From Blasia pusilla (Eukaryota), in NCBI GenBank assembly GCA_050084515.1, contig CM114271.1, positions 13,764,001 to 13,828,000 of the forward strand: DNA of 64,000 nucleotides. The letters run 5' to 3'. Made by a program: the position numbers and the translations under genes. Of the stretch, positions 1-64,000 are shown piece after piece. Within the stretch, counting starts at the first letter, position 1. Each line of letters begins with the position of its first letter. Under the pieces are notes generated by a model. It saw only the letters and a program-made list of their open reading frames with translations, made no database searches and was not told where the DNA came from.

Positions 1-1658
1 ACGTTTGGCTATGCCCAAGACTTCCCTCAAAGAAAACTCTATTTTCGCATCCAAAATCCTATCCTCAAGAATCTCTTTTAAATTCGTTCTTGTCTCTATA
101 TCAAATTGCAACTTGTATGTAGGAGTCTTACACTTGGTCTTCTGGGAAGACCTCAATTCTTTCTCCTTCATTCCACCTTCTTTCATTTGAGAATCCATCA
201 TAGATTCAGATGTAGAAGGCCCTTCTTCTCTTGATGGTTGCGCCTCTGGTTGCCCTTTCCTTCTTACGGTCCTCGCTCTTCTTGCAGCTTCCTCGAGATC
301 AGCACCATCATTGTCGCATCTCCTCTTCTCCTCCACACTAGCATCTTGCCAACTCACATGTTTCTCTTGTGCTAGGTATGCTTTAACACATCCAACTTCC
401 ACTGGATCATCCCATCCAGTCAGATGACGGATAGTCTCTGCCCCTCGTATCATCACTTCTCGAGGAAATTGTAATGATTCACTTTTAGCTACAGATACAA
501 TAGGCACTTCTATTTTTTCTGCAAAGGTATCAGAATCTAATGCCGTAGTGGCAACTCCTACTTGACTTCTCACTAAGCCTTTCATTCCTCCTCTACCAAA
601 GTTGGTATTCAACAACATACCAGTCTGCGTTGAATGAATCTTCCCATCTTTGAAGTTTACTATTCCATTCCTAAGAGCTTCTGAAAACTCCTCACATTCT
701 CGACGTTGATGCTCAACACTATCACACCATATACATTTTCTCACAAAGTTCCTACTTATTGAAGGAGCACCAACACTAGGATTCCTATCAAGTTAAAGCT
801 CAGCCATTTCTACTCTCAATTCTCTCAAACCTTTCACCAACTCATCTATAGCAGGATCTTCAAGTTTTGTTGAAACGGGCTTAGGCAATGGATTTGAAAT
901 TGATACCTCCGACTTGAATAGTGCGGTTCTACCTCTACTTCGATTTTGCTTTGTAAGGATAGCAACAGCTTCTTCCACTTTCTTCCAATTAGTGCTAATA
1001 TCTCCTTCTTCGGTCTTGTCCGCCAACATTATGAAAATTTTGTCCTCCAAATTCTCGTCAGCCGCCTCAAGGAATAACTCAGTTTTCCTCAAGTCTAGAG
1101 TTGCTCTTTCGGAAGAAGAAAGCTGAAAAAACCGCTTCTCAAACTCACGCAATAATTCATTTGGAGTCATTCCCTTCCCTGGACGTTGCTTTGTCCATTT
1201 AAAAAACTCCTCTTAGTCACCCGATCCACATCATCATCGAAGAATTCTCTTTTAAGCAACTGCTCATACTCCTCCCACGAGGTTGAATTTTCTGCTCTCA
1301 ACTTCTTCACTTGACTACGAATCTCTTGTATTAGAGCTAACTCAAAACTTGACGCCATATCATCTTCGGGTACACGATTTACCTCCATCTCACAAACGTA
1401 CTCTCGAACATACTTGGTGATGTTTCTCCCATCAAATCTCCCCAATTTCTTTACAATCGCTTGAAGAGCCCTTGTTGATCTTTGCTCTCCTATGTGAACT
1501 CCTCCTTGTTGGCTCAACAATGTTGTCAAAGTTCATAGAAGATCCTCAGCTCCCTCAGTTCCCATTGATGAAGTACTACCAAAAGTAGTCATCTTGATTA
1601 GACTCCAACTTGCAAACACAATCTACCGTCTCAAAGATCTCTCAGTGGAAGCACCATT
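1..1658 (-). mobile_element. LTR retrotransposon (family C) internal region: frameshifted gag, running off the window start
   Basis: ORFs 1167..1529 and 793..1170 are gag-like (RFDGRNITKYVREY...). A CCHC knuckle CIWCDSVEHQRREC lies at ~695-737. A TGG-initiated PBS-like sequence (TGGTGCTTCCACTGAGAG, 1639-1656 minus) abuts the LTR end at 1659. Confidence 0.75.
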
Positions 1659-2413
1659 TGTCGTGTCGAGAGTCTTTCTTCGAGTAAGGGCATGCCTCCT
1701 AGCTGCGGCAGACGCGGTCGATGCAAGATGAACTCTCTGAGAAGATCTCCTTTTTCAATATAAAATTATTATGTATACTCTCCATTCTCTCACGATAGGT
1801 ATCACAAATGGAAGTGCCGAGTCGATCACTTCTTCGTAACATCGGATCCCAAAATTCCTAACTATAAAATCCCTATAAGCTATTTTACGCTTGTATACGA
1901 GGAAGATAGCACAAGTAGTATTAAACCCTACTTGATCCGGCTTATTAATGTCCATGGATTGCTATATAAGGACATATAAAGTACAATCCCATGTCCTTCC
2001 ATATGTGACGATAGGAAGGATCACCGGAGTTGGAGATTGAATGACCTAGTTCATGAACGCCTCCCCAAAGTGATAAACTAAATAGCGAGTGAACCAGTGT
2101 CTATCTACAAAGAGTATCTTGACATGGTATGGATTAAGGAAAGGAAAGTTGGGCACAACTCGTGCTCCACCCCTATCCATGCTTGACAGACATTCTCTAT
2201 TCTCCTCAAGAATGGATTTTGGCGGAGTTATTCTCCCAAGAGGGGTAATCCACTCTCATTGGGGAAGTAACAAGCCAAAACATTCACTATTTTTAACATG
2301 ATTAAACTCCTCTAAGGTGAAAAACCTCTCTTCTCCACACACACATACCACACTCTAGAAATCTCTCGAAGAATAGACCATGGTCAAGTTACTCTCCCAA
2401 AAGGGGTGATCCA

Positions 2414-2781
2414 TGTCATGACCATACAGATTATGTCGTAGAGTATAGTGTGCTAGTAGAAGCCATACCTTATGTAGGGCCGTGGTGGCTAGGTAGAGAT
2501 GCGGTTTCATACATAGGTTTGGGGGTTACTCAGTTGGGGGTGACTTTCCGAGTAGGGCCCGCTCTTAGGTTTGAGGATATAATGTGGAGTGCACCCAAAG
2601 AACAGTCAGTTCTTTGAGTTGAGCCTGTTGCGTTGGGAGTTAACCTTGGTAGTGAGTAGAGCTCTTGGCTATGGTGTTTCCTGCAAGCTTCGACCTAGAT
2701 TCTCCCATCGTGGAGTGGGTTTGGCTCGATTGTATGTGATTCTATATGTGTTTTATGATAGTAGGTCTTTCACGGATTTCA
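2414..2781 (+). repeat. 5' terminal repeat A1 (LTR-like, TG...CA)
   Basis: Matches 10068-10431 and 52734-53100 (reverse). TATAA at 2578-2582 and Inr-like TCAGT at 2606-2610. Confidence 0.9.
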
Positions 2782-2792
2782 CTCAAAGAACT
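2781..2792 (+). promoter_or_regulatory. Putative self-priming primer-binding site
   Basis: ACTCAAAGAACT is the exact reverse complement of 2608-2619 inside repeat A. There is no TGG-initiated tRNA PBS here. Confidence 0.7.
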
Positions 2793-2980
2793 TAAGTAGA
2801 TCGATGGTAGCTTCGATTGTGGATCAGTAGGATCTGGTTAAGGTTGATTGTATACTCAGTCGTGGATGTTTGTGGCTTGTGGCCTATGTTGGAGGTGTGA
2901 ATCTTGTGCGTGGTTGGTTGGGAAAGAAGCGCCTTGCTGAGAGCTTTCCAACGTGCTTTAGATCGCCGGATTTTAGGAAT

Positions 2981-3067
2981 GGAGATGAGGTAATGGCGGG
3001 GCTCTTAGGAATGGAGTCAATCAGAGGTTGACTCCATTTCTAAGAGCCCCGCCATTACCTCATCTCC
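2981..3067. repeat. 40-bp-arm inverted repeat (foldback), 7-nt loop
   Basis: 2981-3020 versus 3028-3067, one mismatch. Confidence 0.95.
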
Positions 3068-4629
3068 GTCCACTCAATTGCTTTGCGCAATCTCACCCAC
3101 GACCGTGCCCTAGCTTGACCTAATTCTAAGCAACTCTACAACCCAACGACTATGACCTAGCCCCAAGCCCCTAGCCGCCTTACTTTATAACCCCTCAATG
3201 ACTCCAAGACCTAAAAACTCCTTTCTCTCTACTTCTCCACATGCACCGTTCTCTTGTCGATGCTACACCTAATCTATACCCGAGTAGTGTCCCCAGCTAC
3301 ACCGCCACTGCCCTACGTTAGCCCACTACCAGCAAAACTTGTCTAAAAATGGGCAACGCTTCCGTTAACGACCCTCTGAAGGAAAAACAACAACACATAC
3401 GCTAACAAGTGTCTCCAAGGGCTCCCCACTATGGCAACTTGATTTTCTTCCTGCCCCCTCACATCTTTCTCATGTAAAATCCGAGTAAAAATAGCCACAC
3501 AACCAACTCCACTCTTGAATCTAGATCAGCACATCGAGCCACATTCACCCTCCACTATGAGGGAATCCTGACGCTACCACCCTAGTCCCTGACGTTGACC
3601 CTCTATGTCGTCGACGCTGTAGAACTCTACTTGTCGGCTAACTAAGATGTGACAAGTCAGTAAGAAAAGTGGAAATCCAGATTGATATATGAATTATGAA
3701 TGAATATCAATAGAAGAATTAACTTGCATGTAGAAAAAGGATAGAGCAACAATTTCACTTTCTAAAATATATTGCAGCAAGAAGTGTTATCTAAATGTAT
3801 GTGAAGAGTACAAGTAAAATGCTCATGTTCAACCAATCGATTTACTGGAAAATGCCCTAGAGTATATCTAGAAGCAAAAGCATACATGATTTTTTCTATT
3901 GAAATATAAAATGTGGTACCAAAGACTTGCGTAGCGATAGAAACAAATTGATCCCAAAAGTGTTGAAACAAATAGTAGGAAGACGCAAGTACTATGAAAA
4001 AGGGTGGTTGGTTAACATGGTGAGAAAATAACTTGAAAAGCAACTTAAGTGCTGAGTTCTTAACTATGCCAGTGTACACACTGGTGTAGCTCATTTGGTG
4101 TTGTTCGAAGAGGTGTTAGGCGCTTTATGCATCTGAGGTTTTTGGTTGATGGACCTCTAGCGCATAGTACGGTGTAGCCTCTCCATGCTGGTGATATTTT
4201 CAGGTACTGCGAGTCCGACTAGCACGTCATCGACCCGCGGCGGAGTAGCTATTGCGTTAGAATTGTGTGGTGGGTTTTGTGGATTCAGGGGGCGCCACGT
4301 TTGGTGGATTGTGTTACCTTGATTTCCATTTGCGATTGGAGGATTGTCGTTGGACTTCCTGTGTTTGGATCCCCTCCATCGTTGCTTCTTGCTTGCGCGC
4401 CCATTGTTAGGGTTGACGCTGATTTCCAGAGTAGTGTTATTCCTGTATGCTACCGGTAGTGAGGCTGGAGTGATGACCAGTAGACCGTGGGAGGCTTCTT
4501 GTGGTGATGACATGTTAGGTTTCCTACACCCATAGCTAGTAGAGCTAGAATAGTACAGCGACATCGACATCGACGTCACTTCGTTACTTAGTGGTGGTAA
4601 TTTGGTGGTGGTGCGGCATCGGCGTTGGT

Positions 4630-4690
4630 CATCACGGAGTTGTCGGGTGGTCATCACAGAGTTGTCGGGTCGTCATCACGGAGTTGTCGG
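4630..4690 (+). repeat. Three ~22-bp tandem repeats at a rearrangement junction
   Basis: (T)CATCAC(G/A)GAGTTGTCGG x3, immediately before homology to copy 2 resumes. Confidence 0.8.
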
Positions 4691-4890
4691 ATGGCAACTT
4701 CAGTGTTGGGATCCCCATTGTTTTCAGCCACGGAGCTGATGGCTTTAGGAGTTAACTTAGCTCCTGTATTTCAGCTAGCAGCCACGTTGTGTGAATGTGG
4801 GGGTGTTACTGCTACACGTGTTGAGGTGGATGAGGGTGTTGCGGTGGAGCGACCCTCTATGTCAGGTGTAGCATTAAGTACCAGTGCTAC

Positions 4891-5391
4891 TTGGCAAAGC
4901 AAAGCGTGGCGAAGATGGATGCATTACCAGCCCGGCCAGCCATTGATCGCGAAAGGCTTACACCTGGTGTATGTATGTTGGACAACCGGAGTGGGATATT
5001 CCGATTGGTAAGTCCTACAGGACACGTGTATAGACCAGATAGAGTCTTTTTAGACTCTGATGCCCAACCTTTGATGTTGGGAAAGGCGGCATGTATTGGT
5101 TTGGGTATTTGGAGGTCAGAGATTGAGCCTTGCCCATTCCAGATTCAAACATCACTTGGAGGAGCCAATGATAGGTCTCAATTCATGACACGTGAGAAGT
5201 TTTTTGTACAGTTGAGACGAGATCATGCGACTGATAGCTCCCGGTTGGGAGTATCTGCAATGGTCACATCAGCCGAGTCGTATGATGTACTAGTTGGAGG
5301 AGCAGTATTGTATCCGATGGGTTTCAGATGGATTACTGGACTGAGACATCGTCTTATAGACCTGGTTGGCAGTCCGGGGATGGACGTATGA
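4891..5391 (+). pseudogene. Retroviral-type aspartic protease region of pol
   Basis: RVFLDSDAQ (LDSGA in copy 2) and YDVLVGGAVL. Confidence 0.8.
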
Positions 5392-5619
5392 GCCAAGTTC
5401 CTGTGAGATTTATTTATGGGGCTCGATCAGGAGGGTCTTTCCCAACAGTGTTAGCATCTGTGGCTGGTTTTAGTGGAATAGTCACTTGGCCAGGAGACTT
5501 TTTGGAGGGTAATGTTTCTGCTATGGATTCTCCTGAGGAGGTAGAGGAGGTCCTTATTTTTGCAGCAGTGGCATCCTCATCGTTGGATGTGCCACTTTGG
5601 AGTTCAGGCGATGCACTCA

Positions 5620-6450
5620 GGCGATATCCTGAGTTGTTTCCGCCATCAGCTATTCGTGGGTACCAACGTGCTTTGCTGTCACACATTGCATTGTTGGGGG
5701 CGCAGGACCTTCAGAGGGTTGGTCCTGTGGATTTGGTGATTGCAGGATGGCCATGTCAAGATCATACACGTGCTGGTCGTGGTGAGGGATTACACAACCC
5801 TAGGTCTCGATTGTTTTGGGAGATGTTACGGGTGTTACGACATCTTCAGATTCATCAGGCACGTGCTCCAGCTTACATTCTGGAGAATGTTCCATTGTTG
5901 GATGACACTCGGACCCGGATGATGGCGAGTGTTCATGAGGTGCGGTCTTGGATTGGACCAGCAGTGTTGTTGGATGCAGCGCGAGTTGGCTCGCGTGCAC
6001 ATCGTCCACGCTTGTGGTGGACAAACTTGTTACCTAGGGAGGTTCTACGTCGAGCATATGATGCAGTGCAGCGGGATCCTTGCCTTACAGTGGATAGTAT
6101 CTTGGATACTGGGTGACTTTCTCAGGTGGTGAGGGTTATTGATCAGTCACCCATGGCATTGGTGAACCGTGTGGGCCAACCTAGGATAGCACTACCCGTA
6201 TTTGTGAGTTTTGCCTCGTCACATGCCTACAGGGAAGGTGGTCCCGGGCTTGTATGGGATTCTCATGTGCGACAATTGGTGGAGCCTAACGCTGATGAGA
6301 GAGAGCGTGCGATGGGATTTGCTACTAGTGTGACAGCGGTTGCTTTCATTTCTGAGGCTTCACAACGTCATGTGTTGGGTCAGGCCATGGACCTGAATTG
6401 TTTAACTTGGATTTTGAGTCTTGGTATGGCCGAGCAGCGTCGACTTCGGA
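5620..6450 (+). pseudogene. DNMT3-like C5 cytosine methyltransferase domain in pol (motif I deleted, one internal stop)
   Basis: DLVIAGWPCQ (motif IV), YILENVP (VI), AHRPRLWWTNLLP (VIII), ERERAMGF (IX), RHVLGQAM (X). Confidence 0.9.
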
Positions 6451-6699
6451 CTATCTTTGTGGGTATTCCACCCCTTTTAATGAGCTCGATGGCTACCGGG
6501 ACGGTAGAGGCATCGGCTGGGGGCGAGGAGAGTAGTATTTTGCATCCTTGGAGTAAATGGGATGTTATGGTTGGGCATGTGGAGTTGGTTGCTCATGTTG
6601 GTGGAGGAGTTATTTGCTCAGATGATGGTGTAGCTAAGGGTGTACCATCTCGTGAGGGGGTTGCGTAGCAACCAATGGCATAGTCCTCTCCCTCTAGTG

Positions 6700-8243
6700 T
6701 GCCAGTGGAGGAGACTTGGGAGCCATTATTTGGGCCCAAGCTTACGAGAGGTCAGAAATGACGCTTGACACAGTTCCTACATGCTTATAGGAGTTGTTTT
6801 GCCTTTACCATGAAGGAGTTGGGTGCTCTGGTTGGACCTGGTATACGGATTGATTTGGCTAGTGATACGCCAATCTTCCGTCGTCCCTACCGATAAAGTG
6901 ATATGGAGAGGGACCTGATTCAAAGTAGGACATTGGACCTTTTGGAGGCTGGATTAGTGGAGTTGTCGCATGGAGAGTATGCATCAGCCATTGTCATGCC
7001 TGCTAAAAAGGATATGCATGACAACTACACGGATAGGCGGATGTGTGGAGATTACCATCCTATCAATTGACAAACCAAGGCCGATAGGTATGCCATGCCT
7101 ACACCTGAGGAGATCTTTGATGTGGTGGGACAGGCAAAGATTTTCACTACTTTGGATCTTCGGGTAGGATACCATCAATTGCCGATTCGGGAGAGTGACA
7201 AGGCCAAGACAACATTTTGGGGTGTCAACTCTCATGGCAAGGATTGTTTGTACCAGTGGAAATTCTTACCCTTTGGGTTGAAGAATGCACCTGCCGAGTT
7301 TTAGAGTGATGGGCGGGATCCTAGCAGGTTGGATTTTGTTCGGTGTTACATTGATGATATCTTGGTGTTCAGTAACACGGTGGAGGAGCATCAGATACAT
7401 TTGCAGATGGTGTTTGAGCGGTTGAAAGCTCATGGTCTACGTTTGCATCCAGGAAAGTGTAAGTTCTTCCATGAGGATATTGAGTACTTGGGTCACGTGA
7501 TCTATCCAGGTGGTTTGGGAGTTCTGCAAGCAAAGGTGGAGGCTATTGCACTTATTCCGCGTCTGGTAGATGTGAGTAGAGTTCGGGCATTCATGGGATT
7601 GGCGAACTACTATCGGAGGTATGTGAAGGGATTTAGTGCTATGGCAAAGCCTTTGAACTAATTGCTCAAATCAGATCAAGAGTGGCACTGGGGAGATGAT
7701 CAGGAGAGAGCTTTTGTGGACCTTAAGGCCCAGTTGGTGGCGGCGCCTATCTTGAGGAGACCTATCAGAGGGCGCCCATTTCAGTTACACACTGATTGGA
7801 GTAGGTTGGGACTTGGAGTGGTGTTGACACAACATGATGATGAGCACATGGAGTTTGTGGTGGCCTATGCAAGTCGTTCGAATAATGGAGCGGAGTAGCG
7901 CTATAGTTCATATGAGGGAGAGTGCTTGGCACTAGTGTGGGCTGTGGCACACTTTAGGTGTTACTTGTTTGGCACACATTTTACCCTTGTTTCTGATCAC
8001 CAGCCGCTCAAGTGGTTGATGGAGTCTGACAAGCTTACAGGGAAGCTTGCACGGTGGGCTCTTATCTTACAGGAGTATGACTTCCAGGTGGTACATAGAC
8101 CTGGAGTTGCCAATATTGATGGTGATGGGCTGAGTAGGAACCCATGTACTAGCCAAGAGGATGCAATTGGGGCTAGATGGCATGGCGAGGTTGCTGAGGA
8201 GATGGTGCCAGGTTGGCATGCATCCGTCTTTTATGTTGGTTAG
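6700..8243 (+). pseudogene. Reverse transcriptase and RNase H (fragmented)
   Basis: LDLRVGYHQ, PFGLKNAP, CYIDDILVFS, FQLHTDWS, SDHQPLKWL. Confidence 0.92.
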
Positions 8244-9787
8244 GGGTGGACTCTAGTATGGAGGACCACATGACATCTTACTCTAGTCAGAGGGTAGATG
8301 GCAAGCCTTCAGATTCTAAGGTTGGAGATGGTGGTACAGATCAGCATGATATTCATGATGATGCGTTGGTGTTGGAGTTCCTACGGACCAGTAGGGTGCC
8401 AAGCATAGTGAGTGCCAAGGAGCGAGACCGTGTTCTTCAACGTGCTAAGAGGTATCGATTGGAGGGAACACATATTCTCCGTGTGTGGGAGGATGGTAGA
8501 GTACGAGTAGTGCCGCATTTGGCTTAGAGAGAGCGCATTGTGCGACATGCCCATGAAGAGTTGGGGCATTTTGGGGTAAAGCGTACGTATAGCTTACTCC
8601 TTGGTCAATATTGGTGGCGTGGCATGCATACTCAGGTGCAACAGTTGGTGTCACGTTGTATGGTTTGTGACCGGGTGAGGGCATCATTCAATGCCCCTAC
8701 ACCACAATTACACCCCTTGCCTATTATGGGGTTGGGTTACCGTTGGAGTGTGGACTTTGCGGAACCGTTACCATTGACTGTACGACATCATCGATATGTG
8801 TTGGTGATGGTGGAGCACTTCTCCAAGTGGATTGAGTTGGTGGTTACCTGACAAGGCAAGTGAGGGAACGGCGTACGCGTTTCTTGATAGAGTGCTTAGT
8901 CATTTTGGTGCACCAACTGAAGTGTTGAACGACCAGGGTACAGAGTTTCAAGGTGAGTTTCAGGTCTTGTGTGACAAGGCGTTGATTGATCATCGGACCA
9001 CGTCTCGAGATTGTCTAGAGGCGGATGGTTTGGCTGAGCGTGTGGTTCAGATGGTGAAGAGAGCATTGCGCAAGTATGACCTACAGAAGGGGCATCTTGG
9101 AGACTAGGATATTTAGTTGCCATGGTGAGCCATGGGGTATAGGTTCAGTTGCCAAGCATCCTTGGCTTCCTTCTCACCTTATTTTCTGTTATACTGCCGA
9201 GATCCAGACTTGCTAGCATCAATTCGTCGGGAGTCTAGTAAGGTGGTGAACCTTGATGACCCAGAGATGTGGATGAGGGTGTGTTCTCAGCGGGCAGAGC
9301 TCTTTCAGAGAGTTATGCCGACAGCCTTTGAGAATCTTGCCATTGCTCAACATAGAGATACGTTGCCGTATGCAACAATTTGGGTGGAGGTTATCGACCA
9401 TCGATTCGTAGGTTCCATGTGGGGGACTATGACTATTTGCAGCAGATTGCACCGACAACCTTGGATGTGACGGTAGGCCGCACTATTTTACGAGTGCGCG
9501 AGATGTTAGCTTCTAGAGTTCTCATGTTGGAGGGTCGTGATGGAGTTGTTTGGAAGGACCATGTGCGTAATTTTGCGCCATGTCATCTTCCAAATGTGGA
9601 TGGTACCGTTGACCCAAGCTTAGCCATGATACTTGCTAGCTTGAGGTACATGTTGTGTGGGTTTGCTGGTAACGCAGCCCGTATGTTGGTGTGTGATCGG
9701 TGTTCTAGGGGTTGGCACATGATGTGTTTGACTCCACGTATGGATGTTGTTCCTACTGGAAGGTGGGTTTGTCCTCGATGTATTTAG
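8213..9787 (+). pseudogene. Integrase (HHCC, DDE core) with C-terminal PHD finger (fragmented)
   Basis: HEELGH...CMVC; SVDFA; NDQGTEF; GLAERVVQ; C-terminal (Y)MLC...CDRC...H..C...WVCPRC. Confidence 0.9.
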
Positions 9788-9959
9788 GAGAGGTAGATGA
9801 CTTGATCTTTGCATGATATGGATTACAGATGTGGGACTAATGATGGGGCAACCTAGCACCCGGCCTTCTGATTCGTGCACCCACGAAGGTGTATAGCATG
9901 TAGTAGATGTATAGGGCTACTTGGGAGTTAGAGGGACCTAACCGCCAGCTAGGGGGGTG

Positions 9960-10537
9960 AGTTGTGGTACACTTGTGTTTGTGGATGCTCTCGTCTATGT
10001 TATGTATGTATGTGAGTATGGTTTTCATCGATGTATGTTGTATGACGATGTGGATTTGTACGACAGTTGTCATGACCATACGGATTATGTCGTAGATTAT
10101 AGTGTGCTAGTAGAGGCCATTCCTTATGTAGGACCGTAGTGGCTAGATAGAGATGCGGTTTCATTCATAGGGTTGGGGGTTACTCAGTTGGGGGTGACTT
10201 TCCCAATAGGCCCGCTCTTAGTTTGGAGGATATAGTGAGGAGACCCAAAGAACAGTCAGTTCATTGAGTTGAGCCTCTTGCGTTGGGAGTTAGCCTTTGT
10301 AGTGAGTAGAGCTCTTGGCTATGGTGTTTCCCGCAAGCTTCGACCTAGATTCTCCCATCGTGGAGTGGGTTTGGCTCGATTGTATGTGATTGTATACGTG
10401 TTTTATGACAATAGGTCTTTCACGGATTTTAGTTGTGGTACACTTATGTTTGTGGATGCTCTCGTCTATGTTATATATGTATGTGAGTATGGTATGTCAG
10501 CGATGTATGTTTTATGACGATGTGGGTCCGCACGACA
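9960..10537 (+). repeat. 3' split repeats B1 (9960-10065), A2 (10068-10431), B2 (10431-10537)
   Basis: B1 and B2 are direct ~106-bp copies. A2 matches A1. Confidence 0.9.
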
Positions 10538-11059
10538 TCCACTCTCATTGGAAGAGCAAGCAATCCCAAAGTCATACACTCAAGAGTGACACGAAAGACT
10601 CAAGATGTGGAATAGAAGGTGATGAACCCTTGAAGGTCCCTCCTCTTTATATACTCATAAGAGACCCACAAGAGTACGAAATAGAGCTAATCTTATCTTG
10701 TGCCACATGGCTTCCTCTCAAGGCTTAGCCAATCACATTTTGACACAAGTAGATTTCCTCTTATCTCCTCCAAAATATCCTCTTTTATCCACTTGATATT
10801 TTCCAAATTACCCCAACTAACCTAGCCACCAACCAAGCCTACTTTTGCTTTTCATTAAAGCACCAACCTCACTACTTTACTTTTATAAAGTCAACTTTTA
10901 TTTATTACCTCTTTTCTAAAGTTAGGCCCGCATAAAAGAGGTACCATAAAGAGGTTTAAATATGAGAATTTCCTTTTCCTAAGCTAATTTACTTAATACT
11001 AATAAAACTCTATCTAACACTTAACGAGGAAGGAGTTTACACACTGGCTGATTTTACTA

Positions 11060-11215
11060 TACGACACCGTGATCGATCATGTTAAAAGTAGGTTGGCTCT
11101 CGAAAAGAAGGATCCCGACAAGCCGGAGGCAGTGGCGTTGTTGAGGCAAGTCTTGAATGATTGGGTTGCTAAGTACCGCATGGAGAAGTCAATGGCAAGA
11201 AATCCGTCCTTCAGC
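11060..11215 (+). pseudogene. PSB27: Fragment of photosystem II assembly/repair protein Psb27
   Basis: DTVIDHVKSRLALEKKDPDKPEAVALLRQVLNDWVAKYRMEKSMARNPSF resembles the plant Psb27 core (L...DP...AVA.LR...N.WVAKYR.EK.....SF). No N- or C-terminus present. Confidence 0.8.
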
Positions 11216-11532
11216 ATAGAGTGGATACTAGATAGTCATGGATCCAAACTTGTGTTTATGTCATGGATGACAAGAAGGTGACTAACGATGGGGCCACATG
11301 AGCATCCAACCTTTTTTCTCTTAGAATCCTAAATATGTGTATCTTGGTAGATAGGGATTGATGGCTATCTAGAGTTAGAAGGACCTAATCACCACCTAGG
11401 GGGGCAATTGGAGATATTTTGGTACTCGATCGTCTTGATGTTTAGATGCCATTAATTAGTATGGTATATTGTGTGTTTTTGTGTGTATTTAGTGACAACA
11501 ATGTATGTTGTGTAACAATGTGTACGCACACA
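11216..11532 (+). mobile_element. 3' UTR, PPT and B-repeat fragment of family B retroelement
   Basis: Similar to the reverse complements of 17560-17750 and 16834-16964. PPT TAGGGGGG at ~11397-11404. Confidence 0.75.
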
Positions 11533-14247
11533 AAAACTACCCTAGTGGATATTTGAAACGTCTACCATCTAAGATTAAAGGAAAAAATTACGTGATTATT
11601 AAAATGTTGAGGGCTTAGATTGGAAAGGATTTAGAGGCCACTCCAACCTTTCTAAAAATCTTTCCTAAAGTGTTTGTGTAGCTTTATAGGATCTTTTTAG
11701 GGATAATAATCTAAATGTAGTAATAAGGGTCTTGAATGCTTTATGTATGTCTATAAGGCAATTAGGGTTGTAAGGATGAAAATGCCCTTTGTGCACATTT
11801 TGGAAGGGAATTTTTTTCAAGTGGTCATTTGAAATCTATTGTTGTGGATTTGATTGGGAGTTTTGAAATAATATTTTTAGTCATTTAAGCTCATTGCCTC
11901 AGATCGTTAGAAACCACTCCATAATATCTTAGAAAAAACGATTTATTACCTCACATGCGTGATGATGAGTCATAAGTCCTTCATTTCATATAATGCGGCA
12001 CAAAATAAATTCCCTATAACATAAATCATTGGTAAACTACAAATCACACAGAGAGAGGAATGGGTAAGCCATTAAGATCTGAGAGAGAGAGAGTTCTGAC
12101 TAGCGTATGCTTATTCCTTATGCGGATCGATTATGGCCACGATCGAATAAAATTTTTTTGGAATTTGTGGACTATGGTAAGTTGGAGCCCATGCTTACAA
12201 GGTAAGTTCTCTAAATTGATTGCTTTAGCTAACAGTGTTAGGGTACAATGCGTCAGTACTCCTATTTCTTAGAGAGCTTTCTCTATGTAGAATATAATAA
12301 AGATTTAATGTCATAATAGATTAATGACAAAACATTTGGATGTTGTTCTTGGGATTTCCTTAGAGGGAAAAGTAGTTGATGGCAAGAATATATTGGTTGA
12401 ATTATTAGTTCTTTAAAAAAAATCACACTTTAGATCCATGTTTGCCAATCTTGAGAGATGTGTTTGTGATTAAGATACTCCAAAAGATGTACAAAATTCT
12501 CCAAGAGCATTAGTTCTAGATTTATAAGGTAGGTAGGGAGGATGGGGTGAAGGGTTCCTTTTCTAATATATTGAAGCTCTTTTTTAAAAGGCTTTAATGT
12601 GTTGTGAAGGGGAAGGATCCTTTGCTCCCAATTGAAGGGAGGCTTGACGAGGTTCAATTCCTACCAAAGATGCAAATGTGGGAGTTAGCAAATGGGTGAG
12701 GGGGAGAGATGTAAATGTTGGTGTTCCTTTGCTTTCAAGTGGTGGAAAGCCTGACAACGTTCAAAGGATGTGTTGAAGAAAAACTAAGAGTAAGAGGAAA
12801 TGTGGAAAAGGGAGTGAAGTGGCACGAAGACTACGAAGAGTCACATAGTTCAACTCTTCACTCCCTCTCAACTCTCTTTGTGAAAACTTGCAATGGTAGT
12901 CCAAAGGAAGCCGGATTTTTTTTTTAGTTGGTTAGATTTCTAGGCCACCAAAAAATTTCCGAGCAACCATTCAATTTATGAGAAATGCACCGTTAAAAAA
13001 ATTTTAATTCAAAAAGTAATTGGAAAATAAAATTTTTCCCAAAATTTTCCCAAGGTGTCTCTTTCAACTGGTAAATTTTTTTATAACCAACAAGATAACC
13101 AATACATATGCCAACAATTTTCTGATAGTTTTACATGAAAAAACTACCTAGAATATAACAACCTCCTCTGAGTGCAAATCCCCATGGAAATGTTCCACGG
13201 GTCCAAGCCCAATCAAGCAACCTTGTTTGAGGCTATTTGACCCGCGATTTCCTTTTTAGCCTACAATTTTCTTTTTTGATCTTGCTCCAAACCTCTACCA
13301 CCCAAGTATTATCCTTGGGTGTTCAACGGCACGATTTTTATAAAAATGACGAAGGACCAAAAACCTATCCTCGATCTCAAACCAATGTGCGGGCCTTTGA
13401 GAGGGGTGGGGGGGGGGGAGAAACTAATTACTACACACGCATGATGGACACATGGATAGCCTAGCTAATGAGGTAAAAAAATGAGTATATATAAGGGCCA
13501 TAATAATCTTAACCGTTCATCTTCCAAAATCAAGTAATTGTAACGGCCACAACTTAAGGCCCGTACTTTGCGGTTCCCTCCCAAGTGCGTGCAAAACATA
13601 ATATTTTATGCAATTGCACCACAATGCTCTAGGGGATTCATATTGTGACATGGAGAAATATTATTGCATCAATAACTTCTATGGTTTAGGCTTTCAACAT
13701 GTTAGTTGTCACTATGTATTCACGGTCTTTATGTTTCATTGTCATTTTGTGTTGTGCGGATTCTCATTGATTCGTTCTTGTCTAACCGATGGCGGGAGTT
13801 AGGTTCTTTGTTAAAAAAACTCCCCTTCAGCCTGTCGTTGCAATCTGGATTGGGTTGGCTATTATGGCATTTGTATGTGGTATATTGTATGAACCCTTAG
13901 TGTTTTTTGAGATTGTAGTTCAATGATTGTTCAGTTTGAACGGCCCTCAAAGGATGTTTTCACACTATTGTATTCATCTCCTTCGTAGTAATGTATTGGA
14001 TCGTCCAACCGAAATGTAATTCAAATATTTTCATATTATTGTATTCATCTTTTTTGTAGCGTATTGAATATTAATTGAAATCTACGTAAACTTTCTATTT
14101 TTAATTTTAATGTAATCATAAGTCCTCATCTGTATTATATGCTGGTTTTTTAATAAGACCCCTCTTTTGGGACCGCCACACTACATCTTAGGAATATGCT
14201 AATGTAGGAACCTATGCTGGTTTTTTTAATAAGACCCCTCTTTTGGG

Positions 14248-14740
14248 GTCGATGCGGGCCCAAGTGGTGGCACAAGGGAGATTGCTACAAGGAGCGGTGG
14301 CGGTAAAGAAGACCCACATTTATAGTCGACTTCATGACGGACATCGATTTATCCCCCTAGCCATTGAGATGTACGGGGCCATAGGGGAGAGGTTTGACTC
14401 GCTCCTTACGGATTGCGTCCATAATCTCCAGTCGAGAAATGGGTTGTCCTTAGCCATTGCAATACTTTATTGTAGGCAACAGGTCTCCGTAGCTTTGCAG
14501 CGTGCCCACGCAAACAAGCTTTTACGGCGGGCTCAGGCGGTTGGAGACGCCAATGCTAGAGGCCCGCTTAGTAGTAGCCATAGTTCTATAGGTATTGCTG
14601 ATGGTGGTTAGGGGGGGAGACCCCCTTCTGCCTCTTCGGGGCTGGTTTCGGCCCACGGGTTTCTTGGCTCTCTATGCCCCCCTCTTTTGTATTACTATGG
14701 GTTTTCCATCCCAGTTTCTATTAAAATTTATATTCCTCCC
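14248..14740 (+). mobile_element. 5'-truncated non-LTR retrotransposon 3' end with restriction-like endonuclease C-terminus (CRE-like)
   Basis: FIPLAIEMYGAIG...RQQVSVALQRAHA. Second copy at ~24460-24965. Confidence 0.65.
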
Positions 14741-16369
14741 TTTTGGGACCGCCACACTACATCTTAGGAATATGCTAATGTAGGAACGTAAAATGTAGAC
14801 TAGACGGCAAGGGTGCCTACTCCTAGTCTTGTGAAACGTAAGCTAGACCTCACGTAATCCTAGCCGTATACGGGTCCAGCGCACGTCTTTCCTGCCCATC
14901 CCAGCCATCTTGCACCCAGGCAGCTTCTCTCGTAACCTGCGAGATTATAGAGGGCTGGATAGGGTCAGGGGCGCCGAGAAGGCGAGAAGACAGAAAGGAC
15001 GTGTGGGGATAACCCCGGACGGACGTGCGTAGATTGTGAGAATTTGAGAATCTACGAGATCGTTGAAAACACGCGTAATCGGTAGTTGAAATCAGATCGA
15101 ATACATTGTCGGTGTATAAACTGTCAGGCACCTACCTAGCAAATTAGCAATGTCCAGAAAGTTCCCGAGTCCCGACGGTCCCGACCCCTGCTCACCGGAA
15201 GGTTAGCATGGCCGTAGGGCGCAAGTCAACCTCTGTAGATCCGACAAACGATTCTGGTCGTCCTTCATTACATTCACGGTCTTCCAGATTTGCCAACTTC
15301 GCGGAGGTCTTTTCCCGATTGGGCAGGTGCAGCTTTCGCTGCGGTGTCGCGATTCGCGGGCTTCGCCAGGGCATCAGCCTTCAGATCCTGTCAGGGAAGT
15401 CTGTCCACATTTGCCCATTCTCGGAGGTTTCTTCCGGACAGGTCCGCCACGTAACATAGGTAGGCCTTGCCCGGTTGTGCGTTCGGTAACTTCGGTTGGA
15501 GAGCGCAAGACTGCAAGCGAGTGCGTACGTGCTTGCGAGCCTCGCGCTAAAATTCCCTCCTCCTCGAGTCCTCCTCGCATCGAGCGTTCGCTGTACGCCT
15601 TTAGAAGTTAGTTAGAACTGCAAACATGATTATGGCCAGGCCGGAGAACGCGGTCACCGCACCAACATCCTTTCAGAACTACAAACATGATCAATTTCAC
15701 GGTACCAAGTTACCGACTGCCGAGCTCTGACGATTGGGTCGCCCCTGGCGATAGTGGATAGTCCCGTCCCTCCTTCCTTCGCTGTCGGCCGGGTCTCGCC
15801 CGCACCCTCGCGCAGACTGAGTTGTCAGTCGAGGAGAGCCAGCGGACCTTCACGATGAAACGGCGCACGCATCGGTGGATAGTGCAGAAGCATCCAAACC
15901 TCGATCTCGTTTCTCCACCGACCAGGATTGGGCTATGAAATCATTATGTCGTCAGAGCTTGCATGTTGTTAGCAGGCTCCCAAGTTGAGGATAATGAGGT
16001 ACATTTTAGCCTACATTTTACGTGGTAGCTGTTAGGAATCTTACTTTCTTGGAAAGGAGACATATTTTGCCCAATGATTATTTTTCATAATTTATTCAAT
16101 CCTGGTATATTACTGGATATATAATACTAGTGTAAGCACGGATTTATATTAGTGTACAAATTCAATTAATTACGTCATACACAAATTAAAATATTCTTTG
16201 TTGTTCTCAAAAATATGTTTTTTTCTGTTGAATAGCTAAGATAAAATAGTGTTTGCAAATTAAAAAATATTTTCTACAATTAACATAGATGATCCCTAAT
16301 GATTTATTCTCTCGATTTTTAAATGTCATTTTAAATTAGTTTTGAATTATCTTCGTGGTTCAAAAAGAG

Positions 16370-19300
16370 TGTATTGCACATACACATCGTTACATTACAT
16401 ACATCATTGTCATTGATTACATACAAGATACTATGTTAATTTATGGGATCCAAAAATCGCAATGATAGAAGACCAAAATATATGTAATGTTTATTACAAA
16501 AGAGAATGAACTCCAAAACTCTTCTTGGATACACCCCCTTCCATCTCCCAAACTCTCTCCATACTAACCTATGCTTGCAGGTCGCCTCCTTGGCTCTTAA
16601 CCTATAGTAGGGAGTCAGAATCCACTTCCCAAAGTGGAGAGTCAACTCTACGCATAATGGTAGTTTGCTTGAAATAGTAAGTTTCTCTATATTGCCAAAA
16701 CAAAAGGGAAACATGCTCTCTTAAGTTACCCGAGGTTTCAACAGGTCATCCTCCACCTCATGAGGTTGTCCTCCAATATCCTCGAAGACGGTCTACTATA
16801 AATTTTTCGATCCATGATAAAAGACATCACACTTGTCGTGCGCATACATATCGCTACACTACATATATCAATATCACTGAATACACATACAAACACACAT
16901 GATACCATACTGATTTATGACATCCAAATATCTAGACAATCGAGGACCAAAATATTTCCAATCGCGTCGTGCGCCTACTCCTCTTGAACGTCAATCTCAA
17001 ATGTTGCGGAAGCGTCCGTTCAGTAGGACACGCTCACACTATTGATTTGCGCCCAAACACACTCACATTAGTAATGTTTGATTCAATCAGCCTTCCAACC
17101 CCTGAGTTCTCAACTCGGTCATTCATCAAGCTCAACCCTGCTAGTTTCTTACTTCCGGAAATAAGAACTCTCGTGCCGCTCCTTTTGGCCCTCAATCCAA
17201 CTCCTTGTACAATAGTTTTCGGAAACTTTCTCAACCTCTACTTATGTGTTTGCGAAGATCTTTGGTGCGTTTGAACTGGATTTTCATAAGATATCCAACG
17301 TCATCTTACATGTCCTAAACGCTAATCCCGTTCCAAGTCCAGTTCTCAACTATACTCGCCTCTACTTAAGTCTCAGTTCACATTTGGTTTAGGTTTCCTT
17401 AGTTGTGACCAGAAAATGAATGAAACGCTCAACCTTCTTTGCATCTCATCTCTTGTGTCTCCTTCAAGAGACCTCTCCAATGTACAACCATCCTAGTGTG
17501 AGCCCACTATATTCTGATGTTCCGATTTGGTACATGTTTAGCTATGTGGGTCGTGACAAATCGCCCCTCTACTTGGTGGCTAGGTCCCTCTAACTCCAAA
17601 TAGCCATCTATCCCTACCTACCATAATACACATCTCTAGGATGCTAAGAGAAAAAAGGTTGGATGCTCATATGGCCCCATCGTTAGTCACCTTCTTGTCA
17701 TCCATGTCACACACACAAGTCTGGATCTATGACTACCTACTATCTACTCTATGTATAATATTTGGAGCACATCTATCGTCCCTAAGGAACCCTAGTAAGA
17801 GGTGGTGGCACCCTCTCGAATATCTTTCACATACTAGCATCGTGACTACACCACGAATAGAACCATACAACATGCAATGTAAGCCTACAACAACCACAAC
17901 TAAGCTTGGATCAATTATATCGTCGATGTTAGGAAGGTGACATGGTGCATAGTTACATACAAGGTCCTTCCAAACCATATCATCGTGTCCCTCCAATAAG
18001 ACAACATCGGATAGCAAGACATCACGCACTCTCAAGATGGTGCGCCCAACAGTCACATCCAACATCGTCTTTCGCAAGTAGACATAATCTTCTTGATGAA
18101 ACCTCTAGATCATTGGTCGATAATCATCTCCTTGAATAGTCATATACCTCAAAGTATCTCGATGATGCGTAATCATCAAGTTCTCAAATGCCATGGGCAT
18201 AACTCTTCGAAACAACTCAGCCCTTTGAGAACATATATGCTTGCATCCATATATCACGGTCGTCGAGGTTCAACACCTCACCAACGTCGCGATGAATGGC
18301 CACATGTAAATCAAGATCTTGACCATAAAGCAATAAGTACGGTGGAAAAGACGCTAAGGATTGATGCTTTCTGTTGAGTCTATATCCCATTGCCAACCGC
18401 GGAAATTGTAGGTGCCAATCTCTTAGGTGACCTCTTTGCAAGCCATACTTATGCAAACCTCTCTTCACTGTGTGCAAAAATCTTTCTGTTAGTCCATCCG
18501 CCTAAAGATAATCTTGTGAAGTGGTGCGGTGGTCAATCAACATCTGATCACACAAGGCTTGAAACTCCGTACCCTCGTCTGTCAACACCTTAGCTTGTGC
18601 GTCATAATGACTCAAAACTCGATCTAGGAAGGCTTATGCTACTCCCTTACTTGCTTTGTCATGAGATGCAACCAACTCTATCCACTTCAAGAAGTGTTCG
18701 ACCATTATCAACATATAACAACTATGACCTCTGTCAAAGATAAAGGTCTTGCAAAATCCAAACTCCATCTATAACCTAAACCCAAGATCGATAGTGGATG
18801 CAACTATGGAGTCGGAACATTGAAGAATGTCTCGACCGGATCACACACCATGCACTTGACAAAAAAATTTTGCACATCAATGTGCATGCCTCGCCATTGA
18901 CATTATATCTGGATTAAGTTGTACATCCAATTCACTCCAAAGTGATCCAACTCCTCGTTGGCATGTGGTATCAAACGTGGTCTCTACAAAGGATGAGGCA
19001 TTACGCGTACTATATCATCCTCCCAAACTTGCAACATATGCGTCCCTCCATAAAAACCGTATGGATCGTTGTAGGGTCCGATCTCACTTTCTAGCACCCA
19101 CTGTGCTCACGATGCTTCCAATACGCAGGTACTCCAAGACCACTCTATCCTCGTGAATATCTCAACCACTTGTTGCTTCCTCACCAACCTCTAGATCTAA
19201 GGGTCCTTGCCATCAAAGTCTCAACACTCTGGCTCTCCATAGCTAACAAGCCCAAATAGGCTCATGCGTACCATCCCAGCACCATCTCGATCCTCATCAC

Positions 19301-20308
19301 TCTCTCCATGCCAACGAGCTCCATTTTCATCTCCCTAACTCGGGCATGAGTTACGTCTCAAACCATCTGCATCCTAGTTGAGCATCCCAAGTTGATGTAC
19401 CACCTCAAAGTCATACTCTTGCAACAATAGAGCCCATCTCACAAACTTCCCTATAAGCTTATCAGACTCCATCAACCGCTTCAGTGGTTGATGATTAGTA
19501 ATGATGGTTAATGGATTTTTGAATAAATAACACGTGAAATGCGTGACAGCCGACATTGCAACCAAACACTTGCTCTCATACGAGTTATACTAAGCCTCTG
19601 CAACGTTATTTGAGCGACTAGTGAAAACCACCACAAACTCTCTACCCTCATCATAATGTTGGGTGAGCATTGCTCCAAGCCCTAACATACTCCAATTTGT
19701 ATGCAATTGGAAAAGACGCCCCCTAATAGATCTCCTTAGTATGGGCGCGTATCCAAATTGTTCTTGAGTAAGTGAAAGGCTCTCTCTTGCTCATCCCCCA
19801 ATGCCACTCGTGATCCACCTTGATCAGAAAGTTTAGTGGCTTCACGATCGTACTAAAACCTTTGACATAGCGTCGATAGAAGTTCTCCAAACCCATGAAT
19901 GCACAAACTTGGCTCATATCTGTATGGCATGGAATCCGTGAGATAGCATCTATCTTCGTCAGGTGAATACCAAGGCCATCTGGGTATTTTGTGTGACCCA
20001 AGTACTCAATCTGGTCATAGAAGAACTTGCACTTTCCTGAGTGTAGCTTTAGCCCATGCAACTGCAAACGTTGAAATACTGATCTTGCAGATGTCGCTCA
20101 TGCTCCTCAACCGTGGCGCTAAAGACTGCGATGGCATCAATATAACACCTAACTAAATCTAGACCTTCCAAGATCCTATTCATGATCTACCAAGATCCAA
20201 TCAATGATCCTAGGCTTATAAAACTCTGTCAGGGCATTCTTTAACCTAAATGGTAAGAACCGCCACTAGTACAAATAATCCTTTTTGTGAGGATTGATGC
20301 CCCAAAAT
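16370..20308 (-). mobile_element. Degenerate family B Gypsy-like element (RT-RNaseH-IN-PHD plus B-A-B 3' end), 5'-truncated
   Basis: ORFs 19723..20067, 19374..19565, 18217..18477 and 17733..18077 are homologous to copy 1. B1 16834-16964, A ~16490-16831, diverged B2 ~16370-16488. Confidence 0.82.
16965..17558 (-). mobile_element. Solo LTR (family D) with 5-bp TSD
   Basis: TSD AATCG at 16960-16964 and 17559-17563. Related to 39444-40302 and 63431-64000. Confidence 0.8.
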
Positions 20309-20470
20309 CACTAGAAGAAATGCATGTTTTTTAATGACTAAACTTTAAATAACTACCTGAAAGAATAAGTTATACTATGATTAAATGATTTAGTCATTGA
20401 TTTTAGGGTTGTGCTATTCATCTAGTCATTTTTATATGATCCAAGCAACTAGCAACATCCTCTAGTCCGA
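20309..20470 (+). mobile_element. Probable CACTA/EnSpm terminus
   Basis: CACTAGAAGAAA starts exactly where the RT is cut off, followed by TGACTAAA/TTTAGTCA subterminal repeats. The other end was not found. Confidence 0.5.
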
Positions 20471-23400
20471 AAAAAGTCTTATCTTCTCACTTGTCCAATA
20501 TTTGTGAGCTATGAATAATGACTTATGTTTCTAATGATTTCATCCTCTAATCATATGATGTTTTCTCATTTATCTTGGGATATAATTTATTTTAGACATT
20601 GCGTTGTAATGAAGCATTCAAGCATTATTTTAGTAAGACTCTAATATTTTCCAACATAAACCGTCAATACGTGGCCATATTAAGATTTGGAAGAATATCC
20701 ACATGGAATTTAATACCACGTCAAATTTCTAATTTTTTTTAAATCATATTTTTTCATTAATAATTAAAATATCAATTTTCCCTTTACAATTCCATTTGGT
20801 GGGAAAACATCAATATTTCTCGTTAAAATTTCACCTTCATCTTAAAGAATACATATGAGAATATTTGTATCATTTTGTTTCTTTAAGCTAGTTTGAGTGA
20901 TGGGCCAATAAATGGGGAAGACCAACAACGATAAGGATAATCGTCCTCAAGTAAACATATCACTAGCATTTTTCTTTGTATTTTCTTCATTTGAAAGCAT
21001 CATTGGTTCCCACCATTGTATTGAGTTAAAACTTGGAAAAATGGATTTTGGTAAGATCCTCTACCACTTCACTACATTAGATCCTCCATTTAGTCTTCTA
21101 TGATAAAATCATAATTAGAAGACCACATTTAGGGTTTACCATTTTTAATTCCTTCCTTGGACGATCATTTCAATATCTTTGTTTTGGCCTTTGATCCTAA
21201 GACCAAATTGCATATTGTGATCAAGTAGCATGATTTATGAATTCTTGGTTGGAGAGAAAGATGAAAAAAAAAACTATGCAAAGAGGAGGAGTAGAATTTT
21301 AAATGGTTATAGCACTTTCATATTCATCTTGAAACAAGACTTTTTTCCACCACTAGATTGAACTAAAAGTTGAAGGACTTGCTGTTGGGAAGACCTTTTC
21401 TCATTTGAACATCTCAAATCTTTTATTTGTTATTCCATGATGAGACTAAATTTAAAGTTTATGATTTTTAATTCCCTCTTTGGATGGTCATTTTGAGCTT
21501 TTATTTTTGGTCTAGTTCTTGATGCCTAAGTACATATTGTGACAAATTTGCATGATTCATGCATTTCTTTTTGGAGAGAAGGTTAAAAAAGAAGAAGAAA
21601 TGGGGGACTTTAAGGGAAAAATTTTTAAGTTCTTTTCATTTTCATCTTGATTCTAAAATTTTAAATTTTAGAATCAAGAAATATTCCCCCATCCACACAC
21701 CAACAATTGAATCCATTTTTCTTATTTAGTGCAAGATTATTTTAAAAAAAGATCCAATGATAAAATTTTCTAAGCATTAGATTATTTTTAGGCTTAGTAT
21801 GATCCAATAAACTATTATATTAGATTATATGAATTATTAAATTATTATCTAATATTATCTAATATTTTAAAATCACTTATTTATTATTCTATACATGGAT
21901 TTTAAGCTCCTTGAGGACTTAAAATAAAAGAACATAAATATAGGAATTATAATCTTGTGTATATAAGTATAGATCAGTCAATTTCTAAGATCTTTATGAA
22001 GGGATTTTCTACATATACGTTTGAGATACTTAGATGTTAGAGATATCAATATGAGCTTGAGGGGGAATATTGAAGATTGAGTTGTAGTCAAGTTTATCGG
22101 ACATCTGAACTATTATATTTTGTACTGACACGAAGTAAAAAAACTCAATCTTGGTTAGTTAATTGAGCACTATTATCTTAACTAGGATGGACATATGTAA
22201 GTCCATCCTCTATTAAGAGAATGGATACTACTGGGAGGGTTGAATTTTATGAAGTTCACCCTAAATATGACGTGGGTCTATTGAAAAATATATTTTTACA
22301 TAGGTGACTCATTTTAGAGTGGAAAAAAACATTTGAGACTCATTAAAAGAGAGGTTAAAGAGCATGGGCATCCCATTAGTTTCCCTAAAGGCCGGATTCC
22401 ATGGATGTAGTAATCTTAAGTGACAAAACATTTTCCAAAGGATATTCAAAAAAATTCCAACATACAATGTTGTTATCCGGCAAAAAATTTGGTAGAAATT
22501 TTTTGCCGGATTTCATTTTCAAGTGCCCTTGGGATTGGCTCTAAAGGGACATTTCAAATTTCAACAAGTCAAGTCATATTGCATACATAGAGTTACTATG
22601 TAACTTTGTCTTACATTAGTAGAACTCACATGAGTGAATGATGTCTTTTGCCTCAACCATTCATTATTTGTAAAAGAAAATTTATGTTTAATTTTCTGGA
22701 TTTTGGAAAATATTTGAGTCTTAGAGGATTTTTCCCTATTATTTGTGATAAAAGCTTCATACTACGACATGTGTTTCAGATTTTATATTTCATGAAAAAA
22801 AAATTAGTAGAGGGGAAGAGTAAAGAACAACTTTTTTTTAATGAACGAAATTTTTACATGAAATATTCTTTAAGGGATTGTACATTCTGTCAAAAAAGGG
22901 AAAATAATTACTTTTCAAATTATGAAGGGAAGAGAGAGAAAGACACATTTTAAACAAAGGGAGGGTTGGATAGTTTTTTAATATAGGAGGTAGAGTAGCG
23001 AAAAAGTTTCCTTTTCAAGTGGGGAGGGTAAGGGAGATACCAATAATCTTTAAACATTGAAGGACTTCAAAAATTTCTAAAATAGAGAACTTTTAATCAA
23101 TAGATGATTGCAAGGAGAGATAAGGTTTAATTTTAAATCATGGAGGGAAACATAAGGGCTTTCTTTCAATAATGAAGGTTTTCTAATTTATCTGCTTAAA
23201 CGTTTAATTTTTAGATGGGTTTGGGGTAAGATATAAAGTTTAATTTTGAGGAGGCATTTTCTTTAACCTTAATTTTAATATGAAATTTCAATTTTCAATA
23301 GATGAAGAGAAGAGAAAATGGAAAAGTTTCAAAAAAGGATCAATTTCATAATGGATTATTTCCTTAATGTTGAATTTCAGTGGGAGGCAAAATGGGAGAT

Positions 23401-24459
23401 AGGAAAGGGGATATGAGATTGGGGAAGAGGAAAAATGAACCAACCTCCAACCCTCTTAGTTCCCCTGAACCCTGAATGGGAAGGTACGGAAGGGTAAAGT
23501 AGGGGAGTAAGTCATCCAAGTGGACAAAGGAATGAAAAGAAATAGAATTTCTACTAAAAGATAAAGAATATCTATGGTTCACTACATCACACAAGGAAGG
23601 AAAAAATGCTCGTTCCAATTAATATGTTAGCTCTTGTGAAATTGGTGAAATGTTGACTTTTCCAATAAATATATAATAAGCATGGATTAACACAAATGGA
23701 TCGTAGATTCGTAATAAACATGGAGATATAAATAGGATTATTTTGGATATCCAAAAAATGTAATTATACAAACATGTAGCCCTAAGGTACATGTGTATTC
23801 ATGTAAGATTTAATCTCGGGTGATCAAGGAGAAGCTCGAGTGTGTCTTATTTGGCTAAATGGCTGAAAACGGTCCATGTAATTTGGATCGGAAGTATTTG
23901 TTCAAAGGATTTACCATAAAAAAATTCATATCTGATAATTTATCCTATTTGAGTCTTAGTGTTGGGACCCATTGGACCTAATGAGGCATCTCATAAGGGC
24001 TTTGGAGTTTGGCCGTTCTCTCTCTTTATTGAAATTTTTTTAAAATTTTAGCAGTGATAACACAAATAGGCATTAATAAAAATTCATTTGAAATAAAAAT
24101 CATTTAAAATTCATCATCAAGAGATATCTCGCCATGGAGAAATTACTCCTTCGTCAAAAGTATAATATATAGATGATGGATGTATTTAGGATTTAATTTT
24201 AGCATGATAACACAAATACTCATTAATAAAAATTGATTTGAAATAAAAATCAAATCAAATTATTTACTTGAAAAAATATTGATGGTAGAAACCAAATATA
24301 TTATTTGTAGAACTCTTTTTTAACCTTACAAACAATCCCAATCTTGTTTTAGTCATCTAGTCTATCCACATGTCCTTTAGTAACTGATTCTCCCCCTCTC
24401 ATAGGCCCTCTCTAAGTCAACTTAGTTGTCCTCCTTTCGCAACTTGGACGGTGCAAGCC

Positions 24460-24965
24460 CAAGCATAAGGGAGATTGCTACAAGGAGCAGCGGCGGCGGT
24501 AAAGAAGACCCACATTTATAGTTGACTTCATGACGGACATCGATTTATCCCCCTAGCCATTGAGATGTACGGGGCGATGGGGGAGAGGTTTGACTCGTTC
24601 CTTACGGATTACGCCCATCATCTCCAATCGAGAAATGGGTTGTCCTTAGCCAATGCGATACTTTATTGTAGGCAACGGGTCTCCATAGCTTTGCAGCGCG
24701 CCCAGGCAAATGGGCTTCTGCGGCGGGCTCAGGCGGTTGGAGACGCCAATGCTAGAGGCCCACTTAGTAGTAGTCATAGTTCTCTAGGTGTTACTGATAT
24801 TGTTTTTGCTGTTGGTGATTTTGGTCATTAGGGGGGAAGGCCCCCTTCTTTCTCCTCGAGGCTGGTTCCGGCCTCTTGAGGTCTATTTTTTGGGTCTCCA
24901 TGCCCCCTCTTTTGTACGGTTATGGGTTTCCCATCCTTTTTCTACATATATATATTTTATTTTCC
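24460..24965 (+). mobile_element. Second CRE-like non-LTR 3' fragment
   Basis: High similarity to 14260-14735. ORF 24565..24831. Confidence 0.65.
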
Positions 24966-27900
24966 TCTGAATATGTGTAATATCGCAGAATCGTTCCACA
25001 CGTTGGCACCACACTAACGACACATGACCGTGACACAAACCCAGCCGCTAAATGCAAGATGAAAAGTGGCGCGCTTTTCAGGTGGGGTAAAAAGCGAATG
25101 GGAGAGAGAAGAAAAAATGGATCGTCGTGCCTTTTTCCCCACAACTGTAGTGAGTTACGGAACGCTTCAATGGGCCTTGGACGGGTGGATCTCCATAATG
25201 ACATTGCGTGCTAGGCCACACTATCCTCACCGATTCCTTTGGTTTCTCGCGAAGCACGAGATATTTTGTCGAATGTGCGAATGCCATGGAGTGCGTCATC
25301 GGTTGTTGGAGTGATGAGGCTCTTGTGAGTGGAACGGGAGGTTTGGGTGGGCCTTGGAGGGCGGGCGAATTGAGAGAACGGAGAAATGAAAGCACTCCAT
25401 TCGTTGGAAGAATTCCACCTACGATGACACGTGTACGTCCACTCTTGTCCCGGTTCTAACTTGTCCCACTACAGTGATGAAATAATATTGTGGTGACGAC
25501 CAGAGAATTGACTCCTTTGCGAATTGGACCCTATGCGATCACCAGAGCACACTACGAAAAAAATTTAGCACGCGCTCAAAATTTTGGGCACATTCGCTCT
25601 GGGAGCTTTCTTTCGGTCGCAGCCAAGTTTAATTTCTTTCATATCAATGTGCAAGTCTTTATGTTTCATGCTCGGTGAAAGAGTTTCTCCGCATCCGGCC
25701 AGGGTGAAGAGTCACGTCCGAAAATTTCATCTCGACATCAAAGCTGCTGCCACACGAATCCGGGCTAAGTTGAACGAGTAAGGAATCGACCTCTACAAAC
25801 TTTGAACTTTAAACAAAAGAGGACAGGACCCCCATTTGCAGACACGTCCACCATCGTCACTGACTTGGAGGGTTCTGGCAAAGCTTCATCCCTTATCATC
25901 AATCGTTTCAGTCTGCGTTCACAGCTCGTCACACAGCTACTGGATCAAAGATTTTCAGGGATGGCAACAAGTCATTTCTGATAAACTTAACATGCCCGGG
26001 GCCAGATGCAGTTTGTTTTCATCTTCAACCCTCGTCTTCCTTCTCCCTCCTCCCACTTCTAAGAATTCTTAGAGATTATATTGCACCAACCTATTGAGAA
26101 AACAAACGAATTTCTTACTTCTCCGACTCTCTGACCGTAGACAACTACTCCCACCTTCGCGTTTAAATAAGTAGTTTCCCATCTACGACGCAGCCAGAGT
26201 TTCCGGGTACTTGCAAACTCCGATCATTTCAGCTGCTATGCAGATAATCTTCCGATTCCACGTCAATAAGGCAGCATATTTGAGGGGTGTATCTACTGTC
26301 TCATACTGGCATACCCATATGAGAAGATTGAAATACAGCGATTTGTAGCGAATACAGCCATTGATTGTGTAACCCAGAGACACTCTAGTGGATCTATTCA
26401 AGCCTACTGTAGGTGATGGAAGGATTTAACGGCACAAGTCCTATCAGACTCCAGACCAGTATGATTTATTGGGAAGGTAATCGGGCAATTTCCCAGAACA
26501 TAACCTCTAGATGGATTCGTTCAACTCTAATGGAAATTATGAGGAATTGGACTGGAGGCTTCTAAACTTTTCTCCGGACTCGAACACAAATTCAAGATCC
26601 TTTCTCCACGCGAGTCTTGGCAATGTCGGGATGACTCGCTCAAACTTCCCTCCAACCATCACCGTGATTTCTATCACGTGCCAGAAGCTAACTTCATTAG
26701 TAGCCTAGTGTTTAGTTAGGGCACGGGAGGAGGTCGAAGAAATCCATATAAAAATCTTAGAGACACCTACTATTCTCCGAGCACTTCCCCCTTGTTCTTA
26801 TCCATATTTTCCAACAACCGGAGTGGGATCCGGATACCACAACCAATACTCCTGTCTGGTTCAGCGGTGCGCAAGAAGCCAAGTACATTCATGGACAAGC
26901 CCACCAACCGACCTTTGTCACGGATTTTGCCCACATATCGGTCACAATCAAGTTTATCCACGTTCTATGGCTGACGTTGGCAAAAGCCATGCACGCCTTC
27001 CGAACCTACTCAAAAGTTCTGCTTCCACAAAGATTGAAGTATGTCCATGATATCCAATCCAGCCACAATCGTTCGGAGAAATTATCTGTTAAACTGTTTC
27101 TTTGGTCTGCCAAGAACTGCCATATTTACCGCTTGTGCCCTTCTTCCACCTCGACGTGAAGTCGCTCAAGCCACAATGCTTCTGAAATTCGTATACTTAT
27201 CCTTGGCCATTCGGTAAACCGCTCTCTCCAGCACCTGAATAATTCTTCCATCGTGTTAGAAGACATTTCGTACCTCCAACAGTCGCACATACTCAGGATG
27301 CTCTCGATGAACATTTGTTGTTCCCGTCTGTGATGTACCCACTCAGGACTGGGGGTCTACGTACACAGCTCTTACAACCATGTTTCCCTATACAGTTGAT
27401 CCTGAGTCCTCTGCAAACCGCCCAAGGACATGGTTGAAAGCCCTCGAACTTTTAAAAGAGCCAAATTCCAGGAAGACTCTCCTGCCCAGCGACATAAACA
27501 AATCTCGTATCCATGACCTACTCGGATTCTGATCAGTCAAATCTTTACAGCGGCAAGCTTACTCTGACTAGCACGATTCTATACCGACTATCCCAGACGA
27601 AGGGCTGCTGAGTGGCATCTTCCGCCCCGCTGCCAAATCTCTAACACGTCTCGAGGGTCATTGCACTTCTTGTCATTGGGTGAGATTTGCCCAGACTTAT
27701 CACAAAGTTGGCTCTGTCACCATGGTGTAGATGTGAAAACTATCGACCCTAGCTGATGCACCAGTAGAGTCTAAGGTAAAAACGGCTTCAGTATGTACCA
27801 ACTTCCACAGAAGAACCATTTCAATCTTCACTACCCATCTCAAATAGCTGTACTATACTGCAACCGTTATCGAGGTTCTAAGGTATCCAAGTCGAGCCAC

Positions 27901-28160
27901 AGTTCTCACGTATTGTTCTAAGGAGCTATTGCTCTCCCAAGTTCAGCATCCGGTCATTGATTACTTGAGTGGTCCAGCAAAAGGTTGAAATGGCCATCCT
28001 CGACACCGCGGTGGACCACATAGATTCCTTCCCGTAAGGAAGATAAAATCAATCCCAGGTTATCTTGGAAGGATAGGATCCTGGTAAAATCTTGGGTTAC
28101 ACCACCAAGCCGTGAATAACTGTGCACAGGACACATAAAAGTGTGCAGAATTAAGCATTT

Positions 28161-31100
28161 CTAGTTGATACCATCCTCATCGTCATCATCATTATTATTT
28201 CCAGTTTGATGAGTATTCTTCTGTGCCCGATACATTTGTGCGACCTGCCATCCACCCAAGAATTTCTAGCTCATCAAAACGTGTTATTCAGCAGTAATCA
28301 TCAATATTACTTAGGGGTCTTCATAAACTTCAGTGACTAGTCGAAGGCTCTTACCTGCTCTGCTGTAGTTGCTTGTTCGGGTGTTTTATCCTCACGCAAG
28401 CGCACCAGTCGTGGAAACCTTAGAGAAATACCCTGACATGTGGCAACAATTTCATTGTTCAGAGAACCTACTAAACTCAATCATATTGTCGATATTGGAG
28501 GGCACCCAAATAAGACCTCCCCTGTTTAATATCGGCCCAATTACCAAATCAGAACCCTCAATTATTCCCATCTCGGGAGTTCTCATGATTGGGCAGAAAC
28601 AAACCTCATCACAGGTTTACAGACTACAAACCAAAAGAATCTAAGTCGTGTTATGAACCTTATTTGGATCCACCACCCCGTTGGCAGCTCGATGAACTGG
28701 GCTGATGCTCAAATCGGCAGCCTTGACTTCCCAAACCTGGGTAATGCCAAAGATAGCATATTTAAGTATCTGATGGCTTCTCAACACCTCAAACTCAAAG
28801 AACTCTCATGATAGCTGGACCACTTACTATCTGGACATGTAGATCATGTAACCTAGGATATATGAAGGGGCTCACTATTTAATGGTGTGACATAACCCAA
28901 GCCTCCAGACATAATGGAAAGTTGGGAAGGAACAAGACCGCTCTTCCTCATACTATGTGTTACCTCCACTGGCTCAAACCACACATCCACTCCCAAGCTT
29001 TCTCCAAATCGATAGTAGGGCTGCAATAGATCACAAACCAATGTTGCTGTCAAACTTGGAAAAGCTCAAGACAAAAGTGTCAACCAATTGGGAAAACCTC
29101 GGCTTAGGAAACCTCCTAAATGCATCAGATTTCTATTGCAGGGGTCTCTTGAAATGACTTGTTGATTTTCCCAAGCCCTGTTGGCAGATATCAAAGAGGA
29201 ACCAAGTTTGCTGAACGCAACAGTCTCACATCCAAGGAAAATTACCGCAGGTTTATCAATAACATGTTTCCGGAGTGTAGAAGACCGCTCTTCAAGCACC
29301 AACTCAGAAAATCCAGTTCCTGCGATGGTATCATTTGAAGTCTGTAAGGTGCACTATTGCATTTTTCCACTACTGAAAACAACCTAAAGTGATGTTCACA
29401 CTAAGCAATCCAGTAACTTGGATTCTATAAGCTTTATGATTCATCTTTTCAGGAACAAATTGAGTGTAATATTTGCACTATCAAAAGATTTCAGAATCTG
29501 CCAGTTTTCTTCATTCCTTCTACACAAATTTTACACATGATTCAAACGAGAATCACTTTCAGATACCACTCCATGTCTTTCTTATCTTTATGCCACAAAT
29601 ATGAACTACCCACAATCATCCCATTTATTTTCCTCTCCATATGCTGCAATGCTACTCTAGATACAAAATGTGTGAGGGTTAGTCGTCTGAAGGTCATATA
29701 ATAGTGTGGCAGGATCAAGTCTACAGAACTGCCCGTAAGTCTCAAAGTGTGGACCCAACCCCTATGTTTAAAACTTATTATGATTTGATATTGAGTCACA
29801 TATCCAAGCAGCCATTAACATAAATTATAACCAATCAGCAAGGAGGATACCACCAGAAGTAAATAAACATAATTTACCAATTTTGCAGATGCTCTGATAC
29901 TCCTCTGAGTCATCATCGTAGCAAGCAAGCAGAAAGGCCCCATACACACCTGCAGCCCTTCAGCGAATAGGATGTGAGTCTACCAAACGTGCACAATATT
30001 TTGTTTCAGGCGAACCCATTCCATGGTAAAAGTTGGCAATACAGGATCCATACATACATTACTTCCATAGTATTGCTAATGCTGCAAACTTTACCAAAAA
30101 AATGGCGCTCCATCTAAAGACAACTATAGAACAGGCTCAAATAGGGCACAAGCACTCTTCCAAAACTGTCAGAATTGACCATGCACACAATGGCATTCAT
30201 GTAAGGTGGTACTGCGAACCCACCCGTTCGCTTGCCCCGACCAAGAAAACCTCCAATTGGAACAAGATCTAGCGAATCTCCGACACTGTGTGGTACACAA
30301 ATTCAGATATCAGATTACAAGCAAGCGCTCAACTTCAGTAACCACCAATCCAGCCTTGCAGATTGGCTTGAAGGAGTGACCTAGTGGCTGGCATTAATTG
30401 TTCCAACTATAATGAAATACATCAATTGGCCGCAGTTTAGTATAAAGTGTCATATTGGATGGGCAACATAGCAAACATCATGTGCAACATGCCCCCTTTG
30501 TTTGACAAAAGTACACTTTCTATGCTTCCTGCAAAGAACTGTTCTGATTTGAGAACATTTATGTTGAATGATGTTAGAATAATCTCGGCATGAGCTTAGA
30601 AGGGTTGATCATCAGATTACCTATCCATGTAGTCCTTCTTCAACTTCAGCCAGTTGTTAGACCTTCTTGCCGGTTCATATGTAGCATCCTTGTCAAGAGT
30701 CTTCACCATTAACCCTTCACAACTGCACATCAATGAACACAAATATTGATATGCATTCTAATCCTCTCCAAAGTAAACAATCCACAACACCTCTCTCAGT
30801 TCCAAAGGCAATGCTTTTTGAGAGGCTACGAGTTCATAACAGATCATTTGGAACAAAACTTATCAATATCCTTTTTAGAAAGGAGGACTTGCAGTGCCTT
30901 GGACTTTTACTATACATTCCATTCATTTTGTCATACCCCACAGCCATAGCTATTGCACTCTTGTCTCAAGGCTTGAAACTGAGATGTGTCCATGTGGCAG
31001 CTAGATAGTGTGACAGACTTGTGCTATCAAATCAACAGAATGGTCCCTGCTGTCCATGGAGAGTGGCTACACTGGATTGGTGACTGGTTGATCAGACAAC

Positions 31101-34100
31101 AAATGTTGATTCATTCTCTGTAGACCCACTTGGACATGGCCACACAGAGGAACACTAGTACTCCTACTCTGAGAGGCTAGTTCTCAATGTACGCAGTGGA
31201 GGTTATGAATGCCACAGAAATAACCATTGCTAAAAGAGTTTCTAGCAGTTCAAGTCTGCTTGCCAAGCCACATCTATTTTACTTTGTTTCACCATCAATC
31301 TGACCATATAGCCAAAGTTTGAATCACATGTAGACTCCTGCTTAAAGCAAAATTGTCCATCTCAACTTTGTGCATGAGAGCCAATTTAAAAAAATGACAC
31401 TTGCTTTGCTGAGGAGGAGCACATACAACGGATACCAACCTGTGGTTGACGGCATCCTCCAAGAACTTTTGCATCTCATCGAGCTCTCTAGTGTTGGTAG
31501 CTGTCGCAAATGCAAATTCTCCTTTAACCTCCACGAATGACTTATACAGCTCCTGCATATTACAGCAACAAACCACCATCATTTAAGGAAAAGCATACTC
31601 AGGCTTTCACCTTTCCTTTCCCAAGGAAGTGATTGCCATAACATCTATTTTGGACCATCTCTCCCCTTTTGATGGTGGTGTTCAGTTCACATGGTCCATC
31701 TGGATGAAAAAAAGAAAGGGGAGAGAGAATATTTTGCTAGCAAACCTTCATCACCCTGTTTCAACTGAGATGATACACATCCAGTCTCATAAGCTTAGAT
31801 GTACTCATGTGATGAATACGAGACTATGTGAGAGTATACCACTGTCAAGCCTTACACTTGATCTAGAGGAAATAGACACAAGTGAGCTCGAGCAATCTCA
31901 CTCTGGCACTAACAAAATTCAAAGACTATGTATGGCACAATATGATCACGATAAAGTTGTTTACCTCCCGACGGACTATCAGTTGTTCATCTACTAGCTT
32001 CCGGCCATTGACATATAACAGATCAAAAGCAAAGATGCAGACTTTCACTTTGATGTCACTGACAATTACTCCTTTCCTCGCTCTCGTGCTCAAAATCTGG
32101 CAAACAGTTCATACCTCTTATAAATATAACACTCCAACATGTGTGACCAACAATCAGTTGCTTTTCTATTGAATAAGCGATCTCCACCTGAGCTAGAAGC
32201 TTGCTGTGAAATTTCCACTGAACCAGGTAATTGAGCAGCTCCTAAAATGTCCGAGCAGAGAAACTTCCTTACATGCACATGGCAGTATTCCAAAATTCTC
32301 AAACGGTCTCATTATGGACTGTTGAGGCCATATCAGATTTCCCTTCTCACCTGAAATGGGAGAATCTTATCCTTTTCTTGGTCATATGCCACCACTTCAC
32401 AATCTAGTACAAATGATGTTACTTCAGACGTTTTGAACCTGTGATTTGACGACCAAAATTCAGTATTTTGAAATCCTTTCATTCCTATGCAAGCCACCCA
32501 TAAGAAGAGTCCCATTGCTAATAGAACCAAGAGTTGAACTACATTCCTACGCAGAAAAAAATGTCTTGTATAGAGCAAAAGGAGGTAGTTTTGTACTTGC
32601 CTCGACATAGCAGCCACAATATCTGGAAATTTTCCTGTGTTTCGTTCGGCATTTCTACTGTAAATTTCCACAGAACCATCCTCCATGTAGTGTATCTGTA
32701 AGACAGTCCAGTGCTATTCTACTTCAGAAATGAACCGATTAAGAATGGGCAAGCAAAACCAAAGTCTAGTTCACAAATAAAGACACAATTCAATGACGAT
32801 TGGGCAAGAGAAATCTGATTCACACCAAAGGTGAAAGTGACATGCAAAGATCCAATATTTCCATGTGAGGACAGTGAAATATCCACTTCTTCCAAAGCAC
32901 ATACAGGAAAAATTAACTAGTAACTATTTGGTTTCTCCATCTGACACAATATGCACATGAATATACAGGTGAAAATTGGAGAGGAGGTTCACAGAGATTG
33001 GCCCTATACCTGTGCACGTTCACCGTCGTACTTGTACTCACAGGTGAACTCAAGTCCTTGAAATTTATCCAACACCTCTGACACACCTTTGGTTGGCTTA
33101 GCTAACATTGGTCCCACCGGCACACCAAGTGTGAATGTACAGATATCAGAAAGCTTTTGGATTCCCTCCTCCAGTAGGGTTGGCACTATTTTTTCATACA
33201 ATGGTAGTACAGAATACGTGTGCTTCATAGTTCGAACAGCCTGAATCCCGCCATGCATGTTTAAGCAGGAACAATCAGAAATAGTCATGTCATAGGGCTT
33301 GATCTGATGGAATCTACTTTACTTGGCAAAAGTAGGAAACACCACTTTTACATCACTTAAAAATATTCTGCAATGTAATCATAAGTGCCAGCTTTTCAGT
33401 TTTTCTTTGGAACCATGTTGGCAGAGAAAGATAATGCCAAATTGCTTGGAAGATGATAAGGTTCACTCATTTGAAAGGTTCATTGCCCGTGTGGTACTTA
33501 CATCCTCTAAACGAGATTGCAATTTGGAAGCTTGAACAGGTGGCTGCTCTGAGAGCACTGCTGCATTGGCAAGAGCAACAAGAACAGTTGACTCTGCCAG
33601 CCCTATCCTCATTTTACCCTGCCACCATATCACTGATTTAGCATGTGTAAAAGTGATGATGATTGTGCGATCATTGGCACTACTACACTTATCTTGCTGA
33701 TAATGTGGACATCATAGTCAATCCACGTACTTGACACGATGGCCTACAATTGTCTCTAAAGGCGAAGATGTCTAAACTAAGCGCAGTCATTAAGAGAACA
33801 CCAAGACTAAATGCAAATATGAAACATTGTTCCACAAAGTACGGTAAACCATGTATCTGGGCTCAAATGGACAAGTCTGACCTTCCTAGACCCCTCGGAA
33901 CAGGAAGTTACCTGAAGAAGACGGACAACATACTGTGGTTCACAATCAGTAGCAGCAACCAACAAACCCTTCATTCTAGCCCGTTTCTTGTCCTGACTTT
34001 GGTTACCTGATTCCTGCGACAATCAATTTTGGAAGTCCAGCATAATTAATTCGCCAGTTGAAAACATAGCATGGCGAGGTGCACCAGCAAGTCCTCTTGC

Positions 34101-35092
34101 AGCAACTGAATCATCTTGAGGCGTTTTGGTAAAATCAAACTCTAACAAAAAACTAAGAAGAAATTCACCTTAGCAATGAGACGAAATGCTTCCAGCACCT
34201 TCACACACGTCAAGGGAGGTGGTTTGAACATCAATCGCTGTGTGGACCGACTGGCTTTGGCAACAAGCCCTAAATCACCTAAAGCCTGTATAAACAACAA
34301 ACATGCTGCTTAGGTGTATGAAGATAACTTACATAACACGTAACTAAGCACATGGTTGAACCCACAAGGAACTGAAAGTTACAGGTGGGGATATACCTTC
34401 ATTTGACTTTTAATCTGATCCTCCTTTCTTCCATACGATTCCGCAAGAGTTTTGATTATTGCAGCGTCACCTATACCAAGTTCGACTCCCTCATGCGCAG
34501 GAGCGATTTTGTTGGCTGAAAGATAAACAATGGCTAACAAGTCCCCAGGACAAGTAGCAATGACTGTGCGGAAGACATTACAGAGTATTTCTGTGATAGC
34601 CAGTCGCCCTGATTCGTTTGCTATCACTGACAGCCCACGGACGTGTTACTTGCACACTTCAAATTATCCACATTCTACTGCATGCAAGGTTCATAATTTG
34701 TGAAGATAAGTACTTTAGGATTTGAGTAATGTCCACAGGGAGACCAAAGAATGGGGAACACAGGAAGACGTACAGTCCAGAGCTCGAGCCAGGAAAATGA
34801 ATGGGACCTGCTCCCCTTCCTTCCAGAATGCAGCTCTTTTAGGTTCGAAATCTGCTTGCTTCTTCAACAATTCACCGATGACATCATTGATACTCGTCGG
34901 CGCTACATCCCCCTGTACCGCATCCTCGCCTGCATCTCTACAGCTGCTGTCCTTCTTCTCCTTTCCCGACGTCAACGGTATCCTTCCCTTTCCTCTGCCA
35001 CCTCCCCCTCCTGCCTTGGCATTCTTTTCCCTGGCTGCCTTCATTAGCACATCTGTCATACTCCTTTGCGCCATTTTCGTATCTTCGGTCAT
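28161..35092 (-). CDS. LIG1: DNA ligase 1, 18 exons: 35092-34774, 34626-34397, 34285-34169, 34013-33912, 33618-33502, 33240-33010, 32695-32601, 32438-32351, 32096-31965, 31552-31440, 30722-30621, 30285-30224, 29949-29878, 29319-29246, 29020-28964, 28736-28659, 28432-28355, 28244-28161
   Basis: Spliced frame is open and collinear with plant LIG1: [11 protein letters not shown] (adenylated Lys), [40 protein letters not shown] junctions plus one GC-AG. Start codon uncertain (35092 or 35074, or an upstream exon). Confidence 0.95.
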
Positions 35093-36825
35093 CAAACCCT
35101 TCTCCCGAATTAAAATGTCACTTGCTCACGCCGAGTAGCAAACCCCTGTTTAAAGCCCCGGAAACATATGCAAGCATCAGCGAGTTCAGTCTCGTGGCTC
35201 CCTTCCTGAATGTTTGACACGTGGCGCCCTTGCCCTCGCAGCCGTCGATTGTAGAGGGGACAATTTTGCGTTCCTTCCTGTCAACGGTCTGCATTCTCAA
35301 CCATTCTTGATGTCGTGCAAATTCTCTTACTTAATCTCAGTCCCAACTCTCGCTCGGGGATCCGACCACTTTCCCTGTCATGAAGATCGATAAAAACTTG
35401 CAAAGTGGGTATGTTTGAGGCGAAAGCTCCGCACTGTGCGTCCTCGACTTCACGCCGCTGTGAAGCCTCTTCAATCCGCAGCAGTAGGACGAGGAGACGA
35501 CTTCACAGGAGCAGCGCTCTTCCAGTCGACCAAAACCCGAAATTCAAGTCAAATGCATCCCTTGAAACGTGAAGCAGACTTATCAGCACTTTCTACTACA
35601 CGCTACTCTCTACCCCGCAGTGAATCAGTCAATCGCTCACTCACTCACTCACTGCTTGTAGTAGAGATAGAAGAGTGGGAGACCTGAGATTCGGTTTAAT
35701 AACTTACGGCTTCCGCTTCCCAGAGGACTGAGTGGCTAGAGGTACAGCGTGATCAAAAATTGCGGCAGTGAGGTGGTGAGTGGATTTGTGTGGAAAACGA
35801 TCTCTGTGTGCCCACCATAGCTCGGATGATCGGATCCCGTTCGCATTTAGTGCTGAGGAATCTTGTAGGGTTAATTCAGGAACCCGAGTTGTTAACAATG
35901 TGTTTGTTATTGTAGACGTTGGCTGCGCTTGATATGAAATGGATCCGTGAGGTCGTTGCTCCACCGGGTTGTCCTCGTCTACTTGTACTCGAATCAAGGG
36001 AGAAATTTGAGGATAGCATCTTATGGGGCAGCAAGGAAATGTTTGAGTTCTTCTAAACTGCCATTTGAAAACCGTTTGTGTTAATAGTATAGATGGTTCG
36101 AAATTTCAGTAACCTGAACGCCCCGTTACTTGAATGCCCCCTACCCATGCCAAGCGTTGCCCTACCCATGCACGATTCATAAGACACATGGTGAATTATC
36201 CCGTGTCGCAATTTGAAAACCGCTCCTATGCTAATAGCATAGATGCATGCAAAAATTGAAGAGGGAGGATAGCTGATTATGGGACAAGGAGAGAATGTAT
36301 TAGTAGCATGCGCTAGAAAATTCTCGTTTTGAATTGGTTGGAATTGCACTTCACAAAGAAAGCAATAACTATGAAGGTGCCAATAATGAAAGTCATGCCT
36401 TTCTTCTTGCTTTCTAGATCTCTCTCTTTATTAATACTAGGTGCATGGAAGAGTCCTCATTCTTCTTGCACCCTTTCTTTTTGTTAATTAGATGGAATTA
36501 AGTTATAAGAGGGGACGTGTGTCGCAATGGGAGGCCACCGAAAATAGGACTGATATCAAATAGGGAGATGTTTGTTGATGAAAACCATGTCGCTAATCAT
36601 AGTATAGAGTACCCCCAACTAAGAGCCCAATACAGACATGGAGCTCTCCCTTTGCTTTCTATATAGAAACGTAAAATTGAGTCATATTAAGGGATTTCAA
36701 CTAAATTGTGTCATATATGTGCCAAGTTTGGATGTCTACATTGTTAGATCTTCTTATTGAGCTACTACACTCCCCCATTATTTCACTTTTACTTTACTTT
36801 ACAAGGGGACCACACTAGTTATATT

Positions 36826-37430
36826 TGTCACATCTTAGTTGGCCGACATGTAGAGTTCTACCATGTCGATGGTATAGAGGGTGAACTGGTTGTTTGGGTG
36901 TAACTTTGTCCTGTGATGTCAGATGAGGTTGGCGACAGGTCCGTTGTGTCGTCTCTAACAATTTCCCTATTTTGGTCTTAGCAACTGACCCACTGACCGA
37001 GTCAACGATCATCCGATAACCTATGCACGCAGGTTACTAATGGAGTGGTCATTTTTTGGGAAAGAGCCAAAAGGCTCTTCCCAAGGCTATAAGAGAGGGA
37101 GAGATGGCTTTCCCAAGCCATCTTTCTTATGTTGAGCCTTTGGAGCATCCTTCTTATATGTGTGCATATGTAAATGTAGGAATTAGGATGCTAGCGTCCG
37201 AACTCCCTCATAGCGGAGGATGGATGTGGCTTGATATGCTGATGTAGATTCAGAAGGGGAGTTTTAGGAAGTGTGAGCCGTTCTTACTCTGATTTTCTTA
37301 TGTGTTCTCGACTCCGATTCTCGATGTATATGCGTGAGTGTATTTCATTTATGGATGATCGGCCCGTGTGTTCGGAATATTGGTGTTGTGTGGTGTGTAA
37401 ATGTGATCAGCGATGTGCATGCGCACGACA
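36826..37430 (+). mobile_element. Solo LTR-like unit with 4-bp TSD
   Basis: TGTCAC...GCGCACGACA flanked by TATT on both sides. Confidence 0.85.
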
Positions 37431-37489
37431 TATTGTTAAGCTAGTAACACCATATATGTTCAATGCATTCTCTCATAGATTCCTATCCC

Positions 37490-40400
37490 AAATTTATTCC
37501 CCTAGTAAATAATATGTATCGGGAATCTTGATGAGATAAAGTAGATAGCATTGTGAAGAGTTTAAGGTTTGACACTTAGAAGCTAGGCACCCACATTTTG
37601 TATAATCAACACTCATATTATATGAGAGAATGTATCTCCCACTTTTCATATAGTACTTTATTCACTCAAGTAGATGAAAAGAAAATTATATAAGTAGGTT
37701 CTCTACTTCTTCTTTCAAATTCCAGTACAAAAAGAAAAAAGACTTTGTGAACCCATGAAGAAGCTTTCCTCCCCACCTCCACCACCAAGGTAGGACATGG
37801 GAGAGTTGAATGCCAAGCAAAACACAAGATTACAACCACAAAGGACTAGAAGGAACTCACAAAAAAATTCAAAGCCAAATGTGTGAGATTCATAGAGGGT
37901 AAAACCAAGCCTTGGGATATTTGGATCAAGCTTCCCAACAAGAAGAATGGACTAGTGGCCATTAGACAAAACTCCTCAATTAGACCACACATGGAAGGGA
38001 AATTGGTTATCTTGAGAGGCAAAAAAACCCCAACTGAATTTTGCAATGGCCCTCGAATATTATAGCTAAGAAATTGAGAGAGAAATCCAACAACATAAGA
38101 TGGATAAACCTAATACATTGCATTGATAATCATGGAAGGACATTATTGCACCTGTCAAAACCAAACATGCGCTAACATAGAACATTAGAACTCTAGTTGG
38201 TTGTTACATGCATATGCATCTCTACAGAATATTCATCACCAATCAAATGCACAAAACACTTGATAAACACATCTTACCACGAAGTCTAGATATAGAGGCA
38301 AGTAGCTACCAAAATATCTATAATAATATAGAAACATCCCTCACAAACACAAATCTTTGAGTCTCTTCAAACCAAATCCACTCTCATGGTAAGAGGACGA
38401 GGTTACTCACAAGGCAAAAAGCACCATTCCTATGTTGCCTCATACAAAGATGTTCTATAAAGAGAGAATGAGCTCTCTCTCTCTCTCTCTAAGCTAAGTC
38501 TATGGCGCCCATATTGTAGCCAAGCACTCTCCATCATATCACTTGTACTTCCCCTTTAAAACGTTGTATTCGGCTTCCAAATCAAAAGTCCATTATGAAT
38601 TCTTTATTAAACCCTCCAACTCTGATAGGCAAGAAATGACATTGCTCTTTTCTGAAGCACTCTCCCCATAAAAGGCTTTGGGAATAACACCATTATGTAC
38701 AGGGGGATCATAACTCTCCCCAGGCCCATCAAAATTCATATTACAACCTGCATTGAGATCATTCAAAACACCTCTTACGCCCTCATGCCCCTCCGACATT
38801 ATTCAATCAACTAGCATAAACCAATATAAACTCAATCTCTATCCCCATCGTCATATTAGTTGAGCTCTACTCCAAGTCCCAACATATTCCAATCAATATG
38901 TAGGTGGAAGAGATTCCCCCTAAATTGTATTCTCATGATATATGTGAACATCAATTGATTTTTGAGCAATTGAAATTTTGTCTCTTGATTCTTCCCCCAT
39001 TTCCACCACGATACATCTTTGTTAGTAATATCAAAGAATTTGCAATCCTATTAAATAAAATTGAGGTACCATCAATATAATTTTTCCACTCTTAAAAGCA
39101 CAAACTTGACTTAGATGTGTAAGGCAAGAAATACGTGAAATAGCATCTATCTTCATAAATTAAACACCAAGTCTACTTGGATATATCATATGATCCAAGA
39201 ACTCAATCTGGTCATAAAAGAACTTGCACTTAATTGGATGTAACTACAACCCATATAACTTCAATCGTCAAAATACCTTAACTAGCAAGATGCATGTTGC
39301 TATCCTTATAACCAAATGTGTCTCGATGCGAAACATCATAACTCTAGTAGGCTCACACTATCATGGATGCGCATCAAAGAGGTGTTTTGGAGGAGACATA
39401 AGATGTGAAATGCGAGTAAGGTTGAGCATTTTATGTGTTAATGGTCACAACTCGGGGAAATTTTGGACCAAACACGAACCAGGACTTGTGAGGAATTGAG
39501 TCTAAGAAAAGTAGATTGCCAAAGAGGATGAGAACCGGACTCGGAACTTGACTAGCGTTTGGGGTTTCACTATGTTTTAGGTCATAACGGCCGGACTTAA
39601 GATGCATTTGGGACAAGTAAGGTGGCATTAGAAATTTTATGCAAAGCTTATTCCAACGCATCAAAAATCTTGAAGAACGCATAAACAAAGATTGAGAAAA
39701 TGCACAAAATTTGTCGGAAGGACAGTTGGGTTGAGGGCCAAAATTAGTGGCCCGAGAGTACTTCCCAAAGGTAGGGGGAGGGTGGAGAACTCCAAAAGCA
39801 TATCTAAGGGAGGATCTCCAAGGGTTTTTGGGACCTAAACTCCACTTTGGGGAGCAGCAAGGCAAACCAAGGGCACAAAATGGGTTGGGAGGTTAGCGTT
39901 AGGGTGCAAACACCAAGCCAAGTCCAAGTGAGTGGATTTTGGAGATAACCCTTAGATTCCAACCCGTGACTCATTTTTTGGATCTCGATTAAAGAATCGT
40001 ACGAGGTCTATTGGATAGTTAGGACTGCTAGGCGTACGAGCGTCATTTCAGGTACTTTGACTATCCAAAAAATATGTCCTAAGTCCATAAAATCTTGCAT
40101 GTATTGGGAAGAGAATATGTAGGACCAGTTGAGCTTCATGAAAGGCCCAAGTTGAAAAGTTTGGGAGTTGGAAGGTTGATTGACTCGAACCAAGGCTAAT
40201 GAGAGTGTGTTTGGATGCATATTAGCAGAGTGAGTGTGACCTACTCAACGTACGCTTTCGCAAAATTTAAAATCAAACTTTAAGAGGATTAGGCGCATGA
40301 CAATGTCACTCATGCTCCTCAATGTTGATACTAAAGACTACAATGTCATAAATATAATACTTAGAAAAATCCTTATTTGTCAAGATCCTATCCTCAACTC

Positions 40401-40770
40401 TTTGAACAAATTTTGGGACGTTCTTTAATCAAAATGCTAAGAACCACAACATGTACAAACAATCCTTCTCGTAAGGATTGATGCCTCAAAATTTCCTCTG
40501 ATATTTTTGTCTCTCCTCCATTGTGATAGATAGTGCATGGTATGCGGCTTGAATTCAAATATCTAATGAACTGAAGACCTTTTCATGCCCATTGGCATCA
40601 AAGATCACCCCAAGCATGGATATAACATGTCAATTGCACATTGTCTATCATTTGATAAGTTGGTAGTCTCCACACAATTTCTTATTTGTCAAGTTGTCAT
40701 GCACATCCTTCTTTCAGGCATGGCAATGGTAGATGCATACTCTCCATGTGACATCTCCACTAGTTCTTGA
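37490..40770 (-). mobile_element. Highly decayed Gypsy-like pol remnant interrupted by a solo LTR
   Basis: 39160-39280 and 40303-40770 resemble the RT segments at 19970-20310 and 55900-56240. Boundaries approximate. Confidence 0.55.
39444..40302 (+). mobile_element. Solo LTR related to family D
   Basis: 40168-40302 is similar to the reverse complement of 16965-17100. Ends GGCGCATGACA. Confidence 0.65.
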
Positions 40771-43700
40771 GGAGTCACAAAATATATTTTGCATTTAGTA
40801 AGCATGATTTAAGCATATTGAAGGTTGCGCAAATTTGCATTGAGTAGTTCAGTGATATACCAATCTTCTAGCAATCCTACATGTACATTGAAATGGAGAA
40901 AGCCCAAATTTAGAGCAACAATCAAGATTAGGTTGAGATAGGAAGTGATGTACCTTGGCGTAAAAGTCCCACGGAAAATTTTGATTTTACATGGGAACCA
41001 AGGCGGGTAGCGAGGGAGCCAAGAGGCGGAGGTGAAGGCGGATGGAGGGGATGCATAGGGAGGCACGCTAGAGATACGGCCGAGTAATCCAACTACATTC
41101 GGAATACATGATCGTCCAAGTGTCATATTAGTCACTAGCCAATGACTAGACAACGAGATAAAGTCGAGGTAGGTAGTTAGCTGACTACACAATGGAAGGA
41201 AATAATATAATAGTGGGATCTCCAATGTGGTAGGAGACTGATGGGATATTGGATGGTGTGGGTTGATGTGACCATGACACATCTAGTAATTTTTTCAACG
41301 AGTGGAAGGTGTTTCACGACCCATGATTTCACAACCCTATGCTTTCGATCGTTATTTTCGATGAGATTCCTTGCCCATTTCCAGTTGTTGATAGAATTGT
41401 GACTTGCTAGCATTATGCTGACCAATGACAAGATGATTGATTTTCAAGAATGGTTTACAATAAAGTGTTAAACATGGCGATGCCAATTGATGGTTTCTAA
41501 TTTTTTATAAGAGGCTTGATTTATTAGTTGAGGAGAAGTTATACCATGTAAGATGTCACACCACATGGAGCGGTCATTGTTCACCAAGAAATAGAGTGAT
41601 GGCATGCGTGTTCAAGTTATCTATTTGAGTCTCATTCTTGCACTTGTTGCTTGTCATTGAGGATGTTGGATATTGGATAGAGATTGTGTTAGATGGGTGT
41701 AGAGATGGAGTCAAATGTAGATTCTTTTTGCATGTATTGTATTTGTGGATATAAGGCAGTTTCCCGAGGAGGAATTGTGTGTAAGACCCAGGTTGTTGTT
41801 AGCTTACGTGATCTAGTACCTATAGGAGACTCAAACTGAGCTCGAGTGTTTTAGTGTGCATGAGGTAGATGAGGTTAGCTAGTAAGGAGTGTAAGAGACT
41901 TACATTTTGGTGAGTTTGAGTGTGCGTGAGGCAGGGTTATTGTCACTAAATTAGCATTAGCGTAAGAAATCTAGTGAGGAGTATGGGAGACTCTTGGTGA
42001 GTTTGAGTGCTTGGGTGTATGAAGCAGGGTTGTCCTTACATATAAGGATCCTTGCACATGGTAAGGTAATGCCATTGGGAAAATCTGCATAAGGCGGCAT
42101 GGAGGTGGATGCAAGGTTCAATGTAGGGTAGTTACGAAAGAAGGAGCCCAAGATGGAACCAAGCGCATAGAGATTTATAAACGGGAGAATGGAACTAGTC
42201 AAGCAATGAAGGTTTTATAGTCTTGATGGTTGGAGGCTCTTAGTGTAGTGATCAAAAGCGTAAAAAGTACTCAAGTTGCATGGCAGTCGCTAGATAAGAA
42301 AGGATGACGGAGAATGGTACATAGACAAGGTCGGGTGACTCTGATTGAGAGATATGGTGAAGGCTAGATTGAGCTGTGTCACAAGAAGGTAGTTTCATAG
42401 GGTGGCATCACATGGTAATGACGAAGAGTGGGGATCAGATGTGCTCTAACAAAGCAAGGAGCAGCATAATATGAAGAGGATGTCATGCCAAAGGAGGGTT
42501 GTGTAACTTGTCTTAGCTAGGTTAGGCCACACGTGGTGAGGGTCGAGCAACAAAGCAAAGTCAAGGTATGTGGTCAAGTTGACTACATAATCAAAGCCAA
42601 TAACGTGGTATTGGGCCTTCAACATGGTAGGAGCTAGGTTGATGAGATTGTGGATGTTTTGGGTTAACATGATGTGACACATCCCAAGATGTTCCTCATC
42701 TTGGGATGTGTCTCAGAATGTAGATGTTCCACAACTCATGATTCACAACCCAACACTTTTGATCGTGATCTTCGATGAGATTCCTTGTCCACCACCAAGT
42801 TTTGATAGAGTTCTAGCTTCTTGGTACTATGGTGACTGATGACAAGATGAATGATCCGCACTCACAATATGCAATGGAGTGTTAGAGGTGGTGACACACA
42901 CCCTAATGCCAATGGGTAGTTCACATTTTTTGAGGAGAAGTTTGACTTGTCATGTTGCGGAGGGTGCCACACTACATGGAGCAATCATTGTTGATTGTGT
43001 TGTAAAATGATAGCATGTGTGTTCATATTACTCATTCAACTCCCATTCCTATGCTTGTCTCTTGTTATCTAGGATGATGGGTATCATGAATAACTTGAGC
43101 TAGAAGGATGCATTTATGGTATCAAGTACAAACTCCTTTTGGGTGTCGTATGTTTGTGGGTATAGAGCAGTTGAACAAGTAGGGGTCATGTGTACATGTA
43201 TGACCCAAGTTGTTGTTAGCTTATAGTTAGGTGAGATAGTATGGGAGGCTCAAGATAAGCACGAGTGTTTGACTGTGCATGAGATAGAGTTTTTCATTAT
43301 GGGATTACCATTAACGCAGGTAAGTTAGTGAGGAGTGTGGGAGACTCTTGTGAGTCATAGTGCATGAGCCTATGAGGTAGGGTTTTCATCATGATATTCT
43401 TCCATGGTTTGGAAGAACGGGGTAGTTTGAGGAGTGGTAGTGAAATTATGCAGAGTTTAGTGAGGTATTGAGGAGTTTTGAGTGAGAAACCACTATGACT
43501 ACCAAATATTGTTTGATTGTCATCACTAGACAACGAGTCTAGTGACAAGATCATGGACAAAGAGAGTGTTACGTGGGGAGAGATGGACAATGTGAGCCAT
43601 TGGGACATAGGTTGGTTCTTGCGAGCGGTAGGCACCATTGACCTCGATGACTTCATTCAAGACTTCATCGTGTACAAGGTGTGACTTCTAGGAGATATGA

Positions 43701-44499
43701 GCCCTTATACGTTACAACCCTTTCATGTCGTGGAAGGGTTTGTTCCAACACTTAGAGGGATCTTCTATGGATGACTATTGGAAGTTCAGATATATAGTCT
43801 TATAGTTCCAATAGTCATCCAATAGTCATCCATACATGCTATAGAGATCTATGCCTAGAGGGTGTATTGGATTGTAAGGTATTTGTCCATTAGTGGTCGT
43901 GAGGAAAATAATGGGGTGTTGGGAGCAATCAGGTCCATACCATTAGCCAAGGAGTAGATGGAGATGATATATAGGAATGATGGTAGTGAGGTAGCGAAGA
44001 TATTTGGTAGTAGAGGTCCACCTAGATTCATTCCTACATTTGAGTTTTTCTTAGAGTCGAGGAGGATTTTGAACTAGCATGGCGTGCAAACTGTCAAGTT
44101 GAAGAGTCTACAAGATTTCCAGCGGAGATCGGATCTCAGGAATATCATCCAGAGCGTCTAATACATCATGTGCGACTATAGGTTATTATTTTTAATTAAT
44201 CAAACCCTCTTTCATTTTTTTGAAATATTTAATTGAGCCATCGCTATTATTATTATCTCAACTATGGATTTTAATAACCCTTTTGCTATTATACAACTTT
44301 TTTAAAAACTTACAATCTCTTTTGCATGCGGATATAATTTATATAAAAGAAGTACACTTCAAACGGCCACTTGGATGTAAATGAAAAATAGTACAAGCAA
44401 TACACATGGAAGACATAACACAAATACATTTCACCGAAATATGCAACAAGGTTGATTTAAATACTTTATTTCATAAATATCTTAAATAGTCAAGATTTT

Positions 44500-47400
44500 C
44501 TCTTGTCTTTTTAGAATGTATCTAAAATTTTTCTATCATGAGGATCTAATATCCAACATCTTTCACTCCCTACTGGTATTCCTTTTTAACATAAGAAATT
44601 ACCATATCGTATCCAATCCATTGTACATCATTGTTATCATAAGGGAAATGAATTGAGCTTTGACTCACATGAGTGAGCCAATTGACCCTACACTCTATCC
44701 AATCATCTTTCGTTGTAGATCCTCCAACATGTTCGAGCATGCCTCTATCATGTTATGTTATTTCATGCTTATTTTTGTGTAACTCTTTCCTATTTTTCTC
44801 CTTAAGGGCCTCGGACAATATGCCATGTTTTCTCACTTTACCTATCCAAGATTTCTAAGCATATCCTCTTTCCATGATGCTTGTAGGGACTCCTTCAGTC
44901 TTTTTCTTCTCTATCTAGATGCTCCAACTCTCGAGGTAGAAGATTGCAAAGCTTCCTCTTTAAACAACACAACACATATAGTACCAATATCTAATATACA
45001 TGATGCTCCTGGTCCGTTTAAAGGTTGAAAATGAAGTTGAGGAATACTATATGTCAATGAACTTCTCGTTCTTAATAGTCTATATTTTGAAAGCATAGGA
45101 TTTCCAACAAGTTGACTCACCTACATTGATTTATAAATACTTTCCCCTCATATTTAACACTAGGGTCAACCTAACTAACATTCTCTTTTCCATCACTCTC
45201 GTGCGTAACCCTCGGCGTAAGCTCACTCATAACATGTCTTAACTCATATCCAACTACAACAATATCAACTAGACCATCATCTATAGTATTGTTATCGTTT
45301 GGAAGAACCAAGGGAGGATTTGGTTCATTCCACAAATTTGACCTCATGGATGAGTGAACTAATGGAACAGAATCATTCCAAATGTTTTCCCTTACACTAT
45401 CATGATATCTAGCTTGCTCATTCTCCATAAGAGTTGTTACACAATCAACTTCAGGATGTGGATCAAAATTTGCCATCTCTTGGTAATCACGCAACCAAGC
45501 ATTTTTCTCCACCTCCCAAAGCTTCTCCCACCATATTTGATCCGTCTCCCTACAAGATGAATGTGGACACATCCGAAACATAACACACGTGTTTCTTGCT
45601 TCTTGCAACCCTTTCTTCAAAGCCTCCACAATAACTTCCTCAATCCTAACTAAGGAATAGTCTCCAAAATCTGTACATTCTTCATCACTACTTAAGGGAT
45701 ATATGTAAGTCTTGTCACATATATTTTTGCTTCTAGATTTCCAAATCTCAAACCATTATCGCCAAATTCATAAGTTGCAAGAAAATTTAAACCAACACAG
45801 AATCTAGTAGTGTTATGCAATTCTAGCTCCTTCATGACCACACATGCTACCTATCTTGGAGAAAAACAACAACTCAAAGCAATCTCAACCAACTAAATGC
45901 AGTGGAACAAGGAACGTGGAAAATTTGTCTCTAAAAAGATGGATGAAAATTTAACACAATGACATGGAATTTGTATATCATAGAATGCTTCTAGGCTCAA
46001 CATATTCTTCTTTGTAAATTCTATGCAATTCCTTGCTATAGAATGAGATCCATGCTTTAGCCACAATCTCCAAAGGCGTATGAAGAAAGAAACCTTTCCA
46101 CATAAGCAGATATAGTCTCGTAATCCTAGAGATTGAGAAAAAAATACATCAATATAATATGATAAAAACTCCAAAGAGAATCTAGTGCTAAGTGTATGCT
46201 CTTGAAACTTATCTCTCCTCTCTCCTATATGTCTCAACAAGTTTCGCACTTTCCTACTTGCTATTCTTTGGGGCCTTGCCAAGTTCTAACTATTTCTACA
46301 ATAAAAATTATCAAAGTTGAGCTTATGCTCATCATAAGAGTAATGCTTGAAGACAAGCATTACATGTTCTAATGTACCTATATGATCTCTAAAGCCAAAG
46401 GCATGCTCATCCGATCCAATGGGTTTATTGCCTTCTTACAATTACGTGTAGGATCCTAATCCCCAAGACCAAATGCACATCCAATTTTAAAAATTAACTA
46501 CACCAATTTTCCCAAGATAATCTTCCATCGTCAGTCTATGTCTACACGAGTCTCTGTGACTAGTATGACCAATCATAGGACCAATTGCTACTCTACATTC
46601 TATACTCTTCCATTAATTGCGAATGCTGTCTCACCCAACTAGCTTTAAACCTATTGCAAGTAGGAATACAACAAAATACAAGCTAAGGCAATCTTACATG
46701 CAAAGGATTTACTATCAATACTTGAGCATATATACCACATACATATGTTTTCAAGGTAGATGCAATCTTGTTATACCCTTTGTCTCCATTACCAACATAC
46801 ACTGCTAGTCCAAAAGAGAATGTATCGTTTTCTTCCTCCTTGCAAAATCCAATAAGAAAATCTTGCTTAGCTTCTTCCACCATGAAAACTCATTCATCAT
46901 ATGTACACTCATAGACATGTAGAAATAAACAACATAACCATTCCATGAATGCATCTTGAAATGAATATGAATGCATCTTCCAAATAGCAATAATCCCCAA
47001 CTTGGCTCTAGGTTTGATTCTTGTTTTATCTTCTACCAAAACCATAAGCATATTCCCTTCAATCCCAAGTTTAGCCTTGACAGTAGTATATATCCCAACT
47101 ATCTTTGAGAAGATTTCAAGCCTCATACCTGCACGAAAAGCCACCAACTCCGCTCTCTCTAGCTTGAGTCAATGTCCTCAAGCTTGGACCACATAGGTTT
47201 ATAGCCATTAAATATACCATTGGCATACTTCCATACTACAACAATAGTTAAGTAATGGCTTTTTTTCCCCTTTTAAACCAAAAACCCATCTCTTTATGGT
47301 TCAAGTTCTTCCCCACATCAGTCAAGAAATCCCACAATGTTGATTTACCTCCAAAGGCATCTCTCTTCCAATATGTAACAATGTTTTGACAAAAAGCAAG

Positions 47401-47700
47401 GATCTATTTGTCATCTCATACAACATGACATTCAAGTTTATGTTTCTCATGTTTAAGGCACACAATTTCTTACTTAGACAAAATACATCCCACCTTTCCT
47501 CCCTACGAGCTTTAAGTGTTGCTCTAATAGCATCTCTTAAATGTAGGAAGTTCAAATACTCCCACTATATCTTAGATAGAGTATCTCTACAACCACGTTT
47601 GTATATTGATTTCACACTTCTACCCACTTTCTTCCTAAAATCATTCAATTTAGGGATTTGTTCATGCGTCTCCTCCTCCAAGATCATGAGCCCATTGTAA
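44500..47700 (-). pseudogene. Decayed DNA transposase, P-element/THAP9-like motif spacing
   Basis: Fragments LVEDKTRIKP (46890..47147), IGHTS(H)RDS at ~46550-46580, a D..H-K-like segment at ~46430-46470, FFIRLWRLWL (45893..46282) and G.DCFE..FSKIG at ~45850-45892. Confidence 0.45.
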
Positions 47701-48742
47701 AGCCATAGTCGAGTGTCTTTGAAGAACCACTCAGTTCCCTAACACAATAGCATCTGCTTTTGACTCACAACATGATTCATCTCCCATAGAAATACAAAAT
47801 TTCCATAAAAGTATTAGTAAGATCGAGCGGTGAAAGAAAAAAAACAGTATCAAACGACAATGTGCACAAGAAGAGATGTCGACAACTCAAAGTACCTATC
47901 AACGCCAAGTAGCAAAGTGTAGCAATAATTGATCTTCTTGCATAAGTGTAGAGGTGCATGCAATGCAATATTGGTATGGGATTCTAGATTGAGAGCTATG
48001 GAGGAGAGTTTGGGATGCAATGTTATTTCACACAAAAAAGGCCATATTGAATGTGATCTTTGAGTTCTCTAATAAGATTGACCTTAACATGAGTGATTAA
48101 GAGGCATTTTGTAATCATGGGATTCCCATGAGATTCAAAGGATCCACATGTGTTAATAGCCCTATAGGTGCCCAAACGTGCAATGATATGATAAGAGTGG
48201 GTCGGTATGCTCAGAAAGTAGAGCGGGTATCGTGAGCCCATGAGGCAATAGCCCGTAGAGACATGTGTTTTTTAATAGGGACCAAGTTTGGTTTGATGGA
48301 CGTGTGGTGGATCCCATAGGTAGAGGGATTGCACACAATATGGTGGGGTGCAAAGAGCGCGTTACATGGCTCATGAACCACCTTGCATGGCACCACCATA
48401 GTTGTAGAGTGATCATTATCACTAATATAGTCACAATCAATGATAATAGATGTTTCAAGCTTTGCCAAGAGACAAGTCTGAAGGCAACCTGAGGGCTTGG
48501 GGGTGGTCAAGTTGGTGGAGGTCAAAGAGTGTATGGTTGGGGTGGTACGTAAAGCTCCATTACGTATCATAGGGGATGGAGAACGGGCACTTGAGGCAAA
48601 GCTCCTTCACTACATCAATCGATTGGATTAAAGGACTACTGCCATGATTATGACATATTCAAGGATGGGTATGTACTTCATCTTCAGCCTCTATGTACCA
48701 TATCATGATATTAAGGAGAACTTCTCTAGTATGGAATTCATG

Positions 48743-51700
48743 TGTAATGTGTCACGTTATTTAGGATACGTCAGTAAGATCTAGCGGAGCGCCTTTGGAG
48801 ATACTAGAGGACAACCTCAAAAGGTTGAGGATGACCTTCTAAGGCCACGAGTAACCTGAGAGAGCAGGTTTCCCCTTCATTTCGGCTAATTTGGAGCCAT
48901 ACATAGAAACTTACTATTTTGGATAAGTTTCTATTTAGAGCATAGTTGACTTTCTACTTTGGAAAGTGGCCCTTAACCCAGGTCAACAGGTCAAGAGCCA
49001 AGGAGATAACTTGCGGGCATAGGTTATCGAGGAGAGAGTTTGGGAGAGGGAAGGGGATATACCTCCAAGAGAGAGAGCTTGAGAGCTCATTCTCTCTTTG
49101 TTGAACCTCGTGGCATGAGGCGGCGGACCTTTGGTCTTCCTTGCCTTATATGTGTAATCCAAGCCTCTCATTAGGAGAGTGGGTTTGGTTTGACATGAGA
49201 GAGAGTGCACACCATGAAGAGCGTGGTGTGAGATATTGATGTGAGATTTCATTGATTTACAAAGAGAGAATTGAGTGGGTGAGAGAGTTTCAATGGGAGA
49301 GCTCACTGGTCACTCGCAATTGTTGCAGGTTGGGGACCGTGTTTCCCTTTCAACGGCTCATGAGAGTGCTCACCGGAGCAAGAGCTGCTTGATTTTGCTG
49401 TTTCTTTACCGATTTTTCATGAAGAAGAGTGGCGCGCGGAAGCGCTGCCCAAATTTTTGTAGAGATTGAGTATAGGGGCGGATTGCCCCATTTCGGTGCT
49501 CTTGGGAGCACCATACATCTCTTTTATTTTATAGGTTTGAAACTTCCGTTGGGAGAAATCAACGCGAAAGCGTTGCCAAATTTATTGTAGGATAGTAGAT
49601 TGAAGGGCTTTACAACAGTCCCTGTCAGTTTTTATTGGAAAATTGGATTGAAAAACAAATTTGACATTGTCGTAGATCATGAAGCTATGCACTTTGTGCA
49701 ATAGACGGTACACAATTTGGAGCTACGAGCAAAAAGTTATGACCAAGTTTGCAAATTATCAATTTTAGAATAAAAATTATCAAACCCTAAACCAGCCGCC
49801 ACCGTTTAGGGTTTGACGGCCGCTTGACGATAATCGAGTATCATACCGTGACACCGGAAGCCGCACTGCACTGTCTCGATCGCGGAGCCACTCCATCAGT
49901 GGGGAGCAGATTGTGTTTTGTTGACTGAGGAGGGTATGCCGCCGAGTGCCGCACCCCATTCGTGAGTGACGTATCATTTGTAGCCGTCGTAGGACTTGAA
50001 GCAGGTAGGGAACATAGATTTGGTCATTGCAGGTTGGCCATGTTAAGGCCACTCAAGTGTTGGATGAGGTAACGGGTTACCTGACTCTCGGTCCAGGTTG
50101 TTGTGGGAGATGATGCAAATCTCGCGACACTTGCAGGAGCATCACTTTTGTTCTCCAACATACATTCTGGAGAATGTGCCAATTTTGGGCGATTCGAGGT
50201 CTTGCATGGTGACGAGTGCACATCAGGTGCGCGTATGGATCGGCCCAACAGTGTTGTTGGATGCAATAAGTGTAGGTTCATGAGCACATTTTCTACGTCT
50301 TTGGTGGACCAACTTGGTGCTACATGAGGTTTTTTGGAAGGCGTATGCGAGAGTGGAGCGCCCATCCCATTTTTTGGTGGATTTTATTCACGATCTAGGT
50401 CGTCAATCACAGGTAGTGAGGCATGCTGATTGATCTTTGTTGACTGTGGTCAATAGGATTGGAATGCCACGAGCAGCCTTTTCCACATTTGTGAGTTTTC
50501 TCACTTCCTATGCATTCAAGGAGGTCGAACGTGGCTTGGTTTGGGATGACCAGATATAGCGGTTGGTAGAGCCCAATGCCGATGAGCAAGAGCGAGCAAT
50601 GGGATTCCCCATAGGAGTGACGGCAGTACCGTCACTATTAGAGGCATCACGACGTCATGTCTTTGGTCAAGCGATGGACCTGAATTTCTTGACATGGATT
50701 TTCAGCTTAGCAATAGCCGAGAGATGATAGCCACAACATCGAGCATGGTTTTGGGTACTTCACGTGGAGGAGATCGGATTTTGCAGTTGGGTGTAGGGGA
50801 TCAGTCCCGCTCTGTTGTTCGAGACAGGGTTGCACCATAACAACCACCAACACCGGCGCCGGAGAGTCCTACCGTAGTCACGATGGAGACTTGGGAGCCA
50901 GATATGGGCCCTAAGTTGATAGGAGGAGAGCGGCGCCGGATACATCAGTTACTTAGGAGTTATAGGAGCCATTTTGCATTTAGTATGCATGATTTGGATA
51001 CGGGTCCACGGATCCGCATTGAGTTGTCGAGCGACACGCCGATCTTCCGACAACTCTACAAGTACAGTCACATGGAGAGGGATCTAATTTAGAGTAAGAG
51101 CCATGATTTGGTTGGAGCAGGACGAGTGGAGATGTCGCATGGAGAGTATGCATCTACCACTGCCATGTCCGCCAAGAAGGATATGCATGGAAATTGGACA
51201 GATAGGCGGATGTGTGGAGATTGCCGACCTATCAATCAGTAGACGAAGTCCGATAGGTATGCCATACCCACCCCTAAGGAGATCTTTGATGCTATTGGGC
51301 ATGCAAAGGTCTTTAGTCCGCTAGATCTTCGAGTTGGATACCATCAGTTGCCTATCAAATTGGAAGTGAGGCAGAAGACGATATTTTGGGGCATCGATCC
51401 TTACGGGAAGGATTATTTGTATCACTCGCGGTTCTTACCATTTGGGTTAAAGAATGCCCCGGCTGAGTTTCAAAGGGTCATGGATAGAATCTTGGTAGGT
51501 CTATATTTTGCTAGGTGTTAGATTGATGACATCGTAGTCTTTAGCGCCACGGTTGAGGAGCATGAGCGACATCTAGAGGAGGTATTTTGACGATTGCGGT
51601 TACATGGGCTGAAGTTACATCTAGAAAAGTGCAAGTTCTTCTACGACCAGATTGAGTACCTAGGTCATACCATATATCCAAGTGGCCTTGGTGTGTAGTA

Positions 51701-52627
51701 GATGAAGGTGGAGGCTATTTCACGCACTCCACGCCCTACAGATGTGAGTCGAGTTCGTGCATCCATCGGATTGGAAAACTTTTATCGACGGTATGTCAAG
51801 GGTTTCAAATTGATTCCAAAGTCATTGACCTTGCTGACCAATGTGGATCAGAAGTGGTATTGGGGGGGATGATCAAGAGAGAGCACTTCAACTGCTCAAG
51901 GACAGATTGACATTTGCGCTCGTACTGAGGAGACCGATCAGGGGGCATCCTTTCCAGTTGCATACCGATTGGAGCATGTTGGGGCTTGGAGCCGTGCTCA
52001 CCCAGCATGACGATGATGGTAGAGAGTTTGTGGTGGCTTACGCTAGTCACTCAAACAACGCAACACAGGAAAAGTATAGGTCGTATGAGGATGAGTGCTT
52101 GGCTGTAGTGTGGGTTGTTGCACATTTTAGGTATTATCTATTTGGCAACCCTTTTACCATTATTACTAATCACCGGCCACTTAAATGGTTGATGGAGTCC
52201 GACAAGCTTACATGAAAGCTTGCAAGGTGGGCTCTATTGTTGCAGGAGTGTGATTTCTAAGTTGTGCATAGACCTAGGACGCTCAACTGGGATGCAAATG
52301 GTTTGAGCTGTAACTCATGACCAAGTTAGCGGGATGCGACCCGATCTCGTTGGCATGGAAAGAGTGGTGAGAAGTTGGTGCTAGGATGGCACGCGTCAGC
52401 CTTTTTGGGCTTGTTGGCTATGGAGAGCCAGATTTTTGAGACTTCAATGGCGAGGTCTGATTTAGAGTCCTTAGATCCAGAGGCTCATGAGAAGATGACA
52501 AGTGCGCGAGACATTCACGAAGATGGAGTAGTCTTGGAGTACCTGCATATTGGTCGCGTTGCGAGCACAGTGGGTGCTAGAGAGCAGGATCAGATCCTAC
52601 AGCAAGCTAGACGGTTCCAGTGGGAGG
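48743..52627 (+). mobile_element. Family B-like DNMT-Gypsy copy (5' repeat A, leader, DNMT, RT, RNaseH), cut by insertion of family A copy 2
   Basis: 48743-49100 is homologous to 16490-16831 (reverse). DLVIAGWPC at ~50016-50043, YILENVP, LWWTNL, EQERAMGF; RT and RNase H motifs at 51000-52300. Confidence 0.85.
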
Positions 52628-53378
52628 TGTCGTGCGAATCCACATTGTCATACAACATACATCGCTGACATACCATACTCACATACATACATAACATAGA
52701 CGAGAGCATCCACAAACACAAGTGTACCACGACTGAAATCCATGGAAGACCTTATGTCATAAACACATATAGAATCACATACAATCGAGCCAAATCCACT
52801 CCACGATGAGAGAATCAAGGTCTAAGCTTGCGGGAACTACCATAGCCAAGAGCTCTACTCACTACCAAGGCTAACTCCCAACGCAACATGCTCAACTCAA
52901 AGAACTAACAGTTCTTTGAGTGCACTCCACACTATATCCTCCAACCTAAGAGCGGGCCCTACTGGAAAAGTCACCCTCAACTGAGTAACCCCCAACCCTA
53001 TGTATGAAACCGCATCTCTACCTAGACACTACGACCCTACATAAGGTATGGCCTCTACTAGCACACTATACTCTACGACATAATCCATATGGTCATGACA
53101 ACTGTCGTGCGAATCCACATCATACAACATACATCGCTGACATACCATACTCACATACATACATAACATAGACGAGAGCATCCACAAACACAAGTGTACC
53201 ACAACTCGCCCCCCTAATTGGTGGTTAGGTCCCTCTAACTCCCATGTAGCCCTATAGATCTACTACATGCTATACACTTTCGTAGGTCCACGAATCAGAA
53301 GGCTGTGTGCTAGGTTGCCCAATCGCTAGTCGCACATCTGTAATCCATATCATGCAAAGATCAAGTCATCTACCTCTT

Positions 53379-54989
53379 CTACGTACATCGAGGACAAACC
53401 CACCTTCTAGTAGGAACAAAATCCATACGTGGAGTCAAACACATCATGTGCCAACCCCTAGAACATCGATCACACACCAACATACGGGCTACGTTACCAG
53501 CACACCCACACAACATACACCTCAAGCTAGCACGTATCATGGCTAAGCTTGGGTCAACAGTACCATCCACATTTGGAAGATGACATGACGCACAATTACG
53601 CACATGGTCCTTCCAAACAACTCCATCACGACCCTCCAACATGAGAACTCCAGAAGCTAACACCTCGCGCACTCGTAAAATAGTGAGGCCTGTTGTCACA
53701 TCCAACGTTGTCAGTGCAATCTGCTGCAAATAGACATAGTCCCCCACATGGAACCTACAAATCGATGGTCGATAACCTCCAACCCGAATGGTTGCATATC
53801 CCAACGTATCCCCGTGTTCAGCAATGGCAAGATTCTCAAAGGTTGTTGGCATAACTCTTCGAAAGAGCTCTGCCCATTGAGAACACACTCTCATCAACAT
53901 CTCTGGGTCGTCAAGGTTCACCACCTCACTAGACTCCTAACGAATTGCTGCTGGCAAGTCTGGATCTTGGCCGTATAACAGAAAATAAGGTGAGAAGGAA
54001 GCCAAGGATGCTTGGCAACTGAACCTATACCCCATGGCTAACCATGGCAACTCAATATCCTAGTCTCCAAGATGCCCCTTCTATAGGCCATACTTGCGCA
54101 ATGCCCTCTTCACCATCTGAACCACACGTTGAGCCAAACCATCCGCCTCTGGATGATCTCGAGACGTGGTCCGATGATCAATCAACGTCTTGTCACACAA
54201 GACCTGAAACTCACCCTGAAACTCTGTACCCTGGTCGGTCAGCACTTCACCTTGTGCACCAAAATGACTAAGCACTCTAGCAAGAAATGCATACGCCGTT
54301 CCCTCACTTGCCTTTCCAGGTAATGCCACCAACTCAATCCACTTGGAGAAGTTCTCCCCCATCACCAACACATATCGATAATGTCGTACAGTCAACGGTA
54401 ACGGTCCCGCAAAGTCCACACTCCAATGGTAACCCAACTCCATAATAGGCAAGGGGTGTAACTGTGGTGTAGGGGCATTGAATGATGCCCTCACCCGGTC
54501 ACAAACCATACAACGTGACACCAACTGCTACAACCTGAGTAAGCATGCCACGCCACCAATATTGACCAAGGAGTAAGCTGTACATACGTTTTACCCAAAA
54601 ATGTCCCAACTCCTCATGGGCATGTCGCACAATGCGCTCTCTCTGAGCCAAATGCGACACCTCTGAGCCAAATGCGACACTACTCATACTCTACTATCCT
54701 CCCACACACGGAGAATATGTGTTCCCTCCAATCGATACCTCTTAGCACATTGAAGAACACGATCTCGCTCCTTGGCACTCACTATGTCTGGCACCCTACT
54801 GGTCCGTAGGAACTCCAACACCAACGCATCATCATGAATATCACGCAAATCCGTACCACCATCTCCAACCTTCGAATCTGAAGGCTGGCCATCTACCCTC
54901 TGACTAGAGTAAGATGTCATGTGGTCCTCCATACTAGAGTCCACCCCTAACCAACATAAAAAGGCAAATGCATGCCAACCTGACACCAT
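53379..54989 (-). pseudogene. Integrase with C-terminal PHD finger
   Basis: SVDFAGPLP, TDQGTEF; CMLC-x9-CDRC-x4-H-x2-C-x14-CPRC. Confidence 0.9.
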
Positions 54990-54992
54990 CTC

Positions 54993-56500
54993 CTAATCAA
55001 CCTTGTCATGCCATCTAGTCCCAGTTGCATCCTCTTGGCTACTACATGGGTTCCTACTGAACCCATCAGCATCAAGGTTGGCAACTCCATGTCTATGTAC
55101 CACCTGGAAGTCATACTCCTGTAAGATAAGAGCCCACCGTGCAAGCTTCCCTGTAAGCTTGTCAGACTCCATCAACCACTTGAGCGGTTGATGATCACTA
55201 ACAAGGATAAACTGTGTGCCAAACAAGTAACACCTAAAGTGTGCCACAACCCACACTACTGCCAAGCACTCTCCCTCATATGAACTATAGCGCGACTCCG
55301 CTGCATTATTCAAACGACTTGCATAGGCCTCCACGAACTCCATGTGCTCATCATCATGTTGTGTCAACACCGCTCCAAGTCCCAACCTACTCCAATCAGT
55401 GTGTAACTGAAATGGGCGCCCTCTGATAGGTCTCCTCAAGATAGGCGTCATCACCAACTGGGCCTTGAGCTCCACAAAAGCTATCTCCTGATCATCTCCC
55501 CAGTGCCACTCCTGGTCTGATTTCAACAATTGGTTCAAAGGCTTTGCCATAGCACTAAATCCCTTCACATACCTCCGATAGTAGTTCGCCAATCCCATGA
55601 ATGCCCAAACTCTACTCACATCTACCGGACGAGGAATAAGTGCAGTAGCCTCCACCTTTGCTTGCTGAACTCCCAAACCATCTGGATAGATCACATTACC
55701 CAAGTACTCAACATCCTCATGGAAGACCTTACACTTTCCTGGATGTATACATAGACCATGAGCTTTCAACCGCTCAAACAATATCTGTAAATGTATCTGA
55801 TGCTCCTCCACCGTGTTTCTGAACACCAAGATATCATCAATGTAACATCGAACAAAATCCAACCTTGTTAGGATCCTGTCCATCACTCTCTAAAACTCGG
55901 AAGGTGCATTCTTCAACCCAAAGGGTAAGAATTTCCACTAGAACAAACAATCCTTGCCATGAGAGTTGACACCCCAAAATGTTGTCTTACCCTTGTCACT
56001 CTCTCGAATTGGCAACTGATGGTATCTTGCCCGAAGATCCAAAGTACTGAAAATCTTTGCCTCTCCCACCACATCAAAGATCTCCTCAGGTGTAGGCATG
56101 GCATACCTATCAGCCTTGGTGTGCCGATCGATAGGATGGTAATCTCCACACATCCGCCTATTCGTGTAGTTGCCATGCACATCCTTTTTAGCATGCATGA
56201 CAGTGGCTGATGCATACTCTCCATGCGACAACTCCACTAATCTAGCTTCCAAAATGTCCAACGTCCTTCTCTGAATTAGGTCCCTCTCCATAGTACTATA
56301 TCGGTAGGGACGATGAAAGATTGGCATATCACTAGCCAAATCAATCCGTATACCGGGTCCAACCAAAGCACCCAACTCCTTCATGCTAAAGGAAAAACAA
56401 CTCCTATAAGTACGTAGAAACTGTGTCAAGCGTCGTTTCTCACCTCCCGTAAGCTTGGGCCCAAGTAATGGCTCCCAAGTCTCCTCCACTGGCACACTAG
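54993..56500 (-). pseudogene. Reverse transcriptase and RNase H
   Basis: RMCGDYH, CYIDDILVF, LHTDWS, YEGECLAVVW. Confidence 0.92.
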
Positions 56501-56666
56501 AGGAAGAGGACGACGCCATTGGCTTCTTCGCAACCCCCTTACAAGATGGTATCACAAGGGGTGGAAGACCCAGAGACATAGTCTAAAGTCGACGCCGCTT
56601 GGCCATACCAAGACTCAAAATCCAGGTCAAACAATTCAGGTCCATGGCCTGACCCAACACATGACG

Positions 56667-57289
56667 TTTTTGGTTTGTTACTTCCCCAATGAGAGTGGAT
56701 TACCCTTCTTGGGAGAATAACTTCGCCAAAACCCCTTCTTGAGGAGAGTAGAGAATGTCTGTCAAGCATGGATAGGGGTGGAGCATGAGTGGTACCCGAC
56801 TTTCCTTTCCTTAATCCATACCATGTCAAGATACTCTTTGTAGATAGGCACTGGTTCACTCGCAATTTAGTTTATCATTTTGGGGAGGCGTTCATGAACC
56901 AGGTCATTCAATCTCCAACTTCGGTGATCCTTCCTATCGTCACATATGGAAGGACATGGGATTGTATTTTGTATGTCCTTATATAGCGATCCATGGACGT
57001 CAATAGGCCTGCTCAAGTAGGATTTAATACTAGTTGTGTTATCTTCCTCGTATACAAGCGTAAAATAGTTTATAGGGATTTTGTAGTTAGAAATTTTGGG
57101 GTCCAATGTTACAAAGAAGTGATCGCCTCGGCACTTCCATTTGTGATACCTGTCGTGAGAGAATGGAGAGTATACATAATAATTTTATATTGAAAAAGGA
57201 GATCTTCTCAGAGAATTCATCTTGCATCGACCGTGTCTGCCGCAGCTAGAAGGCCTGCCCTTACTCAAAGAAAGGCTCTCGACACGACA
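56667..57289 (+). mobile_element. Truncated family C LTR inserted into the DNMT C-terminus
   Basis: Reverse complement of ~1659-2281. Ends CGACACGACA at 57289. A short deletion of the host element lies at the other junction. Confidence 0.85.
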
Positions 57290-58100
57290 ACGCTCTCTCT
57301 TATCAGTGTTAGGCTCCACCAACTGTCGCACTTGAGAATCCCAAACAAGCGCGGGACCACCTTCCCTGTAGGCATGTGACGAGGGAAAACTCACAAATGT
57401 GGGTAGTGCCATCCTAGGCTGGCCCACACAGTTCACCACTGCCATGGGTGACCGATCAATAACCCTCACCACCTGAGAAAGTCGCCAAGTATCCAAGATA
57501 CTATCCACTGTAAGGCAAGGATCCCGATGCACTGCATCATATGCTCGACGTAGAACCTCCCTAGGGAACAAGTTTGTCCACCACAAGCGTGGACGATGTG
57601 CACGCGAGCCAACTCGCGCTGCATCCAACAACACCGCTAGTCCAATCCAAGACTGCACCTCATGAACACTCGCCATCATCCGCGTCCGAGTGTCATCCAA
57701 CAATGGAACATTCTCCAGAATGTAAGCTGGAGCATGTGCCTGATGAACCTGAAGATGTTGTAACATCTGTAATATCTCCCAAAACAATCGAGACCTAGGG
57801 TCGTGGAATCCCTCACCACGACCAGCACGTGTATGACCCAGACATGGCCATCCAGCAATCACAAAATCCACAGGACCAACCCTCTCAAGGTCCTGCGCCC
57901 CCAACAATGCAATGTGTGATAGCAAAGCACGCAAGTACCCACGAATAGCTGATGGCGGTAACAACTCATGATATTTCTGCATCAATTGACCAATATGTCG
58001 GGATGAGACTCTCTGGGCCGTCTCATCTCGCTCCACAGCCAAACTAGTGCTAATCCCACCAAAGAGATCTAACACACAAATGCCCTCCGGCGGATAGTGC
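57290..58100 (-). pseudogene. DNMT3-like C5 cytosine methyltransferase domain (most complete copy)
   Basis: ICVLDLFGGIST (motif I), DFVIAGWPC (IV), YILENVP (VI), AHRPRLWWTNL (VIII). Motif X remnant at ~56640-56667. Confidence 0.92.
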
Positions 58101-58449
58101 CAATACAATGGGTGTAGTATCCAAAGGGGATAGCCCAACTAGACCAGAAGTAGGAGTCCGGCCTGGGGCCTCCTCTTCCTGGTGAGGTATAACAGCCTCA
58201 TACCAAGCCTCTTGCACTAGGCGATCACCCTCCTGCCGTAGTGCACTGCCCGAACTCCAAAGTGGCACATCCAACGATGAGGATACCACTGCTGCAAAAC
58301 CAGGGACCTCCTCTACCTCCTCATGCACAGTAGAATCCATGGCAGAAAGGTTACCCTCCAAAAAGTCTCTTGGCCAAGTGACTACTCCACAAAAACCAGC
58401 CACAGATGCTAACACTGTTGGGGAAGACCCTCCTGGTCGAACCCCATAA

Positions 58450-58859
58450 ATAAATCTCATAGGAACCTGGCTCATACGTCCATCCATGGACTGCCAACCA
58501 GGTCTATAAGACGCTGTCTCAGTCCAATAGTCCATCTGAAAACCCATCGGGTACAATACTGCTCCTCCAACTAGTACATCATACGACTTGGCTGATGTGA
58601 CCACAACAGGTACTACCAACCGGGAGCTATCAGTCGCATGATCTGCTCTCAACTGTACAGAAAAATTATCTCGTGTCATGAATTGAGACCTATCATTGGC
58701 TCCTCCAAGTGATGTTTGAATCTGGAATGGGCAAGGCTCAAGCTCTGACCTCCGAATACCCAAACCAATACATGCCGCCTTTCCCAACATCAAACGTTGG
58801 GCACCAGAGTCTAACAAGACTCTATGTGGTCTATACACATATCTTGTAGGACTCACCAA
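58450..58859 (-). pseudogene. Aspartic protease
   Basis: RVLLDSGAQ ... YDVLVGG. Confidence 0.85.
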
Positions 58860-59512
58860 TCAGAATATCCCACTCCGGTTGTCCAACATACATACACTAG
58901 GTGTAAGCCTCTCACGATTAATGGTTGGCCGGGCTGGTAATGCATCCATCTTCGCCGCTGCTGCCTGCCAAGTAGCACTGGTACTCAATGCTACACTTGA
59001 CATAGAGGGTTGCTCCACCGCAACACTCTAATCTACCTCAGCACGTGTAGCAATAACACCCCCACATTCACACAATGTGGCTGCTAGCTGAAATACAAGA
59101 GCTAAGTCAACTCCTAAAGCCATCAGCTCCGTGGCCGAAAACAATGGGGATCCCAATACTGAAGTTGCCATCCACAATATTGCACTGGATCTACTACACG
59201 CGATGTAGATGCCTCAGTCCCCACTGTCGGCTTAATAGGCTGCGTAGGAACCATGGATGGAGTCCTAAGCACCTCAGAAAACAAGAATGACTGGGGAAGC
59301 CTAGCCTGCCTTCCAGCCTCACCCCTATGTGGGTCCAACTCCACAGTAGCACCACGTGGCTCTGACGCTCGAGTGGCTCCTCTTGTAACTGTAGCTGATG
59401 CCTCAACCTGTGCTGCACTCGCCATATAAGAGAGATCATCCCCTCCATAAGAGGTGGAAGCCCCTACTCCCGAACCTGATCTATGCTGGATACCAACCAT
59501 AGTAGCCAACTT

Positions 59513-60448
59513 TTACTCCAACTGCTCAATCCTGGCAGCCATAGCTGACTCTGTTGTAGTGGTAGGGGTAGCCACCGTAAGCTCTCCAACCACTGGTCCA
59601 CCTCTACCACCCCTACCACCTCTACCACCTCGGCCTCTCGGAGCTACTCCACCACGGCCGCGGCCTGATCTCAACTCTGGATGAAGATCAAAGCAACGCT
59701 CTCGAGGATGACCTGGTCTCCCGCAATGATCACACTGAGTTGGGGCCGACTGAGGCCCATCCTCCAAAGTCCGTCTCCCATCCTCTTGGGGACAAAACCT
59801 CCTAACATGATCAGCTCCACATGTCCAACATGACTGTCCTTGTTGCGGGGCAGCAAATGAAGGCAATGGTCTCTACGCAAGTGTCCCTCTAGGACCTGAT
59901 TGAGGTCGTGTGTACCCCCCACGACTCCCACTACTACTACCACCACCACTACTACGAGACTGTGGGGTGGATTGCTGAACACGAGAAGTAGTAGTTGTAT
60001 ACCTATTGAATGCGGATGTCACCACTCTCTCCGCCACCATGTTAAGCTTAATCTTCTAAGATAGAGCAAACACATGGGTCAATGTGGGTGAATCATCACT
60101 CATAAGAGTAGCATCACGTACCCTGCGGTGCAACTCTCTGTCCAAGATCCCATACCAAAACTGGACTCCGTGAGCCTCAGTCACACCCTGGGTAACTGAA
60201 ATCAAGCGTCGCATACGAGTGTATGCCTCACGAAGACTCTCACCAGTCTTTCGCTCAAATTCCTGAAGACTCCTCAACTTCTCTGTCTTCACTCCCTGAT
60301 AGTTCTTCTTCAACCTCTTGAAGAACTCTGCAATCGGGCTGAACAATGGTGGGGCACTAGTACCTCCACTAGTACCCCCACTGGTACCTCCATTGGTACC
60401 CCCACTCCGGCTCGTACTTGTACCACTCAACATCAGGCTGGCTGGCAT
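59513..60448 (-). pseudogene. gag with two CCHC zinc knuckles and an RGG tract
   Basis: CWTCGADHVRRFC, CDHCGRPGHPRERC, RGGRGGRGG; capsid-like FERKTGESLREAYTRM. Confidence 0.85.
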
Positions 60449-63129
60449 AGTAGGTCATGGATGCATTTACAGATTATAGTGACACAGTGGTGTGAAGTGT
60501 AGAGAGCACTCAGCTATCGATATGGCTTTGTGCGGTGTGCCTACAGCAGCGCTTGGACATCTTAATTAGGGATTTGTTAAGACATGGGGTAGGGAGCTTC
60601 GTGTGCTTTCACAAGAGATTGACTCCCCTAATTTCTCTAGCATTTTCAAATTCTTGGGAGGATGCCCACAAAAAATCATCAACGTCACGGCACGTGAACT
60701 TCCTCAAATTTCATCATCGATGTGTTAGGGCACACATGCTAGTACCAATCAAGTTGAGCGACTTACATGGATTCCTTTTCTGTCTTTATTTCTTTCTTCC
60801 TCACTACTACCTAATAGTCACATCTCTTGTCGATGAAGGTCTATTATCTCTTTATTTCTCCCTCATTCTCCCTTATTTATGAATGCTCAGCTTATATGTT
60901 GTCAAAGGCAGTAAGAGTAAGTGTGATTGGTCCGTGATTACTTGCTCATCATTGATTAATTCTTGCTTAATCCTGAGTGAATGAGTGAATGACTTATGAA
61001 TTCCGCATGGCAACCCGTGTGTCATTGGTCTGTGATTGGTTATTGGTTAGGTGTTTTCTGCCATCAACTTGTTACTCTCACATCAGATTCGGCGGTTGCA
61101 TGTTAGGAGCTACGATTATGCTTTGAAACACAAAGGTAGGATAGGAGAGTGGAATTCATCAGAATCCAAACCTTGGGAGATGAACACTTGGTGGAAAATA
61201 CAAAAAAATGAGAGGGGTTAATCAAACCTTCAATGCAGCACTCTTGTATTAGGATTCAGTGTCTCGCATGTATTTTGGTGTTGATGCATCAGTTGAGTTA
61301 CATCTCTTGCCATATTCCACATGTAGAAAATGTGGAGCACAGCACCACATGGTATGTGGTTATCCCTACACTTGTATTGCCATTTCAGTTTGTCACCTGC
61401 AATATGCGATCAAATAAATTTTCAAATCATGTTCTATTTTGGTTCCTTTAATCGAGTGAGTGGTCCTCAAGGTAGCATCGCGGCTTTGATCGAGCCCACA
61501 TTCCACGGCTACCCGTTAGTTGCCACTCGCTCATGTGCACCCAAGATCCCATTTTAATCGTCCGACACCTACCCCTACCTTTTTCTTTTCCTCCATCACG
61601 CAACACGTCCTCTCGGTATTGCTTTACTGTTTCAATGTATAGCTTATTGCTCGGCCAAGTGGTCTCCCTAAGGTAAGTGCTTCAAAATTTCTTCATAGTC
61701 TGGGCAATAGTGAATGGCTCACTTACTCAAAGTCACAACATTAGTAAATGCCTCACTTACGATGTCATCCTTGAAGAGTTAGCCACGGGACATAATGATG
61801 TAGCACACAAAGTCAGGACCTATGCAGTAGATTCCACACCTTCAAACCCTCATTCTCAAGTTGGGCTCCCAAATTCTCCGCACCCTTATTGAGGAAGAGA
61901 AGTATCTCTCTTAGTATCTCTGTCATTGAGATCCAACGTACATCACTAAGACATTGCCACCTCTTTCACAATTGATTCAAAGCTCCCAGAGCCTCACTAA
62001 TGCGTTCGTCTCAATAAATGTCAATTTTTTTTACTTCCATCAGGGGAGTGAGAGCGTGAGCAGCATCTCAACTCTGCAAGTCTATAAACATGCAAGAGGA
62101 AGGCCAAAAGCTATAGTGATTTTGTTGGTTATGTAGCCACCAACAAGAGATCAAACTTTTGTTGCACTTCACTATGGAATTTTTAGCTTCTGAAGGTTGG
62201 TTAAGTCCGCTCATTAAGTGATGGCTTTGGTTGCAGTTCTCTATCGCGCGCATGTGACAACAAAATTTGGGATTCTATTTGGTATAGTTGCATCTTTATG
62301 TAGCTTTAATTTTCTTCACACAACTCCAACTTTGTAGGATCTAGCCTTGTTCTTTTGGCTCATATCTCATCTTCATATATATCCAAAATTTCTTTGATAG
62401 TTGATGAAAATACTAGAAAACGATAGATCATAGGTGGAGATCTAAATAGCATACTTCACAAGAAGTATTGCAAGCACCTATTTGTTATTTGCCAAGTTGA
62501 ACTAGGTTGGTCATCCACTTCTATTGCATACTTGGATGCACTCTTCAACCTATAATCCATGATCATTGTCATTTGCCTAATTCAATTGATGCAATAGTTA
62601 AGTGCAAGAATCTCATTTCCAAACTATGGTACCTCTTTGTGAAACTATTCTAGTCTACTTGTTATTATACACCAATAACTATGTTTTCTTTTTTAGCATT
62701 GTGTGTAGGAGTGGATCCATATTGGCTAGACATAGGACTTTTGAATATCAACAACTTTGCATCAAGTACTTTTCTTGAACTACAACCCATGTGTTAATTC
62801 TTTTAAGTAGACACTATGTATGCTTGGACCCATATTTAGTTTTAAACCCCCACTACAAGATGAGAGTAGATGTGAATAACAATGAAATTCAACACCATAA
62901 ATTGTATACCTGTTGGAGCTTGTTAGTGAATTGTGAGAGACAAACATTGTTTGTTTTATCATCCTTAGTTGCTAACAATAACATGTAATATCTAAAGGTT
63001 GTCCGTACTACTAGTAAAGCTTTTTCATCACAAAGTCACAGACCTCTTGTGTATGTAGTAATGTCTAAGTTATTACATAAACACGCACGATCCCATGCTT
63101 ACTCATGGCATTCAAACAACCAGACGAGA

Positions 63130-63430
63130 AGTACCTAAATATCTCCAATTGCCCCCATAGTTGATGGTTAGGTCCCTCTAACTCTAGATAGCCATCTATC
63201 CCTACCTACCATCATATATATCTCTTGGACGCTAAGAGCAAAAAGATCAGGTGCTCATGTGGCCCCATCGTCTTCTTTTCATCCATGTCACAGACACAAG
63301 TCAAAATTTAGAACTACGTATTCTATGTACATGTGGAACACATCCATTGTCCCTGAGGAACCCTAGTGAGAGGTGGCGTCCAACATGCCATATGTCATCC
63401 TCTCGAACATCCGTCACAGACTAGCATTGT
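63130..63430 (-). mobile_element. Family B 3' fragment (PHD end, 3' UTR, PPT)
   Basis: Similar to 17560-17845. Confidence 0.7.
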
Positions 63431-64000
63431 TGTCGCGACCCTCATGACCAAACAAGTGCCAAGCGGAACATCGGAACATTAGCGGGCTCACGCTAAGATG
63501 GTTTGCGCGTTGGAGTTGTCTCAAAGAGGAGACAAGAGACGAGACGCGAGCGAGGAGTCGCGTTTTAGATGTTATGGTCGCGACTGAGAAACCTGGCCCA
63601 AACGCGGAATGAGACTTGAAGAAGTCGAGTCTAGGAAGTGGGTTGCCAACGGAAAGATCCGGATTTGGAACGCCACTAGCGTTTGAGAGTTTCCGATTGT
63701 ATTTATGACCATAACTTTTAGCGCCAAGATGCGTTTAGAGAAAATAAGGGTGCGTTGGAAAGCTTATAGAGAGCCGGTCCAAACGCACCAAAGATCGCTG
63801 CAATCGCATAAGCAGCGGCCGAGATACAACCCGAAAACGACTGTAAGTGGAGTCGGGTTGAGGGCCACAATGAAGGGTCCGACCCTCTTTTCCCAAAGGG
63901 GAGGGGTTATTGGAGAACCCCAGAAGTACTAGTAAGGGGGAAGGTCTCCGAGAGTGCTTGGAACCCAAACCCCACTTTGGGCGCCGCGGGGCGGCTCAAG
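63431..64000 (+). mobile_element. LTR related to family D, running off the window end
   Basis: Starts TGTCGCGACC; similar to the reverse complement of 17558-17150. Confidence 0.7.

Follow-up and report, generated by a model that had tools for sequence, protein, structure and literature searches.

The stretch of DNA analysed here (the window) comprises 64,000 nucleotides of Blasia pusilla (contig CM114271.1, positions 13,764,001 to 13,828,000 of the forward strand). At positions 2414-10537 it contains one insertion, for which the layout A1…PPT-B1-GT-A2-B2 was confirmed. The termini of the element are of the TG…CA type (TGTCA…CGACA) and are flanked by a 4-bp TSD, TCCA, at 2410-2413 and 10538-10541. 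In related copies of the flanking repeat, 2408 is joined to 10537 with 8128 bases skipped and five letters shared; this joint was detected in all four sequencing runs (X1, 8 contigs; X2, 4 contigs; X22, 35 reads; X23, 34 reads). In addition, a paralogous target without the insertion is located in the window at 2242-2267, with a single TCCA at 2249-2252. Because the empty site was seen in reads and contigs as well as in this paralogue, 2414 and 10537 are the true insertion ends, as an earlier interpretation (the sequence-only reading) had deduced from the TCCA duplication.

Repeat A1 (2414-2780, plus strand, as are all parts of this element) starts with TGTCATGACC and is 92% identical to A2 (10068-10430) over 366 bp (E ~1e-150 in a repeat comparison within the window). 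B1 (9960-10065, ending in …TACGACA) and B2 (10431-10537, ending in …CACGACA) share 91% identity over 107 bp. This comparison bore out that the 5' end consists of A only and the 3' end of PPT-B1-GT-A2-B2; the length of 368 bp previously given for A has to be corrected, since A ends at 2780 and positions 2781-2792 represent the predicted PBS. Judged from the sequence, B most probably corresponds to the 5' part of U3, and A to the remaining U3 (2414-2607 in A1, with the TATA-like GATATAAT at 2576-2583) followed by R-U5 (2608-2780). The predicted 5' end of the transcript, at 2608, lies about 30 nt downstream of the TATA-like box, at position 195 of A. It would open with a self-primer arm (AGTTCTTTGAGT, 2608-2619), which is a perfect complement (12 of 12 nt in the window) of the predicted self-priming PBS (ACTCAAAGAACT, 2781-2792) immediately 3' of A1. 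Towards the other end, the polypurine tract (PPT) AGGGGGG (9951-9957) is situated 2 nt upstream of B1, and the 2-nt spacer GT (10066-10067) separates the CA of B1 from the TG of A2, which form a pair of abutted end sites.

Between the repeats, the element is a degraded Ty3/gypsy element with gag, protease, a DNMT3-like methylase, reverse transcriptase (RT), RNase H, a DDE integrase and a C-terminal PHD finger. The leader and adjoining part (2793-4672) are uneven in copy number: according to DNA depth, ~2793-2950 and 4107-4672 are high-copy and ~2950-4100 is low-copy, and comparison with the second copy in the window (copy 2) revealed no homology of 2793-4672 to the N-terminal gag region of that copy. 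The 5' third of copy 1 is thus rearranged, and this copy cannot be used as a clean reference. Downstream of 4672 follow the frameshifted C-terminal part of gag with the protease (4673-5624; tblastn with P0002 residues 514-830, 43-74% identity), the DNMT3-like C5 cytosine methyltransferase domain (5616-6632; Pfam DNA_methylase; tblastn 69% to P0002), and the frameshifted RT and RNase H (6717-8243; Pfam RVT_1, RT_RNaseH and RT_RNaseH_2; tblastn with P0004). The DDE integrase (8528-9104) comprises an H2C2 zinc domain (8528-8683; Pfam Integrase_H2C2) and the rve core (8808-9104), and at its C-terminus a PHD finger was identified (9653-9784; Pfam PHD, E 3.9e-10), a domain which is also present in copy 2. 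The order RVT_1, RT_RNaseH, Integrase_H2C2, rve is the same in both copies by Pfam and is that of a Ty3/gypsy Pol. A tyrosine recombinase of the Phage_integrase type was matched neither in 96 stop-to-stop frames of at least 60 amino acids from both copies nor in seven relatives. The element had accordingly been described correctly as a Gypsy element encoding a DDE integrase; its DNMT3-like methylase and PHD finger had been overlooked.

The PDB matches of the methylase homologue of copy 2 were DNMT3A, DNMT3B or DNMT3C in 29 of 29 cases, and in the intact relative P0023 the methylase domain sits between protease and RT. In protein searches, named relatives were obtained from Marchantia, Calypogeia, Sphagnum, Closterium and Monoraphidium, which jointly carry CCHC, protease, DNMT, RT, RNase H, integrase and PHD domains. 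These proteins are annotated as hypothetical proteins in the respective genomes. Due to the DNMT3-like methylase and the PHD finger, the element is placed with the 'Gypsy-DNMT3' kind; it is a decayed member of this ancient green-lineage Ty3/gypsy clade, assigned from shared features. All copies examined are old and broken, and as the longest open reading frame at any examined locus does not exceed 831 amino acids, activity is not claimed for these particular copies.

Further ends of the same design are present in the window. Copy 2 (52628-60349, minus strand), which belongs to the same family, ends with B2 (52628-52734), A2 (52735-53100), the spacer GT and B1 (53103-53206), identified by repeat comparison. 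Behind B1, its body extends to 60349 with PHD, integrase, RNase H, RT, DNMT and gag (Pfam, tblastn) and is interrupted by a foreign repeat of 623 bp (56668-57290); a 5' A of copy 2 was not found within the window. The 3' end of a diverged family B (16370-16964, minus strand; repeat comparison) consists of B1, AG, A and B2, and its two B copies are 73% alike. Furthermore, a family-B-like copy without gag and protease has its 5' A at 48743-49101 (plus strand), with flanking DNA to the left, leader to the right and B on neither side. All three of these ends had been recognized in the sequence-only reading. Both 5' ends in the window derive from internally deleted copies.

The layout was followed in a metagenome survey, in which 136 of 170 candidate stretches were confirmed and 80 loci were kept, with A or B in 40 of the 80. 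End counts refer to the window copies plus these 80 loci, with duplicates merged. The arrangement PPT-B-NN-A-B followed by flanking DNA was present at nine distinct 3' ends (window copies 1 and 2, family B, and loci L020, L049, L026=L030, L058, L074=L075 and L061=L062), and flanking DNA followed by A and the leader at 24 distinct 5' ends. The latter start with TGTCATG in 23 of 24 cases, the exception being L048 with TCTCATG. A perfect 4-bp TSD was found in six of the eight elements for which both ends were available, and the remaining two match in three of four bases. No element carries B-NN-A at both ends, B preceded A at none of the 24 distinct 5' ends, and the reciprocal form A-B-NN-A…B was likewise absent from all 24. 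The intact relatives thus retain the layout, and neither symmetric repeats, nor TSDs at shifted positions, nor a B2 confined to one copy was encountered. The ends CACGACA-NN-TGTCATG, which abut internally, are conserved even in distant relatives, and the 2-nt spacer varies (GT, GT, AG, GC, GC, GC, AT, TC and TC/TT in the nine junctions). The internal CGACA-GT-TGTCA pair, which had been compared to att sites, can be addressed as abutted integrase end sites. A third form, A…PPT-B without redundancy, occurred at 6 of 17 informative 3' ends; these six ends with B only may have arisen from A…B-A-B by recombination and not as primary insertions.

The priming signals are located directly before B and directly after A. 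A G-run immediately upstream of B1 was present in seven of the seven elements with a PPT-B1 row. Among 23 5' ends, the expected primer pair ranked first by stem score in 15 and did not do so in the other eight. It occurs in two unrelated sequence forms, AGTTCTTTGAGT with ACTCAAAGAACT and AGTTTTTCTAGAATT with AATTCTAGAAAAACT, so that the pair covaries between two lineages, and the arms pair in MFE and centroid folds of both forms. TATA[AT]A boxes, where detected, are situated 31-36 nt upstream. The PPT directly before B and the covarying Tf1-type self-primer/PBS directly after A are new here. Since they enclose B-NN-A, the LTR of reverse transcription is most probably B-NN-A, and the integrated copy a circular permutation thereof, in line with the LTR of B plus A that had been suggested before. 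Two identical LTRs bounded by PBS and PPT were not found; both signals bound B-NN-A and not the inserted ends.

In two RNA runs, sense-strand reads of related copies extend over A, the body and B1. The cover of B2 is weak, and its reads may have gone to B1. The only pile of RNA starts (25 molecules, in X22 only) lies in a variable stretch at 2575; the predicted start at 2608 is located 33 nt further downstream and is therefore unconfirmed by reads. A poly(A) site of the element was not located in these data.

At the joint between A2 and B2, the end of U5 is linked to the base that comes first behind the PPT. This fusion is either exact, or retains the first three PBS bases, or lacks 2 nt, or contains about ten PBS bases and 4-5 others. 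Because it differs between insertions, it is remade at each transposition. At L061=L062, PPT-B1-NN and the 5' part of A2 are missing; the U5-PBS-B end and a perfect TSD are still present, and B2 must therefore have derived from the left cDNA end.

On balance, the A…B-A-B layout probably arises because the ends of the cDNA are joined and then re-cut inside the repeat before insertion, and within this reading a polar joining is favored. In the order of events that we infer, transcription would begin in A, about 30 nt past the TATA box, and the first ~12 bases of the RNA would fold onto the sequence directly 3' of A and prime the minus strand as in Tf1, while the G-run PPT directly before B would prime the plus strand. 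Ordinary reverse transcription would then yield the linear cDNA B-NN-A…B-NN-A. The integrase would ignore the outer ends of this cDNA and use …CACGACA and TGTCATG…, which abut in the LTR at a distance of 2 nt. If the right cDNA end (U5, sometimes with a few PBS bases) were joined to the left end (the start of B), a cut at the junction in the left LTR would produce A…B-NN-A-B, with the new joint between its last A and B, which would be inserted with a 4-bp duplication. The joining may be polar: the plus strand, which would finish last at the right end, could switch end-to-end onto the completed left end and copy B, after which the integrase would cut the 3'-most CA of each strand, at internal sites at least 109 nt from a 3' end. 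If the switch failed, both internal sites could be cut and A…B would result, a dead end without redundancy for the next round. A polar step is favored because only one permutation was found and its mirror image never (0/24).

The sequence-only reading had pointed instead to a 2-LTR circle opened at the internal junction. In this model, the host would ligate the canonical linear cDNA to a free circle, and the integrase would open it at random at either of its two identical internal B-NN-A junctions. The A2-B2 joint resembles a circle junction, including the variants that keep PBS bases, and the integrases of HIV-1 and a spumavirus have been reported, in the parts of the literature consulted, to cut palindromic LTR-LTR junctions (PMC1905944, PMC1180852). 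However, the two junctions of such a circle would have the same sequence for at least 107 bp to one side and 368 bp to the other, and the reciprocal form should be about equally frequent, whereas none is present among the 24 5' ends against nine 3' ends of the A…B-A-B type. Only a quick loss of the reciprocal form would rescue this model. Its absence could indeed stem from faster decay, because its two A copies (~370 bp, 475 bp apart) would recombine to A…B. The circle alone also leaves out the third form, A…PPT-B. The permutation and the abutted sites of the earlier proposal therefore stand, and its random opening is unlikely.

Still less probable is a replication like that of DIRS and PAT elements without any joining of ends, in which a transcript lacking the outer parts of A1 and B2 would have these parts restored on B1-NN-A2 as template or splint, and a DDE integrase would insert the product. 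The A1…B1-A2-B2 layout is that described for PAT, Toc, Ngaro and Viper, in which, as far as the consulted part of the source goes, the internal B1-A2 junction is the same as the one formed when the ends are joined (PMC4157794), and the layout in Klebsormidium nitens was termed DIRS-like by de Mendoza et al. in the passages available (PMC5890265). Against this, PPT and PBS flank B-NN-A as in a canonical LTR, a templated A2-B2 joint should be constant within a family but varies, L061=L062 possesses B2 without the B1-NN-A2 template, and RNA cover of B2 is only weak, though its reads may be assigned to B1. That an element inserted with symmetric LTRs and was altered only later, through a tandem duplication, unequal recombination or a nested insertion, or that its ends were mis-set, is highly improbable despite the rearranged copy 1 and the internally deleted copies behind both window 5' ends, as the empty site is exact at 2414 and 10537, independent and diverged elements from other sources show the same arrangement with TSDs, and no element has B-NN-A at both ends or B before A at a 5' end.

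The layout had been considered foreign to Gypsy elements with a DDE integrase. TOC1 is known for its unusual repeat arrangement, and PAT, Toc, Kangaroo, Ngaro and Viper share the split direct repeats A1-B1-A2-B2; unlike these, the Blasia element possesses a DDE integrase with an H2C2 zinc domain, no tyrosine recombinase, a 4-bp TSD and TG…CA ends. That view is contradicted by KnitGypsy-Dnmt3 of the alga K. nitens, for which DIRS-type A-coding-B-A-B repeats are stated in the legends of Fig. 4c and Fig. 1e (de Mendoza et al. 2018, PMC5890265); these legends give the layout and not TSD, PBS, PPT, end sites or mechanism. Judged from this part of the source, the layout is already published, the Gypsy polyprotein, the DNMT3-like methylase within Pol and the A…B-A-B repeats are common to both elements, and the mechanism presented here is open to test. 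The likeness is one of features: the best named relatives of the Blasia element are proteins of Marchantia polymorpha (68% identity), and no Klebsormidium-named protein occurred among 25 and 54 protein-search matches.

In bacteria, circle junctions of the IS3/IS30 type likewise consist of abutted ends with a short spacer, which are cut by a DDE enzyme. In the Blasia-type elements, the abutted ends are templated in every LTR and not made by joining, and the U5-U3 joint stays uncut in the inserted copy; in this they differ from IS circles and from retroviral 2-LTR circles, with which they share abutted ends, a short spacer and a DDE cut leading to an insertion-competent linear form (PMC1905944 and PMC1180852, as far as consulted). 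As in Tf1/sushi elements, whose self-priming is treated in PMC7175516 (consulted in part), and in the self-priming Tcn1 elements of mosses and lycophytes (PMC6317226), the predicted transcript opens with 11-15 bases complementary to the stretch that immediately follows U5; unlike the Blasia element with its PHD finger, those elements have ordinary identical LTRs and mostly a chromodomain.

Tentatively, integrase end sites inside the LTR and an obligate integration of joined ends, by polar strand switch or circle, could be a property of the whole green-lineage Gypsy-DNMT3-PHD clade from chlorophytes to bryophytes. With a standard LTR finder, A1 would be matched to A2, B2 would be overlooked and the TSD check would not be passed; the clade, together with its methyltransferase genes, has probably been given wrong boundaries or been taken for host genes in annotations. 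Public RNA runs exist for an organism in which relatives are transcribed, so that the cDNA junctions can be sequenced directly, and as roles for both halves of the split repeats were obtained from sequence alone, their origin in DIRS-like elements becomes testable. If the proposed route is true, a whole clade persisting across green plants would be an exception to the insertion of LTR retrotransposons through the outer ends of a linear cDNA. It would then also form a mechanistic bridge from canonical LTR elements to DIRS, PAT and Ngaro elements and to IS-type circle-junction transposition, and would explain the origin of split repeats.

The repeats of copy 1, a plus-strand Ty3/gypsy element with a DNMT3-like methylase at 2414-10537, were compared within positions 2000-11000. 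Repeat A is present at 2414-2780 (A1) and 10068-10430 (A2; 92% identity, 366 bp), and repeat B at 9960-10065 (B1) and 10431-10537 (B2; 91% identity, 107 bp). The element, which begins with TGTCATGACC and ends with CGCACGACA, thus has the order A1…B1-GT-A2-B2 and carries TCCA on either side. Two DNA-contig runs (X1, X2) and two RNA runs (X22, X23) were aligned to the same positions. Other copies of the host repeat around copy 1 join 2408 to 10537, with 8128 bases skipped and 5 ambiguous letters (8 contigs in X1 and 4 in X2; 35 reads in X22 and 34 in X23), and an empty target paralogue with one TCCA lies within the window at 2242-2267. The joint and the empty paralogue show that one insertion spans 2414-10537 and that its target site duplication (TSD) is 4 bp long; it could be 5 bp only if the element's terminal A were included.

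The repeat hosting copy 1 belongs to the same family as a 623-bp repeat, high-copy in the DNA runs, which is found just upstream of copy 1 at 1658-2280 and again at 56668-57290 (94% alike). RNA reads on the flanks of copy 1 run opposite in direction to the sense reads of the element (first mate on the plus strand).

The same kind of 3' end recurs in the window. Copy 2, a minus-strand member of the family (52628-59177 plus gag to 60349), again ends in B-GT-A-B; beyond 59177, neither A nor a match to positions 2782-4700 of copy 1 was detected by blastn or tblastx. Family B, a diverged relative (66-72% identical), has the 3' end B-AG-A-B at 16370-16964, and the 5' end of a relative of family B at 48743 consists of A alone. 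The stretch 63147-63634 is palindromic: sequence resembling 17559-17843 of family B is followed by its inverted copy, with the turning point at about 63430.

In both copies the Pfam domains follow the order C5 DNA methylase, RVT_1, RNase H, Integrase_H2C2, rve and PHD finger, and copy 2 also gave a weak gag match. Among solved structures, the methylase matched only DNMT3A, DNMT3B or DNMT3C (29 of 29 matches). Of the named proteins, the nearest come from Marchantia polymorpha (68% identity), Calypogeia fissa and Sphagnum and are annotated as 'hypothetical proteins'; remoter full-length polyproteins from Closterium, Monoraphidium and metagenomes jointly hold CCHC, protease, DNMT, RT, RNase H, integrase and PHD domains. 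The sequence-only reading had proposed a search for a tyrosine recombinase, and none was matched in 96 stop-to-stop frames of at least 60 aa.

That reading had also taken a DDE-integrase Gypsy element with such a layout to be unknown, which is superseded by the literature on DNMT3-bearing Gypsy elements. De Mendoza et al. (2018, PMC5890265) described KnitGypsy-Dnmt3 of Klebsormidium nitens, a Gypsy element whose Pol includes Dnmt3, and the legend of Fig. 4c in that paper gives it repeats of the DIRS type and domains of Gypsy. In the available passages the description comes without TSD, priming sites or mechanism. A 2026 preprint has, in the text available, a passing mention of 'streptophytes (Gypsy-DNMT3)'. 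Literature searches on the mechanism, on liverwort copies and on TOC1 found nothing, though the supplements of PMC5890265 and PMC6317226 may say more about repeats and priming. As far as these searches reach, the following appear to be unpublished: how U3, R and U5 map onto A and B; self-priming; the end sites inside the LTR, with their 2-nt spacer and the 4-bp TSD; the heterogeneity of the junction; the one-sided permutation; and the occurrence of the layout across bryophyte-type elements.

Frameshifts disrupt both copies. Copy 1 is devoid of the N-terminal half of gag and has 2793-4672 in its place, of which about 2950-4100 is low-copy; in copy 2, 56 bp separating the DNMT region from the RT region have given way to the foreign repeat of 623 bp (56668-57290). 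In its 5' third (2950-4100 and 4107-4672), copy 1 does not match the gag region of copy 2. Within it, 3204-3504 is nearly unique (DNA depth of about 15 versus tens of thousands elsewhere), and 4107-4672 is high-copy and sense-transcribed with no Pfam match; a palindrome (2981-3067) and a long minus-strand open frame (4160-4672) are also present. Elsewhere in the window, a minus-strand open frame at 32333-32713 matches PF01068, the domain of ATP-dependent DNA ligases (E 4e-12), and may be a host-gene exon or a captured fragment amid transposon debris. Another minus-strand open frame, at 1-792, runs off the window and matches DUF4100 weakly (E 9e-5, not reaching the Pfam cut-off); it is probably part of a different retroelement.

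The priming sites give the repeats their roles. A G-run polypurine tract (PPT) ends 0-2 nt upstream of B1 in all seven elements in which the PPT|B1 row is available. Directly 3' of A1, ACTCAAAGAACT (2781-2792) is the perfect complement of AGTTCTTTGAGT (2608-2619, position 195 of A), an arm located about 30 nt downstream of a TATA-like box. In 15 of 23 5' ends, the best stem was the one that pairs an arm in A with the bases immediately following A, and the TATA[AT]A box, where found, lies 31-36 nt upstream of the arm. Two forms of this stem, unrelated in sequence, were seen (the other is AGTTTTTCTAGAATT:AATTCTAGAAAAACT), and both pair in the MFE and centroid folds; the pairing is thus conserved and the sequence is not. 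Self-priming of this kind is described for Tf1 (PMC7175516), and for the moss members of the Tcn1 clade it is a prediction, according to the available text of PMC6317226. A tRNA-primed model was dropped, since an ARAGORN scan of the window gave no tRNA gene and neither form of the primer-binding site (PBS) begins with TGG. From the PPT before B and the self-primer pair after A, it follows that B makes up the 5' portion of U3 and that A comprises the remaining U3, R and U5. Judged from these sequence features, the LTR of reverse transcription is B-NN-A, where NN is the 2-nt spacer.

Sense reads of related copies span A, the body and B1 in X22 and X23. The transcript is predicted to start near position 195 of A (2608) and to be polyadenylated within A2. 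The sole pile of RNA starts, at 2575, lies within a variable stretch, and no pile of RNA ends was found in A2 or B2 in X22 and X23 at a resolution of 300-bp bins and with reads of other copies shared between A1 and A2 and between B1 and B2. In the integrase region, reads join 8309 to 9316 in RNA only (16 in X22 and 29 in X23, against none in the DNA-contig runs), leaving out 1006 bases and carrying 9 other letters at the joint; this could reflect either expression of a related copy with a deletion or processing.

To cover relatives, methylase-bearing sequences were aligned and used for a search, which retrieved 80 metagenome loci; of 170 candidate stretches, 136 held up. A or B was recognisable in 40 of the 80 loci, and decay was seen in all. 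Ends were counted over these loci and the window. For the 5' ends, 28 locus rows collapsed to 22 insertions, to which 2 from the window were added; three rows with A truncated at its 5' end (L033, L034, L039) were left out. Other rows dropped before counting were L041 (B at the contig end) as well as L006 and L053/L050, where the 3' end is cut or degraded beyond B-NN-A. The short-spaced repeat of L035 was not counted because it belongs to a different nested element with the PBS TGGTATCAGAGC, and L064 and L080, in which no terminal repeats were recognisable, were kept out of the classes.

All 24 distinct 5' ends have the form flank|TGTCATG…A…leader, and neither B-NN preceding A nor A-B-NN-A was seen in any of them. 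A survey of termini and TSDs, likewise suggested beforehand, bore out the layout: nine of the 17 informative distinct 3' ends are PPT-B-NN-A-B|flank, two are B-NN-A cut or degraded, and six are PPT-B|flank only. Where both ends are available (n = 8), a perfect 4-bp TSD was found in six elements (TCCA, CCTA, AAAG, CACA, TGTT and TTGA), and three of four bases match in the other two. The internal junction CACGACA-NN-TGTCATG is kept across lineages in which A and B are otherwise unalignable, with GT, AG, GC, AT, TC or TT as spacer. The flanks of L058 (1339-1423 and 12202-12286) are 85% alike, and this element is inserted into a short tandem repeat of the host.

Canonical reverse transcription of an RNA with these sequence features would yield B-NN-A…B-NN-A. 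The inserted form A…B-NN-A-B has the same content, with the left B shifted to the right end, and its A2|B2 boundary is the end of U5 fused to the first base past the PPT. This junction varies by insertion. It is exact in copies 1 and 2 and in L020; the first 3 PBS bases are added in L058 and L026, and also in L074, yet there 2 nt are missing. In L061, identical to L062, about 10 PBS bases plus 4-5 others are added. The latter insertion is aberrant in that an inverted gag/A segment stands in place of PPT-B1-NN and the 5' part of A2, and still its terminus is U5-PBS-B and its TSD is perfect. This insertion and the variation of the junction indicate that B2 is neither copied from the adjacent B1 nor inherited as a fixed junction; it would derive from the left cDNA end, and the joining would be repeated at each transposition. 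In L061, the inverted A and gag piece (13469-14009) replaces the integrase, PHD, PPT and B1 region. It resembles a reverse-transcription error of the snap-back or strand-switch type, in an element inserted with normal ends.

We propose that the sites used by the integrase would be the abutted ends within the LTR and not the outer cDNA ends. Joining of U5 to U3 followed by cutting at the left-LTR junction would generate the observed A…B-NN-A-B. The left LTR would be finished early and the plus strand would arrive at the right end last, where it could switch end-to-end onto the completed left end and copy B; the integrase would next cut the 3'-most CA of each strand. DDE enzymes are known to cut abutted ends at the circle junctions of IS elements. 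A retroviral precedent is the cleavage of the 2-LTR junction, as given in the available text of PMC1905944 and PMC1180852.

If the switch did not take place, both internal sites would be cut, and the product A…B, which has no 3' R, would be unable to replicate. This dead-end form would account for the six B-only 3' ends, which could equally be recombinants between B1 and B2. The sequence-only reading had proposed an opened 2-LTR circle, and its idea of a circular permutation was largely right; the layout is real and recurrent. A free circle opened at either of two identical junctions is, however, a less likely source: the reciprocal form A-B-NN-A…B should arise equally often and was seen in 0 of 24 cases, even if faster recombination between the two A repeats could explain its absence. 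For this reason, a polar joining step is favoured over a free circle.

Follow-up and report, generated by a model that had tools for sequence, protein, structure and literature searches.

A predicted DNMT3-like methyltransferase in Ty3/Gypsy-type retrotransposon copies of Blasia pusilla and in related bryophyte elements

The window, that is the whole stretch of 64,000 nucleotides analysed here, contains three dead retrotransposon copies that probably represent two subfamilies within a bryophyte lineage of the streptophyte Ty3/Gypsy-type 'Gypsy-DNMT3' kind, in which the encoded methyltransferase would act by the mechanism proposed below. The cytosine methyltransferase (DNMT) that a first-pass annotation had placed between protease (PR) and reverse transcriptase (RT) was confirmed in three Ty3/Gypsy copies. 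The domain search suggested there was significant, as the minus-strand ORF 57185-58138 (317 aa) matched PF00145 (C5 cytosine methyltransferase) with an E-value of 1.4e-9 and 38.3 bits (cut-off 22). The same Pfam family exceeded its gathering score, with 35-50 bits, in 5 of 5 relatives containing the domain. Retrotransposons that encode their own DNMT have been described in dinoflagellates and in one charophyte alga, and several roles of the enzyme for the element are discussed (PMC5890265). The first-pass link to charophyte elements was apt; the streptophyte Gypsy-DNMT3 kind, already known from the charophyte alga, extends into land plants.

Architecture and damage of the three copies

The DNMT domain was located by tblastn with an intact relative (P0001) at three places, 5616-6440 (+), 49993-50724 (+) and 58111-57290 (-), which are designated copies 1, 2 and 3, respectively. 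Their features are:

Copy 3
59198..60454, minus: gag with two CCHC knuckles, 5'-truncated (tblastn P0141 residues 182-557; Retrotrans_gag below cut-off)
58050..58859, minus: protease region and linker to the DNMT (tblastn P0141 566-940, P0161 763-918)
57290..58111, minus: predicted DNMT3-like C5 methyltransferase domain (PF00145 E 1.4e-9; tblastn P0001, 74%/288 positions)
56670..57289, minus: ~620 bp insertion with TG..CA ends, solo-LTR-like; replaces 55 bp including motif IX
56553..56669, minus: DNMT motif X (VLGQAMDLN) and linker
54708..56582, minus: RT and RNase H (RVT_1 8.5e-13, RT_RNaseH 1.2e-33; tblastn P0119)
54075..54527, minus: integrase core (rve 2.4e-12)
53385..53519, minus: C-terminal PHD finger, C4HC3 (PF00628 1.4e-7, 31.8 bits with the cut-off at 24; PDB neighbours)
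52628..53202, minus: 3' terminal repeats B1 (53202-53103), 2-nt junction, A2 (53100-52731), B2 (52730-52628)

Copy 1
2414..2784, plus: 5' repeat A1; the target duplication TCCA lies directly before it (2410-2413)
4688..5624, plus: protease region (tblastn)
5616..6440, plus: DNMT without N-terminus, motif I deleted, IV-X kept (tblastn P0001)
6666..6668, plus: conserved in-frame stop TAG, then CAA CCA; RT goes on in the same frame
6717..9781, plus: RT, RNase H, integrase and PHD finger, interrupted by several stops and frameshifts
9960..10541, plus: 3' terminal repeats B1 (9960-10065), GT, A2 (10068-10429), B2 (10431-10537), then target duplication TCCA (10538-10541)

Copy 2
49993..50724, plus: DNMT beginning shortly before motif IV and reaching motif X, 5 stops (tblastn P0001, 60%)
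50871..52632, plus: RT and RNase H; stops at the point where B2 of copy 3 ends

ORFs, Pfam and tblastn together give the domain order gag(CCHC)-PR-DNMT-RT-RNaseH-INT in the window. Minus-strand ORFs adjoining the DNMT ORF matched RVT_1, RT_RNaseH, rve and PHD above the Pfam cut-offs; the Retrotrans_gag match near the copy 3 DNMT stayed below its threshold (18.3 bits against 24.1), and the protease-region ORF of copy 3 had no Pfam match. The same order is found in the relative P0161, which is one uninterrupted protein of 2324 aa, and in 16 of 35 metagenome loci of at least 9 kb. Across the family the DNMT is in frame with protease and RT, forming an intronless polyprotein with the Gypsy domain set and a non-rearranged DNMT3-related domain. 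A PHD finger at the integrase C-terminus had been overlooked in the first-pass annotation. The full element can be written as A1 - leader - gag (2 CCHC) - protease - DNMT3-like methyltransferase (as predicted) - in-frame TAG/TAA - RT - RNase H - integrase - PHD finger - B1-NN-A2-B2.

The order PR-RT-RNaseH-INT, a DDE integrase and a CCHC gag place the element among Ty3/Gypsy (Metaviridae-type) retrotransposons, although two identical long terminal repeats are replaced by ends of the form A1 ... B1-NN-A2-B2. The earlier label 'LTR retrotransposon' thus holds for a Gypsy-type retroelement and fails for the ends, which are split direct repeats (A...B-A-B) and not plain LTRs. Membership in DIRS was rejected, since relatives and window have an rve integrase core and a zinc-binding domain in place of a tyrosine recombinase, and membership in chromoviruses was rejected because a PHD finger takes the place of the chromodomain at the integrase C-terminus. 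The B1-A2-B2 arrangement was present in copies 1 and 3 and in three further loci (L013, L037, L056). All three complete elements have A1 without B at the 5' end and 4-bp target duplications (TCCA, AAGG, TCTC), and termini are TG..CA except in L037, where the 5' TG reads TA. B1 and B2 of copy 3 are 97% identical over 103 bp, A1 and A2 of copy 1 (10068-10429) are 92.4% identical, and A2 of copy 3 is 91.6% identical to A1 of copy 1. A B1/B2 repeat was absent within 1.5 kb of the PHD finger in 10 of 15 loci with 3' sequence, and inspection by eye for a primer-binding site after A1 revealed no clear TGG-type site.

As stated in the first-pass annotation, all copies are damaged, by deletions, stops and an insertion. 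Its six motifs in canonical order, at the same position in three copies, held with respect to position and to order across the family; no single window copy contains all six. Copy 1 (79% identity to P0001 over 275 aa) lacks the part that corresponds to P0001 residues 1-93, motif I among them, and has one in-frame stop (6114-6116); it retains motifs IV (GWPCQ), VI (ENV), VIII (HRPRLWWTNL), IX (ERERAMGF) and X (VLGQAMD). Its gag is missing, with no match to copy 3 or L056 in 2955-4684, and the first Cys of its PHD finger (9647-9781) is changed to Tyr. Copy 3 (74% identity over 288 aligned positions) keeps motif I (LDLFGGIS), followed by a 14-residue deletion, a motif IV that reads GWPCL, and motifs VI and VIII. 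Motif IX breaks off at 57290, and motif X follows at 56669-56592, past the ~620 bp insertion and outside the span annotated earlier. This insertion is 93.6% identical to 1658-2280 of the window. Copy 3 furthermore has a frameshift near 58059-58111 and is without its leader, repeat A1 and the first ~180 gag residues; upstream of about 60354 it shows no similarity to L056. Copy 2 (60% identity to P0001, the match beginning just before motif IV) has five in-frame stops, one immediately after the PC of motif IV, and recognisable motifs VI, VIII, IX and X. With 66% nucleotide identity to copy 1 it represents a more distant subfamily. Decay is general: a stop-free DNMT region in a single HSP was found in only 6 of 76 copies, and an ORF of at least 400 aa in one of the 19 loci listed. 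Between 10.6 and 49.9 kb the window has only three ORFs of at least 140 aa, which are uninformative.

The methyltransferase and its relatives in the green lineage

A search of solved structures with the domain profile, which gives scores and no tree, ranked DNMT3A first (69 bits, E 3e-18), followed by DNMT3B/C (59-60 bits), DRM (31-41 bits) and DNMT2/HhaI/HaeIII (about 25 bits), and none of the 56 PDB matches at E <=10 was a DNMT1 or CMT chain. These scores support the classification of the enzyme as DNMT3-like, in line with the first-pass annotation, which had also argued against the permuted plant DRM type. Residues 7-174 and 237-272 of DNMT3A align in order to the profile and indicate a linear motif order; in DRM chains only the C-terminal part aligns, to profile positions 32-159. 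The DRM type was rejected, as the motifs run from I to X and are not permuted (VI-X before I-V). The catalytic domain of mammalian DNMT3A/3B/3C, the best sequence match among solved structures, resembles the element enzyme in having its motifs in linear order, with motif I of the LFDGI type and motif VIII of the form AHR.R..W.NL. In contrast to these proteins, the element enzyme has no PWWP/ADD, is longer in the stretch that separates motif VIII from motif IX and sits in a retroelement polyprotein, where it is flanked by protease and RT. No Pfam match to PWWP/ADD or a plant DNMT3 companion domain was found in the window ORFs, P0117, P0141 or P0161. Ten relatives show hardly any variation at the catalytic residues, namely F-G in motif I, PCQ in motif IV, ENV in motif VI and the HR.RLWWTN block in motif VIII.

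Close relatives comprise 15 Marchantia polymorpha gene models, Sphagnum sequences and 79 metagenome loci, and the Gypsy-DNMT3 kind is widespread in bryophytes. While its lineages were active, the DNMT was under purifying selection about as strong as that on RT-RNase H, and it evolved neutrally after copies had died. The dN/dS of the DNMT is 0.19-0.22 between copy 1 or 3 and copy 2 (RT-RNase H 0.16-0.17) and 1.0 between copies 1 and 3 (dS 0.076), and among 76 copies its median falls from 0.81 at dS < 0.1 to 0.20 at dS 0.8-2. The comparison across subfamilies suggested by the first-pass annotation yielded purifying selection.

By its published description, the closest counterpart is KnitGypsy-Dnmt3 of Klebsormidium nitens (de Mendoza et al. 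2018, PMC5890265), which has the Gypsy domain set, a non-rearranged, intronless DNMT3-related domain and a streptophyte host. Its published Ka/Ks is below 0.2, compared to about 0.2 for distant bryophyte pairs, and its figure legend describes A-coding-B-A-B repeats, DIRS-like, together with Gypsy domains, i.e. the A...B-A-B layout of the bryophyte element. The hosts here are land plants, and the likeness was judged by the description and not by sequence; no K. nitens protein was among the protein-search matches to the domain. SymbioDIRS-Dnmt3 of Symbiodinium also combines a DNMT3-type domain in Pol with A-coding-B-A-B repeats and conferred de novo CG methylation in yeast, but in place of a DDE integrase it uses a tyrosine recombinase, and it belongs to an unrelated retroelement class of a dinoflagellate host (PMC5890265). 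Chromoviruses and Gypsy-7a_cRei of Chlamydomonas are Gypsy elements with a chromatin reader at the integrase region, a chromodomain in the former and a PHD finger in the latter, but they carry no DNMT (PMC9940879).

Related DNMTs, matching the bryophyte profile at E 1e-56 or lower, were found in Gypsy elements of green algae (named hosts Haematococcus lacustris, Monoraphidium neglectum and Chromochloris), where the domain lies between RNase H and integrase and not, as in bryophytes, between protease and RT. Altogether, 47 proteins had the order PR-DNMT-RT and 165 the order RH-DNMT-INT, and 119 of 144 integrase-containing proteins of the green-algal form RT-RNaseH-DNMT-INT-PHD had the C-terminal PHD finger. 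We found no literature description of these green-algal elements; the supplements of PMC5890265 and PMC12344493 may list transposon DNMTs of bryophytes or green algae. A green-algal DNMT segment matched only 'C5 methylase, Streptophyta / Uroviricota' clusters in the ESM Atlas.

It may tentatively be speculated that all these elements descend from a single ancient Viridiplantae Gypsy lineage with a DNMT3-like enzyme and a PHD reader, which predated the split between green algae and streptophytes, whose enzyme came to lie, in streptophytes, ahead of a leaky stop together with Gag and protease, and which survives, still transcribed, in land plants. If so, bryophytes, Marchantia polymorpha among them, would have a so far overlooked source of de novo methylation in a transposon DNMT3 made at Gag level. 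An independent gain of the DNMT by the bryophyte elements, convergent with those of Klebsormidium and green algae, is unlikely in our view. Recurrent capture is documented (PMC5890265; preprint 10.64898/2026.05.21.726589), and there are two DNMT placements. Against it, DNMTs of both architectures match the bryophyte profile over its full length with E-values from 1e-56 to 1e-112, compared to 3e-18 for DNMT3A, the published K. nitens element shares the A...B-A-B layout, and the architectures need one change on the DNMT tree against a mean of 22.7 after shuffling (branch support 65). This tree contains no plant DNMT3, DRM, MET1 or CMT reference, and as its prokaryote-like outgroup P0113 sits on a branch of 3.55, no rooting was taken from it.

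The conserved stop codon and the proposed role of the enzyme

In 46 of the 50 copies in which one HSP spanned the DNMT-RT junction, a TAG (34) or TAA (12) was found at the same codon after the DNMT, almost always followed by CAA CCN. Five protein models that reach this site terminate there (P0117, P0118, P0141, P0005, P0120); in P0161 and P0180, distant relatives with a single ORF, the site is not a stop, and in copy 3 it is mutated to AAG (56526-56528). The sequence context suggests readthrough of the stop: UAG-CAR-YYA is a readthrough motif of plant viruses (PMC3542737), the exact CAR YYA context occurring in 4 of the 46 copies and CAA CCC in the majority. With a conserved in-frame stop behind it, the enzyme belongs to a Gag-protease-DNMT product. 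The first-pass annotation had the enzyme processed from Pol; in the bryophyte clade the DNMT instead forms the tail of Gag-PR-DNMT, upstream of the conserved stop, and is not part of Pol proper.

We propose that all ribosomes make Gag-PR-DNMT and that readthrough of the leaky stop adds RT-RH-IN-PHD. Being on the Gag side of the stop, the methyltransferase would be produced in step with Gag, enter the particle alongside it and be released by the protease. Inside the particle it may methylate the nascent double-stranded cDNA, and the PHD finger of the integrase would steer the complex to chromatin with a given state of the H3 tail, so that the new copy would arrive already methylated. Packaging and cDNA methylation could benefit the element by mimicry of methylated host DNA, by protection from deamination or by damping its own harm.

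Alternatively, the DNMT could act once the element has integrated, on host chromatin or in the element's surroundings, seeding methylation at the insertion site or in trans at other loci. Effects on insertion-site chromatin and on the host methylome have been raised (PMC5890265), the element also has a chromatin-reading PHD finger, and a product at Gag level could reach the nucleus in excess. The PHD finger, however, lies beyond the stop on the integrase product and not on the DNMT product, so that free DNMT would not be guided by it. CpG observed/expected values are similar in the copies (0.54-0.71) and in the whole window (0.57); depletion is thus window-wide and uninformative on the element, with no local footprint. 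We therefore consider action after integration to be quite improbable.

Activity on DNA as proposed for the packaged enzyme would also be lost if the domain were now a nucleic-acid-binding or RNA-methylating module, like the LINE-borne DNMT of Symbiodinium, for which no DNA methylation in yeast and an RNA substrate have been reported and suggested, respectively (SymbioLINE-Dnmt, PMC5890265). Motif IV of one distant clade (P0138) reads GWEC and not GWPC. However, motif I, PCQ and ENV are nearly invariant in the bryophyte clade, and the nearest solved relatives, DNMT3A/B/C, are DNA enzymes (69 bits against 27 for DNMT2), which makes such a change of function very unlikely. Although all copies are broken, which is all that speaks for an artefact, a host DNMT fragment caught by chance in a transposon or a chimeric assembly was rejected as hardly conceivable, given that the domain is in frame with protease and RT and occupies one and the same position in the three copies of the window, 79 metagenome loci and 15 Marchantia gene models, with the element order kept in 16 of 35 loci of at least 9 kb.

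Transcripts and implications for bryophytes

The DNMT on the Gag side of the putatively leaky stop, the PHD finger of the integrase and the split direct repeats with integrase-type ends offer mechanistic handles. Near-intact gene models exist in the tractable model Marchantia polymorpha and transcripts in the host, which brings the role of the enzyme for the element within reach of bryophyte genetics and methylomes. Annotators should be cautious, as bryophyte gene models named 'DNA (cytosine-5)-methyltransferase' can be transposon fragments.

Three RNA sequencing runs, assigned to the host of the window by species label, each contained 1107-1231 reads of the element, more than 90% of them in one direction (sense). 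Only 7-13 of about 1100-1230 reads per run were at least 99% alike to the window copies, and the statement on transcription is therefore limited to sister copies: the host species of the window has sense transcripts of sister copies that are more intact. Over the ~620 bp insertion of copy 3 the depth was 0-8 without strand bias, compared to 27-52 in the adjacent DNMT bin. Reads carried 39-40 nt that are missing from copy 3 at 58037 and continued past 56666-56668 into sequence resembling the motif IX-X linker of copy 1.

Methyltransferase-bearing Gypsy copies

The methyltransferase feature of the window is real and was correctly read in the first-pass annotation. The elements are best assigned, as a land-plant member, to the streptophyte Gypsy-DNMT3 kind already known. 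Features added to that kind are split repeats, a putatively leaky stop, a PHD finger and indications that transcription is ongoing. Some DNMT3s are described as embedded in retrotransposons and reported in streptophytes and dinoflagellates (PMC12344493), and 'streptophytes (Gypsy-DNMT3)' are counted among known cases (preprint 10.64898/2026.05.21.726589). Full-text searches of the literature brought up no description of these elements in bryophytes or of the green-algal form; supplements may hold more. The function of the C5 cytosine methyltransferase domain (DNMT) is a predicted one.

Copy 3 consists of a series of open reading frames (ORFs), in which the proposed methyltransferase matched PF00145 above the cut-off.

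Table. ORFs of copy 3 in order (~60.45-52.63 kb)
ORF 1, minus: Retrotrans_gag, weak, below cut-off
ORF 2, minus: CCHC ORF, without Pfam match
ORF 3, minus: protease region, without Pfam match
ORF 4, minus: PF00145 C5 DNA methylase, E 1.4e-9, 38.3 bits (cut-off 22)
ORF 5, minus: N-terminal half of reverse transcriptase (RT), without Pfam match
ORF 6, minus: RVT_1 and RT_RNaseH
ORF 7, minus: rve
ORF 8, minus: PHD finger

According to tblastn with intact relatives, copy 1 (plus strand, ~2.4-10.5 kb) has the same domain order and copy 2 (49.99-52.63 kb) comprises a DNMT-RT-RNase H stretch. DNA identity is 91.5-93.9% between copies 1 and 3 and 66-71% between copy 2 and these two. Copy 1 lacks gag, and copy 3 lacks its 5' end, including repeat A1, the leader and the first ~180 gag residues. 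The end of the copy 2 RNase H coincides exactly with the end of repeat B2 of copy 3 (52628-52632), which points to an insertion of copy 3 into copy 2 or to a deletion that brought the two together; the remainder of copy 2 was not found on the far side of copy 3. The sense strand shows a strong G-over-C excess, with a GC skew of ~+0.25 in copy 1 and, as read on the plus strand, of -0.1 to -0.3 in copy 3.

Canonical methyltransferase motifs had been annotated in all three copies. This is correct in substance, but none of the three contains all six. Copy 1 (5616-6440; tblastn) has lost motif I because the first 93 residues (numbering of the relative P0001) are absent; it has one stop and retains GWPCQ, ENV, HRPRLWWTNL, ERERAMGF and VLGQAMD. 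In copy 3 (58111-57290, as in the first-pass annotation), LDLFGGIS is followed by a 14-residue deletion and then by GWPCL, ENV and HRPRLWWTNL. The domain is interrupted at 57290, where ~620 bp with TG..CA ends, 93.6% identical to 1658-2280, stand in place of 55 bp encoding motif IX; motif X lies beyond the insert at 56669-56592. The copy 2 domain (49993-50724) begins directly ahead of motif IV and has five stops.

Affiliation of the methyltransferase and selection on it

Searching all solved chains with a profile built from ten relatives (A3) gave 56 matches to E 10.

Table. Methyltransferase matches of the A3 profile
DNMT3A: 69 bits, E 3e-18
DNMT3B, DNMT3C: 59-60 bits, E 1.3e-15 to 3.4e-15 (catalytic-domain chains)
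Tobacco DRM: 41 bits, E 8.5e-10
Arabidopsis DRM2: 31 bits, E about 1.3e-06
DNMT2, HhaI, HaeIII: about 25 bits, E 2.5e-05 to 7.6e-05 (best chain of each)

None of these 56 matches was a DNMT1, CMT or DNMT5 chain, and a wider profile left the ranking of families unchanged. DNMT3A aligned linearly, residues 7-174 with motifs I-VIII and 237-272 with motifs IX-X, whereas DRM aligned only by its C-terminal part, which fits its permuted order. Among the ten relatives, hardly any variation is seen in the F-G of motif I, in PCQ, in ENV or in the motif VIII block. Owing to the score order, the linear alignment and these motifs, the domain is probably DNMT3-like and not DRM-like, an assignment by score ranking, not phylogeny; both the DNMT3 resemblance and the non-permuted order had been proposed in the first-pass annotation. 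In the distant clade of the relatives P0138 and P0161, motif IV reads GWEC for GWPC, with the catalytic Cys kept and the conserved Pro replaced by Glu.

Selection was estimated by the Nei-Gojobori method on query-anchored codon alignments. DNMT divergence between copies 1 and 3 is neutral (dN 0.076, dS 0.076, ratio 1.0). Across subfamilies, dN/dS of copy 1 or 3 against copy 2 is 0.19-0.22, at a dS of ~1.6 that is near saturation; the corresponding RT-RNase H values are 0.16-0.17.

Table. Median DNMT dN/dS among 76 copies by pairwise dS
dS < 0.1: 0.81 (46 pairs)
dS 0.1-0.3: 0.57 (2039 pairs)
dS 0.3-0.8: 0.48 (430 pairs)
dS 0.8-2: 0.20 (88 pairs)

The trend with distance is similar for gag and RT-RNase H. 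Dead copies drifting after earlier long phases of selection that kept the DNMT give this pattern. For K. nitens copies, PMC5890265 gives a DNMT ratio below 0.2.

Terminal repeats, in-frame stop and PHD finger

Repeat A of copy 1 (371 bp) occurs at both ends, and repeat B (~105 bp) lies on either side of the 3' A.

Table. Terminal repeats
2414-2784 and 10068-10429: copy 1 A1 and A2, plus, 92.4% identical
9960-10065 and 10431-10537: copy 1 B1 and B2, plus
53202-53103 and 52730-52628: copy 3 B1 and B2, minus, 97% identical

B1-A2-B2 also occurs in the metagenome loci L013, L037 and L056, the latter two having A1 and no B at the 5' end. Elements start with TGTCATGA and end with ACGACA, the B1-A2 joint consists of two variable bases (GT, GC or AT), and all three complete elements have 4-bp flanking duplications (TCCA, AAGG, TCTC). 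No B1/B2-type repeat was seen within 1.5 kb in 10 of 15 loci having 3' sequence. KnitGypsy-Dnmt3 of Klebsormidium nitens combines the repeat structure of DIRS elements (A-coding-B-A-B) with Gypsy domains (PMC5890265, Fig. 4c legend). This odd layout, a likeness of arrangement and not a comparison with K. nitens sequence, is the strongest link of the window elements to KnitGypsy-Dnmt3.

Five relative proteins (P0117, P0118, P0141, P0005, P0120) end at a common site ~75-90 residues past motif X. The junction of the metagenome locus L032, its stop entered as X, was used as query; for 50 of 82 subjects a single HSP spanned the junction without a change of frame. In 46 of them the junction codon is a stop (TAG 34, TAA 12), with CAA CCN after it in nearly every case. 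Of the four that differ, three show an apparent alignment shift of a few codons. Copy 1 has TAG CAA CCA at 6666-6674 and copy 3 has AAG AAG at this site. UAG CAR YYA is described in PMC3542737 as the tobamovirus-type readthrough context; 4 of the 46 match it fully, the last base being C in most. We infer that the stop is leaky. The DNMT would thus be the C-terminal part of a Gag-PR-DNMT product, and RT-RH-IN-PHD would be added solely upon readthrough. Distant single-ORF relatives have no stop after the DNMT.

53519-53385, minus: C4HC3-type PHD finger of copy 3

The closest matches of this finger are KMT2C/D, CHD4, DPF2/3, ATXR5, KDM5A/B, PHF21A and UHRF1. Several of these proteins read unmethylated H3 tails; that the element's finger may do likewise is a lead, not a result.

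Relatives, transcription and surrounding debris

Among 115 proteins of similar length matching the window ORF, the organism-labelled ones are bryophytes throughout (Calypogeia fissa, Marchantia polymorpha, M. paleacea, Riccia sorocarpa, four Sphagnum species). The 25 longer relatives include 15 M. polymorpha gene models, two proteins from Sphagnum and one from Calypogeia. Marchantia P0117 and P0118 are open from gag through DNMT, and the distant P0161 (2324 aa) is a single ORF comprising CCHC, protease, DNMT, RT, RNase H and integrase. A metagenome scan yielded 79 loci with the element's DNMT; 16 of 35 loci of at least 9 kb show the order gag-PR-DNMT-RT-RH-INT-PHD, the rest being cut by contig ends or missing parts. 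Most copies are decayed: the DNMT region is stop-free in one HSP in only 6 of 76, and only 1 of the 19 loci listed has an ORF of at least 400 aa. L032 comes close to being open, its three ORFs (957, 438 and 766 aa) all sharing one frame.

With the bryophyte profile, 385 clusters (50% identity) matched at E 1e-30 or lower; all of the top 150 lie below 1e-56. In 403 domain-bearing proteins, the DNMT lies upstream of RT in 47 and between RNase H and integrase in 165, and 191 are too short to tell. Labelled hosts of the RH-DNMT-INT form are Haematococcus lacustris, Monoraphidium neglectum and Chromochloris; Closterium proteins have the DNMT upstream of RT. The PHD finger is terminal in 119 of 144 RH-DNMT-INT proteins having integrase. 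In a quick maximum-likelihood analysis of 82 DNMT domains, read without root, the tree requires one architecture change against a shuffle mean of 22.7, with branch support of only 65; both window copies group with Marchantia, Calypogeia, Sphagnum and further rows (support 99). P0373, a Gypsy-DNMT-PHD polyprotein of the green-algal type, is publicly labelled as a Minisyncoccia bacterial MAG, most likely a binning error. Liverwort and moss elements (Marchantia P0117, Sphagnum fallax P0136, copy 3 gag) share ~60-70% protein identity in gag and DNMT, which is high for transposons of anciently split lineages and could reflect strong constraint or horizontal transfer between bryophytes.

Three raw RNA-seq runs, with the same species label as the best DNA match, were mapped to 52600-60500. 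Of 1198, 1107 and 1231 mapped reads, only 10, 7 and 13 were at least 99% alike, and the reads therefore stem from sister copies. The first mate lay on the plus strand in >90% of reads (e.g. 82.8 vs 3.0, bin 53392-53655), which, given usual stranded libraries, means RNA from the minus strand, the element's sense strand. The solo-LTR-like insert showed an RNA depth of 0-8 without strand bias. At 58037, the site of the 14-residue deletion, an additional 39-40 letters are present in 20, 12 and 9 reads. In each run, six reads go on at 56666-56668 into other sequence, whose reverse complement resembles the motif IX-X linker of copy 1 (27/30 bases, matched by eye). Because reads carry letters missing at 58037 and run past 56666-56668, copies more intact than copy 3 are transcribed.

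The entire window is nested transposon debris, including the following features.

1-2280, minus: further retroelement, comprising a gag-like ORF (1-1532) that has a CCHC knuckle, preceded upstream by the ~620 bp TG..CA repeat (1658-2280) also inserted in the copy 3 DNMT
14270-14711 and 24463-24936: direct repeats, 83-92% identical, enclosing 17805-20280
17805-20280, minus: RT-RNaseH-INT-PHD, 50-63% identical to Marchantia proteins
20-24 kb: AT-rich stretch (GC 0.30-0.32) that may have inserted later
38800-40950, minus: decayed Gypsy RT/RNase H fragments
63326-63436, minus: isolated PHD-finger fragment with adjoining repeat sequence (63075-63436)

No protease or DNMT match was found upstream of the 17805-20280 stretch, and the 14270-24936 element may be a PHD-bearing relative without DNMT.
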